Virus record (IMG/VR): IMGVR_UViG_3300033145_003126
Location: 1-46,266 of that record
Origin: a virus
Direction: 5' to 3' (one strand)
Length of the DNA: 46,266 nucleotides
Part shown: one piece after another, positions 1 to 46,266 of the stretch
Layout of the letters: the number at the start of each line of letters is the position of its first letter
Position numbering within the stretch: the stretch's first letter is position 1
The notes under the pieces: model-generated
Told to the model about the DNA's origin: nothing
Seen by the model: only the letters and a program-made list of their open reading frames with translations
The model's database searches: none
Made by a program: the position numbers and the translations under genes

Positions 1-114
1 CCCTGCAACACGCTTAACAATATTAAAAACTCCAGTGATAGTCCTTATTGCCTTATCTAAAAAAGCCCCTAAATTTTGCTGTATAATAGCCTTATTAACT
101 TTGAACCAATCTGT
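1..114. repeat. Terminal direct repeat, copy 1 (circular-assembly overlap or terminal redundancy)
   Basis: Bases 1-114 are identical base for base to 46153-46266. The repeat lies inside one continuous minus-strand reading frame. Confidence 0.95.
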
Positions 115-831
115 AAATAATTTGACCATAGGAGTTATCTTTTTCATCAACCTGGTTCCAATGGCACTACTTATTCCTTTGATTACCATCATAACTCGTA
201 AAAGCTCATCATTGAAATCCGCAGCAGCCGCAGTGGCATCATTGTCAATAATGAATCCTAATTCTCTGGCTTCCTCTCTCTGCTTCCTCAAGGCTTCACT
301 TCCCTGTTGGATAGCAATTAACAGATCGCCGCTGATACCTAATTTCTGAGCAAACTCCAGTCTCTCTGCCTGAGTGCTTAATCGGGAAATGGCATCTGCT
401 ACATTATCCAGCATAACATCTGCTTCTTTAAGCCTTCCATTGGCATCTGTTACTGATATGCCCAAGATGCCAAAAACTTCTACTCCAGCACCTAACCCTC
501 TTGATGCTTCTGAAGAGATTCTGGCAAGGTTCTCCAAAGAGGTGTTCATGGAGTCAATTGAGCCACCATTGAGCTCTGCCACATAACCTAATTCTTGAAG
601 AGCTTTGACATCAATCCCAGTCCTTTGGGAAAATTTGCCAAGCTCATCATTAGATTCAGCTACCTTTTTTGTGAAGGCAAATATAGCAGCTCCAGCAGCA
701 GCAGCTCCAGCCACTACAACAGTTAATCCTTTTGCAGCAGAATCAATAAGACCATCAAACTTTTCAATGGTATCTTCATCAAAGTCAAAGGTCAATTTAG
801 TTATAAGGTTCTCAATTACAGTATCTGCCAT
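1..831 (-). CDS. Tail tape measure protein, N-terminal 277 codons (gene crosses the circular junction)
   Basis: The minus frame is open from the ATG at 831-829 to the window edge. It is absent from the ORF track only because it has no in-window stop. My translation is MADTVIENLITKLTFDFDEDTIEKFDGLIDSAAKGLTVVVAGAAAAGAAIFAFTKKVAESNDELGKFSQRTGIDVKALQELGYVAELNGGSIDSMNTSLENLARISSEASRGLGAG..., which looks like a tape-measure core. The gene sits directly after the chaperone pair. Codon phase at base 1 matches the phase at 46153. Confidence 0.85.
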   Translation of the reverse strand, partial: MADTVIENLITKLTFDFDEDTIEKFDGLIDSAAKGLTVVVAGAAAAGAAIFAFTKKVAESNDELGKFSQRTGIDVKALQELGYVAELNGGSIDSMNTSLENLARISSEASRGLGAGVEVFGILGISVTDANGRLKEADVMLDNVADAISRLSTQAERLEFAQKLGISGDLLIAIQQGSEALRKQREEARELGFIIDNDATAAAADFNDELLRVMMVIKGISSAIGTRLMKKITPMVKLFTDWFKVNKAIIQQNLGAFLDKAIRTITGVFNIVKRVAG

Positions 832-833
832 GG

Positions 834-1405
834 TTATCCTTTTTTGTTCTGAAGATAAATCTGTTCTTCCTGCAAGTCAAGTACTTCACTGAGATAATAA
901 GCATCTGCTAAGCTGTAGACTGTTTTCAATTCATGGAGGGTTGCCACCCCTCCATTAATGAGTCGGGCAATAAAGGGATCAACATTCAGCTTTCTTGGGC
1001 CAGAGGTTGATCTCCCCCGGTGGTGTGCAAACTTGACCCTAATGATTCCCCCAATGAGAAATTTGCCTCCATGATAAAGCCTACCACCTTCCACATCTCA
1101 AAAGGCTTGCCTGCAAAATGAGTTGCAAAATCTACAACTTTTGGATTATCACCTTCTTTAGTGAATATCCCTTTTTCAAATAAAGATAAGATGAGAGTGT
1201 TGACTGCCTCATCATCAAAATTCTCCATCAGCTTAGGAATCAAAAGCTTCAACTTTTCTTGGATGGAAGTCTTTTGGTCCATAAGGGCCAAAGAACTTGG
1301 CCCCAATATTTTTATCAATTTTGTCTGAACTTTTAAAGCTCGTATAGCATCCATTTGTGTGACCAGATAGGTAGTGTTACCTATGGCTTTATTTTTCTGT
1401 TCCAT
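834..1405 (-). CDS. Tail assembly chaperone, long product made by -1 programmed frameshift
   Basis: The overlapping ORF 834..1094 is in the -1 frame relative to 986..1405. It has only a GTG start and no obvious RBS. A canonical slippery heptamer lies in the overlap. The -1 frame ends 2 nt before the tape-measure ATG. Confidence 0.65.
986..1405 (-). CDS. Tail assembly chaperone, short in-frame product
   Basis: A 139-aa ORF between the tube and tape-measure genes, the conserved position of the chaperone pair in contractile and non-contractile tails. Confidence 0.7.
   Translation of the reverse strand: MEQKNKAIGNTTYLVTQMDAIRALKVQTKLIKILGPSSLALMDQKTSIQEKLKLLIPKLMENFDDEAVNTLILSLFEKGIFTKEGDNPKVVDFATHFAGKPFEMWKVVGFIMEANFSLGESLGSSLHTTGGDQPLAQES
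1058..1064 (-). other. Slippery heptamer A_AAT_TTC (X_XXY_YYZ) for -1 ribosomal frameshifting
   Basis: The minus strand reads GCA AAT TTC TCA in the zero frame of 986..1405. Slipping back one base gives AAA TTT CTC ATT, which is exactly the frame of ORF 834..1094 (..GKFLIGGII..). Confidence 0.6.
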
Positions 1406-1414
1406 GAAGCTCCT

Positions 1415-1837
1415 TTATACAATAGCAGGGCTGAAGAAATCACCCCGGAATACCCAATCCATTGAATTAACATTTTGCCCTCTTACAACAGAAGGGTATT
1501 TTTGGATCCAGGCATTGTTGATGACAAAAGTCTCACCAGTTTCTTTATCTTCAATTACCAAAGGAGCCACCCCAGTACCAGCAGTCCGGTCTACATTATA
1601 CAGGGCAGTTAACTCCTTATTGCTACCAGAATTTTGAAGAAGTTTTACAGTCACAGTACAGCGGTTATCATTTGACTGAGACCTTACCACATCCCCTTTG
1701 GCCCCAGCCATATCATTGAATTGATCTGTTTCAAGATCAATAGTGACAACATCATCCCCTTCAGCATATCCCTGAATCTCCAGGATACCAAAGATAACAT
1801 TGACATTTGAGAATGAAAAAGTTTTAAATTCAGGCAT
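1415..1837 (-). CDS. Tail tube protein (DUF3277-like pattern)
   Basis: A 140-aa ORF immediately downstream of the sheath gene. The sequence FSFSNVNVIFGILEIQGYAEGDDVVTI...VKLLQNSGSNKELTALY fits my memory of the tube family that pairs with DUF3383-type sheaths. Confidence 0.7.
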   Translation of the reverse strand: MPEFKTFSFSNVNVIFGILEIQGYAEGDDVVTIDLETDQFNDMAGAKGDVVRSQSNDNRCTVTVKLLQNSGSNKELTALYNVDRTAGTGVAPLVIEDKETGETFVINNAWIQKYPSVVRGQNVNSMDWVFRGDFFSPAIV

Positions 1838-1864
1838 TGTTCTTCTCCTTTAACACAGATAAGG

Positions 1865-3349
1865 TTATATGAATACAGTCCCACGAACCACAATTTTATT
1901 TATGCCACCCTGAAGTTCTGCAATGAAAGTGCCCTCAGGAAGCAAACGATCATTTCTGTCAGACTGACTTACTTCAGACCTTTTTGGGAATGAAGTGATG
2001 ACTGACCCTTCCACCAGGATGCCCTGTTTTACTCCATACTCATCCAATCTGCTTTTCAAACGGGTGTCTACCATAGTTATGCCAGCATTGGTGAATGGGA
2101 TGATATCTTTTTCAACAAGAAGAGATAACAGCCCCTCTTCAGTTCTGGCTTGGAGAAAATCAATATTGCGAATGATATCAATAAACTCCCCCTCTTTGTC
2201 TGCATTTTTACCACCACCCATGGTGCCTAAATAAACAAATATTGATCCAAGTGTGGCAGTATACACATTGGCATTAACCCCTGATGCAGCAGTCTTTTGG
2301 GCTTCAGTCAGAGATACTGCAGGAATGGAAACTTCTGCCCCTTCAGGAATGCCAGCCAGAGTCTTAAAGGCCCAGTTAGTTGATCCCAAGTCTTTGGGAA
2401 GCTGTTGACCCATCCAAGAGGTATCAGGATAAAGAGTATCATTATCATGATAAATAACTGCTGATCTGGCATAGTTTAAATTCTTCAGATAATAGACAAA
2501 AGTTGATTCACTTCCTTCAACAAGGGTGTTGGCATCATTGGTTGCAATCAAAAACATTTTTCTCCGGCTTTCAATAGCATCTGCCATATCTTCAGTAACA
2601 GTATCATCTCTGAATTTTTTCAAAGCTCCCATAGCATACCAATCAGTATTAACTGCTTCAATGGCATCTATGGCAACAGAAAAATCTTCAGCTATCTGTC
2701 CTTGAGAAAGGATTGATCCACCCAAGTTGGTGGCACTTTTAATAACATCACCATCCAGATAATCCTCACCGCTGATGTCTGTGCCTGCTGGTGTTCCTAT
2801 TGTTTCAAGAAGAGATATTGTGGATGCTGCTCCAGTAGTGCCGCTGTTTATATTGAATCGGTTGACCAGATAATAACAGTCACCGTTGACCCCCAGAGCA
2901 GTATCAATTACAGTAGCAACCCCAGCCATGCTGGTTATTGAAGAGAAATCCAGGCCAGTTAACTCCACAGCTCCACCATCTATATCAACAGAAAATGCAC
3001 CATCAGATATTCCTTGCCATACTGATAAAGTGGTCTCAGGGGAGTCTCCGCACTCCAAGAGAGCAGCAATTGCAGCATCCGCATATCTTCCGAACTGAAG
3101 TTCATCTGGCTGATTTATTAGGAATGGGTCTTGATAAAAGAAGGCATCAGCTGCCAAAGACTCTTCTGACCCATCTCCAAAAAAAACATCAACAGCAGCA
3201 GCTGTAGTAAAACTTCTGTTCCTTCTTGAAGTGGAAAGTAGATTAGAATCAGTAATCATCATCAGGATTCCAAAACCAGCTTCAGACACTCTTGGTGTAT
3301 CCTTTTGAATCTCCACATCTACAAATCTTTTAATCGGTCTTATTGCCAT
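1865..3349 (-). CDS. Contractile tail sheath protein (DUF3383-like pattern)
   Basis: A 494-aa ORF directly upstream of the tube, chaperone and tape-measure genes. Size and synteny are typical of a sheath. Confidence 0.75.
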   Translation of the reverse strand: MAIRPIKRFVDVEIQKDTPRVSEAGFGILMMITDSNLLSTSRRNRSFTTAAAVDVFFGDGSEESLAADAFFYQDPFLINQPDELQFGRYADAAIAALLECGDSPETTLSVWQGISDGAFSVDIDGGAVELTGLDFSSITSMAGVATVIDTALGVNGDCYYLVNRFNINSGTTGAASTISLLETIGTPAGTDISGEDYLDGDVIKSATNLGGSILSQGQIAEDFSVAIDAIEAVNTDWYAMGALKKFRDDTVTEDMADAIESRRKMFLIATNDANTLVEGSESTFVYYLKNLNYARSAVIYHDNDTLYPDTSWMGQQLPKDLGSTNWAFKTLAGIPEGAEVSIPAVSLTEAQKTAASGVNANVYTATLGSIFVYLGTMGGGKNADKEGEFIDIIRNIDFLQARTEEGLLSLLVEKDIIPFTNAGITMVDTRLKSRLDEYGVKQGILVEGSVITSFPKRSEVSQSDRNDRLLPEGTFIAELQGGINKIVVRGTVFI

Positions 3350-3358
3350 CTTGTCTCC

Positions 3359-3886
3359 TTATGGTTTCTCAATTGTGGTAGTAGTTCCATCCAGCTCATT
3401 TGTTATTTCGACTTTCTGAATGGTCTCTATATTCTCTTCATCCAAAGACCTTATAAAAAAGAAGCAATCAAACTGTGCTCTTCCTTCAGTTTTTTTGTTA
3501 ATTACTTCTGGGATTTCATTCACCTCCCCAGCTCTATGTAAGCCAAGACCTGCAGCATAAAGTTGATCAGTAACAGTTACCCTTGATAAACTATCTCTCA
3601 ATTTGGTGGCAAGAGTAAAAGCATCAAGCTTTGCAATATCATCACGATAAATATTGATGCTGAGAAAAACATCATATGGAGTAGAATAATCAATATCAAT
3701 AGATTCATCATCCAAAAGAGTGGCTTCTGATTCTTCTTGCCCAATAGGAATGGCTTGTGAAACATCAACAATGATATATTGTCCAGCTGGTCTTGGGGCA
3801 TTAGTAGGGGTAAAAATCGTTTCAATACTGGATACCCCTAAAACCCAAACCCTGAGTGCATCCTCTATCTGTTTAATATTAAGCAT
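3359..3886 (-). CDS. Neck / tail-terminator-like protein (tentative)
   Basis: A 175-aa ORF between the head-tail connector genes and the sheath. The call rests on position only. Confidence 0.4.
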   Translation of the reverse strand: MLNIKQIEDALRVWVLGVSSIETIFTPTNAPRPAGQYIIVDVSQAIPIGQEESEATLLDDESIDIDYSTPYDVFLSINIYRDDIAKLDAFTLATKLRDSLSRVTVTDQLYAAGLGLHRAGEVNEIPEVINKKTEGRAQFDCFFFIRSLDEENIETIQKVEITNELDGTTTTIEKP

Positions 3887-3955
3887 ATCTTATATACCCT
3901 GCCCCTTAGTATAGCCCAGTCCTATTTAATCGAACCTACACCTGTATTAAGCACC

Positions 3956-4306
3956 CTAATTAGTCCTTATGGCAATGGCTTTATGGTATCCCCCAATATT
4001 TCTATGGGCAACATTATAGACAAGCCAAGTATTCCCATCATAATTTATGACATCACCTGTGTTTGTAACTCCTATCTGGGGCACTAATTTGAATGTGGTA
4101 TGAATTTTGATCCCTTCCTCTGTTCTATCTCCTTCAGGTAATACCTTTAAATCATCAGGTGTAGCATCCTGTATAACCCCTGTAAAAGATATAGAGGCAG
4201 AACTGGACACCCACCGGCCTGACACATAACTACCGCTGACTCTGGTGCCAGTTATAGTCTGAAGCCATCCATCAAAAGCATCTGACACATCATTAAAATT
4301 TTCCAT
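3956..4306 (-). CDS. Head-tail joining / head-closure protein (tentative)
   Basis: A 116-aa ORF with a TAATG overlap to the upstream gene. Its size and position match small beta-barrel head-closure proteins. Confidence 0.4.
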   Translation of the reverse strand: MENFNDVSDAFDGWLQTITGTRVSGSYVSGRWVSSSASISFTGVIQDATPDDLKVLPEGDRTEEGIKIHTTFKLVPQIGVTNTGDVINYDGNTWLVYNVAHRNIGGYHKAIAIRTN

Positions 4307-4755
4307 TATCTATTCACCTCATATGTGATAGAGTTCTTCATCTGGCCAGTATCTATAAGCGGGTTGCTTGATCCTTTTCGGGCAATTGTCTCAGGAGTGT
4401 TTGGGGGGTCAGATATTGATACGATTTTTTTTGTTATTAAATCAGACATGAACTCCCCTAATAAGCCAAGCCCAGTTTCTACTTTCATGTTTCCTTTTAC
4501 AATTTGGCCCAACAACTTTTTCTGGAGGGCAATGATATTTTTTTTCTTGCCTTGGATAGTGCTTCTCATAAATGATCTTTCTGGCAGAGTTGCTGTTCCA
4601 TATTCATGGGCAAATCCAATCCCAGCAACTGTTATGTCTCCAGAAGGATGCTCACCAGCATCTATAATCCCAACATCAACAGTCCCAGGGATTTTGAGCC
4701 TATCTTTCACACCCTCAACACCACCATTTATTTTTTTTCTTGTAAATTTAGACAC
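4306..4755 (-). CDS. Head-tail connector, HK97 gp10-like / virion morphogenesis family (tentative)
   Basis: A 149-aa ORF. The C-terminal NPLIDTGQMKNSITYEV resembles the PLxDTGxL..S motif of this family. Confidence 0.45.
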   Translation of the reverse strand: MSKFTRKKINGGVEGVKDRLKIPGTVDVGIIDAGEHPSGDITVAGIGFAHEYGTATLPERSFMRSTIQGKKKNIIALQKKLLGQIVKGNMKVETGLGLLGEFMSDLITKKIVSISDPPNTPETIARKGSSNPLIDTGQMKNSITYEVNR

Positions 4756-5110
4756 TGAATGCTGGCACTCCTAATGTTTTTCTCAAAGTTAAATATCGTT
4801 GCCCATATGTAGTAGAAGCATAATATGCATCACTTTCATCATCAGGGGTAGCATTAGTATAGGCAACAGATGCTCCATCTACAGTCTTGCTGGCAATAGG
4901 GCCAGAAGATGTCACTGATCCAACTTCACTTTTGTTAGCCAGAGCCAGATAATGGGCAGTTAAATAAGACACCCCCATATCATATTTTGTATCCCAATAA
5001 GTTTCATTGAGAATAATAATAGCATCAGCAAGGAATATATCAATTCTTGCATCCAGCACAGCATCAAACTCAGGGAATCTAATTTTAAATGAAGTTGCAT
5101 CAATAGACAT
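4748..5110 (-). CDS. Head-tail adaptor (DUF4054-like pattern)
   Basis: A 120-aa ORF. FKIRFPEFDAV...YLTAHYLALA...TTYGQRYLTLRK matches the pattern I recall for DUF4054 connector proteins. Confidence 0.55.
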   Translation of the reverse strand: MSIDATSFKIRFPEFDAVLDARIDIFLADAIIILNETYWDTKYDMGVSYLTAHYLALANKSEVGSVTSSGPIASKTVDGASVAYTNATPDDESDAYYASTTYGQRYLTLRKTLGVPAFSV

Positions 5111-5119
5111 GTGCCCCCT

Positions 5120-5530
5120 TTATTCCTCTTCAGATTTCATTTCTGCCAATTCAGCCTGCATATTTTCAATCAGAACTCCCAAATCCACCAGCTTGGAAGC
5201 CTGATCAGATATGGTAGACTCCAGTTTGCCAATCGTGTCATCAGCATTGGCTATTTTTTCATTCTGGGCTTTAATAACCCGTTGAGCCTTATTGAGCCTG
5301 GCATTTTTCTCTTCAGCTTTCTTTGCCTGGTTCCTGCCTTCAATATCCCCAGCATCCAGCTCTACAACTTTCAAATTTTTTTCCTTCTGAGCCAGGGCTG
5401 CTTTATTATCATGAAAATAGTGCTCAAGCCCTTCCTCTTTCACCCGGTTATAGCCTGGGAAAAGTCTCAAGTTTGGCATTCCCATTGCCTTCAGAACAAT
5501 GACTGATTTTGTTGTATTGTTAATAACCAT
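5120..5530 (-). CDS. Hypothetical protein with C-terminal coiled coil, downstream of the capsid gene
   Basis: A 136-aa ORF in the operon. The C-terminal half is Lys/Glu/Ala/Gln-rich heptad-like sequence. Confidence 0.6.
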   Translation of the reverse strand: MVINNTTKSVIVLKAMGMPNLRLFPGYNRVKEEGLEHYFHDNKAALAQKEKNLKVVELDAGDIEGRNQAKKAEEKNARLNKAQRVIKAQNEKIANADDTIGKLESTISDQASKLVDLGVLIENMQAELAEMKSEEE

Positions 5531-5592
5531 CTGTGTTTCTCCTTTTCAAATTTCAAGTGAAGTGAAGATGGGCCATTTCTGACCCACCTTAT

Positions 5593-6519
5593 TTAGATGC
5601 CATCAGCATACCGAGCTGATCCAGGATATCTGAATTCAATACCACCAAGTTTGAATTCACCAGGCACCTCAAATCCACGACCCTTCCGCTGTGGTTCTGT
5701 GAACCGAAGAGGCATGGGAACATGCATGACAACCTTGTCTATGTCCTTGGTATAGGCCATCATCCGATCAGCAGACCCAGAACCAGCAGTAGCCAGTTCA
5801 GACACAGGAACAATATCTGCATCAGAACTCAGATATGGGCTATTGCTGATCAACCACTGAAGGATAGTGGTATCACTGTTATCACTGCGGGGTGTACCAG
5901 CAATATAATTCCATTGGCTGGTGGGAAGTAAAAGAGTATCAGCCTTTTCAACCTGAAGAGTATCAACAAAAATATCCCCCATGAAGTCATTGATATCAAA
6001 AAGAATCTGACCTGGAGTTTTGTTGACCCATTCAGTCCCACTACCAGGATTTACTACAGTAGCAGCTGTGACATTGACATTATTGATAAATCCCGGAAGA
6101 TTATGAGTAGTATTCCCCACCATGGCAGTTCTCTGGGCAAGTTCTTCATATGCCCTTCTGGCTATGTTAGACTTCAGCTGAGGCAATGGTCTCTGAAGCT
6201 GGATTGCCTGACGAAGTTCTTCATCAGAGTATTCATACCCAGTTGCCCCAAGCTCTACAGGCACTGTGATCTTGTCAGTTCCAATTTCAGCAATCGGAAC
6301 ATTCAAGGATTTGGTGCCGACAAATTCAGCAATAGCAGCTCCATCCATGAAGAAGTATGTCACTGATTCTGCCCATTCACCAGCTTCATTGGTGATAGGA
6401 ATAATCTGAGCATAAGTGATGGCTTTGTATTTCTTCTCATACATCTTGCTCTCAATATGCGTAAGCTGAGAGAGAAGAAAAGCCAGCCCAGTTGCTGCAT
6501 CATAAGCAAATATTTTCAT
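5593..6519 (-). CDS. Major capsid protein (HK97 fold, DUF2184 / encapsulin-like pattern)
   Basis: A 308-aa ORF after the scaffold-like and cement genes, with a strong RBS (AAAAGGAGAACAGG). The sequence LSQLTHIESKMYEKKY...GYEYSDEELRQA...ARRAYEELA fits DUF2184-type capsid proteins. Confidence 0.75.
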   Translation of the reverse strand: MKIFAYDAATGLAFLLSQLTHIESKMYEKKYKAITYAQIIPITNEAGEWAESVTYFFMDGAAIAEFVGTKSLNVPIAEIGTDKITVPVELGATGYEYSDEELRQAIQLQRPLPQLKSNIARRAYEELAQRTAMVGNTTHNLPGFINNVNVTAATVVNPGSGTEWVNKTPGQILFDINDFMGDIFVDTLQVEKADTLLLPTSQWNYIAGTPRSDNSDTTILQWLISNSPYLSSDADIVPVSELATAGSGSADRMMAYTKDIDKVVMHVPMPLRFTEPQRKGRGFEVPGEFKLGGIEFRYPGSARYADGI

Positions 6520-6559
6520 CCTGTTCTCCTTTTAAAAAGTGTTTAAAGTTTGAAGTTTG

Positions 6560-6589
6560 AATCACCCCACAGATTCATGTAGGGTGATT
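6560..6589 (-). promoter_or_regulatory. Intercistronic hairpin between the cement gene and the capsid gene
   Basis: AATCACCC (6560-6567) is perfectly complementary to GGGTGATT (6582-6589), with a 14-nt loop. There is no adjacent U-run, so it is not a canonical terminator. Confidence 0.3.
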
Positions 6590-6603
6590 ACACAGATTTC
6601 AGT

Positions 6604-8514
6604 TTAAGATACAGCAGCCGTTGGTGTTCCTTCTACAAGCCAGTTTGTACCATCAGATATAAGCACAGCAGAATCAGAACCATCAAAGGTGATGATAGTT
6701 CCATCCAGGAATGATGCTGGGGTGATTACCTGATCCCCACCATCAACCAGCATTTTCATACTGACTCGTTGACCAGAAAAACCTGCTGCAAGTCCCCCGG
6801 TAGATGCCCCAAGAGTGGAATCAAAAATGAATAAATCTACATCAAGAGCCATGGCTGCAGTTGTTAGTGCAGTAATAGTTACAATTGCCAGCCCTTCACG
6901 AGCAATTACTTTCCAGGATGAGCCAGAAAATAAAAGGGTAAAAGAATTACCAGCTTCTGTAAGCCGTAATGTTGCTCCAACAGCAAGGCTGGCAGGAGTG
7001 ATAACTACATCCCCACCATCTACTGCCAGAATAATATTCATCACCTGGCCTTCTGTACCGGCTGCGAGAGTTGCTGTGGTGGCTCCCAGAGTGGTATCAA
7101 AGGATACTACTTTTGCAGTCAATGGGATTGCCCCAGAGGTAGCTGTGATGCTAACCATATCAGTATCAAGTTCAATACCGATTGAAGAAATAATTTTCCA
7201 TGCTGAATCTTCAAAAATCAGCTCACAGGTATCACCTACATCATTAAAGGCAATAGTGGTACCATCAGTGAGATTAGCAGGAGTCACTACTTGATCCCCA
7301 CCATCTGTTATCATCTTCAGGATTTTTCTTTGACCATCCACTCCATCAGCAAGAGTTGCTGTAGAAGTGCCAGCTGTAGTATCAAAGAGGGATGTTTCAG
7401 TCAGGAGGGATATGGCCCCACTTGTTGCTACAATAGTATTAGCAGCAGGAGCCACTACACCTTGAGCAACTATATTCCAAGAACCATCTGCAAATTTTAA
7501 GGTTGCAGTATCCCCAACATCATTGAAAGTGATAGTGGTACCAACCAGAAGATTGGCAGGGGTCAGCACCTGAGCTCCCCCATCAACTATCATGATAAGT
7601 GTCATTTCCTGACCTTCTATGCCATCTGCAAGTGTTGAAGTAGAGGCACCCAGAGTAGTATCAAAAAGAACTACCCCAGAAGTCAAGGCAATGGCACCAG
7701 AAGTCGCAGTGACTTCATTGACTGTAGAATTGATGCCCAACTCAGATAACAGAGTCCAGGAACCATCTGTGAAGATGAGCTGGCAGGTATCAAAGGCATC
7801 ATTGAAAGTAATGGTAGTTCCATTGGCAAAATTGGCTGGGGTAACAACAGCATTACCACCATCAACCAGCATTACCAGGATTTTACGTTGGCCTTCAACT
7901 CCATCAGCAAGGCTGGCAGCCATGGCACCAAGAGTAGTATCCACATAAGTAATCTGGGTATCAATCCCAACCACTGCAGTAGTGGCTGTGATGGTCTCAG
8001 AGCTATCAGGAGCCAAAATGGTTCCATAACCAGAGGCATTCAGACGTACTTTTGCAATTCCACCTGCTGCTGTAGTAGTTTCAAATGTGGCACCTGTAAC
8101 AACATCAGCATCCCCACCACTGGTATCTTTACGAAACCGGCCAACCACATCAAGCGGTGAAGTATCAGCAGTATGCCTGAAATAAACCAAGTCACCAGGA
8201 ACAACCGATTGTTCTACATATACCCAGATTTCACCAAAGTCAATAATATTCATTTCACGGTACTGGGCATACAAGTGGAGGTCACTTGAATTTTCTGCCC
8301 ACGCTGAAGTCATCTCTGTGATCCCAATAAAGCTCTGGCCTGTTGTTGTAGGCAATTTAGCCTGATTGTCTGCAGTTCCTCTGACAACTGCCCGGCCAAA
8401 TGGAATATCTCCAGTTTGGGCAACCTTAGATATGATGTTGATAAGGCCAAGATTGGCTCTCTGGCCTTCATAAGCAGCATCATGTTCTGCTTCATAAGAG
8501 GTTTGTACTGGCAT
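6604..8514 (-). CDS. Capsid cement/decoration protein fused to five tandem ~92-aa repeat domains
   Basis: A 636-aa ORF. The N-terminal ~170 aa (..IPFGRAVVRG...FIGITE...GEIWVYVEQSVVPGDLVYF...) resembles BPP-1-type structural cement proteins. The gene lies between the scaffold-like and capsid genes. Residues 174-636 are five tandem repeats. Confidence 0.6.
   Translation of the reverse strand: MPVQTSYEAEHDAAYEGQRANLGLINIISKVAQTGDIPFGRAVVRGTADNQAKLPTTTGQSFIGITEMTSAWAENSSDLHLYAQYREMNIIDFGEIWVYVEQSVVPGDLVYFRHTADTSPLDVVGRFRKDTSGGDADVVTGATFETTTAAGGIAKVRLNASGYGTILAPDSSETITATTAVVGIDTQITYVDTTLGAMAASLADGVEGQRKILVMLVDGGNAVVTPANFANGTTITFNDAFDTCQLIFTDGSWTLLSELGINSTVNEVTATSGAIALTSGVVLFDTTLGASTSTLADGIEGQEMTLIMIVDGGAQVLTPANLLVGTTITFNDVGDTATLKFADGSWNIVAQGVVAPAANTIVATSGAISLLTETSLFDTTAGTSTATLADGVDGQRKILKMITDGGDQVVTPANLTDGTTIAFNDVGDTCELIFEDSAWKIISSIGIELDTDMVSITATSGAIPLTAKVVSFDTTLGATTATLAAGTEGQVMNIILAVDGGDVVITPASLAVGATLRLTEAGNSFTLLFSGSSWKVIAREGLAIVTITALTTAAMALDVDLFIFDSTLGASTGGLAAGFSGQRVSMKMLVDGGDQVITPASFLDGTIITFDGSDSAVLISDGTNWLVEGTPTAAVS
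6607..7995 (-). repeat. Five in-frame tandem coding repeats (273-285 nt each): 7717-7995, 7438-7716, 7153-7437, 6880-7152, 6607-6879
   Basis: The protein-level consensus is ATSGAI.L.....FDTTLGA.T.TLADG.EGQ....M.VDGGD.V.TPAN...GTTI.FNDVGDT..L.F.DGSW, present five times. The copies are diverged at DNA level. Confidence 0.9.
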
Positions 8515-8562
8515 ATCTGTTCTCCTTATATATTGTTAAAAAGGTTAATACTTCAGCAGGTG

Positions 8563-9714
8563 TTATCCTTCCAGGCCAAGCTGGTCTGTCATATACTTGC
8601 CCCTGGCTGAGTCACGGGTGATTTCTTTCCCATCTTTGTCTTTGAGCAAATCTGCCTGAAGACTGTCCAGAGAGGTTTTAGTGCTGGTGGCCCGTTTAAT
8701 GGCCATATCATAAGCTGCATCAATATAGTCAATGGACTTTCCATCCAGCTCCATATCCGGGAGCACATGATCAATTACTGCTGTTTTTAATTCCTTGGAA
8801 CAGTCAGTACATTCTGGCATTTTATCTCCAAGGATTCTTTTTGCCTGGGCCAGAAGTTCTGCCCGATCAGAAACCAACTTGTTGATATCTTCATCAGACA
8901 TCTGATCTTTTTTCATGGCATCCTTTTTAGCTTCTGCTTTGTCCTTTTCTTTTTTGAGTTTCTCCTTTTCCTTTTCATCTTCCTCTTCCTTCTTTTTGAA
9001 CCCTTCCACTTCAGCATCATGGGAGGCTTTGAGCTTTTCAATTGCCTGAACAAGTTGAGCATCCTCTGTTTCAAATTGGATGCCATCGATAGTAATTTTG
9101 ATCATATTTTTCTCCTTTTGATTATGATCTACAGTTAGTCTGCAAGATGGGCCACACCGACCAGCATCCACTATTGCCAGATGATTCGCTCGAATATTGG
9201 TCTGAGCAAATTCATATTTTTCTCCTTCAAAAACCCCCTTTGATTCTTTGAGGTCATTGGAATAGCCTACTGATACCTCAACTTTCCCATCCTTGATTTT
9301 TTTGATCTGGTCTTTATCAGTGATAGTTATGGCCCCAGTCAACACTGAATCCTTTTGGGCAACTTCTGAAACTTGACCCTTCTGGAGCTTTTTAACATTA
9401 TCTATGGTAACAGGTTTGGTAGGATGATCATCCGTCACTACCAGATTTACAAAGCTGTTTATGCTATCAGGATGAAAAACTTCATCCGCTGACCTGAGCA
9501 CTCCAATCTTATCCATGGCCCTTTTCACTAAGCCAAGCTCAAATCCCATATAGTATTGAACCCCTGTACGAGCAAGCTTAACAGGTGCAGTTAAAAATCC
9601 TGTAGTCTTATCCACAATAGCTTTTAAAACCTTGCTATCATCGAATAACAGACCCCTATCATTGTTTTCTATTGCTCTGTCAGTAGCTATTTCTAAATTC
9701 TTCTTTAGCATCAT
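8563..9714 (-). CDS. Scaffold / prohead-core protein (DUF2213-like pattern) with acidic-basic coiled-coil C-terminal half
   Basis: A 383-aa ORF. The N-terminal half (..APVKLARTGVQYY...VVTDDHP...NHLAIVDAGRCG..) fits DUF2213. The C-terminal half is rich in KKEEEDEKEKEKLKKEKDKAEAKK. It lies between the MuF-like and cement genes. Confidence 0.55.
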   Translation of the reverse strand: MMLKKNLEIATDRAIENNDRGLLFDDSKVLKAIVDKTTGFLTAPVKLARTGVQYYMGFELGLVKRAMDKIGVLRSADEVFHPDSINSFVNLVVTDDHPTKPVTIDNVKKLQKGQVSEVAQKDSVLTGAITITDKDQIKKIKDGKVEVSVGYSNDLKESKGVFEGEKYEFAQTNIRANHLAIVDAGRCGPSCRLTVDHNQKEKNMIKITIDGIQFETEDAQLVQAIEKLKASHDAEVEGFKKKEEEDEKEKEKLKKEKDKAEAKKDAMKKDQMSDEDINKLVSDRAELLAQAKRILGDKMPECTDCSKELKTAVIDHVLPDMELDGKSIDYIDAAYDMAIKRATSTKTSLDSLQADLLKDKDGKEITRDSARGKYMTDQLGLEG

Positions 9715-9740
9715 TGAACCTCAATGACAGGTGAATAAGT

Positions 9741-10556
9741 TCACCTGCAGTTTATATCAGTTATCCCAGGCTGGATAAATTTCCCACAAGTCTTTGACCA
9801 TGCTCCTTTTTTAAGAAGGTATTGGATGCCATCCAATTCATCATGACATTTCCTTACTCTTTCATCATCAGAGGTGTTGAATATACCCTCTTTGATGCCA
9901 AGACTTTCTGATCTTCTAAGGGATATTTGGGAATTAATAGTCTGGACTTCATTTCTGGCAATGGTTTTAATCCTATTGGCCAGTTTGCTATTTGCTCCAG
10001 TCTTGGCAATTATCTCTTTCTGGATGGTGGAGTATCTGGCCCCACTTACTACTCCATTATTGACAATAGTCTCTACTTGTTTCAGATACTCTTCTGGCAG
10101 AGACTTAATCAGGCTTACATTTTTATTCACACTCAGGGCAGTAAAGTCTTCAAGCCCTTCAGCAGTGATTACACTTCCTAAATCAACTCCAGTTGCTCTG
10201 GCAATAGTCCTATCAAACTTATTTTTGTTAGCAGTTCCTACCTTATTAACCATAGCAGAAGCAGTAGTTTGAGCAAAGCTGGCAGTAGCAGTTCCAGTGA
10301 ATAGACCATTTAGCCTTCTGAAGATTACTCCAAGCTGATCCCCAATCCCATCATAAAGAGGGAGGATGCTCTTTAAATTGAATTGAGAATCAGCCACATA
10401 GGATGATTCCTGGGTCTTTAAATAAGCAAGCACTTCTTTTCTTACAGAAGCAATAAGCACCTTGCCTAGTTTATTGAGCTGTTTCCTATATGCTATTTCA
10501 ATGCCCTTTTGGCTTTTTACAGGAGCAGCTATTTTTGTTTTTTTCTTTTTAACCAT
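9741..10556 (-). CDS. Head morphogenesis protein, Mu F / SPP1 gp7-like
   Basis: TIARNEVQTINS...DDERVRKCHDELDG is typical of Phage_Mu_F. I trimmed the start to MVKKKK (ATG at 10556) rather than the track's 10580. Confidence 0.7.
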   Translation of the reverse strand: MVKKKKTKIAAPVKSQKGIEIAYRKQLNKLGKVLIASVRKEVLAYLKTQESSYVADSQFNLKSILPLYDGIGDQLGVIFRRLNGLFTGTATASFAQTTASAMVNKVGTANKNKFDRTIARATGVDLGSVITAEGLEDFTALSVNKNVSLIKSLPEEYLKQVETIVNNGVVSGARYSTIQKEIIAKTGANSKLANRIKTIARNEVQTINSQISLRRSESLGIKEGIFNTSDDERVRKCHDELDGIQYLLKKGAWSKTCGKFIQPGITDINCR

Positions 10557-11355
10557 TTTTCCTGATTTCCAAATCCACAAATCTTTTTATTGGCCTTGCT
10601 GCTATTCCAGCGATAACAGGGGGCAGGAACCCATAATTGCCAATCCTAATTTCATCAATTTCATCAGCAGTAAGTATATCTTTGAAGATAACAAATTCAT
10701 CAAGATTGCCAGTTAATGGATTCACATCATACTGGAAGGACTTGTAACAGCCAAAAGTAATTTCTCCAGTAGCTGCAAAACCTGTATTCCCAAGATTGGC
10801 AGTATAGTCAACTCCATGGATAGCTCCAACTGTATCATCCCAAATTCTTATTAACATTGCTTCGGTTCCACCATCATATACTACACCAATATGATACCAT
10901 CTTCCTGCTTGGAGTACTGACTGGTGCACTGCTGTATTGTAAGTTGTTCCATTATATGTTGCAAGAAAACTTACATGTCCACCATCATTTATTTGAAGGG
11001 AAAATGACATCTGATCTGGATAACCTTTATGAATAATTTCATAAAAGATACCGTTAATCCTTGTATCCAAATAAAGCCAAGTACAAAACGAAATTACTAC
11101 ACCACTGCCACTTTTAAAAGGAAAACCAACATCGAGATTTGCATCTGCTATTTCACACCATTCAGTATTTGCACCTTCAAATTCTATACTTGCTGAGCCT
11201 TCTTTATACTTTACCAAATCTGCTTCTGGTACTTCCACTCCACCAGTACTATCTAATGTAAGAGTATTCCCACCGATAGAATCTGTTACCAAAGCGCTGC
11301 TTTCAAATTTATATAAAGCAACACAGTTGGAATCCTCTGAGAAATTATTTGCCAT
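10549..11355 (-). CDS. LamG / concanavalin-A-like lectin-fold protein with a sheath-N-terminus-like C-terminal tail
   Basis: A 268-aa ORF. CVALYKFESSALVTDSIGGNTLT ... RWYHIGVVYDG ... GNLDEFVIFKDILTADEI is the classic Laminin_G_3 pattern. The last 17 aa, AARPIKRFVDLEIRKNG, match the sheath N-terminus MAIRPIKRFVDVEIQKD. Confidence 0.7.
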   Translation of the reverse strand: MANNFSEDSNCVALYKFESSALVTDSIGGNTLTLDSTGGVEVPEADLVKYKEGSASIEFEGANTEWCEIADANLDVGFPFKSGSGVVISFCTWLYLDTRINGIFYEIIHKGYPDQMSFSLQINDGGHVSFLATYNGTTYNTAVHQSVLQAGRWYHIGVVYDGGTEAMLIRIWDDTVGAIHGVDYTANLGNTGFAATGEITFGCYKSFQYDVNPLTGNLDEFVIFKDILTADEIDEIRIGNYGFLPPVIAGIAARPIKRFVDLEIRKNG

Positions 11356-12650
11356 TATTCCTCTTCACCAAATTCCAGCTCCTCTTCTTTCAATTCCTCT
11401 TCAACTCTATTCTCATCAATGGAAACATATGTCCCATTCTCTGCTAATTGAGCCATAGAATCAGAAGGCTTGATGATATCTTGATCAAGATAAATTTGAT
11501 CCCTTTGGCCATTCTTTAGATCAACCTCTGCTTGCTCTATTTCAGTCAATTGTTTGAGAGGTTTAAATTCATATTCAAATGCATCTTCCCCAGGCAGAGT
11601 TGAAGCCAGTATAATAGAATCCATCCAATCAATAGGAGGTCGCAAATCATTCTCCTGAAGGGATTGGACAATATCATAATAGTTAAGCATATCAGACTCC
11701 CCGGTGGCATTCTGACCAGCTGGAGAAATGCCTAATAGCCTGGTTACAGGGATATTACTGGCCCCAGCAACTTTCTGTATGAACCTATCATCAATGTCTG
11801 GGAGTGTGGTGAAGGTGTTAGTTTTCTTATCATATTCATCTTCTTTATCCAGGGCAATCCCATTAATAATACTTTTCATTTCATGAGCTAATTTCAACCG
11901 CTTGATTACAAGGTCATCCCTGCCTTCTGCTACCAGAGAATTGAGCCCATTAATGCGGTATACATCTACATTGGACTCATATATCAGATTATTGATGGAT
12001 TGAGATACTATCTGGCTGTCTGATATAGGCTCATACAGAGTAGTAAAGATGGAACTACCCCAGTAGTTCTGCTGTTCCAATTCCATAATGGTCTTTACAT
12101 CCCCATTAATCTTGTATAATCGGGTATGATGAATCCTTTGCCCATCTCTTGATACTGTATAATATTCTGGTTTGCCAAAATTGCTTGATAAGATATTCCG
12201 GTCTATTGCATCTGGATATATATTGTATCTATCTAATATGATGAAACTCTTCAGTGACCCTTCTTTTATATTATCAATCTCCAGTGGTTCTTCTTGATCA
12301 TCACCTTCTATAATAGAAAGTATTACAGCCCCACCAAATACTCTTGCCCATTTAGATGCTAAATTAACAGCCCCTTTAACATTAAATTCACTCAGAGCAG
12401 TTTCTATTTCCTTCTTTTTATCAGCATCTGTGATAAGAAGATTTCTCCATTTTCTGGTAGCATCATCAATAGGGATATCTACAACCTTAGCAGCCAACCA
12501 ATTATAGACATAGAGATTATGGGCTGTAATTTGGGTGATCCTTAAACCCACTTCATACAGAACATTCTTTCTTGGGTCTTTACTCCCCCCAATCCCTTTC
12601 AATATGCTTTTAAATCCATCTTTGACAAATGATATAATAGGATTTTTCAT
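11355..12650 (-). CDS. Portal protein (DUF1073-like pattern)
   Basis: A 431-aa ORF with an acidic C-terminus. ..YWGSSIF...IPVTRLLGISPAGQNATGESD.. fits DUF1073 portals. Confidence 0.75.
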   Translation of the reverse strand: MKNPIISFVKDGFKSILKGIGGSKDPRKNVLYEVGLRITQITAHNLYVYNWLAAKVVDIPIDDATRKWRNLLITDADKKKEIETALSEFNVKGAVNLASKWARVFGGAVILSIIEGDDQEEPLEIDNIKEGSLKSFIILDRYNIYPDAIDRNILSSNFGKPEYYTVSRDGQRIHHTRLYKINGDVKTIMELEQQNYWGSSIFTTLYEPISDSQIVSQSINNLIYESNVDVYRINGLNSLVAEGRDDLVIKRLKLAHEMKSIINGIALDKEDEYDKKTNTFTTLPDIDDRFIQKVAGASNIPVTRLLGISPAGQNATGESDMLNYYDIVQSLQENDLRPPIDWMDSIILASTLPGEDAFEYEFKPLKQLTEIEQAEVDLKNGQRDQIYLDQDIIKPSDSMAQLAENGTYVSIDENRVEEELKEEELEFGEEE

Positions 12651-13186
12651 AGTTCAAACCAAGTCATCTTTATTTGGAATAATAAACCATCACCATCAAG
12701 ACTGGCAATCAATAACCCATATTTTAATGCTGGATTTAATTCAAAAGGAAGTCCTCCCAGATTACTACCAGGATTTGAATTAACAGGATTAAGGGTATTT
12801 GAAAGCACAGCATCACCTGAGAATCTTGTGCCTGGAGACCAATTGCTTCCACCTTCCATTAAAGTACTTTTTGGGGCAGGAAATTCATATCGCCTATTAG
12901 AGCCAATTAATGGAGTGCCATCAGCATCAGCAGAAGAGCCAGAATATAAATCAATGGTAAATGGTCCACCAGTTGCTCCAAATAATAAAGGATTAAATGT
13001 TATATTCTCTCCAGTATATGCAGAAGGATCAAACAATATATGTTTTACTTCAGTAGACCCAAATGTAAGATAATCTTCATAAGAGAATGATTTGCCAACT
13101 GCATACAGTTCCTCTTGGTATGAAGAATTTATTTGAGCACCAAATGAACCAACTGTGGATCCAGGACCAGGTGCATTTCCAATCAT
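12647..13186 (-). CDS. Hypothetical Gly/Ser/Asn/Pro-rich beta-type protein (N-terminus MIGNAP)
   Basis: A 179-aa ORF with an ATGA overlap to the portal start. I recognise no motif. Confidence 0.6.
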   Translation of the reverse strand: MIGNAPGPGSTVGSFGAQINSSYQEELYAVGKSFSYEDYLTFGSTEVKHILFDPSAYTGENITFNPLLFGATGGPFTIDLYSGSSADADGTPLIGSNRRYEFPAPKSTLMEGGSNWSPGTRFSGDAVLSNTLNPVNSNPGSNLGGLPFELNPALKYGLLIASLDGDGLLFQIKMTWFEL

Positions 13187-13194
13187 GTTAACCT

Positions 13195-13740
13195 CTATAT
13201 TAAATATTCATGAATCCCAAAATGAAAATCAATTAATTTTCCAGTCTGACCAACACAAGCACATCTTGCCCAGACCTTATCTCCAGCAGCACCCCTTATG
13301 GTTTTAATTTCAGATATGCCTGAATCATTGTTATTAGATTGAGAAGTATATGGGAATTCAGTGAACTCTTCTGCAACTAATTTTGCTGCAAAGTTAACTG
13401 TTTCCCCAAGCATAATCTGAATTATAAATGGGGCTGTTGAATCAGTGGTTACTATCATGACCCTGTGGCCATCAAATCTGGTCATCCCAGATGAAACAGG
13501 AGTATCTGTAGAACCAAGGACTTGAACCCAAGAGCCAAAATCACTTGCTCCAGCAGTTAAGCGGAATGGCAGAATAACACCATCCATTCTATCTGCTGAA
13601 TGAAGCTCCCCTGATGCAGCAGTTGCCAAGCCAAACCATTTCTCCCTATTATGGAAATGCTTTTCAACTTCAATAATCTCTGCAAGAGAATCTATGGTGT
13701 TCTCCAAAATTTCATGTATTGGTGCCCCATTTCCTATCAT
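13195..13740 (-). CDS. Hypothetical protein (N-terminus MIGNGAP; HFHNRE...G cupin-like string)
   Basis: A 181-aa ORF with an ATGA overlap to the upstream ORF. I recognise no family. Confidence 0.6.
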   Translation of the reverse strand: MIGNGAPIHEILENTIDSLAEIIEVEKHFHNREKWFGLATAASGELHSADRMDGVILPFRLTAGASDFGSWVQVLGSTDTPVSSGMTRFDGHRVMIVTTDSTAPFIIQIMLGETVNFAAKLVAEEFTEFPYTSQSNNNDSGISEIKTIRGAAGDKVWARCACVGQTGKLIDFHFGIHEYLI

Positions 13741-14009
13741 AGATCAGCCCTAACCCTTCCTGCTTGATCAACAGCCCAGATATAAATATCAATTCCAGCT
13801 GTAGCAGATATTACTTCACTTCTGCTATTTTCAAATATCATCACCCCTTCACCAACCAAGGTAGGAGCAGCAACTCCAGTCATTTTATAAGTTTGGAGAT
13901 ATTCTGCTGGAGCTTCAGTGACCTTATGGATCACTCCAGAAGTAACATCAGTTGCCACTTTTGTCCAAGCCCCTTCAGGGCAATCTACAAATACTGGATT
14001 TGCCATCAA
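13737..14009 (-). CDS. Hypothetical small beta-rich protein
   Basis: A 90-aa ORF with an ATGA overlap to the terL stop. Confidence 0.55.
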   Translation of the reverse strand: MMANPVFVDCPEGAWTKVATDVTSGVIHKVTEAPAEYLQTYKMTGVAAPTLVGEGVMIFENSRSEVISATAGIDIYIWAVDQAGRVRADL

Positions 14010-15475
14010 TCTGCCTCCATAGCAGCCTTTAAAGAATTGGTTGCATTTTTATTAATGAAAGCCACCTCAATGGCAGTCATCAAGGTGTCTATATCATCAT
14101 CAAATTCCCCATTCGGGAACTCTCTTGCTTCTTTGGTAATGTTATCAACCCCTTCAACAGAGGTATATAACACAACTCTGCCAGACTCTATATAAGGGGC
14201 TGCATCCTCTGCTCTAAAGACTTTATCAGTAGACCTGGGCACCTCTATTACTTTTAAACGAAGTCTCTTCAGCTCTTGTAATAGGCCTGTTCCAGAGGAC
14301 TTATCTTCTATATACATCCCTCTTAAAGTAGGATCACCAACATTCTCTCTGGGAGTGTTGTGTTTTCTATAAAAAAGCTCAGCTTCAACTCTCAATTCTG
14401 GAGCTTCAAATTTGTCCCTCTTTTTATCAAGCAAATGGATTCGATCATCCATCCCATAACCCCAAGCCTGGAATATAGTCCAGTCATTTTGGGTCTTGGC
14501 TTTCTGGGCAGTATCTGCTGTGATGAATTTGAACTTTAAGGGTGGCACTTTCTTGCCCCAAGTCCACCATTTATCCTTAAAGATGTTGCCACCTGATACT
14601 GTGGGATTGCCTTGGTATAGAGATTCCCAACTTGCTGGGGCCATCAGTGCTTTTTTGCCTTCCAGGAACTCTTTTGATTTAAGCTCAGGGAATAATGGCT
14701 CTCCAACTTCCCTGTGTTCTTCATCCTTGGTAGCAATAGCTTGATAATTAATCAATTTGACTTTTCTGCCAATCTCTTTAAACTTATCAATCATCCTACC
14801 TATAATATCATGAGTAGTCCAACGAGTCATGATGACAATAAGACCAGCTAAATCACTGAACCTTGTATTAAAGTCATCAGTGAACCATTCCCAAATCTTT
14901 TGGCTCCAGGTAACAGATGCTGCTTGCTCTCTACCTTTTACAGCATCATCTATAACCCCAATATCAAGACTCTCTCCAGTGACCCCACCACCTGTAGTGG
15001 TATTCCTGAATTGCCCTTCAGTGACTTCTCCTTTATCATCCACAAATTCCAGATGATTAGTAGTCCTTACAGCAAGCCCCTTTTTATCACTCAGCATAGT
15101 ATCAGGAAAAATTTTTTGATACTTAGGATTGGTCATCTGTCGTTGCTGAGAGAGATTACAACGCACTCCTAATGTATCTGAATAAGAGGCATATATTGAT
15201 CTCAGTTGTGGTATCTTTCCATTCATCCAGGCAATAAAGTCCATAGCAGTCCAAGACTTGCCATGCTGAGGGGGTGTCTGTATTAAAAGTATTGGTCTCA
15301 AGCCCTTCTTATAATCAACATAAAATTGCTGTAGGTTCTTACACAGGTCAGCCATAAACCAATTGGCATAGAAGTTGTCTGGCCTCATAAACTGCCTATA
15401 AGCAAAGAAATTGACCCTGGATTTCTGAATCCACCATTCTTCTAACAGGTCTATGTCTTGGGCTGCTAAATTCAT
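14006..15475 (-). CDS. terL: Terminase large subunit
   Basis: A 489-aa ORF. It has a Walker A-like QTPPQHGKSW and a Walker B-like LDIGVIDDA. The C-terminal nuclease part carries FITADTAQK and GEFDDDIDTLM. Confidence 0.9.
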   Translation of the reverse strand: MNLAAQDIDLLEEWWIQKSRVNFFAYRQFMRPDNFYANWFMADLCKNLQQFYVDYKKGLRPILLIQTPPQHGKSWTAMDFIAWMNGKIPQLRSIYASYSDTLGVRCNLSQQRQMTNPKYQKIFPDTMLSDKKGLAVRTTNHLEFVDDKGEVTEGQFRNTTTGGGVTGESLDIGVIDDAVKGREQAASVTWSQKIWEWFTDDFNTRFSDLAGLIVIMTRWTTHDIIGRMIDKFKEIGRKVKLINYQAIATKDEEHREVGEPLFPELKSKEFLEGKKALMAPASWESLYQGNPTVSGGNIFKDKWWTWGKKVPPLKFKFITADTAQKAKTQNDWTIFQAWGYGMDDRIHLLDKKRDKFEAPELRVEAELFYRKHNTPRENVGDPTLRGMYIEDKSSGTGLLQELKRLRLKVIEVPRSTDKVFRAEDAAPYIESGRVVLYTSVEGVDNITKEAREFPNGEFDDDIDTLMTAIEVAFINKNATNSLKAAMEAD

Positions 15476-15607
15476 TTATACAAATCTCATCAACCTAAGT
15501 CTGACCTTGTAGAAAGCAACATATAATGAATCATGATTTTTGAACATCCATTTATATGTTATCCTTTTAGCTAACCAGATACCATTTTCTTTGTATTCAC
15601 CAACCAT
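15476..15607 (-). CDS. Possible 43-aa basic/aromatic micro-ORF filling the holin-terL gap
   Basis: My translation is MVGEYKENGIWLAKRITYKWMFKNHDSLYVAFYKVRLRLMRFV. The ATG lies 1 nt after the upstream stop and the TAA abuts the terL ATG. It is below the ORF-track size cutoff. Confidence 0.3.
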   Translation of the reverse strand: MVGEYKENGIWLAKRITYKWMFKNHDSLYVAFYKVRLRLMRFV

Positions 15608-15608
15608 T

Positions 15609-16184
15609 TTACCCCTTTGTGAACTTCCCTATCAACTGTGATATAAGGCCAACTGGCGAAGGAGTCTTTGTTATAGCTTCATATTTCTGGGCCTTCTCTT
15701 TTGACCTCTTCCCAAAGTATGAGTTGACTATACCGGCTGAGATGCCCAGGACAGAGGCAATTAAAGGCCATATATCAGCCACTGCCTGGACCATCTCTTC
15801 ATTGCCGGTTATTATAGCATAGCCAATAGGCCCAAGGGTAATCACTACACCAAATCCTATTAATCTTGATTGATCTCTGGCTATGTCTGGCCTTGTGCTA
15901 TTCCCTATTGTATCCACATCAGCCAACGCACGAGTTATATCAACATGGGCCTGTATTTCTGCCAATTCAACATCAAACTTCTTTTCAAGCAGAACAACCG
16001 CTGAGTCATTGGGCAGAGAACTTATGACCTTTATGGCATCTTGTCCTGTAGTGGACTCAGTCAGCTGTTTGTCTCTGGGTAGAGCTTCGTTGACTACACC
16101 CAAAATTTCAGTCACTATACCTAATGGTGGAATACTCTTCAGAGCAGCACCACCAATCTTTAATAAAATTGATTCTAAGTCCAT
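15609..16184 (-). CDS. Holin-like membrane protein (pattern recalls the GTA-type 3-TM holin family)
   Basis: A 191-aa ORF with an amphipathic N-terminal half. Hydrophobic segments (LIGFGVVITLGPIGYAII, IWPLIASVLGISAGIV) follow a ..STRPD.. string. It is adjacent to a putative peptidase. Confidence 0.45.
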   Translation of the reverse strand: MDLESILLKIGGAALKSIPPLGIVTEILGVVNEALPRDKQLTESTTGQDAIKVISSLPNDSAVVLLEKKFDVELAEIQAHVDITRALADVDTIGNSTRPDIARDQSRLIGFGVVITLGPIGYAIITGNEEMVQAVADIWPLIASVLGISAGIVNSYFGKRSKEKAQKYEAITKTPSPVGLISQLIGKFTKG

Positions 16185-16510
16185 TATTTTCTCACAGTAT
16201 TTGGATGGGTTTGTAAATGAAGGTGATATGCTCCATTTTTTATCTTGTGATACATACAGCAGACTTTCCCCGGTCTTTGGGGATCATACTGCCATCTGCT
16301 ATTGACCATGGTCTCTATTGCCTTGCCAATAGCCTCATTTTTACACCCCCAATCAAGCCCTCTCAAGGGTAGCTGACCATGAACCCCATTGTCTCCTATT
16401 CTAAAGAGACTGGTCACTTCAAATTCCACTCTTGTAGAACTCTCCATTTCTGTGGCCATCTTCCTTAGATTATAATCAATAAACTCAAGTTGCATCAAAT
16501 CAATTTTCAT
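16184..16510 (-). CDS. Possible small zinc-peptidase (M15/Hedgehog-DD fold) endolysin
   Basis: A 108-aa ORF. VTSLFR...VHGQLPLRGLD...YHLHLQ loosely resembles the SxxR / HxxGxAxD / HxH layout. It is flanked by membrane-protein genes. The assignment is weak. Confidence 0.35.
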   Translation of the reverse strand: MKIDLMQLEFIDYNLRKMATEMESSTRVEFEVTSLFRIGDNGVHGQLPLRGLDWGCKNEAIGKAIETMVNSRWQYDPQRPGKVCCMYHKIKNGAYHLHLQTHPNTVRK

Positions 16511-16773
16511 TTTTCTACCTTATATATAACAGGAGCTTTTGCTTTTTTTGCTTCATCAGCCTTACTGATATTAGTGTCTGTGAGGTTTGCCATAAATGCT
16601 AAACAGACTATAACAACAGCCCCATAAACAATCCGCTGAAGGAGCTTGATTTTATAAGTATTGATGGTACAGGGCAAAGTAGACATTTTCTCCTTAATGC
16701 ATGCTACATCAGCAATAAGAGTCTCTTGTTTGGTCTCCACCCTGACTATGGCTTCAAGAATCTGACTGCTCAT
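16507..16773 (-). CDS. Small single-pass membrane protein (holin / antiholin / spanin-like candidate)
   Basis: An 88-aa ORF with one TM (IVYGAVVIVCLAFMANL) and a Lys-rich tail. It has an ATGA overlap with the downstream gene. Confidence 0.5.
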   Translation of the reverse strand: MSSQILEAIVRVETKQETLIADVACIKEKMSTLPCTINTYKIKLLQRIVYGAVVIVCLAFMANLTDTNISKADEAKKAKAPVIYKVEK

Positions 16774-17263
16774 CTAAGTCCTCAACATCAAGTTTTGGGA
16801 CTGGAATGCCTCTTTTCTTCAATTGCTCTTCAGCACTCAAATTGGTATTGGTATTATTGTTTATTATCAATACCTCTGGATCTTCCTTTATACCATAAAC
16901 ATTTGAGGACAATAATTTGATCAAACCATTGTTGACTGTAGAGGATGGTTCATAAGCATGCTCTCTGATTTTGTCTCTCCACTTCATGGCTCCTATTTCT
17001 AATCCGCTGTCCATCGCTCGCTTGAATTCAGGGAAGTTAGCCATCCATCTTAGCAGTGTTTCTTTTGCGCATTGTAAGGCTGCACAGCAATGGGCTTTTG
17101 TTCTACACTGATCATCTCTTGATAGAAGTTCAAAAACAATATCACAGTATTCAGGCTTGTAACTGTATGTCCCAAATTTTCTATGTCTATTTCTATCAAT
17201 TGGTCCTACAACAGATGGTTGATCTTCAGAAGTAATATGATCAGGAAGTTTTCCAGAAGGCAT
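16754..17263 (-). CDS. terS: Terminase small subunit (HTH type)
   Basis: A 169-aa ORF, the first gene of the late arm. YKPEYCDIVFELL...CAKETLLRWMANFPEFKRAMDSG is the typical terS helix-turn-helix pattern. Confidence 0.6.
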   Translation of the reverse strand: MPSGKLPDHITSEDQPSVVGPIDRNRHRKFGTYSYKPEYCDIVFELLSRDDQCRTKAHCCAALQCAKETLLRWMANFPEFKRAMDSGLEIGAMKWRDKIREHAYEPSSTVNNGLIKLLSSNVYGIKEDPEVLIINNNTNTNLSAEEQLKKRGIPVPKLDVEDLDEQSDS

Positions 17264-17305
17264 TTGATATCCTTGGAGTAAAAAGATTTAAATTCGATTT
17301 CCCTA

Positions 17306-17335
17306 ACTATACCTTATAATAGGTAAAAAAGTAAA
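17306..17335 (-). promoter_or_regulatory. Candidate late-operon promoter TTTACT-N18-TATAGT
   Basis: The minus strand reads GACTTTACTTTTTTACCTATTATAAGGTATAGTTAGG, about 40 nt upstream of the terS ATG. It shares the TTTACT -35-like hexamer with the plus-strand candidates. Confidence 0.3.
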
Positions 17336-17442
17336 GTCTTTTTTACTTCTCCAGTGGAAAAGTTTTACTTCTCTCTAAAGCACTGATATTACTACCTTTC
17401 AAGAGAAGTAAAGTATTTGATAATTACTTCTGAAGTACTTCT
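17330..17442. repeat. Repeat family (T/G)TACTTCT, at least five copies plus one TTTACT
   Basis: TTTTACTTCT occurs exactly at 17341-17350 and 17363-17372. An inverted copy, AGAAGTAAA, is at 17404-17412. TTACTTCT is at 17424-17431 and GTACTTCT at 17435-17442. Confidence 0.8.
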
Positions 17443-17483
17443 GTAGTACTACCCATAAATAAAGTACTAATATTACTACTAAA

Positions 17484-17796
17484 ATAGGTTAGATAGGTTT
17501 TTTAGGTTTGTTCCCTACCGGGTTCGGGGAGTATAGGGTATACTTTTTATTATTTTTAAAAAAGTATATCGTTTATTCTCTAAAGTCGGGGGAAGGAAAT
17601 AAACCTATTTAACCTATTAAACCTATTTTAACCTATAACGGCAGGCTTGCACAAATTAGGTTTGCAAAAAGTTGACCTATTTTCGGTGTGGGTTAAACCT
17701 ATCGAGAATTCACTGTGCAGGTTTAATAGGTTAAAAGTAAAATAAGTTTAATAGAGTCTAATTCTTTTTAGACCTATTAAACCTATTAAACCTATT
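17484..17796. repeat. Iteron-like array of the (A/G)AACCTAT(T) core, about 14 copies in both orientations
   Basis: Direct copies start at 17601, 17611, 17619 and 17630 (9-10 bp phasing), at 17674 and 17695, and at 17771, 17779 and 17788 (9 bp phasing). Inverted copies are at 17484-17490, 17493-17499, 17503-17509, 17655-17663 and 17725-17732. Confidence 0.85.
17539..17568. repeat. Perfect 10-bp AT-only inverted repeat (possible unwinding element / cruciform)
   Basis: TATACTTTTT (17539-17548) and AAAAAGTATA (17559-17568) are separated by a 10-nt AT loop, in the centre of the iteron region. Confidence 0.7.
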
Positions 17797-17868
17797 TATA
17801 CTTTTACGAGAAAACTGTGGTTTTAATAAGACTTTTTTTATAAATCCTATTTATTTAATAAATCCCGT

Positions 17869-18183
17869 TTATTTAAGGGCCAAATCAGCCCATTTATAAT
17901 CTTCTTCAGTCCAATCTTCAGGCACAGAACCATACTCAATATCTTCATGTTCATCTCTGAGTGAAGTATCTCTATATAAATTTTCTTCAATCTTTAATAC
18001 TTCAAGGAGTACTTCATTTGGCAAAAGGTATCCTTCTTCTTTCAAATCTCTTTCTACAATATCTATTGGGACTCCATATCTGGCAAATAGAGTCTTTGAA
18101 GATATAGGCATGTTATATATTTCACCTAACATACCAATTAATCTTATTTTTTCAGGCCTTATCCTTTGTCTCAAAGTCTTCAT
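17869..18183 (-). CDS. Hypothetical acidic protein, last gene of the primase operon
   Basis: A 104-aa ORF with an ATGA overlap to the upstream micro-ORF. Confidence 0.6.
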   Translation of the reverse strand: MKTLRQRIRPEKIRLIGMLGEIYNMPISSKTLFARYGVPIDIVERDLKEEGYLLPNEVLLEVLKIEENLYRDTSLRDEHEDIEYGSVPEDWTEEDYKWADLALK

Positions 18184-18335
18184 AGTGTTCCATATTTAGA
18201 TTCATATACTACTTTGTTTGGCTTAAATTCTATTTCTGTATATTCATCTTTTATCCATTCAAAAGAGTATACAGTCAATGCCAGAAGAATAGCTAGCAGA
18301 AGCCATGGCCTTATAAAGCCTTCAAATTCATCCAT
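18180..18335 (-). CDS. 51-aa single-TM micro-protein
   Basis: My translation is MDEFEGFIRPWLLLAILLALTVYSFEWIKDEYTEIEFKPNKVVYESKYGTL. Its ATG lies inside the last codons of the primase gene (AAAAATGGATGA) and its stop overlaps the next ATG. It is below the track cutoff. Confidence 0.45.
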   Translation of the reverse strand: MDEFEGFIRPWLLLAILLALTVYSFEWIKDEYTEIEFKPNKVVYESKYGTL

Positions 18336-21060
18336 TTTTCTTCACTATCAACCACCTAACAATATTTGATGATCTCTTCTTTAGGGATAGGCCACCCAGT
18401 ACCATATCAACCATAGTGGAAAAGAACTTCCCAACAGTTCGGGAGTTCTTAGCCTTATTGCCCAAAGCATCAGTCAAGGCATTTCCAAGCTCTGTTTCTT
18501 CAGATTCGAAAGCTCCAAAAGCTGATTTAATTACTTCCCTGGTGGTGAATTCATCCCCATTAAAAACAGCCTGTAGTTGAGTAAGCACATCCAGCTTAGA
18601 TAATTGTAGAGGGTCATCTTTTTGGTTATTCTTTACAGCATCATTTACATCAATGCCACTTACTTTTAACAATGGCCTGCGAACAAACTGATCCCATAAT
18701 TTAAACCGGGTTGAGCCACCAACCTCCAGCATGCCCTTTCCATTGACTATGATAGATAGCAAAGCGGAAATTATCTTTTTTCGATTATCCATTGCCCATT
18801 GCCCAATATTATCTCTTTTAAACACTCTTGTGTTAGGGTCTTCCATATCAGGATTGATGGTGATAGGGTATATGCGGGTGGCAAAATCCCCCACAAATTT
18901 AATGCCATTTCCTGTGAATATCCAGATAACTGAAGATGGCACCTCTATGGTTTTATTCTCTCCAAGCTGCCTCCCGCCATATACATCATTGGACATAGCC
19001 ATAGCCAAACGGCCTGATTGGATAGTACTTCCCTGTTTAATATTATCAAATAATACACAGCTATGACCCTCTTGAAGTATAGCCAGAATGTGTTTGCCAA
19101 GTTCTTCTTCATCTTCACTCCAGGAGCTTGCAGCCACAGGCCTATTAAATACTGAATAAGAAAGTAGTTGGGCCAGGGTGGTCTTACCAGAACTCTGGAT
19201 GGGGGATACTATACCAAAACCAGGCATCCCGGTATCTCCAGCAATAGTGGGCCTTTGAATAGCAGTTAATAGAGCAGCAATTGCTACCACTCTATCTAAT
19301 TCTTCAGCAAAAGGGAACTCATCCAGAACTACCTTAGAAATATATTCATAGGCCACTTTTGGATCCATTTTAGTCACTTTAAGCTTTCGGTGGAGTAGAG
19401 TATAAAGGCCTGTGATTTTGTTGTAGCCATTCTTCTGCACTAAGTCCCATTTGTTGTCTATAAATGGGTGTTCTACTATCCCTGTGAGGGATTTAAAGTG
19501 ATTGTTGTTTGCTTCTCCTATCATATGTAGTACTCTTGTTGGGCATTCAATATCTGTTCCTGTTTCATTGGTGAAGATAACATCCTTTTCTAATCTGCCA
19601 CCAAGGGAATAGTATGGCCTCATGAAGTGTTTTATAATAGGGATTTTTGGATAATCTTTTCCAAGCTCTGCTAATTTAGTACACTGCCTGATAGTTTTTG
19701 GTATCCCCAAAGCAACACTGGCCAAGCCACCTCCCATCTTAAACACCTGGGGGTACTTTTTGGATTCAGCCAACACAGTTCCTGCTGCTTTAGACACATC
19801 CCCTCCATTGATAGCTGTACACTCCAACTCAAATACCCCTTTGGACTTTCTCTCTTCTGATTTGGCTGCTTTGGCCCTCTCTGCCTTTTCTTTATTGGCT
19901 TGTTCTTCTGCTATTTTAACAGTCTTTTTTACATCATTTACTCCAAAACCAATCTTGATCACTATCTGAGCAATAGCAGTAGTCCTATCCATTGGACTCA
20001 AATTTAATATCTTCTGAGCAAAATTGGCTTTGACTGTCAAGGTGTTCTCTTCTTTGATCCAGTATAGTACTTCCTCAAGGGTGGGATTATCCACAATCTC
20101 TACAGCACTATCCACAGACCTACCAATATCATCAAACCTATCCTGCCACCGCTTATCATTCTTTTCAGTAGAACTCATGCCCCTCTTAGCTGCGTTCATA
20201 GCCCCTTCCAGCATTTCCTTTACCGTAAGGGCAGGAACCTTCTTATTTATTAGTGAGAGAGCGAGTTTATTCAACTCTTCATGGTAGTTTTCGGCTGTTA
20301 ATATCTTTTCTACTCCAGCAGCAAGGTCATAACTATCTGAAGTACTGCTGATACCATTCCTTATTACTTTGTTAGAAGGATCAGGCACCCAGAAAAGCTC
20401 ACCCATCTTCTGGACATAACCCAGGAAGTTCTTCACTGGGTCTTCAGCTCCTTCACAGATTCTCTTCTGAATATAGATAGGCTGAGCACAATTCAGAACA
20501 CTATCATCAATGATATTGCCCCAGCCCTTCTCCTTATTATAGCCTTTTATCCAGGCCCGGATATCAAGATTGTGGACTGGAGTATTGAGCCAGAAGAAGA
20601 GATGGCACTTCAATTCTTTAGTGGTCAGACCATAAGAAGATGAATATTGATAGATATAATCTGCGGAATGGAATGGCTCAGGAAGTTGCTCTGTGATAAA
20701 GGCTTCAATATCTGGATTTTTATATCCATCAATATCTAAGCAGAACAGGCTCAAGTTCCTATCTGTTATAGTAGGTTTGAGCCCATCTTGGTGATCTGAC
20801 CTTTTCCGTCTGATCATATTCTCTTTGTCAGTTCCATCTATTATGGCTCCATGGATCATGAAGACTGAATGGTCTTGATTAGTCTGTAGAATTTCATAGG
20901 CTTGTTGGAGAGTTTTAATTGGTATTTCAAATCCTTTGAAGTACTTCCCAGCCTTGTAATTCTTTTTCAGCTCCCACTCCCCCTGCTCAAATGCAAAGGT
21001 CTTTGTGGCCACCCCTTTAAGGGGCATTAGAAAATTGAAATTATGTTCCATATGATTCAT
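18328..21060 (-). CDS. Bifunctional primase-polymerase / P-loop helicase (replication initiator)
   Basis: About 910 aa. The N-terminal prim-pol-like part carries LFCLDIDGY (DxD). The C-terminal part has Walker A SPIQSSGKTTLAQLL and Walker B CVLFDNI. I moved the start to ATG 21060 (MNHMEHN), which has the RBS AAGGAAGG and an ATGA overlap with the upstream micro-ORF. Confidence 0.8.
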   Translation of the reverse strand: MNHMEHNFNFLMPLKGVATKTFAFEQGEWELKKNYKAGKYFKGFEIPIKTLQQAYEILQTNQDHSVFMIHGAIIDGTDKENMIRRKRSDHQDGLKPTITDRNLSLFCLDIDGYKNPDIEAFITEQLPEPFHSADYIYQYSSSYGLTTKELKCHLFFWLNTPVHNLDIRAWIKGYNKEKGWGNIIDDSVLNCAQPIYIQKRICEGAEDPVKNFLGYVQKMGELFWVPDPSNKVIRNGISSTSDSYDLAAGVEKILTAENYHEELNKLALSLINKKVPALTVKEMLEGAMNAAKRGMSSTEKNDKRWQDRFDDIGRSVDSAVEIVDNPTLEEVLYWIKEENTLTVKANFAQKILNLSPMDRTTAIAQIVIKIGFGVNDVKKTVKIAEEQANKEKAERAKAAKSEERKSKGVFELECTAINGGDVSKAAGTVLAESKKYPQVFKMGGGLASVALGIPKTIRQCTKLAELGKDYPKIPIIKHFMRPYYSLGGRLEKDVIFTNETGTDIECPTRVLHMIGEANNNHFKSLTGIVEHPFIDNKWDLVQKNGYNKITGLYTLLHRKLKVTKMDPKVAYEYISKVVLDEFPFAEELDRVVAIAALLTAIQRPTIAGDTGMPGFGIVSPIQSSGKTTLAQLLSYSVFNRPVAASSWSEDEEELGKHILAILQEGHSCVLFDNIKQGSTIQSGRLAMAMSNDVYGGRQLGENKTIEVPSSVIWIFTGNGIKFVGDFATRIYPITINPDMEDPNTRVFKRDNIGQWAMDNRKKIISALLSIIVNGKGMLEVGGSTRFKLWDQFVRRPLLKVSGIDVNDAVKNNQKDDPLQLSKLDVLTQLQAVFNGDEFTTREVIKSAFGAFESEETELGNALTDALGNKAKNSRTVGKFFSTMVDMVLGGLSLKKRSSNIVRWLIVKKNG

Positions 21061-21221
21061 CCTTCCTTTCTTGGTGCTTCCCATCCATCATGAATTAAAC
21101 ATCCATCTGTCATATCCCCAATACAAGTGCAGGCTGGATCACTAATTTCTGGTGTGATTTTAATCTCTGTTATGGTAAAATTAGTTTGCCCAATATCAAT
21201 ATATACAGTTGCCTTATCCAT
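21057..21221 (-). CDS. 54-aa Cys-containing micro-ORF, leader gene of the primase operon
   Basis: My translation is MDKATVYIDIGQTNFTITEIKITPEISDPACTCIGDMTDGCLIHDGWEAPRKEG. There is an RBS (AAAGGGA) 7 nt upstream, and the stop overlaps the primase ATG. Confidence 0.4.
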   Translation of the reverse strand: MDKATVYIDIGQTNFTITEIKITPEISDPACTCIGDMTDGCLIHDGWEAPRKEG

Positions 21222-21240
21222 TTAAATCCCTTTCCAATAA

Positions 21241-21267
21241 ATTAGGTTTAGTAGGTTTATAACCTAT
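21241..21267. repeat. Three AACCTA-core copies in the divergent promoter region
   Basis: The sequence ATTAGGTTTAGTAGGTTTATAACCTAT holds two inverted copies and one direct copy of the core found in the 17484-17796 array. Confidence 0.7.
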
Positions 21268-21361
21268 CTAAAAATAAAAATAAAGAAAAAAATTAATTTT
21301 TCTTAATAGGATCAATTGGTTATAAGACCAATATTGAGATATCTAATGATTCCAAATAGTT

Positions 21362-21389
21362 ATGACTTATCTATTTCCCCCTATATAAT
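21362..21389 (+). promoter_or_regulatory. Candidate early promoter ATGACT-N16-TATAAT (extended CCTATATAAT)
   Basis: Sigma-70-like spacing, about 105 nt upstream of the first plus-strand gene. Confidence 0.35.
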
Positions 21390-21422
21390 AAGGTATAAAT
21401 ATTTAAAAAACAAAAATAAATG

Positions 21423-21451
21423 TTTACTTTTGGTTTTTAGTCCTATATACT
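21423..21451 (+). promoter_or_regulatory. Candidate early promoter TTTACT-N17-TATACT (extended CCTATATACT)
   Basis: Located 43 nt upstream of the ATG at 21494. It has the same TTTACT and CCTATATA elements as 22686-22714. Confidence 0.4.
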
Positions 21452-21493
21452 GTATTTAACAAAACAAAACAAACTTACAAAAAAGGAGCAAAA

Positions 21494-22189
21494 ATGGAAC
21501 GAAAACAAATTATAGACAAAGTAGTCAAGCTCATGGCCCTCTCAGAAAATAATTCAAACTCAGCCGAAGCAAAAGCTGCTAAAAATATGGCTGCTAAGCT
21601 CATGGCCAAGCATGATATCTCGGTTATAGAAGCAAAAGAGAAGCCACAGTTTGGAGAAAACCAACGGATGCTGGCTCGAAAGAATCACAAAAAAGAAGAT
21701 ACCATCCTTTTTAATTGTATAGCTGAATTTAATGGAGTGTGTCTGCTCACTCATAAGGGCAACAAATTTTTTAAGGCATCATACATCTTTGTAGGCAGGG
21801 CTCAAGATATTGAAGGTAGTGATTATATGATAGATGTGGTTCTTCAGCAAAGGGAATATGCTTGGAAAAAATATCTCAAGGCTAACAAAAAAAGGCTTGA
21901 GGGCACTACACAAGGGAAGGAACGTGGACTGTGGATGTATGGCTTTGGCTTTGGAGTTAGAGCAAAATTAGAAGAATTAACCAGGATGAAAAATCAGAAG
22001 GTTCAAGAATATGGCTTGGTGCCTGTAAGCCTTAAAGACCAAGCTCTGGCAGAATACCAAAAAGATCACCAAATAAAAGACTCTAAATCAAAAATTACCA
22101 GATATAATCCTGCTGGATTTAATTCAGGCAAAGATGTTCATATCCATAAGGGAGTAAGCAAACAGACTTCAACCAAACAGATAGGATAA
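21494..22189 (+). CDS. DUF2786-like early protein
   Basis: A 231-aa ORF. The N-terminus IIDKVVKLMALSENNSNSAEAKAAKNMAAKLMAKHDI is the classic DUF2786 pattern. There is a strong RBS (AAAAGGAG). Confidence 0.65.
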   Translation: MERKQIIDKVVKLMALSENNSNSAEAKAAKNMAAKLMAKHDISVIEAKEKPQFGENQRMLARKNHKKEDTILFNCIAEFNGVCLLTHKGNKFFKASYIFVGRAQDIEGSDYMIDVVLQQREYAWKKYLKANKKRLEGTTQGKERGLWMYGFGFGVRAKLEELTRMKNQKVQEYGLVPVSLKDQALAEYQKDHQIKDSKSKITRYNPAGFNSGKDVHIHKGVSKQTSTKQIG

Positions 22190-22198
22190 GGAGCTAAA

Positions 22199-22639
22199 AT
22201 GAAAACCACTTTTAAAATATCTAAAGATTATACAAATGATGAATATCAAGTAAAAGCATATGAGGATGGCAAACTGAATCCTAAAAGGACATATTTCACA
22301 GATGACTTGACAGATGCTAATGATACCAGGTCAGCCATGATAGAAGAAGAGAATATCAAGAATCCACCTGAGCCGGATCCCCTTATAAAGCATTTAGAAA
22401 ACACAATTAAAAGATATGAGGGTGTTGCTGGGGCTCAGGAGATAATAGGAGATAAAGAGCTCAAAGCTGAATATGAGGCAAAAGTAGATGCTCTTCAAAT
22501 TCTTATATATGAAATTAAAAATAACCTGATAAGGGGCTTACCTTTGGAGACTAAACACTTTTCCCTCAATCCTAATCAAGATGAATTAGTTGAGGCAATA
22601 TCCTGCATCAGAAAATTCTTGGAAGCAATAGAATCCTAA
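22199..22639 (+). CDS. Hypothetical protein
   Basis: A 146-aa ORF with RBS AAGGAG. I have no confident family assignment. Confidence 0.6.
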   Translation: MKTTFKISKDYTNDEYQVKAYEDGKLNPKRTYFTDDLTDANDTRSAMIEEENIKNPPEPDPLIKHLENTIKRYEGVAGAQEIIGDKELKAEYEAKVDALQILIYEIKNNLIRGLPLETKHFSLNPNQDELVEAISCIRKFLEAIES

Positions 22640-22685
22640 AAGATATCAAGCATTTAAAAAATATTAAAAAAAATAAAAATAATCC

Positions 22686-22714
22686 TTTACTTTAACCTAT
22701 TAAACCTATATAAT
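22686..22714 (+). promoter_or_regulatory. Candidate promoter TTTACT-N17-TATAAT with two AACCTAT cores in the spacer
   Basis: CTTTACTTTAACCTATTAAACCTATATAAT lies 65 nt upstream of the ATG at 22780. Confidence 0.4.
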
Positions 22715-22779
22715 GAATTTATTGATCGGGTGAAAATTTACCAAACTTAAAAACTTATAAACTTAAAAGGGGAAACAAA

Positions 22780-23631
22780 ATGAAAGATCAAGGAGAAAAA
22801 ATCAATTTTATAAAAGATGAAATTAAAAAACTTAACGAGAGAACCAAGGCCAAGGCCAAGGCCAAAGCAACGGCAAAAGCAACTTCTAAAAAAACAGCAA
22901 CCAAAAAAATAGTTTCAAAAAAAGCCACCACCAAAAAAGGAGAAAAGAAAATGGGAAAAACAACAGTGCCGGATTTTATGAAAAATTTTAAAATGGTTCC
23001 TGGGATGCTCATCGGGAACAGAGATGCGAAAGTTTGGATGTATGGAACTCTCAAATCCAGGGCCGCAAGGCCTGCTATTAAAGAGGTCAAAGGGGTTAAG
23101 GCTGTTGAGGCAAAAAAAGCTGTAAAGGCTGTAAAAGAAAAAGTAGCCAATACTGGCAGGGTTATCCAGGAAGCAGTAAAAGCTCAGGCTGCTATTAAAG
23201 AGGTCAAAGGGGTTAAGGCTGTTGAGGCAAAAGAAGCTATTGAAGGCCTGCCTACTCGCTACCAAGGCTTTGCGATTGGTAACACCCCGGAAATCCTGAA
23301 TGAGATGATTGCTCGAATTGCTGATCAGGGCTTTTATCCTGATAATGAAGGAGCTCACCAGCCCATTGATGAAGTAAAATTTTCTGCTCACTATACCATG
23401 GAAGATGTTAAAGGCTTCAGAAGTGCAGTAAAGCTGGCCAAAGGACCAGGGAAATATAATGAGGTTGGCTTAGCCAAGAAAAAGGCAGAAGAGAAGGGTG
23501 TTGCAGCCAAGAAAAAGGCTGAGGGAAAGGCTGCTGCTGATAAGAAAAAAGCAGCTGAGAAAAAAGCTGGGGAAGAGAATGATGCCAATCTCAGTGGAGA
23601 CAAAACTGAGGGTGGATGGCCCAAGTCATAA
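22780..23631 (+). CDS. Lys/Ala-rich histone-H1-like (nucleoid-associated?) protein
   Basis: A 283-aa ORF with an N-terminal KAKAKAKATAKATSKKTATKK tract and a C-terminal AKKKAEEKGVAAKKKAEGKAAADKKKAAEKKA tract around a globular core. It contains an internal 44-bp perfect duplication. Confidence 0.55.
   Translation: MKDQGEKINFIKDEIKKLNERTKAKAKAKATAKATSKKTATKKIVSKKATTKKGEKKMGKTTVPDFMKNFKMVPGMLIGNRDAKVWMYGTLKSRAARPAIKEVKGVKAVEAKKAVKAVKEKVANTGRVIQEAVKAQAAIKEVKGVKAVEAKEAIEGLPTRYQGFAIGNTPEILNEMIARIADQGFYPDNEGAHQPIDEVKFSAHYTMEDVKGFRSAVKLAKGPGKYNEVGLAKKKAEEKGVAAKKKAEGKAAADKKKAAEKKAGEENDANLSGDKTEGGWPKS
23072..23232 (+). repeat. Two perfect 44-bp direct copies (23072-23115 and 23189-23232), 117 nt apart and in frame
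   Basis: CTGCTATTAAAGAGGTCAAAGGGGTTAAGGCTGTTGAGGCAAAA occurs twice, encoding AIKEVKGVKAVEAK twice. Confidence 0.95.
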
Positions 23632-23655
23632 CCAATAACCTTTAACCCATGACCC

Positions 23656-23678
23656 AGCCCCCAGACAACCTGGGGGCT
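23656..23678 (+). terminator. GC-rich hairpin after the Lys/Ala-rich gene
   Basis: AGCCCCCAG-ACAAC-CTGGGGGCT forms a 9-bp stem followed by TT. It starts 25 nt after the stop codon. Confidence 0.55.
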
Positions 23679-23821
23679 TTACAAACTTAAATTAGAAATT
23701 TAAAAGCACAATATGATAGTTATAAAGTTGGAATATTTAGTAGGGTTGAACCTGTGTAGTTCTATCCTCTTAAATATTCACAGCATCACTAACCCACAAC
23801 CTTAAAAATAAGGAGAAAAGT

Positions 23822-23974
23822 ATGGGCACTTTTGATAAAGTTCTTTTCATAGATTGGTGTTATTTAGCAACCATAATAGGATCAAGCTTGACCATTATTT
23901 TCAGCACTATTGCTATTTTTTATAGCATCAGGGCACTTAACCTAATAAATAAGGAGAACAAATATGGCAGATGA
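23822..23974 (+). CDS. 50-aa single-TM micro-protein
   Basis: My translation is MGTFDKVLFIDWCYLATIIGSSLTIIFSTIAIFYSIRALNLINKEENKYGR-like (read as ...LINKENKYGR). The RBS AAGGAGAAAAG is present, and its end overlaps the next gene's start. Confidence 0.4.
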   Translation: MGTFDKVLFIDWCYLATIIGSSLTIIFSTIAIFYSIRALNLINKENKYGR

Positions 23975-24344
23975 AGAAGGGGTCAAAGCCTGGGTTATAG
24001 CAGCCCACAGGTTAAAAGAGGCAAAAGAAACTGAGCTGAATTTAAGAGTACCTATCTGTGAGCAAATACTGGATGGGAAAATTAAAGGAGCCAAAAAAGG
24101 AAGCATTGGCAGGTTTACACTAACTGCTACTGCTAAAATCAATAACAAGGTGGATGCTGAACTATTAAAAGTCGGCTGGGAAGAGTTAACACCATCAGAG
24201 AAGGCTTGCATTAAATATACCCCCAGCCTTATAGCTGAAGAATATAACAAGCTTAAAGGGGTGGTAAAGCTCCATAGGTATGTTGATTCTAAGCCTGGCA
24301 CACCTTCCCTTGCTGTAAAAGGAGGCAGCTCAAATGGCAATTAA
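23964..24344 (+). CDS. Hypothetical protein preceding the AAA_24 / DUF669 recombination-type module
   Basis: A 126-aa ORF with RBS AAGGAG. Confidence 0.6.
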   Translation: MADEEGVKAWVIAAHRLKEAKETELNLRVPICEQILDGKIKGAKKGSIGRFTLTATAKINNKVDAELLKVGWEELTPSEKACIKYTPSLIAEEYNKLKGVVKLHRYVDSKPGTPSLAVKGGSSNGN

Positions 24345-25053
24345 ATTCACCACAACAAAGCAAAGTTCAGATTATATAAGGTGTATTGTTTATGGCCCTT
24401 CAGGAATTGGGAAAACTATGATGGCCAAGACAGCACCTGCCCCGGTCATTATCTCTTCTGAGAATAAACTTATAAGTTTGAAGGATGAAGAAATCCCGGT
24501 GATCCAGGTTCATGATCATATTGATCTGGAGGAAGCATACAACTTCCTGGTAACTAATAAAAAAGCAGCTGGATTCAAGACTATTGTTCTGGATTCTATC
24601 AGTGATATTGCAGAGGTTGTCCTGGAGTATTTCCGAAAAAATCCTGTAGATGGGAACACTCATCCACAGGCAGCATATGGTTCCTTGGCTGAAGTACTTC
24701 TGCCCCTTATAAAGAAATTCAGAGATATCCCAAATAGGCATGTTTATTTCATAGCCAAAGCAAAGCGGATCAAAGATGAATATACTGGGGTGACTTCTTG
24801 GAATCCTATGATGCCAGGCCAGCAACTTGGCCCAGCCCTTCCTTATCTCTTTGATTTTGTCTTTGCTATGAGGATGGGGGAGACTGATAAAGGGGTCAAA
24901 TACCGCTACCTTCAAACAGAGGGGGATATTCAATGGCTGGCCAAAGGGATTGAGACTCTCAATGCTATTGAAGAACCTAACCTGATTAAAATCTTTAACA
25001 AGGCTTTGGGGGTGACAAAAGAATCAGCAGAAGCTGAGAAGGGAGCTGATTGA
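24334..25053 (+). CDS. RecA-fold P-loop ATPase (AAA_24 / Sak4-like)
   Basis: Walker A VYGPSGIGKT and Walker B TIVLDSISD in a protein of about 240 aa. Confidence 0.75.
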   Translation: MAIKFTTTKQSSDYIRCIVYGPSGIGKTMMAKTAPAPVIISSENKLISLKDEEIPVIQVHDHIDLEEAYNFLVTNKKAAGFKTIVLDSISDIAEVVLEYFRKNPVDGNTHPQAAYGSLAEVLLPLIKKFRDIPNRHVYFIAKAKRIKDEYTGVTSWNPMMPGQQLGPALPYLFDFVFAMRMGETDKGVKYRYLQTEGDIQWLAKGIETLNAIEEPNLIKIFNKALGVTKESAEAEKGAD

Positions 25054-25119
25054 GATAAAATTGGGCAAAGATACTATAAAATAATAACTCAAATCAATTA
25101 AAATTAAAAGGAGAACAAA

Positions 25120-25626
25120 ATGGCTGAACTCGGTGGAGCATTTGATAGTGGTGGACATGATGATATGAATACTGGTTTTGACCCTATTCCTGCAGGGAAA
25201 TATGCAGCCCAAGTGGTAGAATCTGACTTCAAACCTACTGCCAGAAAAGATGGGAAGTATATCAAGCTGAAGTTTGAAATCCTTGAAGGGGAGTTCAAAG
25301 GAAGGTTCATCTGGACAAATCTCAATGTGGTCAATCCTAATCCGGTTGCTGTAGATATAGCCAATAAGGAATTGGCAACCCTTTGCCGGGCATGTGGAGT
25401 ATCAGTTATTCAGAATACTGAACAACTTCATGGTATTCCTATTCGGATGAAAATCAAAATCAAACCAGCCAAAGGAGATTATCCAGCAGGGAATGAACCC
25501 ATTGGATATGAGGCTTTAACAGTTGGGGCTCAAAGTGGTACTCCTGATTTTGCTGCTGAAGGCCAGGATGAGTCAGCCAGCAAAGAGGCAGCTGAAACAG
25601 GGGATGTCCCTTGGCCAACTGAATAA
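25120..25626 (+). CDS. DUF669-like putative ssDNA-binding protein
   Basis: FDPIPAGKYAAQVVESDFKPTARKDGKYIKLKFEILEGEFKGRFIW plus an acidic C-terminal tail, following the AAA_24 gene as in many phages. Confidence 0.6.
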   Translation: MAELGGAFDSGGHDDMNTGFDPIPAGKYAAQVVESDFKPTARKDGKYIKLKFEILEGEFKGRFIWTNLNVVNPNPVAVDIANKELATLCRACGVSVIQNTEQLHGIPIRMKIKIKPAKGDYPAGNEPIGYEALTVGAQSGTPDFAAEGQDESASKEAAETGDVPWPTE

Positions 25627-25676
25627 TAACATTTAACATACCAGGGGTGGTGGAAGTCCACTCCGAAAGGAACACC

Positions 25677-25889
25677 ATGAAAAAGATGATCATTGAAGTC
25701 ATAATAGTGGGCTTTATAGCATTATTATCAATAATTCCTATTGCCTATTATTTATCTCACACCCCCAAAGTCCTCTGGTCTTATACTCAAGACAAATGCA
25801 TCAAAATGATAGTAATTGAAAATGGTAAAGAAGTCATAAAAGATTGTTCTGATATCCCTGAAAGATATGAAAGGATATGGGTGAAATAA
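25677..25889 (+). CDS. Small membrane-anchored protein
   Basis: MKKMIIEVIIVGFIALLSIIPIAYYL forms an N-terminal TM. I placed the start at ATG 25677 rather than the GTG at 25647. Confidence 0.5.
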   Translation: MKKMIIEVIIVGFIALLSIIPIAYYLSHTPKVLWSYTQDKCIKMIVIENGKEVIKDCSDIPERYERIWVK

Positions 25890-26080
25890 TGGGATATTAT
25901 GCATATTGTGATAGGTGTGGAGAAGGAATAAAAAAACCAGAATTTCATGATTTAAGACAAGGATATGTTGAATGCTGGCATTGTGGGGAACAATGGGATC
26001 ATATAGATAAAATTGATTCTCTTTTTGATCTCATAGAAGATTTACAAGAACAAATTAATAATTTGAAAGGAGAAAAATAA
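25877..26080 (+). CDS. Small zinc-ribbon protein (alternative start 25889)
   Basis: CDRCG...CWHCG gives two CxxC pairs, followed by a C-terminal coiled coil. Confidence 0.55.
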   Translation: MGEIMGYYAYCDRCGEGIKKPEFHDLRQGYVECWHCGEQWDHIDKIDSLFDLIEDLQEQINNLKGEK

Positions 26081-26898
26081 TGGCACAGTTACCAATAGAC
26101 ACCAGATTGAAGACTGAACAGGCAATTGAAGATGGGCTCATTGTTCAAGATTTCAGGCCATATTTAGGCATATCAGGTATAGGAGAAAAATGCCCCAGGA
26201 GCTTGTTCTATGGCTTTCGGATGTGCTCTGTGAAGACTATAACCCAAAGAGTTGCCAGGCTGTTCCAGAGAGGGCACCAGGAAGAACCAATCATCCAGGC
26301 AGACCTTAGAAGGATAGGCATTTGGCACCATGATGACCAGAAAGAGGTAGTTACAGGTCATGGCCACATTAAGGGGCATATTGATGACCTATTAGATTTT
26401 GTCCCAGATGCTCCTAAAACCACTCACCTTGGGGAGTATAAGACCCATAATGATAAAAGCTTCAAAGCTCTAAAGAAACAAGGCATGCTGAAAAGTAAAC
26501 CAACCCATTATGCTCAAATGATCTGCTATATGGATGAATTAGAACTGAAAAGAGGACTTTATATAGCAGTCAACAAAAATGATGATGAAAGATACTATGA
26601 ACGGGTATCAGCCAACCCGGAAAAGGCCAAAGAACTTATCCAGAGAGGTGTTGATATAATAGGCTCAGAAGTCCCTCCAACCAAAATGGCAAGCTCTACA
26701 TGGTTTGAGTGTAAGTGGTGTGACCATTATGAAGTCTGCCATTTCGGGGCCATTCCTCTGAAGAATTGTAGAACCTGCCAAAATGGAGATATCCATGATC
26801 ATGGTATTTGGGCCTGTGGTCGGCATGATATAAATTTATCATTTGAGCAGCAGAAATTGGGCTGTAAATATTATGATCTATTAGGTACACTAAAATGA
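26080..26898 (+). CDS. Cas4 / RecB-family PD-(D/E)XK exonuclease with 4-Cys Fe-S cluster
   Basis: An N-terminal Cys in GEKCPRSLFY, the nuclease motif IDDLLDF...GEYKTHN, and the C-terminal CKWCDHYEVC (CxxCx5C), with an extra Cys-rich tail. Confidence 0.8.
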   Translation: MAQLPIDTRLKTEQAIEDGLIVQDFRPYLGISGIGEKCPRSLFYGFRMCSVKTITQRVARLFQRGHQEEPIIQADLRRIGIWHHDDQKEVVTGHGHIKGHIDDLLDFVPDAPKTTHLGEYKTHNDKSFKALKKQGMLKSKPTHYAQMICYMDELELKRGLYIAVNKNDDERYYERVSANPEKAKELIQRGVDIIGSEVPPTKMASSTWFECKWCDHYEVCHFGAIPLKNCRTCQNGDIHDHGIWACGRHDINLSFEQQKLGCKYYDLLGTLK

Positions 26899-28436
26899 TT
26901 AAACTTAGAGATTATCAGCAGGAAGCCATCCAGGCCATATTCAAATACTTTTATTCTGGCAAGACAGGCAACCCGCTGGTTGTAGCTCCAACAGGATCAG
27001 GCAAAACCATCATTATCAGCGGTCTTTGTAAGCATGTATCTGATAATTGGCCTGGACAGCGTATTCTTATTGTTAGCCATGTTAAAGAAATATTAAGGCA
27101 GAACTATGAGGCCATGAAGAAACACCTTGTAAACAAAGAGATAGGGCTGTATAGTGCTGGTTTAAATAGTAAGACATTACAGGATATAACTATCGCAGGG
27201 ATCCAGTCGATATATAATAAGCCTGAATTATTTGATAACTTTGATATTATTATAGTGGATGAAGCTCACACTATCCCTCATACAAAAAATGGTATGTATC
27301 ATAAATTTTTTAAGCAGGTAGAAAAGCCAGTAATTGGTTTCACTGCTACTCCTTTCAGACTTGGAACAGGGTATCTTCATCAAGGCTTAGGAGCATTTTT
27401 TGATGATATAGTTTATACCATACCTATCAAGAAGCTACAAGATGCTGGTTATCTTTGCAAGCTATCTTCAAAGGGCACCAAGAAAAGGCTTGATGCTACT
27501 GATATGAGGAAGCAAGCTGGGGATTATATCCTGAAAGAATTATCCATTGCTTTTGATAGAGAAGCAATCACCACTGATATTGTTAAGGAGCTTTTGAACT
27601 ACAGATTGCTGAGGAAGAAATGGCTGTTATTTGCCATAGATATATCTCACTGTAATAATATCTGTCAGGAGTTAGATTCTGCTGGGATAAAGGTCAGGGT
27701 TGTTCACTCTAAACTCTCCAATCAGCAGAGAGATGAAAATATTGAAGCCTTTAAAAAGGGGCACATTCAAGCTCTGGTGTCAGTAGCAGTTCTGACAGTA
27801 GGCTTTGATGCCCCGGATGTAGACTTGATTGGCCTTCTCAGGCCTACTGCCAGCCCAGTTCTTCATGTCCAGATTATTGGCAGAGGGCTCAGACCTTTTC
27901 CTGGCAAAGATGATTGCCTCATATTAGATTTTGCTGGCAACTTGAGAAGAAATGGCCCGATTGATGCTCCAGTTATAAAAGTGAAAGGCAAAGGGACTGG
28001 AGAAGCTATAATGAAAGAATGTAATAATTGTTATGAAATAGTTCATGCTGCTGTAAGGATTTGCCCTTGCTGTAATAAAGCCTTTGAATTCAGGCATAAA
28101 CTCTCCAGCAAGTACTCCACAAAAGAGATAACTGCTTCAGTGAATTGGCATACTGTAGATGAAGTGAAGTACTTCAGGTATGTAGGAGCAAAAAAAATCC
28201 CTATGCTGAAAGTGAGATACTCCTGTGGGCTCAGGACTTTCAATGAATATGTCTGCTTAGAACATTCTGGATATGCCCAGCACAAGGCCCATCATTGGTG
28301 GAGAAGAAGAAGCAGAGAAGCTTCTCCAGACACCTCTCAGCAGGCATTAGAGCTTGTTCATACATTAGAGAAACCCAAAGAGATATTAGTTCATGAGGGT
28401 GGAAAATTTCCCACAATACAAGATCAAAAATTCTAA
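26895..28436 (+). CDS. Superfamily 2 DEAD/DEAH-box helicase
   Basis: Motif I VAPTGSGKT, motif II IIVDEAHT, motif III FTATP and motif VI QIIGRGLR, plus a C-terminal Zn-finger CNNCYEIV...CPCC. Confidence 0.85.
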   Translation: MIKLRDYQQEAIQAIFKYFYSGKTGNPLVVAPTGSGKTIIISGLCKHVSDNWPGQRILIVSHVKEILRQNYEAMKKHLVNKEIGLYSAGLNSKTLQDITIAGIQSIYNKPELFDNFDIIIVDEAHTIPHTKNGMYHKFFKQVEKPVIGFTATPFRLGTGYLHQGLGAFFDDIVYTIPIKKLQDAGYLCKLSSKGTKKRLDATDMRKQAGDYILKELSIAFDREAITTDIVKELLNYRLLRKKWLLFAIDISHCNNICQELDSAGIKVRVVHSKLSNQQRDENIEAFKKGHIQALVSVAVLTVGFDAPDVDLIGLLRPTASPVLHVQIIGRGLRPFPGKDDCLILDFAGNLRRNGPIDAPVIKVKGKGTGEAIMKECNNCYEIVHAAVRICPCCNKAFEFRHKLSSKYSTKEITASVNWHTVDEVKYFRYVGAKKIPMLKVRYSCGLRTFNEYVCLEHSGYAQHKAHHWWRRRSREASPDTSQQALELVHTLEKPKEILVHEGGKFPTIQDQKF

Positions 28437-28445
28437 GGAGAAAAA

Positions 28446-29378
28446 ATGAAAGATAAAATGATAATAATAGGGGCAGGAATGTCTGGCCTTTTGGCAGGAG
28501 CTTTGAACCCTGGAGCTACCATCCTTGAGGCTGGCCCAGATAAGGAGTTGAATCATAAAGCATTATTCAGGTGCAAAACTCCCCAGATTGGTCAACTGCT
28601 TGGCCTACCTTTTAAAGAAGTAAAAGTCCAAAAAGCAATCTGGCTTGATGGAATAGAAGTCCAGCCAACTCCCCGGATAATCCATATGTATTCTCAAAAG
28701 GTCTCTGGGACTATATCTGCCAGAAGTATATTTGATATCACTTCTGGTGCCAGATATCTTCCTCCAGACAACTTTTTTGATAGACTCAAAGAAAGATGCA
28801 ATATCAGGTATGATTCTCCTTTTGATCTAAGTTACCTATATAAAAATAGTTTCAAAGAGATTATTATATCAACTATCCCTTTGCCAAAGATGGTATCTAA
28901 ATATGGTCTATTCTGTGAAAGTGCATTCAGAAGTAAAACCATACACATAGTCCGTATGGTGATACCTGATTGTGATTCTCACTGTACCATTTATTATCCA
29001 GACCCAGCATTCTCTGCATACAGAGCCAGTCTTACTGGCAACATCCTGACAATAGAAGGTATGAAAAAAATCCAAACTCCTGATATAGAAGAGATAAGAG
29101 TGTCTATGGGGCTGCTATATTCTTCATTCCCAAAAATAAAAGATATGAAAGTCTACAGGCAGAAGCAGGGCAAAATACTTCCAATAAATGAAAGGGAGCG
29201 AACCAGCCTCATCACCCAATTAACTTTATCACATAGGATTTATTCTCTTGGAAGGTTTGCTACCTGGAGGCCAAAAGTGATGCTGGATGATGTGATGGAA
29301 GATATTTTTGTAATTAGAAGGCTTATTGAAGAAGGCAATTATGGAAGTTTAAAACACAGACAAGGAGAAAAATCATGA
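28446..29378 (+). CDS. FAD/NAD(P)-binding Rossmann flavoenzyme (UDP-galactopyranose-mutase / amine-oxidase-like, tentative)
   Basis: An N-terminal IIIGAGMSGLLAG (GxGxxG). The C-terminal LGRFATWRPKVMLDDVMEDI recalls the GRLaxYkYxdMD end of UDP-galactopyranose mutases. At 310 aa it is shorter than typical mutases. Confidence 0.45.
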   Translation: MKDKMIIIGAGMSGLLAGALNPGATILEAGPDKELNHKALFRCKTPQIGQLLGLPFKEVKVQKAIWLDGIEVQPTPRIIHMYSQKVSGTISARSIFDITSGARYLPPDNFFDRLKERCNIRYDSPFDLSYLYKNSFKEIIISTIPLPKMVSKYGLFCESAFRSKTIHIVRMVIPDCDSHCTIYYPDPAFSAYRASLTGNILTIEGMKKIQTPDIEEIRVSMGLLYSSFPKIKDMKVYRQKQGKILPINERERTSLITQLTLSHRIYSLGRFATWRPKVMLDDVMEDIFVIRRLIEEGNYGSLKHRQGEKS

Positions 29379-30214
29379 TATTATCAATTAATCTTCCCAC
29401 TAATAATCCAAACAATTATTTTAATATTCTGGAGCCAAGCCTTATCAATTTAGAGTCTTTATTGGATTTCTGTGCTGTCCAATTCTCTTTTGTATTCCAG
29501 ACTCCTTGGACACTTGGAGAGATAAACAGAGCAGAGAAAAAATTAATTAGTAAAGGCTTTGAAATCCAAGAAGGTGTTGCTCTTGCAGTAAAGAATCCAT
29601 CTATGACTTGCCTGAGAAATATAGGCATAATGAATTCTCCAAAAGCAGATTATTATTTGATTGCTGATGATAATTTTGAATTTAGAAGTGGCACCCCTAA
29701 ATATCCTTATGATAGTGGGATAAGATATTCCCAATGCTTACAGTATTTGAATGAATATCCTAACTGTGGTTTTGTTATGTGTGAAGGAAGTCTGGGGGGA
29801 TCAGTGCAAAAAATGAAAATAAGCTCAACAAAAGTGGGACTATTTGCAACCACTCGTGGTTTGATATTAAGGAATATTGGCCCCAAAAAAATTTATAGGC
29901 AAACCTCTCATCTTCTGGGTGGTCTTGAAGAATCAGTGGCCTGTTATCACATAATGGAAAAAGGCTTTTTTCCAGCAAAACAATTCAATAACCCCACTAT
30001 TAATAAGGATATGAAAAAACCAAATTGTGGGAATTTTATCCATGATGAAGAAGTTTGGGAAGAAAATTGTGCAAAATATATCAAAGAAAGATATAATGAT
30101 CTGGATTGGTCATACCAGAAAAAGAAATTGCCAAAAGGACTTATAAAATGCTTCACAGCAAATGGGGGAAGTAAAGAAATATTAAAAAACAGGATTTTTG
30201 AAATGGATTTTTAA
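29375..30214 (+). CDS. GT-A fold glycosyltransferase-like protein
   Basis: The N-terminal MILSINLPTNNPNNYF..L.PSL.NL resembles the GT2 opening strand. YYLIADDNFEF supplies a DxD-type acidic motif. ATGA overlap with the flavoenzyme gene. Confidence 0.45.
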   Translation: MILSINLPTNNPNNYFNILEPSLINLESLLDFCAVQFSFVFQTPWTLGEINRAEKKLISKGFEIQEGVALAVKNPSMTCLRNIGIMNSPKADYYLIADDNFEFRSGTPKYPYDSGIRYSQCLQYLNEYPNCGFVMCEGSLGGSVQKMKISSTKVGLFATTRGLILRNIGPKKIYRQTSHLLGGLEESVACYHIMEKGFFPAKQFNNPTINKDMKKPNCGNFIHDEEVWEENCAKYIKERYNDLDWSYQKKKLPKGLIKCFTANGGSKEILKNRIFEMDF

Positions 30215-30227
30215 AAGGAGAAAAATC

Positions 30228-30995
30228 ATGACAAACAAAGATGCAGCAGAAGTAAAATTGATTGATGCTACTAACTATGCCCTTGAGGTTCTTATCTATA
30301 CCAAAAGTGGAAGGCTTGCCACAGGAACCACTTTAGATGAGATCAAATATGACTGGGACTATTCCAAAAAGCTGGAACACTTATCATATATGATGGATAC
30401 TATCAAAAGTTCATTTGAATTTGTAGATTATATTTTTGAAATTAAAAATGTATCCAGAGCTTTCACCCATCAGTTGGTTAGGACAAGAACAGCCTCATTC
30501 CAGCAGCAATCTCAGCGGACAGTTGATGCCAGGAATTTTACCTATATGAAGTCTACAGATCATCCTGGTTATGAAAAGGCATTTGAACTGAGCCTTGAAG
30601 AATATGGGAAGATGTTAGATTCTGGAGTGCCAGTCCAAGATGCCCGTGGAGTACTTGGAACAGGAATCCACACCAGTATTTTTGTCAAAGGCAACCTCAG
30701 AACTTTATCAAATATGGCAGAACTCCGCTTGTGCAAAAGGGCAGAAGGGGAGTACCAATCTGTGTTTAAGAAGATGATTGAGCTGGTATTAGATATCCAT
30801 CCCTGGGCCAAACCTCTCTTGACCTGTTATTGTGTAAGAACTGGAATCTGTTATTTCCCTCGATATGACAAATGCCCAGTCCAAAGATATACCATGAAAA
30901 TTTCTTCAGAGTATAAAATGCGTATTGAAGAGGTTTGGGCTGATACAGATCATGTGGCCAATCCCAAGACAAATACAGATGGGATGACCATGTAG
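30228..30995 (+). CDS. thyX: Flavin-dependent thymidylate synthase ThyX homologue (variant RTR(X)7S motif, Cys-rich C-terminal extension)
   Basis: NVSRAFTHQLVRTRTASFQQQSQR and DARGVLGTGIHTSIFVKGNLRTLSNMAELRLCKRAEGEYQ fit ThyX. I trimmed the start to MTNKD (RBS AAAAGGAG). Confidence 0.8.
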   Translation: MTNKDAAEVKLIDATNYALEVLIYTKSGRLATGTTLDEIKYDWDYSKKLEHLSYMMDTIKSSFEFVDYIFEIKNVSRAFTHQLVRTRTASFQQQSQRTVDARNFTYMKSTDHPGYEKAFELSLEEYGKMLDSGVPVQDARGVLGTGIHTSIFVKGNLRTLSNMAELRLCKRAEGEYQSVFKKMIELVLDIHPWAKPLLTCYCVRTGICYFPRYDKCPVQRYTMKISSEYKMRIEEVWADTDHVANPKTNTDGMTM

Positions 30996-31021
30996 GCCTG
31001 TTTTAAATTTTACTCACATAG

Positions 31022-31043
31022 TACTATTCAAAATTAATTTAAA
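31022..31043 (+). repeat. 22-bp element TACTATTCAAAATTAATTTAAA, copy 1
   Basis: An exact second copy lies at 38573-38594. Both lie just downstream of plus-strand stop codons. Confidence 0.9.
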
Positions 31044-31075
31044 CCCTATATACAAAGAATAAGGAGTGATAAACA

Positions 31076-31837
31076 ATGAAAAAACCTAAATGCATTATAG
31101 TAGACTTAGAAGGAACCTTGACAAATTGTAACCATAGAATAAAATATTGGCTGAATAAAGATTATGATAAATGGAATGAACTTTTTTCTGCTGATACAAT
31201 TAATGAGAATATGGTGGATATAATAAAGGATAAGCTGGAGGAAGGTTATAGTTTGGTGATGAGCACAGCAAAATCAATATCTAAAAAAGATGAAGTGCTG
31301 AGCTGGTTAAGGAGACACAATTTGCAAATCTGGTTCAGTGATATATTTTATAGGCTTTATGGGGATGATAGGCCAAGCCCAGAAATAAAATCAGATATAT
31401 TAAAAAAAATTCGGGAAAAATATTCTGTTGAAATAGCTTATGATGATAGAGAAGATATCTGTGAGATGTATGTTTCTCAAGGGGTGCATCATGTTGTAAG
31501 AATAAATCAGAATCCTGCTGAGCCTGAGTTTCCTATTGGTACCCCTGCTGATATTCTCAGGGAAGCAGCATCAACCTTTGAAAGCAAGAATGAAGAATAT
31601 GGTGATGGGTGGAAAAAATTTGGGGCAATCATGATGTCCCTTTTCCCTACTGGTCTGGAATTAAAAACTGAAGAAGATTTCAGTCGATTTGCTATCCTGA
31701 ATATTATGGTGGCAAAGTTGGACAGATATTGTAAGAATTTTAACAAGGGTGGCCATCCTGATAGCCTGATTGATCTGTCAGTTTATTCTGCTATGCTATT
31801 AACTTTGGATAAGGAGGGGAGTAATGATTCCAATTAA
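31076..31837 (+). CDS. Fusion of an HAD-type phosphatase domain and an all-alpha nucleotide-(pyro)phosphohydrolase-like domain
   Basis: The N-terminal part has IIVDLEGTL (HAD motif I with Glu in place of the second Asp) and ..STAKS..WLRRHNL...LYGDDRPSPEIKSDIL, as in phage PNK-type phosphatases. The C-terminal part has KNEEYGDGW...VAKLDRY...HPDSLIDLSVYS, recalling MazG / DUF1599-type helical domains. Confidence 0.5.
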   Translation: MKKPKCIIVDLEGTLTNCNHRIKYWLNKDYDKWNELFSADTINENMVDIIKDKLEEGYSLVMSTAKSISKKDEVLSWLRRHNLQIWFSDIFYRLYGDDRPSPEIKSDILKKIREKYSVEIAYDDREDICEMYVSQGVHHVVRINQNPAEPEFPIGTPADILREAASTFESKNEEYGDGWKKFGAIMMSLFPTGLELKTEEDFSRFAILNIMVAKLDRYCKNFNKGGHPDSLIDLSVYSAMLLTLDKEGSNDSN

Positions 31838-32762
31838 AAGACAGAATAAAATATTGAGATATGCAAACCGGGTAGGAAAAAATTCTGATCCTGTATCTAT
31901 TCAGGCATCAATTACAGATTATTGCTTCAACAAATGTGCTATGTGCAACCACCACAAGCGGGCAAGAAAAAAGATATTGAATTGTGAAGATTGGATAAAT
32001 TTTTTAAATAGCCACCCAAAAATTGAATCTGTGTGTTATGCAGGAGGTGATCCTTTTACCAATCCATATATAAATAAGATAATGGAGCACCATAAGGAAT
32101 CAGGGCAAGCATTTGGCTTTATATGCTGTGGATTCATCCCTGACAAAGTTGATATGGATCTGCTGGAAATGGCAAGGTGGGTCAGAGTGAGCTTAGACAG
32201 TATTAACCCTGATGCTTATGCCTGCCAAAGAGGAGGGTTGCCTCTTGATTTAGTACTTTCCTCTATTAATAGCATGATTGAAGCATCAGTAAATGTTGAG
32301 TTGACTATAACTGTCACAGATATTAATTGTGGAGACATAAAAGAATTGATTGATTATGCAGCAGAGAATGGCTTATGTGGGGATATTCATCCTGCTTATG
32401 GAACCACTTTTGCTAAACTTGGGGTCAGCTGGATAAAACAATACTGTGAAGATATAAAAGAGAATGTAATTTTATCTCCATACTCCCATGGAGATTTTTA
32501 TTTTCAGGACTGTTATGCCCCCTATTACCAATTATATATAGATGCCAATGGGGATATATATCCCTGCTGTACTGCTGGGGGAGATACAGAAAAAGCCCCA
32601 CGAATGCACCCAATAGGATCAATTTATGATTGGGATACATTTCTAAAAAATAGAAAAAAATTCACAGGAGATCAACCATTCTGTCAATTTTGTCTTGACC
32701 GTTTTGGAATGATAAATAAGACAATTGAAGATAACTCCCCTTTTATCAAATCTTTTTTCTAA
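31824..32762 (+). CDS. Radical SAM enzyme with SPASM/twitch-like C-terminal Cys domain
   Basis: CFNKCAMC (CxxxCxxC) and GGDPFTNP. The C-terminal part has DCYAPYYQLYIDANGDIYPCC and CQFC. A strong RBS (AAGGAGGGGAG) is present, with a 14-nt overlap with the upstream gene. Confidence 0.8.
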   Translation: MIPIKRQNKILRYANRVGKNSDPVSIQASITDYCFNKCAMCNHHKRARKKILNCEDWINFLNSHPKIESVCYAGGDPFTNPYINKIMEHHKESGQAFGFICCGFIPDKVDMDLLEMARWVRVSLDSINPDAYACQRGGLPLDLVLSSINSMIEASVNVELTITVTDINCGDIKELIDYAAENGLCGDIHPAYGTTFAKLGVSWIKQYCEDIKENVILSPYSHGDFYFQDCYAPYYQLYIDANGDIYPCCTAGGDTEKAPRMHPIGSIYDWDTFLKNRKKFTGDQPFCQFCLDRFGMINKTIEDNSPFIKSFF

Positions 32763-32770
32763 GGAGTGAT

Positions 32771-33301
32771 ATGTATACAATATTTGATCAAGAAACTACA
32801 GGGCTGTTAAAGGCCAAGGGCTCAGATATACTTCACCAGCCTCATGTGACAGAATTTTATGCCATGCAGGTAAATGAAAAAGGGGAGTTAGTAAAAGAAT
32901 TTGAGTCCTTGGTCAAGCCACCTATTCCCATTCCTGCCTTCCTTGAGAAGCAGATAGGGGTCACTAACCAGATGGTGGCAAATGCTCCCCACTTCATTGA
33001 GATTTATAAAGAAATCATTAATGTATTCTTTGGGTCTCATACTGTTATTGCTCATAATCTTTCCTTTGATGAAGGTGTTTTAATTTATGAGCTGAAGAGA
33101 ATAGGCAAGGAATATCACTTCCCATACCCTCCAATTAAATTCTGTACAGTGGAGCAATCTATGTACATTAAGGGATACCGCTTGAAGAACTCTGAGCTAT
33201 ATGAATTGGCCACTGGGGAAGTTATGGTGGGTGCTCATAGGGCCAAAGTAGATGTTCTTGCTACATATGAATCTTATAAATGGTTAAAGGGGCAGAAATG
33301 A
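32771..33301 (+). CDS. DEDDh 3'-5' exonuclease (DnaQ / Pol III epsilon-like)
   Basis: ExoI IFDQETTGL, ExoII IAHNLSFDEGVL and ExoIII HRAKVDVLA. Confidence 0.85.
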   Translation: MYTIFDQETTGLLKAKGSDILHQPHVTEFYAMQVNEKGELVKEFESLVKPPIPIPAFLEKQIGVTNQMVANAPHFIEIYKEIINVFFGSHTVIAHNLSFDEGVLIYELKRIGKEYHFPYPPIKFCTVEQSMYIKGYRLKNSELYELATGEVMVGAHRAKVDVLATYESYKWLKGQK

Positions 33302-33444
33302 ATAAATTCAGATCACTTCTTTATCTTCTTGCTAAATTATTAGGGGATGCCAATGCAATTCACAAGAATAAAATTGGGAAGAGAATTGGCAGAAGATTGG
33401 CAGGAAGAGTAACAGGCAAATTTTTAGGGAGGTTTTTCAGATGA
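33298..33444 (+). CDS. 48-aa arginine/lysine-rich micro-protein
   Basis: My translation is MNKFRSLLYLLAKLLGDANAIHKNKIGKRIGRRLAGRVTGKFLGRFFR. There are ATGA overlaps at both ends (33298 and 33441). It is below the track cutoff. Confidence 0.5.
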   Translation: MNKFRSLLYLLAKLLGDANAIHKNKIGKRIGRRLAGRVTGKFLGRFFR

Positions 33445-33800
33445 CAAAATGTCCATATTGTGGGAGAAAAGCAAAGCTGGTTGATGGGAGTTATTTTCAT
33501 CCAAATACCAAGTATATTGACAAAAACTATTTTGTTTGTCCTGGCTGTGATGCTCATGTAGGATGCCACAGAGGAACATCCATTCCATTAGGTACTCTGG
33601 CAAATGCAGAACTCAGAAAAAAAAGAATATTATTACACCAAACATTTGACTTATCCTGGAAATATTCTAAAGCATTGACCAGAAGGCAATCATATATAAG
33701 TCTGTCCATAAAATTAAACATACCATTAGCCAAGTGTCATATTGCTCTGTTTGATTTAGATATGTGTGATAAAGCTATGGAGGCATTGCTATGTGGTTGA
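33441..33800 (+). CDS. Zinc-finger protein (DUF3268-like pattern)
   Basis: CPYCG...CPGCDAHVGCHRGT..PLGTLANAELRKKR..H and ..CHIALFD. Confidence 0.6.
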   Translation: MTKCPYCGRKAKLVDGSYFHPNTKYIDKNYFVCPGCDAHVGCHRGTSIPLGTLANAELRKKRILLHQTFDLSWKYSKALTRRQSYISLSIKLNIPLAKCHIALFDLDMCDKAMEALLCG

Positions 33801-36610
33801 ATATTAAGACTGGATATACATTCAAGCAGGTATATGGGCATCTGGATAAGATAGCAGAGAAATGTGCCACCATGGCTGACTATGGTGGCATTGCTGATCT
33901 TGGGAATACTTTTGCTCATATCCCTTGGCAGAAAGCTTGTAAAAAAGTAGGAATAAAACCAATATATGGGGTACAGCTTCCAGTAACTGAAGACTTGCAG
34001 AAAGGGGTTAGAAGGTATCCATTCAACTGGATGACTTTAATTGCTAAAAATACTGAAGGATTACAAGAACTATATCAATTGGTGGATTCATCTTTTCAGC
34101 AATTTTATTATAGACAAAGAATAACCTATGAGCAGATAAATAAGACCACTGAGAATCTCTTTATTTTAAGTGGCATAGCTCCTAACCAAGACTTAATTAA
34201 AAGGCTTGTATACAAGGAATTAAGCCCCTGTACACCTATAAATAAAAGGTTCCTGGCAGATCAAAGGGGCTTTACTATTGCTTGTATAGATAATTTCTAT
34301 CCAGATGCTTCTGATGAAATTATTTATGAGCCTTTTGCTGATGAGAGATTAAGGGAAACTAAAACCAGCCCTTTGCATATCCTATCTGAAATGGAATGGA
34401 TTGACATCTATCCAAATAATCCAGGGGCAATATCCAATTTAAAACAGATGGCATCCCAATGCAATGTAGAACTCCCCAAAGCCCCTATGGTAAAATATAT
34501 TGGAGATGATAATATTGAAGAGTGGTGCCGAAAAGGAGCCATAGAAAAAGGCTTCACAGGCAAGCAGGAATATATTGATAGATATGTCAGAGAAATGAAG
34601 CTGATACATGAAAAAGATTATGTGGATTATTTCTTGGTGGTGGCTGATGCAATCCGATATGCTAAAACTAAAATGGCTGTAGGCCCAGCCAGAGGGTCAT
34701 CTGCTGGAAGCCTTGTCTGTTATCTAATGGGGATAACAGAAATTGATCCACTGGTATATGACTTATATTTTGAAAGATTCATTGATGTGAATCGTTTTGA
34801 CCTTCCTGACATAGATGTAGACTTTCAAGATGATAAGCGGCATCTGGTTATTAAATATTTGGAGAGGAAATATGGAAAAGATAATGTTGCTCAAATAGGC
34901 AATATAAATCGAATGAAGCCCAAATCTGCCATCACTCGTTTTGCCCAATCCCTTGGTGTCCCAGTAGATGATGTGGTGGAGTTGAAAGATGCTATCATGG
35001 AAAGATCAGGGGGAGATGCCAGAGCAAATTCCTGTATGGAAGATACTTTTATTGATACTGATGTTGGTAAAAAGTTTATTGAAAATTATCCAGCCATGGA
35101 AGTAGTAAAACACATTGAGGCACATCCATCCCATACAGGAGTGCATGCTGGTGGCATCCTGGTTTGCAATAGACCTATTACTGATTATTGTGGGGTGAAT
35201 AGTAGAGATAAAAAAAGAATTGGGATGCTGGATAAGAAGGATGCAGAGGCAGTTAATCTCTTGAAAATAGATGCATTAGGACTGAGAACACTATCTATTA
35301 TAGCAGGAGTCTGTGACCAGATTGGCAAACCTTATTCCTGGATGTATGAAATCCCAGTAGATGATGATCTGGCTTATAAAGTCTTCAATGATCACCGGTT
35401 CAATGGGATATTTCAGTTTGAAGGGGCAGCAGTACAAGGCTTGGCCAAACAGATGCCTATAAATAATATGGAAGATGTATCAGCACTTGGAGCTTTGGGT
35501 AGACCAGGCCCGCTGATGTCTGGTGGGGCCAATGATTTCATTTCTGGTAGAACTGGCAGAAAAGAAATTGAATATTTGAGTAACCATCCAGCAGTAGTGG
35601 ATGCTACAAAAGATACTTATGGGATTGTTATTTATCAAGAACAGATGCTGGCTATATGCAGGAATTATGGGAAGCTCTCTTGGGCTGATACCAGTGATCT
35701 AAGAAGAGCAGCATCCAAAAGTCTTGGGGAAGAGTTCTTTGATACATTTAAAGCAAATTTTATTGAGGGGGCACAAGACACTGGAGATGATGATGAGACC
35801 ATAGGCAAGGTGTGGAAAGCTATGCACACCTTTGGCTCCTGGGCTTTCAACAAATCTCATGCTGTATCATATGGGCTTATATCTTATATTTGTGCATATC
35901 TGAAAGCTCATCATCCTCTTGAATTTGTAGTGGCTTGCTTGAATCATGCCAATAGTGATAGATCAGCTCTAAAGATATTAAGAGACTCAGTTGAGCATGA
36001 TAATGTAAAACACGAGTATTTCAATGCTGAGAAGTCCATAGAGCAATGGAGTGTGCAGGATGGGATACTATATGGTGGGATGAGAACTCTGGCTGGTATG
36101 GGGCCAGTCCTGGCTGCTAAGGCAGTGAAGTTAAGGACTGCCGGGGGTGCCTACCCCACCGGTATGAAAAATAAGATCAAAAAAGCAATAAGCCCATTCA
36201 AATACCTATACCCTGCCAAAGAGTTATATGGGGATTATTATGATGATCCAAAATCTCATAATCTAAGTGGGAAAGTGAGTTTGATTTCTGAGGCAGATCA
36301 TGATGGAACTTTTACTATAATTGGCTGCTTGATTAAAAAGAATTTGAGAGATGCTAATGAGGCTTGTTTTGTTAGCAAAAGGAAGGGCAAATTTTTAAAA
36401 GGAAATACTGCTTGGCTTAATATTATTATTGAAGATGATACTGGCTCCATTATGTGCAAGATAAAAGTCCAGGATTATGAAAGGCTTGGCAGGGCAATAT
36501 CTGAAACTGGCAAAGAAGAGAAGGATTGGTACATGGTCCATGGCCAGAAGATAAATGGCTGGAGTTTAATTTTTGTCCAGAATATTAAAAAAATAACAAG
36601 GAGTCTATGA
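33791..36610 (+). CDS. dnaE: DNA polymerase III alpha subunit (DnaE-type replicative polymerase)
   Basis: A 939-aa ORF carrying ARGSSAGSLVCYLMGITEIDP, LPDIDVDF, LKIDALGLRTL and FNKSHAVSYG. Confidence 0.9.
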   Translation: MWLNIKTGYTFKQVYGHLDKIAEKCATMADYGGIADLGNTFAHIPWQKACKKVGIKPIYGVQLPVTEDLQKGVRRYPFNWMTLIAKNTEGLQELYQLVDSSFQQFYYRQRITYEQINKTTENLFILSGIAPNQDLIKRLVYKELSPCTPINKRFLADQRGFTIACIDNFYPDASDEIIYEPFADERLRETKTSPLHILSEMEWIDIYPNNPGAISNLKQMASQCNVELPKAPMVKYIGDDNIEEWCRKGAIEKGFTGKQEYIDRYVREMKLIHEKDYVDYFLVVADAIRYAKTKMAVGPARGSSAGSLVCYLMGITEIDPLVYDLYFERFIDVNRFDLPDIDVDFQDDKRHLVIKYLERKYGKDNVAQIGNINRMKPKSAITRFAQSLGVPVDDVVELKDAIMERSGGDARANSCMEDTFIDTDVGKKFIENYPAMEVVKHIEAHPSHTGVHAGGILVCNRPITDYCGVNSRDKKRIGMLDKKDAEAVNLLKIDALGLRTLSIIAGVCDQIGKPYSWMYEIPVDDDLAYKVFNDHRFNGIFQFEGAAVQGLAKQMPINNMEDVSALGALGRPGPLMSGGANDFISGRTGRKEIEYLSNHPAVVDATKDTYGIVIYQEQMLAICRNYGKLSWADTSDLRRAASKSLGEEFFDTFKANFIEGAQDTGDDDETIGKVWKAMHTFGSWAFNKSHAVSYGLISYICAYLKAHHPLEFVVACLNHANSDRSALKILRDSVEHDNVKHEYFNAEKSIEQWSVQDGILYGGMRTLAGMGPVLAAKAVKLRTAGGAYPTGMKNKIKKAISPFKYLYPAKELYGDYYDDPKSHNLSGKVSLISEADHDGTFTIIGCLIKKNLRDANEACFVSKRKGKFLKGNTAWLNIIIEDDTGSIMCKIKVQDYERLGRAISETGKEEKDWYMVHGQKINGWSLIFVQNIKKITRSL

Positions 36611-37878
36611 TGTTAAATAAAATAAAAGAAATGCAAAATGCTATTGGAGCTGATAAAATTGAAGTGATAAAGAAATATCCTGAATTAAAAAAAGTACTTT
36701 TATATGCTTATGATCCTTTTAAAAAGTACTACATGGCAGCCCCAATAGTCAGGACAACTGGATTCTGCAATTTAGGATTGGCAACAGAATCACTTCTTGA
36801 TGATTTATCTTCAAGAAAATTATCTGGCCAATTGGCTTATGAAGCAGTTTGTGATCATATTGCCTCTTTGAATCCCAAAGCTGCAGAAGTCTTCAGCAGG
36901 ATTATAAATAAGGATTTAAGGGCAGGCATTCATGTTAAGTCTATAAACAAAGCCTTCCCAGGACTCATCCCGCTGACTTGGGATGGGTCAGAGAAGCCTT
37001 CTGTGATGCTGCTGAAGAATTTTGATCCAAGCAGAATAAAATATCCTTGCTTGGCTGCTATTAAAAAGGATGGAGTGAGAGGGCTGTATGGGGGAGAGAT
37101 GGTGTCAAGGCAAGGCCATAAACTTATAGGGCATGACCATATTGAGGAAGAGCTTGAGCAATATCCCCAGCAATTTGATGGAGAGATTTGTGTGCCTGGA
37201 GAGATATTTGATGTGGCTTCTGGAATGATAAGGGATAAAAATCCAACTCCTGAATCAGTATATTGGATATTTGATTGCCCTTCTCTTCCTGTGCCTAAAA
37301 AACAAAGATGGTGCTGGCTGAGAGTAAATTTAGAGCAATCAGCTAACATCAGACTAATTGAGCACTACAAGTTTGATACTCCTTATGCATTGATGAAGTT
37401 TTATGATTTTGCTTTAAGCCAAGGTGAAGAAGGAATTGTCGTATATGATCCTGAAGATTTATATGAAGATAAAAAAAGCCATAGCTGGATGAGGCTTGTT
37501 CCAGTTAAATCTGCTGACTGTGAAGTAATAGGATTCTATGAAGGAAAAGGGAAACATGTTAATAGTCTGGGAGGCATTGAGGTCAACTATAAAGGCCATG
37601 TAGTAAGGGTTGGAACAGGTTTTTCAGAAAAAATAAAGAAAAGCGAATTAAAACAGATAGTTAAAGAATCTGATAAAAAGCTCCTTACATTCGATAAAAT
37701 AGAACTCGGTAAAGGTAGTATAGGAGAAGTTTCTCCTATACTGCAAAAAATCAGGAAGTTCATATGGAATAACCAGGAGCACTTCCTGGGAGCCATAGCC
37801 AAGTGTGAATTTAAAGAAGAGACAAAGGCAGGATCAATGAGGCAACCAAGATTCAAAACATGGAGGTGGGACAAATGA
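36607..37878 (+). CDS. lig: ATP-dependent DNA ligase
   Basis: Motif I AAIKKDGVRG (KxDG), plus FDGEICV, EGIVVYD and WMRLVPVK. ATGA overlap with the polymerase stop. Confidence 0.85.
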   Translation: MMLNKIKEMQNAIGADKIEVIKKYPELKKVLLYAYDPFKKYYMAAPIVRTTGFCNLGLATESLLDDLSSRKLSGQLAYEAVCDHIASLNPKAAEVFSRIINKDLRAGIHVKSINKAFPGLIPLTWDGSEKPSVMLLKNFDPSRIKYPCLAAIKKDGVRGLYGGEMVSRQGHKLIGHDHIEEELEQYPQQFDGEICVPGEIFDVASGMIRDKNPTPESVYWIFDCPSLPVPKKQRWCWLRVNLEQSANIRLIEHYKFDTPYALMKFYDFALSQGEEGIVVYDPEDLYEDKKSHSWMRLVPVKSADCEVIGFYEGKGKHVNSLGGIEVNYKGHVVRVGTGFSEKIKKSELKQIVKESDKKLLTFDKIELGKGSIGEVSPILQKIRKFIWNNQEHFLGAIAKCEFKEETKAGSMRQPRFKTWRWDK

Positions 37879-38237
37879 AAACAGAAAGCCAAGAACAGAT
37901 TGAAGTAATTCAATGGTGTAAAAGAAATACTTTGGAACACCCAGAACTGGATATGATCTTTGCTATTCCCAATGGCGGGAAAAGACATATTGCTACTGCC
38001 AGCCGGATGAAACTTGAAGGAGTAAAGCCAGGAGTATCGGATTTATTTTTATCAGTAGCAAGACATGATTTGCATGGATTGTATATTGAAATGAAAAGAG
38101 AGAAGAGTGGAAAACTTTCAACAGCCCAGAAGGATTGGTTTAATAAAATTCAGAACCAAGGATATGCAGCAGTTCAAGCAAATGGTAAAGATCAGGCTAT
38201 TGCCTATATTAAAAGCTATTTAAACATTAAGCAATAA
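37875..38237 (+). CDS. VRR-NUC domain nuclease
   Basis: IPNGGKR...GVKPGVSDLFL...LYIEMKRE gives the D...ExK site. I placed the start at ATG 37875 (RBS GGAGGTGG, ATGA overlap) rather than 37860. Confidence 0.75.
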   Translation: MKTESQEQIEVIQWCKRNTLEHPELDMIFAIPNGGKRHIATASRMKLEGVKPGVSDLFLSVARHDLHGLYIEMKREKSGKLSTAQKDWFNKIQNQGYAAVQANGKDQAIAYIKSYLNIKQ

Positions 38238-38247
38238 GGAGAACAAA

Positions 38248-38562
38248 ATGGAACATACCTGTCAACCAGATAAATGTGCTTTATTTATTTTACTTGGAGG
38301 GGAGCCAAATCAGTGTCCCAATTATCAGGAGTCTTGGTGGAATGTTAAAGATTCCAAACCCATATTGATTAGGGATTGTGCTCCAAAAAGGACATTCTTA
38401 ATGATTCAAGATTTGAGCAACCGCTTGGTGGGAGTACAGAAAGCACAAGAGAAGCAGCGGAATGAAAATATATGGGTTCAAGTGGTGGCAGAGGTGCTGG
38501 GTAAAAATGCTGGTGTTGATCTTGAGGCCTTTGTAAAGGCCAGGCAGAAGCTTTTAACCTAA
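38248..38562 (+). CDS. Hypothetical Cys-containing protein, last plus-strand gene
   Basis: A 104-aa ORF with RBS AAGGAG. Confidence 0.6.
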   Translation: MEHTCQPDKCALFILLGGEPNQCPNYQESWWNVKDSKPILIRDCAPKRTFLMIQDLSNRLVGVQKAQEKQRNENIWVQVVAEVLGKNAGVDLEAFVKARQKLLT

Positions 38563-38572
38563 GCCTGACCCT

Positions 38573-38594
38573 TACTATTCAAAATTAATTTAAA
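38573..38594 (+). repeat. 22-bp element TACTATTCAAAATTAATTTAAA, copy 2
   Basis: Exact copy of 31022-31043. Its last 3 bases form the start of the terminator stem. Confidence 0.9.
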
Positions 38595-38620
38595 GCCCCT
38601 AAACAATCTATAGGGGCTTT
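38592..38620. terminator. Bidirectional hairpin between convergent arms
   Basis: AAAGCCCCTA (38592-38601) and TAGGGGCTTT (38611-38620) form a 10-bp stem with a 9-nt loop, A-run/T-run flanked. It lies between the stops at 38562 (+) and 38626 (-). Confidence 0.7.
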
Positions 38621-38625
38621 AAACC

Positions 38626-39342
38626 CTAATCTTTTGAACAGATAATTCCTACTTCTGCAGTTGGTCGATATGCTGACCCATGATTATGAGCAGTATCACT
38701 TCCAGTAGCCCCAGCAGTAAGAGTAGCAGTTGTAGAAGAGCCACCACCTGCCATGGTATTAGCACCACCTTCATTCCTCCAAACTTGAGTTCCATTTGTT
38801 AATGCATGAGTATGTGATGGCATTTCAGATTCTGTCAAGGCATGATCTGGTTGTGTCCAGGTTCCTGCCTGTGTCCCTCCAGTAGTATATGTTGAACCTC
38901 CTTTTACTGCCAGCAGGGAATCAGAAGGAGTGGAATCTATTGTCCAACCATCTGGAGCAGTATCTTGATAAAACCAAACCTTTGAAGTTGATTCTATTGC
39001 TGAAAATTTTTTCCAAGTTCCAGTTACATCACCAACAGGATCAACTATAGAAGAGCTTGGGCCATTATTAATTAAGCAGTGATATATTTCACCATCACTT
39101 CCAGCAGCATAGGAATCATCTGCCAGATAATCAGTTAGAGCATCATACCCTAATACTCCTTTTATATTTATTTCATTTATCCATTTATAGACATTATTCT
39201 GCCAATGGTTAAATGTCTGGAATGGTGGCTTTTCAGGGATGCCACCTGGTGCTATCCAGCCTTGCTGCTGATGAGTAGCATCTGGGACTGTACTATTGAC
39301 TTCAGTTGTATCCCAGAAAGGAAGGATGATTGGTTTTGCCAT
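38626..39342 (-). CDS. Tail fibre protein with tail-collar-like C-terminal region
   Basis: A 238-aa ORF. The N-terminal IPEKPPFQTFNHWQNNVYKWINEI is a common fibre N-terminal pattern. LTESEMPSHTHAL and DTAHNHG recall collar-type fibre tips. Confidence 0.6.
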   Translation of the reverse strand: MAKPIILPFWDTTEVNSTVPDATHQQQGWIAPGGIPEKPPFQTFNHWQNNVYKWINEINIKGVLGYDALTDYLADDSYAAGSDGEIYHCLINNGPSSSIVDPVGDVTGTWKKFSAIESTSKVWFYQDTAPDGWTIDSTPSDSLLAVKGGSTYTTGGTQAGTWTQPDHALTESEMPSHTHALTNGTQVWRNEGGANTMAGGGSSTTATLTAGATGSDTAHNHGSAYRPTAEVGIICSKD

Positions 39343-39357
39343 TTCTTTTCTCCTTTG

Positions 39358-40128
39358 TTAAATTATCTGTGCAAAATTGCCACCTAAAGTGGTATCATTT
39401 AAATCTCCAAAGCCAAATGCTTCACCATCATCTTCAAAACCAAATGGAATATTTTCATCATAAGAGTGATACACTACATGATCAATTCCAATTAAAACAG
39501 GGAAGCCAGAAAGCAAACCAGCTTCAAAAGAAGTCAAAGCCCTGCCTATATCATATCTTGGAATCAGGAAATCATTTGGGAAATATCGTACCCTGATGCC
39601 TCCAAAAGTAAAAGAGATCAGCCTCAGGGTATCATCTACAGTCATGGCAGTTTGGTTCTTCATGATTTTGGCCCGAATTAATAAGTGATATAAATCATCT
39701 CCAATAAGTGATTCTGTAGCACCTTCTCCTAAAAAATTTCCCCCAATATCAGAGTCATTTATATCTCCAAAGCCAAGGGCAGTAGGATCATCTATGAAGC
39801 CAAAAATGCCTGCTGCTGCTGTGGCAACAGTTGGTCGTGACAGACCAACAATCTCTCCAATTCCATCTAATTGGACTCCCACTGCAGTATTCAAATATCT
39901 TTCATTCAACAATTGCAAATCTGAAGTTTTTAAATCCTGATATTGCTGAAGAAAAGATTCAATGAACCCTCTAAATTTTTCACTGGCTTCAAATTGATAT
40001 GCAAGTCTTGATAGACCTTTTGTAATTACTTCAGCTTCCTCAGGCACTGGAGATTCACGATCAATCCAAGATTGACTAAACCTATTAAACCAATTCTGAA
40101 AATTTCTATTAATCCATATTTGTGGCAT
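39358..40128 (-). CDS. Baseplate / fibre-attachment protein (DUF2612-like pattern)
   Basis: A 256-aa ORF. ..FRGFIESFLQQYQDL...VGVQLDGIGEIVGLSRP.. fits DUF2612. Confidence 0.55.
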   Translation of the reverse strand: MPQIWINRNFQNWFNRFSQSWIDRESPVPEEAEVITKGLSRLAYQFEASEKFRGFIESFLQQYQDLKTSDLQLLNERYLNTAVGVQLDGIGEIVGLSRPTVATAAAGIFGFIDDPTALGFGDINDSDIGGNFLGEGATESLIGDDLYHLLIRAKIMKNQTAMTVDDTLRLISFTFGGIRVRYFPNDFLIPRYDIGRALTSFEAGLLSGFPVLIGIDHVVYHSYDENIPFGFEDDGEAFGFGDLNDTTLGGNFAQII

Positions 40129-40136
40129 TTTAATCC

Positions 40137-40709
40137 TTATGTGTTTGCTTGTGTGATATAAGCATCTTTGACAGTATCTGTATGAATCCTAACTGCCAGT
40201 GCTTTTGAAACCACATCATTATCTTTAGGATCATCTCCCGGCATAATCCAACTGCGGTGATATTTTTTAGATACCTGCTCGCCATCATCAAAAAGTCGTG
40301 TTATTCTGCGTACTGCAATCTTCCCATCAACGTGAATTACTCGATCATAGGTAACTATTTCCTCAAGTCCTATGCCTGTAATGTCTTGCATTTCTTCTGC
40401 AAAGTCGGCTTTTACTTGTTCGTCAGTAATGACCGAGGCAAGTATTTTTGTTTTATCATCCCATCCCGCCAGGTTTAATCCGCCAATGTCTTCTACCGGT
40501 GCAGGTTCCTCACCATCTTTAAGAATGACAGGAGGATTGATCTTCCCATCAATCGACACCTGTTCAGGTTTTACAGGCGCAGGTGTCATTGGGTCAGAGT
40601 ACTTTGTGTCAGTTACTTTTCCATCATCATCGACATATTCTGTAACTTTGCGGACCTGAATTGTGTCGACTTCTGTTACGCTGTGATGTAATCTTTCTTG
40701 TTTTATCAT
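40137..40709 (-). CDS. Hypothetical protein with an internal two-fold repeat, inside the CpG-normal island (fibre partner/chaperone candidate)
   Basis: A 190-aa ORF. TIQVRKVTEYVDDDGKVTDTKYSDPMTP and KIAVRRITRLFDDGEQVSKKYHRSWIMP share the pattern I.VR..T....DDG..V..KY.....P. Confidence 0.55.
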   Translation of the reverse strand: MIKQERLHHSVTEVDTIQVRKVTEYVDDDGKVTDTKYSDPMTPAPVKPEQVSIDGKINPPVILKDGEEPAPVEDIGGLNLAGWDDKTKILASVITDEQVKADFAEEMQDITGIGLEEIVTYDRVIHVDGKIAVRRITRLFDDGEQVSKKYHRSWIMPGDDPKDNDVVSKALAVRIHTDTVKDAYITQANT

Positions 40710-40721
40710 GTTTTATCCTCC

Positions 40722-41648
40722 TTAATCTGAGAAATATGTAACCCCGCCTTTAATAACTGAACTATCTGTTAACATAGCGGCAGCCGTTATGTTTTTGTCA
40801 AGAGCATTTTGGTGTAAAGTGGAAATACTACTGGTGTTCGGAGCCACGTATAGTTGACAGCTATAAAAATTTCTGAGTGAGTCTGTGAGAGCGGAAATTG
40901 ACCCATACCCTCCGACCGCGTCGTCGTTAGATGTAAATGGCAGTCCATTAATGGCCGCCCCCCCTGTCCCCATGATATTGATAACGAAGTTAAAAGTCAC
41001 CGTTATTTTGTTTCCGATTTTAGTGTAAAATCCTAACTGAGTGGTATAAGTGGCGGTCCCTCCTGCTATTGGTGTCCAAGTTCCTTCCTCATAATCATCC
41101 AAAGTATTCGGATCACTTGAAGGAATTGCAGTTGCAGGGAAAGCAATAGGTCCACCTGCAGCTATATATCTATTATCATTGTAATCTCTATCCCCCACAT
41201 GAGTACCTAAAGTTGGGACAAGAGGGTTGATGAGAGCCTTTCCATTAACATCTGCAACTCCCCCGAAAACTGTGCCAACTCCATTAGGATCAATTCCTAC
41301 TTTATCAGCAGCTGTTCCTTTGATAAGGCTTATTATGCTCACTCCTGCTGAGTTTAAAGATTTGACTGGAATATTATTTGGAACCTGTAGGGTTGAAGAA
41401 TATAACCCTAACAGGTTCCATGCACCAGTACTTGTAACATTATCATTGGGAATAATAACCAGCAACCCATCTTCTGGATTTGTAGTATTATTATTGGTTG
41501 GATTATATTTATAAAAAAGAAAATTAGAACCAGAATTGCCAAATGCTTTTGATATGCTTGTTAACCCAGAATAAGGCACTCCATCAAGGGCTGCATTTGT
41601 TGGTTCTAAACCTGATCCAGTTAATTCCTCAAATGGATATTGACTCAT
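40722..41648 (-). CDS. Tail fibre / receptor-binding protein (mosaic)
   Basis: A 308-aa ORF. The linker SSDPNTLDDYEEGTWTP is followed by a beta-rich tip (..YTKIGNKITVTFNF...INGLPFTS..). The DNA composition changes at the linker. Confidence 0.65.
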   Translation of the reverse strand: MSQYPFEELTGSGLEPTNAALDGVPYSGLTSISKAFGNSGSNFLFYKYNPTNNNTTNPEDGLLVIIPNDNVTSTGAWNLLGLYSSTLQVPNNIPVKSLNSAGVSIISLIKGTAADKVGIDPNGVGTVFGGVADVNGKALINPLVPTLGTHVGDRDYNDNRYIAAGGPIAFPATAIPSSDPNTLDDYEEGTWTPIAGGTATYTTQLGFYTKIGNKITVTFNFVINIMGTGGAAINGLPFTSNDDAVGGYGSISALTDSLRNFYSCQLYVAPNTSSISTLHQNALDKNITAAAMLTDSSVIKGGVTYFSD

Positions 41649-41661
41649 TTAATTTCTCCTT

Positions 41662-42816
41662 TTAAATAATATTAACTTCCACTCTTGTTATATCATATCT
41701 TGATACTTCATCCAAGTCTATGGGAAGATTAGCTGTTGTGGCAGGGGAGCCAGATAACCCCATAAATAAGGCAATAGTAAGGACACCAGCAGTCTCATTA
41801 ATGGGAGTATAAAATTCTGACATTATCACATCATCTGATATTTTAAAATTATTCACCCCATATAAAGCAACTGCAGCTTTTATATCATCTTCTCCTGTGC
41901 TTGGGAATATATCAGTATCAATAGTGATGTCTATTTTAAAATAAATATCTACATCACCAGGCCGAATAAACTTAACATCTTGAGGGAAGCCTTGATCATC
42001 TGTAATTACTACAGTGGTGGTTCCATAGGATAAAATGCCCTGTGGGGTATTGTCCCAAATAATATCAGCAATATCTGCATTTATCCCTCCAAGAATAGAG
42101 GTAGCAAATTGGTGTGCAGGAATACCATCCACTACAGCATCAGTCCCATTGCTTATTACTACAGCATCTTCAATATCCTCAAGATTGAGAAGCTGTCCAA
42201 AAAGAGAGTCAACAAGATTCTGGCCCAATGCCTGGGTGGATAATTCTCTTCTAATTCTTAATTCTGCATCAGTCTCTTCATCAGACCCAACAATAGCAGC
42301 AGTAGAATTGGTAACAGAAGTCCAGCCAAAAATAGGAGTTTCTATCACAATTAATGTCCCAGGTGCTGCTTCCATGGCTCCATCTTCTTGAGCTTCCATA
42401 GCAACAGTTATATAGCCAATTGCAGGAATGATTACTTCTACCAGGGTAACAAAAATAATTCCTGTGCTTGATACACTTGCCAAGCTCCCAATTGGGATAA
42501 CTGTTCCTGTTACTCCACTGATAGTGCCTGTAATGGTAGATTTAGTGGCTGCTTGCCTTTCTATCCCATTATACATTACCACATTAGATAACTGATTGCC
42601 CTGTGCTGTAGATGGATATTGAGAGTTATAAGTGTTCTCCTGGCTTTCCCATTGATCTGATAGGGATTCTGATATGATCCCAACAAATTGACCAAAGCCA
42701 CTTTGAGGAGTTAAATCAATATTATCTCCAAAGACCAGCTTCAAAGCATCTTCTATTTCTGTTTTTATTTCAGCCAATCTCTTTCTTTCAAATCCTGAAG
42801 CACTCAACCCACTCAT
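41662..42816 (-). CDS. Baseplate wedge protein, Baseplate_J (T4 gp6 / Mu gp47 / XkdT) family
   Basis: A 384-aa ORF. FERKRLAEIKTEIEDALKLVFGDNIDLTPQSGFGQFVGIISE is the typical J-family opening. Confidence 0.75.
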   Translation of the reverse strand: MSGLSASGFERKRLAEIKTEIEDALKLVFGDNIDLTPQSGFGQFVGIISESLSDQWESQENTYNSQYPSTAQGNQLSNVVMYNGIERQAATKSTITGTISGVTGTVIPIGSLASVSSTGIIFVTLVEVIIPAIGYITVAMEAQEDGAMEAAPGTLIVIETPIFGWTSVTNSTAAIVGSDEETDAELRIRRELSTQALGQNLVDSLFGQLLNLEDIEDAVVISNGTDAVVDGIPAHQFATSILGGINADIADIIWDNTPQGILSYGTTTVVITDDQGFPQDVKFIRPGDVDIYFKIDITIDTDIFPSTGEDDIKAAVALYGVNNFKISDDVIMSEFYTPINETAGVLTIALFMGLSGSPATTANLPIDLDEVSRYDITRVEVNII

Positions 42817-43172
42817 ATGGTCACCTCTATTGATCCAGTTGAAATATTATCATTGACTGAAAAGTCAACTCTCAAACCCTTCCCATCAGGATTAGGGGTC
42901 AGATTTAATTCAGTTATATTCTCCACCCCTTCTGTTTCTTTTATTTCCTTCCTAAATATCTCATATACATCTTCAAGACTGCTGCCTTGCTCCAGAATAA
43001 ATTGAGTATAAGGAAGCCCAGCAGTATTATCCAGGAACCATTCTTCAAGTAAAAATTGAAGCCTGATTATAAGACGCTGTTTCACAATATCTATTTCTTC
43101 AGCAAAATAAATATCTGCTTCAGATAAAGTCATATCATGTGTGCTATCCAAACCTATATCATATATTGTCAT
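42813..43172 (-). CDS. Small baseplate wedge protein (gp25/W or XkdS-like)
   Basis: A 119-aa ORF. DIVKQRLIIRLQFLLEEWFLDNTAGLPY fits the pattern of small wedge proteins upstream of J. Confidence 0.55.
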   Translation of the reverse strand: MTIYDIGLDSTHDMTLSEADIYFAEEIDIVKQRLIIRLQFLLEEWFLDNTAGLPYTQFILEQGSSLEDVYEIFRKEIKETEGVENITELNLTPNPDGKGLRVDFSVNDNISTGSIEVTI

Positions 43173-43852
43173 TTTGGAACCTCAGTATCCACTTCAAAAT
43201 CTCCATGGCTATCATCACCCTGCTCATGAACATGAGTAAGAAAATCAACAGAGCCAGCCTGTAAATTATTAGCAAAAAGATCACCAGTTATCAATACCTT
43301 TCCAACTATATCTACATCATTATTAATTGTTGTTTTAGTGCTGGTAATTGTAGTTGCCCCTGTGGTAATTATTTCAACCCCTTCTGTTTTTTTGATGATG
43401 ATTTTAGTGTCCCCTGAGTTAGTTTTTATCTCCATGTTAGAAGGATCAAAATTTGGAATAACATCTTTCTGGGAATACATAGCTGGCTCAGCAAAAGCAT
43501 CACTCAAAGAATGTTTCCTAACATCAAATGGATTTTGAATACCACCTTCAGTCAACCAAGTATCAATTGATCTTTCAGCAAAAATAATCCTAACATGGTC
43601 ACCAACTTCTATTGGGAAAGTAATAGAAAAAGTGGCAGACCTCCAATAGCGGATAGGCACATTTACCAACAAGGGAAGGTTAACAAGCTCTCCACCTAAT
43701 TTCCGCTTGATTACGAGCTGCGCATCTATGAGCTGTGTAAGAGTATTCACCCTGGTGACTACAGCCGGTAAACAGGTGTGTACTTCCTTTAAAGCACTAT
43801 CTATGGCAGTCTGGATGACCTTTTCTAATGGAGTGGTAGGTTTATCTGCCAT
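43169..43852 (-). CDS. Central baseplate spike (P2 gpV / Mu gp45-like) with HxH apex
   Basis: A 227-aa ORF. CLPAVVTRV...LPLLVNVPI...VGDHVRIIFAERSID is OB-fold-like. A beta-helical repeat region follows, and THVHEQGDDSHGD sits at the tip. Confidence 0.7.
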   Translation of the reverse strand: MADKPTTPLEKVIQTAIDSALKEVHTCLPAVVTRVNTLTQLIDAQLVIKRKLGGELVNLPLLVNVPIRYWRSATFSITFPIEVGDHVRIIFAERSIDTWLTEGGIQNPFDVRKHSLSDAFAEPAMYSQKDVIPNFDPSNMEIKTNSGDTKIIIKKTEGVEIITTGATTITSTKTTINNDVDIVGKVLITGDLFANNLQAGSVDFLTHVHEQGDDSHGDFEVDTEVPK

Positions 43853-44712
43853 TAAAATACCCTTGCTTGTATATTAGATTCCCAAATATTATCATGTGTA
43901 TCTCCAGCATGAACAATTTTATCTATTCTATATACTCCATCATTTCTGACAGGTGGTACTTTCCTAAAGAATAGGTTGCCAATATTAATCTGTTCACTTA
44001 TGGCTTCAACCCTTATAGTCCTGCCTAATTTTAATCCAGGCAGAAGAAAATTTTTAACATTGATCCCAATTTCAGTTCTTTCAGGACTGCCAATCATCCC
44101 ACTGAGTTGGTTTATTATTATTGGAGGCACATCACTGAGAGGTAAACCAGTGGGGGCAGTTTCAATGACTCCTTCATTGATAGAATACTCAAACCCACAA
44201 TCCTTTGATATCTTGTCCAACCAATCTTTTACATTTCCAGATAGTTGTAATTCTCTCAATAGTGATCTTTTACCAGATAGACAATTCTTCAACCCTTCTG
44301 TGGTGCCCTTAGAAATCCCTTGCATCTGGGCTACAAGCTCATTATATATCTGCTCAGTATCTACTCCAGCTGGCAAAGTTTTATTGATAGTGGCTGTGCT
44401 AAGGATGTTAACCCCATCAGCAGAGAATATTTCACTGATCCAATTTGGGCCTGTTTTTAAATGGACAACATTGATTATATCCCCTTTGAATAAAAGTACT
44501 ACTTCTGTGTCTTGGTATCCTGCAAATAATTGTATGTCCAAGCCTTTTTCTTCAATTTTATTTCTACTGCTTTCTGATAGATTATATATTTTTATATTCC
44601 CAAGATTAGGATACCCTACCAGACTTTTTTCAATATTAAATGAAATCCTTAAATTAGCCATTTCAGTATCAGAAACAATCAACTTAGCAATTCGATTAAA
44701 CATCTTTTTCAA
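43852..44712 (-). CDS. Baseplate hub protein (XkdQ / gpD / gp27-like)
   Basis: A 286-aa ORF. NIKIYNLSESSRNKIEEKGLDIQLFAGYQDTEVVLLFKGDI fits hub proteins, and it sits directly upstream of the spike. Confidence 0.6.
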   Translation of the reverse strand: MKKMFNRIAKLIVSDTEMANLRISFNIEKSLVGYPNLGNIKIYNLSESSRNKIEEKGLDIQLFAGYQDTEVVLLFKGDIINVVHLKTGPNWISEIFSADGVNILSTATINKTLPAGVDTEQIYNELVAQMQGISKGTTEGLKNCLSGKRSLLRELQLSGNVKDWLDKISKDCGFEYSINEGVIETAPTGLPLSDVPPIIINQLSGMIGSPERTEIGINVKNFLLPGLKLGRTIRVEAISEQINIGNLFFRKVPPVRNDGVYRIDKIVHAGDTHDNIWESNIQARVF

Positions 44713-44980
44713 TTACCCCCAATACAAAAGCATCTAAATTATTTCTGGTAGGATCAAATTCATTGCTGCTTTTTAGATCAAAAGGGATTTGGACATATTG
44801 CTGAAGTAAAAATTCTTGTGTGATGAGTTTTACTCCATACACCAAAATATTCCCATCAGCACCTTTAATATCAAGAGTCCAGTATCCATATTCACTCCAG
44901 AGTTGCCTGAAATTATATATGATATCTAATATTGAAACCCTGAAATTCTCTTCAGGGTTATTTGTCAAAGGGAAATCCAT
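44696..44980 (-). CDS. Small baseplate-associated hypothetical protein
   Basis: A 94-aa ORF with a TAATG-type junction to the upstream gene. Confidence 0.5.
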   Translation of the reverse strand: MDFPLTNNPEENFRVSILDIIYNFRQLWSEYGYWTLDIKGADGNILVYGVKLITQEFLLQQYVQIPFDLKSSNEFDPTRNNLDAFVLGVIEKDV

Positions 44981-45516
44981 TATGATGCCTCTTTAAGTTG
45001 TTTCAACCCACCTTCTATAATAGAAATCATTTTATCAGAAATAGCCTCATCATTGAATATCTCTTCAATTATGCTTGGTGCCCCCACAAATATAATTTCT
45101 TTCATAGTGGCAGTAAAGAATAAACCTCTTGAAGTATCTTTATCTTGGCTTTCTGCTAAGCTCAAGATAACCACATTAGGGTATTCCTTGAGGCCCTGGA
45201 CAAGAGTGAAAGGGATTCTATTGGCTTGGAGTTCCAGAAGAGCTTCCCAGGCTTCTGTACTCTTTGTGGTATTCTGAGTGAAGATGGAAGCTACTCTGGA
45301 AAATTGACCAACCAGAGTAGAACCTATATTGCTAACCACTCCAGCAGTAGTAAAAGTCATCGGCTCAATAATTATATGATCATTTACATTTGCTCCATTT
45401 TCTACAGGATTCTCAGTGACTCTTGCAGTAGCAGAAGCAGTTTCTGTGATAATTATATCAAGCTCTACAGTGGATATAAAGTTTCCTTTTTTAAAAAATA
45501 ATTGGGCAATAGACAT
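44980..45516 (-). CDS. Distal tail / baseplate-proximal protein (tentative)
   Basis: A 178-aa ORF immediately after the tape measure. TENPVENGANVNDHIIIEPMTFTTAGVVS resembles the opening of tail proteins found after tape measures in PBSX/Mu-like clusters. Confidence 0.45.
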   Translation of the reverse strand: MSIAQLFFKKGNFISTVELDIIITETASATARVTENPVENGANVNDHIIIEPMTFTTAGVVSNIGSTLVGQFSRVASIFTQNTTKSTEAWEALLELQANRIPFTLVQGLKEYPNVVILSLAESQDKDTSRGLFFTATMKEIIFVGAPSIIEEIFNDEAISDKMISIIEGGLKQLKEAS

Positions 45517-46266
45517 TTAAAACTCCACATTTGATTCCAGATTAGTTTGAGCACCACTATACTGTTCATTGAGGACTTCTGTTACAACATTTTTTACTTT
45601 GGTTAAATCTCCACCATTAATATTAATGGTATTCTGAACTGATTTGCTGGAGTTGTTATTAGAGATATTTTGCCCACCAGCCCCACCTGAAGCACTCCTA
45701 TTCTGTTTGACTAAAAAACCACCAAAGCCAAAATTGCCAGTGGTAAAAGTTGGAATTTTTTTAATCCCTTCAATTAACTTATTCAAAGGGGTCATTACAA
45801 AATTAGTAATGGTTTTGCCTATATCTTTCAGCATAAGAATCATGCCTTCAAATGCCTCTTCTCCTTGAGTGAAAATTAAGTTCCACCCCTCTTTAACCAT
45901 CTTCAGGAGTGTGATCAGGCCATTCAAAAACTTCTCATATACAGGGAACCTTTTGGCCAAATCCCCCATAACTGAATCTCCACCATTGGCAAATTTTATT
46001 ATATCTTCCAGCACCAGAAGAATAGAAGCAGCCAAAGCAATTAATAAAATAGGCATCAGCAAAGCAGAAGCATTCATAGTCAAAAGAACTCCAGTCACCA
46101 GGATAAGGGTATTTTTTAATCCACCAAGGATATTAATCAGACCTAATACAGCCCCTGCAACACGCTTAACAATATTAAAAACTCCAGTGATAGTCCTTAT
46201 TGCCTTATCTAAAAAAGCCCCTAAATTTTGCTGTATAATAGCCTTATTAACTTTGAACCAATCTGT
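45517..46266 (-). CDS. Tail tape measure protein, C-terminal part (same gene as 1..831; unique part is 45517..46152)
   Basis: The frame continues from the terminal repeat (...VAGAVLGLINILGGLKNTLILVTGVLLTMNASALLMPILLIALAAS...). It contains hydrophobic segments and a Gly-rich tract, with the stop at 45517. The combined protein is about 488 aa. Confidence 0.85.
   Translation of the reverse strand, partial: TDWFKVNKAIIQQNLGAFLDKAIRTITGVFNIVKRVAGAVLGLINILGGLKNTLILVTGVLLTMNASALLMPILLIALAASILLVLEDIIKFANGGDSVMGDLAKRFPVYEKFLNGLITLLKMVKEGWNLIFTQGEEAFEGMILMLKDIGKTITNFVMTPLNKLIEGIKKIPTFTTGNFGFGGFLVKQNRSASGGAGGQNISNNNSSKSVQNTININGGDLTKVKNVVTEVLNEQYSGAQTNLESNVEF
46153..46266. repeat. Terminal direct repeat, copy 2
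   Basis: Identical to 1-114, which gives a unique genome length of 46,152 bp. Confidence 0.95.

Follow-up and report, generated by a model that had tools for sequence, protein, structure and literature searches.

An accessory LamG-fold protein ending in a copy of the tail-sheath N-terminal arm in an E217/Pam3-like phage genome

The LamG-fold protein encoded directly after the portal gene ends with a near-verbatim copy of the N-terminal arm of the tail sheath, and the match is far beyond chance. It was found in the window, i.e., the whole stretch of 46,266 nucleotides analysed here, which is the genome of an E217/Pam3-like myophage (an uncultured, contractile-tailed phage). By analogy with the sheath structures of homologous phages, we propose tentatively, and at somewhat less than even confidence, that six LamG domains dock on the neck-proximal sheath ring by strand mimicry.

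Gene context and layout of the LamG protein

The LamG gene, its neighbours and the parts of its product were placed as follows.

10549-11355, minus strand: LamG accessory ORF (268 aa), Laminin_G_3/ConA-like jelly roll, by PF13385 match
11355-12650, minus strand: portal protein (Phage_portal_3), upstream neighbour, translationally coupled to LamG, by profile matches and junction sequence
9741-10556, minus strand: MuF-like head morphogenesis protein, downstream neighbour, by profile matches
10636-11355, minus strand: globular LamG core, residues 1-240, ending with the family-conserved ...DEIDEIRIGNYG motif, by pLDDT and homologue alignment
10597-10635, minus strand: flexible linker from core to arm copy, residues 241-253 (YGFLPPVIAGIAA), by low pLDDT and hypervariability in homologues
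10558-10596, minus strand: sheath N-arm strand copied near the C-terminus (RPIKRFVDLEIRK, residues 254-266), with only NG before the stop codon, by sequence match

The ATG of LamG overlaps the portal stop codon (TAATG), and its own stop codon overlaps the MuF start (ATGGTTAA). By these overlapping codons, LamG is translationally coupled on both sides within the late structural operon. The true start of MuF was assigned to the ATG at 10554-10556, as supported by the homologues in L010 and L011. A LamG-MuF frameshift fusion was considered by eye and rejected; MuF occupies the +1 frame, and a canonical slippery site is absent. The site scan found no excess of promoter-like or terminator-like sites around LamG, and the GC content of the gene (0.36-0.39) was like that of its flanks, with none of the deviant composition looked for in a moron-like insertion. 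For a defence or anti-defence role, PADLOC gave no match and NCBIfam gave none near its cut-off.

The gene had been described as interrupting a usually contiguous portal/MuF pair, and the relatives bore this out. In L010, L011, L021, and L023, the portal stop codon abuts or overlaps the MuF start, and the relatives lack the LamG gene. LamG is an accessory insertion between portal and MuF, and it thereby has the position beside portal and neck genes that is typical of collar genes. The relative L015 carries a GP4 gp77-type Ig neck collar gene in the same portal-MuF slot, and in Bas63 the whisker gene gp5 is close to the portal gene gp3.

The shared peptide and its divergence

The C-terminal residues of the LamG ORF are AARPIKRFVDLEIRKNG before the stop codon (also given as ...GIAARPIKRFVDLEIRKNG), and the sheath ORF (1865-3349, minus strand) begins with MAIRPIKRFVDVEIQK (also given as MAIRPIKRFVDVEIQKDTP). 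As the first-pass annotation had stated, the end of LamG (10558-10602) and sheath residues 2-16 (3302-3346) are identical at 12 of 15 positions. The resemblance was also said to be limited to this segment, and BLASTP agreed: only the terminal 17 residues aligned (12/17 identical, 16/17 positive, E 2e-5), so that LamG showed no homology to the sheath family (DUF3383) beyond the arm. When the 27-aa LamG tail was compared with the six-frame translation of the window, the score was 63, against a mean of 34.4, SD of 3.2 and maximum of 48 in 300 shuffles. Among all pairs of the 58 window ORFs, 12/15 was the top ungapped 15-mer, whereas the best ungapped 15-mer in twenty shuffled proteomes reached a maximum of 8-10. 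The gapped local score of 63 ranked only fifth among all window ORF pairs. What marks the match out is its density of identities and its placement from terminus to terminus rather than its raw score.

Two other similarities in the window were rejected. A possible third copy, RPVRRMVDSEIQ (15399-15494, minus strand), which overlaps the start of the terminase gene in another reading frame, scored 40. Because 20 of the 300 shuffles reached that score, it was regarded as chance. The similarity between the cement protein and the sheath had a gapped score of 84 and was a non-significant low-complexity similarity (E 0.06).

The sheath N-arm is highly conserved among about 40 relatives with 58-81% sheath identity, and the LamG copy agrees with their consensus, RPIKRFVDVEIRK, at 12 of 13 positions. 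The LamG tail is closer to this consensus (..EIRK) than the resident sheath is. Where it departs from the resident sheath, the orthologues vary too, i.e., at a V/I position changed to L and at an R/K/T/Q position occupied by R.

Over the stretch RPIKRFVDxEIxK, the LamG copy and the window's own sheath are identical at 11/13 residues and 28/39 nucleotides; the 11 differing nucleotides include seven synonymous codon differences. Six of the seven had been listed by the first-pass annotation, which omitted AAA/AAG. To the sheath gene of the relative L036, the identity of the tail rises to 34/39. By these values (28/39 versus 34/39), the resident sheath gene was not a recent source of the tail, as the earlier view had it. 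The second half of that view, that selection acts on the peptide in LamG, was left unproven by the synonymous differences, since the tail may have come recently from the sheath gene of an unsampled relative. If LamG is where the five differences from the nearest allele sampled arose, only one amino acid change would have a P of about 0.009 under neutrality; the same calculation against the window's own sheath gave about 3e-5. With an unsampled sheath allele as donor, the evidence for selection on the tail would be weak.

Neither a further protein joining a non-sheath body to this arm nor a LamG orthologue with the arm tail was found in 5.8 billion proteins, IMG/VR or the JGI metagenomes. The peptide was scanned with the exact pattern IK[RS]F[VIM]DxEI. 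The 25 matches in IMG/VR were all sheath N-termini except one 13-aa chance frame. The 61 matches in the JGI metagenomes were sheath N-termini and chance matches, i.e., short open frames and unrelated cellular-looking proteins. These unrelated proteins were read as radical-SAM/TRAM, Fic-like, and HAD-like proteins. A second copy of the arm was absent from 38 related loci (390 kb).

Fold and family of the LamG protein

A lectin fold had been recognized from the sequence, and Pfam, the AlphaFold2 model and Foldseek all agreed with it. Laminin_G_3 (PF13385) was matched at residues 88-233 with 46.3 bits (cut-off 27.6), and it was the only Pfam match of the protein. The AlphaFold2 model (mean pLDDT 90.6) was all-β, with a confident jelly roll at residues 1-240 and a disordered tail. 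Block values of pLDDT lay at 88-98 throughout the core, to about residue 240, apart from residues 201-210 (79). In the linker and tail, which had no secondary structure, the mean fell to 72 at residues 241-250, and from residue 251 onwards the values were below 50. Such a low-confidence, unstructured tail is as expected for a strand that becomes ordered only upon binding. By Foldseek, the model matched botulinum neurotoxin (BoNT) HCN, pentraxins, CBM40, and LamG domains including that of a phage tailspike, with probability 1.0.

The homologue search gave 47 matches including the window's own protein, i.e., 46 homologues; none exceeded 45% identity, and all came from other phage types. In cultured phages no LamG homologue was found. 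Residues D25, W93, and D219 were invariant and E232-G239 was conserved in the alignment. The three invariant residues are acidic or aromatic. LamG is a probable glycan or adhesion module with putative ligand binding. After the conserved core, the homologues have a short C-tail that is hypervariable in length and sequence and is unrelated to the arm, which fits a phage-specific anchor. When the C-tails were compared with the six-frame translations of their own loci (seven distinct, partial loci), nothing exceeded the shuffles; mimicry of a terminus is thus not a demonstrated habit of the family. Homologues adjoin neck genes in several loci, i.e., Gp77 (L050, L051), GP4 fibre I Gp80 (L003), and SU10 adaptor (L005), and many sit directly after the major capsid gene.

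The handshake sheet and possible docking at the neck

The sheath and terminator features that concern the arm are the following.

1865-3349, minus strand: tail sheath protein (DUF3383, phrog_205), 494 aa, Pfam 183.8 bits
3302-3346, minus strand: sheath N-terminal arm, residues 2-16 (AIRPIKRFVDVEIQK), conserved in about 40 relatives
1868-1909, minus strand: sheath C-terminal arm (...GGINKIVVRGTVFI), conserved in relatives, strand #3 in homologous structures
3359-3886, minus strand: tail/neck terminator (Phage_tail_terminator_9), 175 aa, by profile match
3362-3424, minus strand: terminator C-terminus (IETIQKVEITNELDGTTTTIEKP), clade-conserved, presumed strand #3 of the top sheath ring

The sheath has homologues of known structure in P7-1 (gp76), XM1 (gp6), E217 (gp31), Pa193 (gp32), and Pam3 (sheath). 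In E217, Pam3, and XM1, every sheath subunit has a C-terminal β-hairpin (strands 1 and 2), to which one other subunit adds its C-arm as strand #3 and a different one its N-arm as strand #4; the two arms are partners in this inter-subunit four-stranded sheet, and both come from the ring above (PMC10329688, PMC9942802, PMC10457771). The handshake strands drive assembly of the sheath lattice (PMC10329688). In the neck-proximal ring of E217, the sheet is three-stranded, not four-stranded (PMC10329688), because the terminator C-terminus provides strand #3 only. Pam3 (PMC9942802) and XM1 (PMC10457771) have the same top-ring arrangement, with the N-arm position unfilled. The expectation that a terminal ring offers a free arm slot therefore held for the top ring in all three phages. 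In the window phage, the terminator C-terminus is presumed to act as strand #3 on the top ring, as do E217 gp29, Pam3 gp12, and XM1 gp5, so it would be the pairing partner of the LamG tail.

That the shared peptide is the handshake N-arm, as the first reading had assumed, was supported by alignment to E217 gp31 (offset +2). The hydrogen-bonded residues 6-12 of E217 correspond to RFVDVEI at residues 8-14 of the window sheath, and the shared 13-mer has this strand at its centre. The LamG copy spans this hydrogen-bonded strand (RFVDxEI), ends two residues before the bend position of E217, and includes no residue of the sheath body. It is placed at the extreme C-terminus, after a linker of low pLDDT, i.e., as a flexible terminal extension.

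In the proposed mechanism, the late accessory gene in the portal-MuF slot would supply a globular ConA-like domain, joined through some 13 flexible linker residues to a 13-residue copy of the sheath N-arm. The last, neck-proximal ring has no ring above it, so that with strand 3 given by the terminator C-terminus, position 4 would be empty. The LamG tail would fill this position by β-strand augmentation, and up to six LamG domains would form a collar at the neck-sheath junction. Once docked, LamG would cap the exposed edge of the sheet and display a probable glycan or adhesion module. We infer the docking, the copy number, the incorporation into the virion and the ligand binding; the strand identity of the peptide and the vacant top-ring socket are taken from the homologous structures. 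Some points speak against docking. The polarity is reversed, i.e., the LamG body is N-terminal to the strand and the sheath body is C-terminal to it. Because strand 3 of the top ring comes from the terminator and not from the sheath C-arm, the arm copy would also meet another partner sequence than that with which it evolved; the two are weakly similar (IQKVEITN versus INKIVVRG). The single occurrence of the LamG-arm fusion in the collections searched likewise counts against docking.

Strand donation to the handshake sheet is already known. The tail terminator (C-terminal strand of E217 gp29, Pam3 gp12, XM1 gp5) and the sheath initiator (gp25/TssE-like hairpin; Pam3 gp21, XM1 gp15) are non-sheath proteins that join the sheet, as is proposed for LamG, and donate or accept a strand at the two ends of sheaths of the same DUF3383 family. 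However, these are core, universally conserved proteins whose mimicry of C-arm or acceptor hairpin is structural, whereas LamG is an accessory, dispensable lectin-fold protein with a near-verbatim sequence copy of the N-arm and no homology to terminators or initiators.

The origin of the tail can also be explained without docking. Sheath 5' codons of this or a related phage may have been captured by illegitimate or short-homology recombination, and any function of LamG would then be independent of its tail. Since the C-tails of the family tolerate almost any sequence, such a fragment would persist, and the singleton fusion, the hypervariable tails and the DNA match, which is better with the sheath 5' end of a relative (34/39) than with that of the resident sheath (28/39), are all in its favour. 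The last agrees with a recent capture from some unsampled allele, and such an event would remove the argument from selection. However, the fragment is in frame and in sense orientation, starts after a flexible linker and ends near the bend of the arm, and thus holds the whole strand and nothing else. Only one amino acid change would be unlikely in a neutral tail if the five differences arose in LamG (P about 0.009; about 3e-5 against its own sheath), and the stop and start codons overlap cleanly at both gene junctions. We regard this recombination by-product as unlikely, but as an explanation to be taken seriously. A similarity at the level of nucleic acid, i.e., a translation-initiation or RNA element at the sheath 5' end and upstream of MuF with incidental peptide identity, would suit the location of the LamG copy 5-50 nt upstream of the MuF start and of the sheath copy right after its own start. 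This reading was rejected as very improbable, because the differences are concentrated at third codon positions (28/39 nucleotides versus 11/13 residues identical), which argues for conservation of protein and not of RNA or DNA. In addition, one copy precedes a start codon whereas the other follows one, and the relatives have no such element before MuF.

Other partners or other times of action were also considered for the peptide. The arm copy may engage sheath subunits during assembly rather than decorate the finished virion, e.g., by capping free protomers or growing ends, which would limit premature or aberrant polymerization (polysheath), or by helping to terminate or lock the sheath. An N-arm mimic can take position 4 wherever the real N-arm is absent, LamG is probably co-expressed with the late genes judging from its operon, and the handshake strands are the very elements that drive the lattice. 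This role is quite unlikely, since close relatives assemble the same sheath without a LamG gene and LamG is thus unnecessary for assembly. Capping would also leave the 240-residue lectin-fold body unexplained, and inside the lattice the neighbour's own arm would out-compete the mimic. There is a slightly smaller, slim chance that some third partner (a chaperone, for instance, or a further protein of the neck or head) recognizes the peptide, or that LamG is anchored elsewhere, e.g., on the capsid or portal. The gene position between portal and MuF, the many homologues directly after a major capsid gene, and the five extra repeats of the capsid cement protein, which put head display in the repertoire of this phage, would suit such an anchor. 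However, the E217, Pam3, and XM1 structures describe no partner of the N-arm besides the handshake sheet, and the genome has no third copy of the peptide, the next best match being at chance level.

To our knowledge, the handshake socket has so far been used by core proteins only, i.e., sheath, initiator, and terminator. If docking at the neck-proximal ring is true, LamG would be the first accessory protein attached to a contractile tail by copying the sheath's assembly strand, and the open sheet edge of a terminal sheath ring would be a usable binding site. A broader reading, which we find doubtful, is that the 13-residue N-arm strand is a naturally portable docking tag, so that any domain bearing it C-terminally would be fitted to the six handshake sockets left vacant on the neck-proximal ring. 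The phage LamG family would then be a surface module of general use, plugged into different phages by exchange of a short C-terminal tag. Docking as proposed would also explain how the widespread LamG module moves between unrelated virions by a change of its short tail. A cargo given the cognate N-arm peptide would then be displayed sixfold at the neck of a myophage, tailocin or eCIS particle, which is directly testable in E217, Pam3, and XM1, whose structures are known as PDB 8FVH/8FUV, 8HDR, and 7KH1/7KJK, respectively. The portable tag would thus be a new mode of attachment for virion accessories and a ready display site for engineering contractile phages, tailocins, and eCIS. If the tail is only a recombination scar, it is a curiosity on the assembly of phage accessory genes from fragments.

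Optional appendages at the head-tail junction are known, i.e., T4 fibritin (wac), the XM1 gp40 collar spike, the Bas63/Sf14 collar-whisker, and GP4 gp77 (adaptor) and gp80 (fibre I). These are often thought to help adsorption or to reinforce the joint, and their genes lie near portal and neck genes. Their attachment, to proteins of the adaptor, head-completion or terminator type, is through Ig-like or coiled-coil domains, and we know of no report of a sheath-arm copy in any of them. LamG had no Pfam, PHROG or PDB match to the collar, whisker and fibre families of wac, XM1 gp40, Bas63, and GP4 gp77/gp80.

The LamG jelly roll is shared with the N-terminal domains of CBA120 TSP2, the Pan3 tailspike, and virion structural proteins of cyanophages S-PM2 and S-TIM5, at fold level only (Foldseek TM about 0.55-0.65; identity 10-23%). 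Phage LamG/ConA-like proteins of this kind are often virion-associated and implicated in binding. Those domains are parts of baseplate fibres or spikes, whereas the window LamG is free-standing with a sheath-arm tail. The Ig domains of T4 Hoc and extended cement proteins represent the same concept as the docking proposal, i.e., dispensable, adhesion-type display on the virion, but they are anchored to the capsid lattice, whereas LamG would be anchored to the handshake slot of the sheath. The cement protein of the window phage itself carries five extra tandem repeats.

Peptide shared by LamG and the tail sheath

Two structural genes of the window share a terminal peptide:
10549-11355, minus strand, LamG, an accessory lectin-fold protein of 268 aa with the C-terminal end ...NYGFLPPVIAGIAARPIKRFVDLEIRKNG before the stop codon
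1865-3349, minus strand, DUF3383 tail sheath of 494 aa with the N-terminal start MAIRPIKRFVDVEIQKDTPRVSEAGFG

The first-pass annotation claimed that the LamG tail (nt 10558-10602) and the sheath N-terminal arm (N-arm, residues 2-16, nt 3302-3346) are identical at 12 of 15 residues and that the proteins are otherwise dissimilar. Both points were confirmed, the terminal segment being the sole BLASTP match (12/17 identical, 16/17 positive, E 2e-5). In a six-frame search of the window, the 27-aa LamG tail scored 63, against 34.4 +/- 3.2 (maximum 48) for 300 shuffled tails. Among all pairs of the 58 window ORFs, 12/15 was the top ungapped 15-mer (8-10 in 20 shuffled proteomes), and the gapped raw score of 63 ranked 5th. 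The match is exceptional in identity density and terminus-to-terminus placement, rather than in raw gapped score. A third arm-like peptide, RPVRRMVDSEIQ (15399-15494, minus strand; 8/12 identical to the arm), lies in an alternate, 32-codon open frame overlapping the terminase start; it is most likely due to chance, as 20 of 300 shuffles matched its score.

Solved homologues of the window sheath are P7-1, XM1, E217, Pa193, and Pam3. By alignment, residue 29 corresponds to residue 27 of E217 gp31. The E217 N-arm strand with main-chain hydrogen bonds comprises residues 6-12, with a sharp bend at Gly14 (PMC10329688); these therefore correspond to RFVDVEI (8-14) and approximately K16/D17 of the window sheath. 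In LamG the copy reads RPIKRFVDLEIRK, with just NG and the stop codon after it; it holds the entire arm strand and ends at the bend, and no portion of the sheath body was copied.

Nineteen IMG/VR loci encode a sheath 58-81% identical to that of the window, with one more at 29%; extra relatives were gathered through arm pattern scans. Their N-arms are strongly conserved, i.e., [RQE][PA]I[KT]RF[VI]D[VI]EI[RKT]K. The LamG copy matches the commonest relative arm, RPIKRFVDVEIRK, at 12/13 residues and is nearer to it than to the resident sheath (Q in place of R). Its DNA is identical at 28/39 positions to the resident sheath and at 34/39 to the related loci L036 and L010, and the relatives' arms are identical to the resident sheath at 22-33/39. 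By these counts, the copy did not arise through recent duplication of the resident gene, so this part of the earlier claim held for that gene. The other part, selection on the peptide in LamG, is only suggested, because the sheath lineage evolves under constraint of its own and the donor may have been an unsampled allele; these points also limit the P values for so few amino-acid changes were all differences unconstrained (~3e-5 for the own sheath, 0.009 for L036). No second arm copy was found in 38 related loci, and exact arm pattern scans of IMG/VR and JGI metagenomes returned only sheath N-termini and unrelated chance matches. The LamG-arm fusion is a singleton.

LamG family and the portal-MuF slot

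LamG matches Laminin_G_3 in Pfam (46.3 bits, cut-off 27.6). In the AlphaFold2 model, built with 46 homologues, residues 1-240 form a confident all-beta jelly roll (mean pLDDT 90.6), and the last ~28 residues are of low confidence, with no structure. The nearest folds are botulinum toxin HCN, pentraxins, CBM40, CBA120 TSP2, and the Pan3 tailspike, together with many viral LamG and 'virion structural' proteins.

The 46 homologues are each at most 45% identical to LamG. The family core has the N-terminus MANDFSGDxNCVALWRFE, invariant D25, W93, and D219, and the conserved end ...DEIDxIRxGTYG; after it come a stretch rich in Gly, Ala, and Pro and then a C-tail that is short and hypervariable. Some tails finish with beta-strand-like or aromatic-rich motifs (GQVIMIEEF, YYYANAG, WWWRRRHN). 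This unnamed phage family is widespread (P0002-P0047; loci L003-L006, L048-L051, L113-L116), and the homologues come from phage types other than that of the window: siphovirus-like, SU10- or T7-like podovirus-like, and unknown. The gene usually follows the capsid gene or has neck genes as neighbours, and the adjacent gene is often one for a neck, collar, or fibre protein; examples are:
L050 and L051, homologue beside Gp77
L003, homologue beside GP4 fibre I Gp80
L005, homologue beside the SU10 adaptor
L114, a tandem pair of LamG genes that follows the capsid gene
L048, homologue after the tape measure gene

The sheath arm was found on 0 of 46 homologues, and in 7 distinct loci no homologue tail matched the remainder of its own locus; mimicry of a partner's terminus was seen in this window only. 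The conserved head and phage-specific tail fit a retargetable anchor.

By Pfam and PHROG matches, the structural module is of the E217/Pam3/PB1 myophage type:
Minus strand, first half of module: terminase, portal (Phage_portal_3), LamG, MuF, DUF2213 protease, beta-tulip cement protein
Minus strand, second half of module: major capsid protein, DUF4054, tail terminator (Phage_tail_terminator_9), DUF3383 sheath, KPP10_Orf10 tube, tail assembly chaperone
38626-46098, minus strand, E217-type baseplate genes (gp41 hub, Baseplate_J, DUF2612, Dit-like protein)

The baseplate genes, at the far window end, lie on the strand that also carries the near-end tail genes (35-1837). The window therefore resembles, and probably is, a genome that is nearly complete (~46 kb) and circularly permuted, with a tape measure gene that may run across the window ends. 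Between the structural module and a plus-strand block, probably for replication, there is a 918-aa ORF (18328-21084, minus strand) that gave no Pfam match at E <= 0.01.

The portal stop is overlapped by the LamG ATG (TAATG) and the MuF ATG by the LamG stop (ATGGTTAA). No excess of promoter- or terminator-like sites was found around LamG, and its GC content equals that of the flanks. It follows that LamG is co-transcribed and translationally coupled with the late structural genes. The gene was absent from all relatives, and it does interrupt a usually contiguous portal/MuF pair, as had been noticed: in L010, L011, L021, and L023 the stop of the portal gene directly adjoins or overlaps the start of MuF. 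At this junction L015, with a sheath 64% identical to that of the window, carries a different 1-kb insert (3841-4811; ORFs of 61, 155, and 92 aa). The 92-aa ORF encodes a Gp77 protein (Pfam E 5e-20; PDB 8jou_D), known from podophage GP4 as its Ig-like collar or 'fiber-tail adaptor'. The 155-aa ORF preceding it had no matches and may encode a whisker or fibre that partners the Gp77 protein. A homologous collar/whisker system is placed at the neck of Bas63, with genes near the portal (portal gp3, whisker gp5) (PMC12609058). The portal-proximal slot is therefore one site where this lineage houses neck appendage genes. In the closest relative, L010, the portal has a C-terminal extension of ~75 aa (~3240-3480) that the window's portal lacks; a motif in this extension (CDGCKKEKKLQAHHKDY...CQSCH) is like that of a zinc ribbon or HNH.

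Candidate docking site on the neck-proximal sheath ring

In E217, three subunits contribute to the four-stranded handshake sheet: A gives strands 1 and 2 with its C-terminal beta-turn, B gives strand 3 with its C-arm, and C gives strand 4 with its N-arm. At the neck the sheet has three strands, with the C-terminal extension of terminator gp29 as strand 3 next to the hairpin of the top-ring sheath subunit (PMC10329688). In Pam3, the arms of each ring run to the preceding, baseplate-side ring, the initiator takes the ring 1 arms, and terminator beta9 pairs with sheath beta11-beta12 of the last ring (PMC9942802). XM1 has the same arrangement, with the N-terminus parallel-paired with the neighbour's C-terminus (PMC10457771). 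In these three structures, therefore, the sole handshake position unfilled in the finished tails is strand 4 of the neck-proximal ring, on each of its six subunits. The C-terminus of the window's terminator (3362-3424, minus strand) is conserved across the clade, including equivalents in L007-L021, as IETIQK[VI]E[IV]TN..[ND]..G.T..IEKP. A weak similarity links it to the sheath C-arm GGINKIVVRGTVFI (clade form GGINK[IV]V[VI]RGTVFI), as expected if the terminator replaces the C-arm on the top ring.

On the most economical interpretation, the tail of LamG would occupy this vacant strand 4 position. Lectin-fold domains, held by a 13-residue linker, would then form a six-fold collar at the neck-sheath junction. 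The reading is tentative, at somewhat below an even chance; docking, copy number, and ligand binding are alike what we infer. It agrees with the neck-appendage slot and with coupling to the low-copy portal gene. However, on the top ring the tail would pair with a strand from the terminator rather than with the sheath C-arm, and the globular body of LamG lies at the opposite strand end compared with the sheath.

The arm copy may instead be a functionless recombination scar, a reading favoured by its singleton status and the variability of LamG tails; its in-frame, strand-exact boundaries and the substitution pattern speak against this, and it is considered unlikely. A role for LamG during assembly, in which it caps or regulates the polymerising sheath, is improbable, because relatives manage without LamG and its globular body would be left unexplained. 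Binding of the peptide to a third partner or the head, for which no such partner is known, is also quite improbable, and an RNA or DNA element, contradicted by the third-position differences, is very improbable.

Docking of LamG on strand 4 would share a known principle, since terminators and initiators are non-sheath proteins that join the handshake sheet. Known neck appendages include wac, XM1 gp40, the Bas63 collar/whisker, and GP4 gp77/gp80; no accessory lectin-fold protein with a near-verbatim copy of the sheath N-arm was found in the literature searched.

The cement protein of the window is extended:
6604-8514, minus strand, capsid cement protein of 636 aa with a beta-tulip core (Phage_cement, residues 1-160)

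It is lengthened by five tandem ~93-aa repeats with the motif ...TLADGVxGQ...DGGxxVxTPA...W... (DGG at residues 218, 311, 404, 499, and 591). The protein is core only, ~159 aa, in L015 and L019-L023, and other relatives have fewer repeats. The extension by repeats therefore indicates heavy investment of this phage in surface-displayed domains.

What the first reader, a model, noticed from the sequence alone, without database searches (positions are those of the whole stretch)
28446..32762. Flavoenzyme + GT-A glycosyltransferase + ThyX + HAD/NTPase fusion + radical-SAM block inside the replisome module: candidate nucleotide/DNA hypermodification pathway
Seen in the sequence: five consecutive plus-strand genes sit between the SF2 helicase (ends 28436) and the DEDDh exonuclease / Pol III alpha genes (from 32771). 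They are tightly packed, with an ATGA overlap at 29375, a 13-nt gap at 30215, a 14-nt overlap at 31824 and 8-9-nt gaps at the borders. Their motifs are: GxGxxG (IIIGAGMSGLLAG) with a UDP-galactopyranose-mutase-like C-terminal string; a GT-A-like opening strand plus an ADDN acidic motif; ThyX; HAD motif I (DLEGT) fused to a helical KNxxYG...KLDRY...DSLIDLxxY domain; and CxxxCxxC plus a SPASM/twitch-like Cys domain. Established knowledge: phages place base-modification enzymes in their DNA-metabolism modules. Known pathways use glycosyltransferases (T-even glucosyl-hmC). Thymidine hypermodification in phiW-14, SP10, ViI and M6-type phages uses radical-SAM, flavin and PLP enzymes. Phages with non-canonical bases often carry dNTP/dNMP hydrolases that clear the canonical nucleotide. 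Inference: this combination does not match any described pathway that I know. There is no ThyA-type hydroxymethylase, no 5-hmdU kinase, no aGPT-Pplase and no queuosine-type gene. It may therefore make a new sugar-bearing or radical-derived pyrimidine modification, or a modified nucleotide pool. Alternative explanations are plain dTMP supply plus a moron for host envelope glycan (galactofuranose) modification.
Basis: partly seen in the sequence, partly recalled or inferred. Interest (0 to 1): 0.8.

Follow-up and report, generated by a model that had tools for sequence, protein, structure and literature searches.

The report
Candidate sugar-type thymidine hypermodification gene block
Five tightly packed phage replication-module genes share a three-gene core (a sugar-mutase-like flavoenzyme, an unusual ThyX and a phosphatase fusion) with Pseudomonas PB1-like phages, whose DNA was recently shown to carry sugar-derived thymidines made by unknown genes, so this block is a strong but unproven candidate for that chemistry.

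Summary
The five plus-strand genes exist as described. Structure prediction and profiles confirm four of the calls: a flavoprotein whose best structural matches are UDP-galactopyranose mutases (fold only, no sequence-level membership), a GT-A glycosyltransferase fold with an invariant DD motif, ThyX, and a radical-SAM/SPASM-twitch enzyme. In the fifth, the HAD phosphatase is fused to DUF6378, not to a proven NTPase.

The block is not one unit. In 50 dereplicated phage lineages, flavoprotein, ThyX and HAD/DUF6378 form a conserved core just upstream of the exonuclease and Pol III alpha genes. ThyX follows the flavoprotein directly in 41 of 50. The GT-A and radical-SAM genes are rare accessories (3 of 50 each). 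They belong to tiny phage-only families found almost only inside this module.

Pbunavirus, Wifcevirus and Rhizobium Kleczkowskaviridae share the core. Pbunavirus F8 and 14-1 DNA carries sugar-derived thymidine hypermodifications whose genes are unassigned. Wifcevirus resists restriction with no known protection mechanism.

I conclude that a nucleotide/DNA hypermodification module is the best explanation (about 0.55). Plain dTMP supply plus unrelated accessories is the main rival. No chemistry was tested here.

The parts
28446..29378 (+). P1: FAD-type flavoprotein with a UDP-galactopyranose-mutase-like fold. It belongs to a phage-restricted family (phrog_4828) and is the signature gene of the conserved core.
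   Evidence: ORF. No Pfam or NCBIfam hit. phrog_4828 at 6e-71. 1762 homologues, all on phage-sized contigs. AF2 pLDDT 92.7. Foldseek PDB top hits are UGMs (E 1e-9, TMq 0.53-0.64), then amine oxidases, renalase and PHBH. hhalign against a genuine UGM profile aligns only GxGxxG. Homologues occur in 362 isolated phages, including F8, 14-1, PB1 and Wifcevirus.
29375..30214 (+). P2: glycosyltransferase with a GT-A fold. It is a rare accessory gene of the module.
   Evidence: No Pfam or PHROG hit. Only 25 homologues. Invariant D98-D99 after a beta strand, plus CEGSLGG and AKQFNNPT motifs. AF2 pLDDT 90.8. Foldseek PDB hits are TarP, TarS, K4CP, AvpGT and SpsA (E 2e-8 to 4e-6). In BFVD the top hit has TM 0.83 and the rest are viral GT-A proteins. 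Gene contexts.
30228..30995 (+). ThyX of the P1-linked clade (flavin-dependent thymidylate synthase family). The signature RHR is replaced by RTR.
   Evidence: Thy1 9.3e-36. TIGR02170 97.4 bits against a cutoff of 87.9. The motif LVRTRTASFQQQSQRT aligns to PDB ThyX LVRHRHFSFSQLSQRF. 84 of 85 P1-linked ThyX lack the His. 361 phage records hold a close full-length match, with the same taxon counts as the P1 records.
31076..31525 (+). P4 N-terminal domain: HAD phosphatase of the PNKP-phosphatase type.
   Evidence: HAD_PNKP 7.6e-17, residues 4-138. phrog_4889, 415 and 505. BLASTP 2e-15 to Pbunavirus E217 gp59.
31526..31837 (+). P4 C-terminal domain: DUF6378 helical domain, function unknown. In relatives it is either fused to the HAD domain or encoded as a separate ORF just after it.
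   Evidence: phrog_1485. Family alignment A3 has invariant K, R, D-S and D..Y. 16 of 22 members hit DUF6378, best 5e-5. The same domain region matches PHROGs annotated as nucleotide kinases. BLASTP 1e-9 to the C-terminus of E217 gp59.
31824..32762 (+). P5: radical-SAM enzyme with a SPASM/twitch-type auxiliary Cys domain. It is a rare accessory gene of the module.
   Evidence: Radical_SAM 2.3e-10 and SPASM 2.6e-5. Best NCBIfam model N_Twi_rSAM scores 53.5 bits against a cutoff of 170. 20 homologues. Invariant C34/C38/C41 plus C71, C230, C248, C249, C287 and C290. Profile against PDB: SkfB 1.7e-12, CteB, MoaA, PqqE, BlsE 4e-6. All six distinct contexts examined lie in the P1-ThyX...Pol III module.
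32771..36610 (+). Context: the DnaQ-like 3'-5' exonuclease (32771-33301), a DUF3268 zinc-finger ORF (33441-33800) and Pol III alpha (33791-36610), which close the conserved module.
   Evidence: RNase_T 3.8e-16 and DUF3268 4.6e-32. Pol III alpha is 44.8% identical to Cronobacter phage Ss1. Synteny shown.

Best explanation
The block is a nucleotide/DNA base-hypermodification module built into the replication operon of a Pol III-alpha podophage. That phage is related to Cronobacter phage Ss1 and Vibrio phage VA-RY-3.

Shown here:
- A three-gene core is conserved and phage-restricted. It consists of P1 (a UGM-fold flavoprotein), a dedicated ThyX clade, and a HAD phosphatase with DUF6378.
- The core lies directly upstream of the exonuclease and polymerase genes.
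- Pbunavirus, Wifcevirus and Kleczkowskaviridae share it.
- Between DUF6378 and the exonuclease, different lineages carry different tailoring-type enzymes: an SDR paired with a VOC-fold protein, class-I methyltransferases, the GT-A P2, and the radical-SAM P5.

Inferred:
- The core makes a sugar-derived C5-substituted deoxyuridine/thymidine of the kind found by LC-MS in Pbunavirus F8 (362 Da) and 14-1 (390 Da).
- P1 handles a nucleotide sugar through covalent reduced-flavin (N5) chemistry, as UGM does.
- The ThyX-clade enzyme supplies either dTMP or the C5-activated uracil nucleotide.
- HAD-DUF6378 removes a phosphate from a nucleotide or sugar-phosphate intermediate.
- In this phage, P2 adds a further sugar to a side-chain hydroxyl, and P5 tailors the side chain (for example by deoxygenation, epimerisation or C-C chemistry).
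- The product would protect the phage DNA from restriction.
For: 1. Conserved linkage. In 50 dereplicated lineages with a complete P1-to-exonuclease interval, ThyX is present in 47 and lies directly after P1 in 41, often with an ATGA overlap. HAD is present in 41 and DUF6378 in 42.
2. One-to-one pairing in isolates. 362 phage records hold P1 and 361 hold a close full-length ThyX. The taxon counts are identical: Pseudomonas 292, Escherichia 27, Serratia 9.
3. P1 is phage-only. All 1762 homologues lie on phage-sized contigs. The GTDB species-representative scan found only 4 MAG contigs, each with the same module.
4. Fold. UGMs are the best structural matches of P1. P2 is a GT-A with an invariant DD motif.
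5. Accessory families are small, phage-only and module-bound. P2 has 25 proteins, and 9 of 12 distinct contexts lie beside this ThyX clade. P5 has 20 proteins, and 6 of 6 contexts lie in the module. 35 of 50 lineages carry at least one accessory enzyme in the same slot.
6. In Rhizobium phage RHph_TM40 the P2 homologue lies beside a UDP-glucose 4-epimerase.
7. Literature. Pbunavirus F8 and 14-1 DNA has about one quarter of its thymidines replaced by sugar-alcohol or cyclic-pentose derivatives, and no biosynthetic genes were recognised (PMC12191111). Both phages carry the core. [quoted passage not shown]
8. A phage-encoded genuine UGM has been proposed to supply UDP-Galf for DNA glycosylation in RL38J1 (PMC13326640).
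9. No known hypermodification enzyme was found in the window's + strand module. If the DNA is modified, these genes are therefore the candidates.
Against: - The link to the Pbunavirus modification is correlative. No gene has been tied to it experimentally, and Pbunaviruses hold many other unknown genes.
- Between F8 and 14-1, which differ in their modification, P1 is 97% and ThyX 94% identical. The divergent proteins are gp71 (57%) and HAD-DUF6378 (79%). P1 is therefore not what sets the side-chain difference.
- P1 has no sequence-level relation to UGM beyond GxGxxG. Renalase, amine oxidases and PHBH are also good fold matches.
- GT-A and radical SAM are absent from most lineages with the core (3 of 50 each). 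The five genes are therefore not an obligate set.
- The accessory slot also takes up homing endonucleases, so it may simply be a permissive insertion site.
- The ThyX passes the TIGR02170 equivalog cutoff. Ordinary dTMP synthesis is the default reading.
- HAD motif I reads DLEGT in the window, with Glu at +2.
- The reported TG-context specificity in Pbunavirus implies a DNA-level step, and no DNA-binding enzyme was identified here.
Confidence: 0.55

Rival explanations
1. Plain deoxythymidylate supply. ThyX makes dTMP for the phage replisome. P1 is a redox helper of this ThyX clade, for example a renalase- or amine-oxidase-like flavoprotein that supplies or recycles reducing equivalents or a folate/pterin species. 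HAD-DUF6378 is a nucleotidase that balances nucleotide pools. The SDR found in relatives is a FolM/PTR1-like pteridine reductase. P2 and P5 are unrelated cargo that landed in a permissive slot.
For: - P1 and ThyX are translationally coupled and pair one-to-one across lineages, whereas GTs are rare.
- ThyX passes the TIGR02170 cutoff.
- Renalase (4zcc, TMt 0.54) and amine oxidases are among the P1 fold matches.
- P1 has no sequence link to UGM.
- DUF6378 is fused to nucleotide-kinase PHROGs elsewhere.
- HNH endonucleases occupy the same slot.
Against: - No ThyX partner protein of this kind is known (my knowledge). ThyX reduces its own FAD with NAD(P)H.
- The top 20 P1 structural matches are all UGMs.
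- The accessory set (GT-A, SDR, VOC, methyltransferases, radical SAM) looks like tailoring enzymes and is module-specific.
- The genes for the Pbunavirus and Wifcevirus DNA protection must lie somewhere, and this is the only enzyme-rich unexplained set in the shared module.
Confidence: 0.27
2. A host-glycan moron. P1 acts as a nucleotide-sugar pyranose/furanose mutase and P2 as a glycosyltransferase that alters a host envelope glycan (O-antigen, teichoic acid or capsule), for superinfection exclusion or receptor masking. ThyX and the HAD fusion are unrelated nucleotide-metabolism genes.
For: - The nearest solved structures of P2 are cell-wall glycan GTs: TarP (itself prophage-encoded), TarS, K4CP and RmlT.
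- P1's best fold match is UGM, a cell-wall enzyme.
Against: - P1 is in the replication operon, directly upstream of and often overlapping ThyX in 41 of 50 lineages, mostly without any GT.
- The known relatives are virulent phages.
- P2 has no predicted membrane segment in the model and its family is confined to this module.
- Genuine phage UGMs form a different sequence family in different phages.
Confidence: 0.06
3. A modified nucleotide or small molecule that is not incorporated into DNA. The module would make or destroy a nucleotide-derived metabolite, for example an anti-defence molecule or a polymerase/pool regulator.
For: All five proteins are soluble-enzyme-like. DUF6378 and HAD point to nucleotide substrates. 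The radical-SAM profile has weak matches to nucleotide-modifying enzymes (viperin-like, BlsE).
Against: There is no specific similarity to any known anti-defence enzyme. The Pbunavirus data show a DNA-borne product in phages with the same core (PMC12191111).
Confidence: 0.08

Closest known systems
Pbunavirus (F8, 14-1, PB1-like) hypermodified thymidine, reported in Yee et al. 2025, 'END nucleases' (PMC12191111)
   Same: The gene core and order match: P1 family (36-39% aa), the P1-linked ThyX clade (about 41%), the HAD-DUF6378 fusion, the DnaQ-like exonuclease and Pol III alpha. The product reported there is sugar-derived, which fits a UGM-fold enzyme.
   Different: Pbunaviruses lack the P2 GT-A and P5 radical-SAM families. 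They carry several small ORFs between P1 and ThyX. Their biosynthetic genes are unassigned, so the correspondence is by synteny only. This phage's DNA has not been analysed.
5-(4',5'-dihydroxypentyl)uracil with attached sugars in Bacillus phage SP-15, and related thymidine modifications in YerA41 and Carin-5 (PMC5977210, PMC12686479)
   Same: A polyhydroxy-alkyl chain is C-C linked to uracil C5. It is labelled from ribose and made at the nucleotide level (Walker and Mandel 1978, as cited in PMC5977210), and sugars are then added to its hydroxyls. SP-15 has a divergent ThyX-like gene (gp130) directly after an SDR (gp129). Homologues of P2 occur in UDG-PolA phages of this polymerase class (L009, RHph_TM40).
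   Different: No P1 homologue was found in SP-15 between 80 and 130 kb, and its ThyX-like protein barely matches this clade (12 bits). The replicase is Pol A, not Pol III. The SP-15 enzymology is also unknown.
Glycosylated hydroxypyrimidines: T-even glucosyl-5hmC, RB69/DLP3 arabinosyl-5hoC, and RL38J1 with a phage UGM (PMC13326640)
   Same: Phage-encoded glycosyltransferases and nucleotide-sugar enzymes sit beside nucleotide-metabolism genes. A thymidylate-synthase-family enzyme makes the acceptor base. A UGM is proposed to supply a furanose donor.
   Different: Those pathways use ThyA-family hydroxylases or hydroxymethylases and genuine UGMs. Here the synthase is ThyX-family, and P1 is not a sequence-level UGM. 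The modified base in the Pbunavirus relatives is T, not C.
Thymidine hypermodification through 5-hmdU in M6, ViI, SP10 and phiW-14 (Lee et al. 2018; PMC8989533)
   Same: The target base is thymidine. Radical-SAM and flavin enzymes can take part, and the genes lie in DNA-metabolism modules.
   Different: The defining genes were not found in the window's + strand module. These are a ThyA-like dUMP hydroxymethylase, a 5-HMUDK kinase, aGPT-Pplase and PLP enzymes. The substituents there derive from amino acids or polyamines, not sugars.
Flavin N5-iminium group transfer: UGM (sugar C1 on FAD N5), and ThyX and TrmFO (methylene on FAD N5 passed to uracil C5). This is established enzymology, cited from my own knowledge.
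   Same: P1 has the UGM fold, and its obligate neighbour is a ThyX. The two chemistries combined would yield exactly a C5-(polyhydroxyalkyl) or C-glycosyl uracil.
   Different: This is purely inferential. No enzyme is known to pass a sugar from flavin N5 to a nucleobase. The UGM active-site residues could not be aligned in P1.

Membership tests
UDP-galactopyranose mutase (Glf, Pfam GLF) | N-terminal FAD-binding Rossmann motif GxGxxG | tested here: met
   IIIGAGMSGLLAG. G5, A6, G7 and G10 are invariant or nearly so in 43 homologues.
UDP-galactopyranose mutase (Glf, Pfam GLF) | Overall three-dimensional fold | tested here: met
   Foldseek PDB ranks 1-20 are UGMs (E 1.2e-9 to 1.4e-8, TMq 0.53-0.64). 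P1 is 60-190 residues shorter than the targets, so TMt is only 0.37-0.47.
UDP-galactopyranose mutase (Glf, Pfam GLF) | Sequence-profile match to genuine UGMs, including their invariant YGAHIFH, R..P.R and YYP blocks | tested here: not met
   No Pfam or NCBIfam hit. hhalign of the P1 family against E. coli Glf and against a 6-member UGM profile aligns only residues 2-15 (probabilities 3.9% and 23%). By eye, only the C-terminal GRFATWR...DD string resembles GRLAEYKYYDM.
UDP-galactopyranose mutase (Glf, Pfam GLF) | Pyranose/furanose mutase activity on an NDP-sugar | not testable with these tools
   Needs an enzyme assay.
GT-A glycosyltransferase (GT2-like) | GT-A Rossmann-like fold | tested here: met
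   AF2 pLDDT 90.8. TarP, TarS, K4CP, AvpGT and SpsA match at E 2e-8 to 4e-6 with probability 1.00. Viral GT-A proteins match in BFVD.
GT-A glycosyltransferase (GT2-like) | Acidic DxD-type metal/nucleotide-sugar motif after a central strand | tested here: met
   D98 is invariant and D99 nearly invariant, directly after strand 93-96.
GT-A glycosyltransferase (GT2-like) | Match to a curated GT sequence family | tested here: not met
   No Pfam, NCBIfam or PHROG family at E<0.1.
GT-A glycosyltransferase (GT2-like) | Identity of donor and acceptor (DNA base versus glycan) | not testable with these tools
   Only gene context is available: it lies beside P1/ThyX, and beside GalE in RHph_TM40.
ThyX flavin-dependent thymidylate synthase | Thy1 / TIGR02170 profile above the curated cutoff | tested here: met
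   PF02511 scores 123.8 bits (cutoff 24.8). TIGR02170 scores 97.4 bits (cutoff 87.9).
ThyX flavin-dependent thymidylate synthase | Strict ThyX signature RHR(X)7S..R(Y/F) | tested here: not met
   The window has RTRTASFQQQSQRT. 84 of 85 P1-linked ThyX have T, S or N in place of His, and V, T, A or I in place of the aromatic residue. Both Arg residues and the spacing are kept. The functional meaning is unknown.
HAD phosphatase, PNKP-phosphatase type | HAD_PNKP profile and motif I DxDxT | tested here: inconclusive
   The profile is met (62.2 bits against 27.6). Motif I is D-L-E-G-T, with Glu at the +2 acid/base position. The Pbunavirus orthologue has DLDG.
DUF6378 | Pfam PF19905 match | tested here: met
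   16 of 22 family members match, best 5e-5. The window copy alone is below detection but aligns throughout, with the invariant K, R, DS, D and Y.
Radical SAM with SPASM/twitch domain | CxxxCxxC cluster motif, Radical_SAM and SPASM profiles | tested here: met
   C34/C38/C41 are invariant. PF04055 scores 41.3 bits (cutoff 29.5) and PF13186 scores 24.9 bits (cutoff 21.5). Five further invariant Cys lie in the C-terminal domain.
Radical SAM with SPASM/twitch domain | Membership of a functionally defined subfamily (MoaA, PqqE, sactisynthase, QueE, NrdG and others) | tested here: not met
   The best NCBIfam model scores 53.5 bits against a cutoff of 170, and all others fall far below theirs.
Known 5-hmdU-based thymidine hypermodification pathway | ThyA-like dUMP hydroxymethylase, 5-HMUDK kinase, aGPT-Pplase | tested here: not met
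   None appears among the Pfam/PHROG results for the + strand module from 21.5 to 38.6 kb. Most of the minus-strand (structural-side) genes were not scanned.
Pbunavirus-type thymidine hypermodification (genes unassigned) | Shared P1 / ThyX-clade / HAD-DUF6378 / exonuclease / Pol III module | tested here: met
Pbunavirus-type thymidine hypermodification (genes unassigned) | Modified thymidine present in virion DNA | not testable with these tools
   The window is a metagenomic contig. LC-MS of virion DNA is needed.

The most novel reading that the evidence does not exclude
P1 and the P1-linked ThyX clade together form a 'glyco-thymidylate synthase'. Reduced FAD on the UGM-fold protein would capture the anomeric carbon of a nucleotide sugar as an N5-iminium, which is UGM chemistry. 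C5 of a deoxyuridine nucleotide would then attack that carbon, which is ThyX/TrmFO chemistry. The result would be a C-C-linked 5-(polyhydroxyalkyl)- or C-glycosyl-deoxyuridine.

This would account for both Pbunavirus nucleoside masses by my arithmetic. dU 228 + pentose 150 - 18 + 2 = 362. dU 228 + hexose 180 - 18 = 390. It would also give the first enzymology for the 50-year-old SP-15-type dihydroxypentyl-uracil class.

In this phage the GT-A and the radical-SAM enzyme would then decorate or deoxygenate the side chain.
Probability: 0.13. Interest if true: 0.95.

Novelty: new variant of a known kind. Interest (0 to 1): 0.78.

Why it matters
Pbunaviruses are among the phages most often used in Pseudomonas phage therapy. 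Their DNA was shown only in 2025 to carry sugar-derived thymidines, and no genes have been assigned. Wifceviruses resist restriction with no known mechanism.

This analysis names a concrete, widely conserved and phage-only gene set as the prime candidate: a UGM-fold flavoprotein, a dedicated ThyX clade and HAD-DUF6378. It also shows that different lineages, including this one with a GT-A and a radical-SAM enzyme, carry different tailoring enzymes in the same slot. That predicts a family of related but chemically diverse base modifications.

The question becomes directly testable by knock-outs and LC-MS in cultured phages. It could reveal new flavin chemistry on nucleobases. It would also allow hypermodified genomes to be recognised from sequence alone. 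That matters for sequencing, for cloning, for the choice of therapeutic phages and for understanding modification-dependent defences such as END nucleases.

Tried and rejected
- Nucleotide-level relatives. Megablast of 26-38 kb against 50,697 phage records found nothing. Relatives are visible only at protein level.
- P1, P2 and P5 as single sequences against PDB sequences gave nothing useful.
- P1 as a sequence-level UGM: rejected. hhalign against E. coli Glf and against a profile of six genuine UGMs aligns only GxGxxG. Genuine phage UGMs occur in other phage groups.
- Pbunavirus gp68, the gene upstream of P1, as a P2 analogue: no similarity, and it is a low-complexity Lys/Glu-rich protein.
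- The single-linkage cluster that joined P2 with SS1_32-like proteins was an artefact of a shared short region. A re-test with the P2-family HMM kept only true members.
- P4 C-terminal domain against PDB profiles gave only chance-level POU-domain hits. The NTPase/MazG assignment could not be supported.
- SP-15 as a carrier of P1: no hit between 80 and 130 kb. The rest of that genome was not checked.
- The variable Pbunavirus gene gp71 (57% identity between F8 and 14-1) has no informative domain and was not pursued.
- Promoter and terminator scans of 26-34 kb were at chance level. This is consistent with co-transcription but proves nothing.
- Literature searches found no paper in the held library that assigns genes to the Pbunavirus modification or links UGM-like proteins or ThyX to sugar-type thymidine modification.
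- The VOC-like accessory family against PDB gave no significant match.

Full report
**Observation**

- P1, 28446-29378.
- P2, 29375-30214.
- ThyX, 30228-30995. The ORF opens at a TTG at 30198.
- P4, 31076-31837.
- P5, 31824-32762.

They lie between an SF2 helicase (26895-28436) and a DnaQ-like exonuclease (32771-33301). A DUF3268 zinc-finger ORF, Pol III alpha (33791-36610), an ATP-dependent ligase and a VRR-NUC nuclease follow. All stated overlaps and gaps are correct. The one junction not mentioned is an 80-nt AT-rich spacer between ThyX and P4. Promoter- and terminator-like sites in 26-34 kb are at chance level. The window equals the full length of its source contig (46,266 bp). By Pol III alpha it is closest to the roughly 40-kb phages Cronobacter Ss1 (44.8% aa), Vibrio VA-RY-3 and PVA7, and Ralstonia PY059. 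There is no nucleotide-level relative among isolated phages.

**What the five proteins are**

P1 has no Pfam or NCBIfam match.
- It belongs to phrog_4828 (6e-71) and to a family of 1762 proteins, all on phage-sized contigs.
- A confident AF2 model (pLDDT 92.7) has UDP-galactopyranose mutases as its 20 best PDB matches (E about 1e-9, TMq 0.53-0.64). Amine oxidases, renalase and p-hydroxybenzoate hydroxylase follow.
- At sequence level the likeness fails. Profile-profile comparison with E. coli Glf, and with a profile of six genuine UGMs, aligns only the GxGxxG stretch.
- Genuine UGMs occur in other phage groups: Pootjesviridae, Aeromonas and Erwinia T4-like phages.
- P1 is therefore a UGM-fold flavoprotein of its own phage-only family.

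P2 also has no curated family and only 25 homologues.
- Its model (pLDDT 90.8) is a GT-A glycosyltransferase. The PDB matches are TarP, TarS, K4CP, AvpGT and SpsA, and viral GT-A proteins match in BFVD.
- An invariant Asp-Asp follows a central strand.

ThyX passes Pfam Thy1 and the TIGR02170 cutoff.
- It carries RTR in place of the signature RHR, and T in place of the aromatic residue after SxR.

P4 is a PNKP-type HAD phosphatase fused to a roughly 95-residue helical domain.
- The HAD_PNKP profile scores 62 bits. Motif I reads DLEGT.
- Through its family, the helical domain is Pfam DUF6378 (16 of 22 members).
- The same domain region matches PHROGs annotated as nucleotide kinases.
- No NTPase assignment could be supported.

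P5 is a radical-SAM enzyme.
- It has the CxxxCxxC motif and a SPASM/twitch-type Cys domain.
- It is nearest to SkfB, CteB, MoaA and PqqE, and more weakly to the nucleoside-sugar decarboxylase BlsE and to viperin-like enzymes.
- It is far below every functional NCBIfam cutoff.

**The block is a conserved core plus rare accessories**

I fetched 80 viral contigs that encode P1 relatives. I labelled their ORFs with iterated searches seeded from the window proteins and with all-against-all clustering.

After dereplication at 80% P1 identity, 50 lineages have a complete P1-to-exonuclease interval:

| Feature | Lineages (of 50) |
|---|---|
| ThyX present | 47 |
| ThyX starts within 700 nt of the P1 stop, often with an ATGA overlap | 41 |
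| HAD domain | 41 |
| DUF6378, fused or as the next ORF | 42 |
| Short-chain dehydrogenase | 16 |
| VOC/glyoxalase-fold protein (each directly after an SDR) | 16 |
| Class-I methyltransferase | 15 |
| P5 radical-SAM family | 3 |
| P2 GT-A family | 3 |
| At least one accessory enzyme | 35 |

- The exonuclease and Pol III alpha follow the core.
- Between DUF6378 and the exonuclease lies a variable slot, which holds most of the accessory enzymes in the table.
- Ss1 and VA-RY-3 show the minimal arrangement, without P2 or P5.
- The nearest metagenomic relative, at 59-67% aa identity, has all five genes in the same order.

**The accessories are module-specific**

- P2-family members are few. In 9 of 12 distinct contexts they lie beside this ThyX clade in a Pol III module.
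- There are three exceptions:
  - A UDG-PolA-type phage, where P2 sits with an aldo-keto reductase, two radical-SAM-like genes and a Dam methylase.
  - One uninformative contig.
  - The Rhizobium Kleczkowskaviridae, where P2 lies beside a UDP-glucose 4-epimerase, while P1, ThyX and HAD-DUF6378 sit together 40 kb away.
- All six distinct P5 contexts examined are in the P1-ThyX...Pol III module, several next to an SDR and an FkbM-type methyltransferase.
- A scan of one genome for each of 185,579 bacterial and archaeal species found P1 on only four MAG contigs, each with the same module. The family appears to be phage-restricted.

**P1 and its ThyX form an obligate pair**

- Among 50,697 isolated-phage records, P1 is found in 362 and a close, full-length match to the window's ThyX in 361.
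- The taxon counts are identical: Pseudomonas 292, Escherichia 27, Serratia 9. Identity then drops sharply to archaeal-virus and Gram-positive-phage ThyX.
- In 84 of 85 P1-linked ThyX sequences the His of RHR is T, S or N, and the aromatic residue after SxR is V, T, A or I.
- Whether this changes the chemistry is unknown.

**Link to experimental work**

- Pbunaviruses (PB1, F8, 14-1, E217) carry the same core in the same order. In E217 this is gp67 (P1), gp61 (ThyX), gp59 (HAD-DUF6378), gp58 (exonuclease) and gp57 (Pol III alpha).
- Yee et al. (PMC12191111) report that F8 DNA resists enzymes whose sites contain TG.
- They also report that F8 and 14-1 DNA contain novel nucleosides of 362 and 390 Da, replacing about a quarter of thymidines. 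[quoted passage not shown]
- They stress that Pbunaviruses lack recognisable hypermodification genes.
- Wifceviruses also carry the core. [quoted passage not shown]
- I found no paper in the held library that assigns genes to these phenotypes.
- Between F8 and 14-1, P1 (97%) and ThyX (94%) are conserved. HAD-DUF6378 (79%) and the unknown gp71 (57%) stand out as divergent. If the core is responsible, P1 and ThyX would do the common step and other genes would set side-chain identity.

**Most likely mechanism (inference)**

The best-supported reading is a base-hypermodification module whose product is a sugar-derived C5-substituted deoxyuridine/thymidine. Two chemistries fit the published masses by my arithmetic.

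- O-linkage to 5-hmdU. 258 + 122 - 18 = 362, and 258 + 150 - 18 = 390. P1 would act as an NDP-sugar pyranose/furanose mutase feeding a transferase, as proposed for the genuine UGM of phage RL38J1 (PMC13326640). This route needs a 5-hmdU source, which was not found, and most core-bearing lineages have no P2-family GT in this interval.
- C-C linkage of an aldose C1 to uracil C5. 228 + 150 - 18 + 2 = 362, and 228 + 180 - 18 = 390. This route would combine the flavin N5-iminium chemistry of UGM with that of ThyX/TrmFO. The F8 base would then be the fully hydroxylated analogue of SP-15's 5-(4',5'-dihydroxypentyl)uracil. According to the work cited in PMC5977210, the side chain of that base is labelled from ribose and the base is made as a nucleotide. 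SP-15 has a ThyX-like gene directly after an SDR, but no P1 in the region examined.

In the window's phage, P2 would glycosylate a side-chain hydroxyl and P5 would tailor the chain. None of this was tested. The reported TG specificity implies a DNA-level step that no protein identified here explains.

**Rivals**

- Plain dTMP supply, with P1 as a ThyX helper and with cargo genes in a permissive slot that also accepts homing endonucleases. The tight P1-ThyX coupling, the lack of a sequence link between P1 and UGM, and ThyX passing its equivalog cutoff keep this alive. I give it about 0.27.
- A host-glycan moron. This is unlikely given the operon position, the linkage in virulent phages and the module-bound GT family. 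I give it about 0.06.
- A non-DNA nucleotide metabolite. I give it about 0.08.

**Verdict**

- The unit is a core triad plus lineage-specific tailoring genes, not a fixed five-gene pathway.
- The enzyme set matches no described hypermodification pathway.
- It coincides with a recently discovered sugar-type thymidine modification that has no genetic explanation.
- It can be tested directly in cultured relatives.

Noticed in passing
window 30228-30995, and ThyX genes of L001-L093: All but one of 85 ThyX genes linked to P1 have R[T/S/N]R in place of the canonical RHR, and a small residue in place of the aromatic one after SxR. They form a clade clearly separated from other phage ThyX: about 40% identity within the clade, against 35% or less outside it.
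   Followed up: partly
Relatives, e.g. L044 11093-12254, L080 4119-5262, L013 8582-11402: A classical short-chain dehydrogenase is immediately followed by a roughly 165-aa VOC/glyoxalase-fold protein with invariant His and Glu residues. This pair is the commonest accessory in the slot between DUF6378 and the exonuclease (16 of 50 lineages). It is absent from the window.
   Followed up: partly
L096 (F8) against L097 (14-1): Most replication-module proteins of F8 and 14-1 are 93-99% identical. gp71 (434 aa, no informative domain) is only 57% identical and HAD-DUF6378 only 79%, and the small ORFs gp59, gp61 and gp62 are about 80%. These are candidates for what makes the two phages' modified nucleosides differ (362 against 390 Da).
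   Followed up: partly
L009 6932-14304 (= L010, L107): A UDG-PolA-type phage contig carries a P2 homologue with an aldo-keto reductase, two radical-SAM-like proteins (both matching phrog_13321), several unknown proteins and a Dam methylase. It has no P1 or ThyX. This may be a second, different modification cluster that uses the same GT-A family.
   Followed up: partly
L054 8620-9546 and L057 9601-10485: These proteins, of about 300 aa, match only the C-terminal half of the P2 family (including the AKQFNNPT region). They take the place of HAD-DUF6378 after ThyX. A shared short region also links them to Ss1 orf32-like proteins.
   Followed up: no
window 33441-33800: A DUF3268 zinc-finger ORF (4.6e-32) lies between the exonuclease and Pol III alpha and overlaps the polymerase start by 10 nt. 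It is present in only 5 of the related loci.
   Followed up: no
window 31103-31117 (P4 residues 10-14): HAD motif I reads D-L-E-G-T, with Glu at the +2 general acid/base position. The Pbunavirus orthologue has the canonical D-L-D-G.
   Followed up: no
L094 6953-13615 (Rhizobium phage RHph_TM40): In this 207-kb phage P1, ThyX and HAD-DUF6378 are still clustered, but they are separated by a Seg-like homing endonuclease, an exonuclease and many small ORFs. dUTPase and ribonucleotide reductase follow.
   Followed up: partly
window 1-46266: The window equals the full length of its source contig. GC skew changes sign near 21 kb and 38 kb, where gene orientation switches: minus-strand genes, which include the structural genes, flank the plus-strand replication module. 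A 918-aa minus-strand ORF (18328-21084) has no Pfam match.
   Followed up: no
L103 35026-39045 (Bacillus phage SP-15): SP-15 gp129 (SDR) abuts gp130, a 413-aa ThyX-like protein with about 170 extra residues, which is followed by a 691-aa unknown protein (gp131). This is a ThyX-plus-SDR pairing in the classical dihydroxypentyl-uracil phage.
   Followed up: partly
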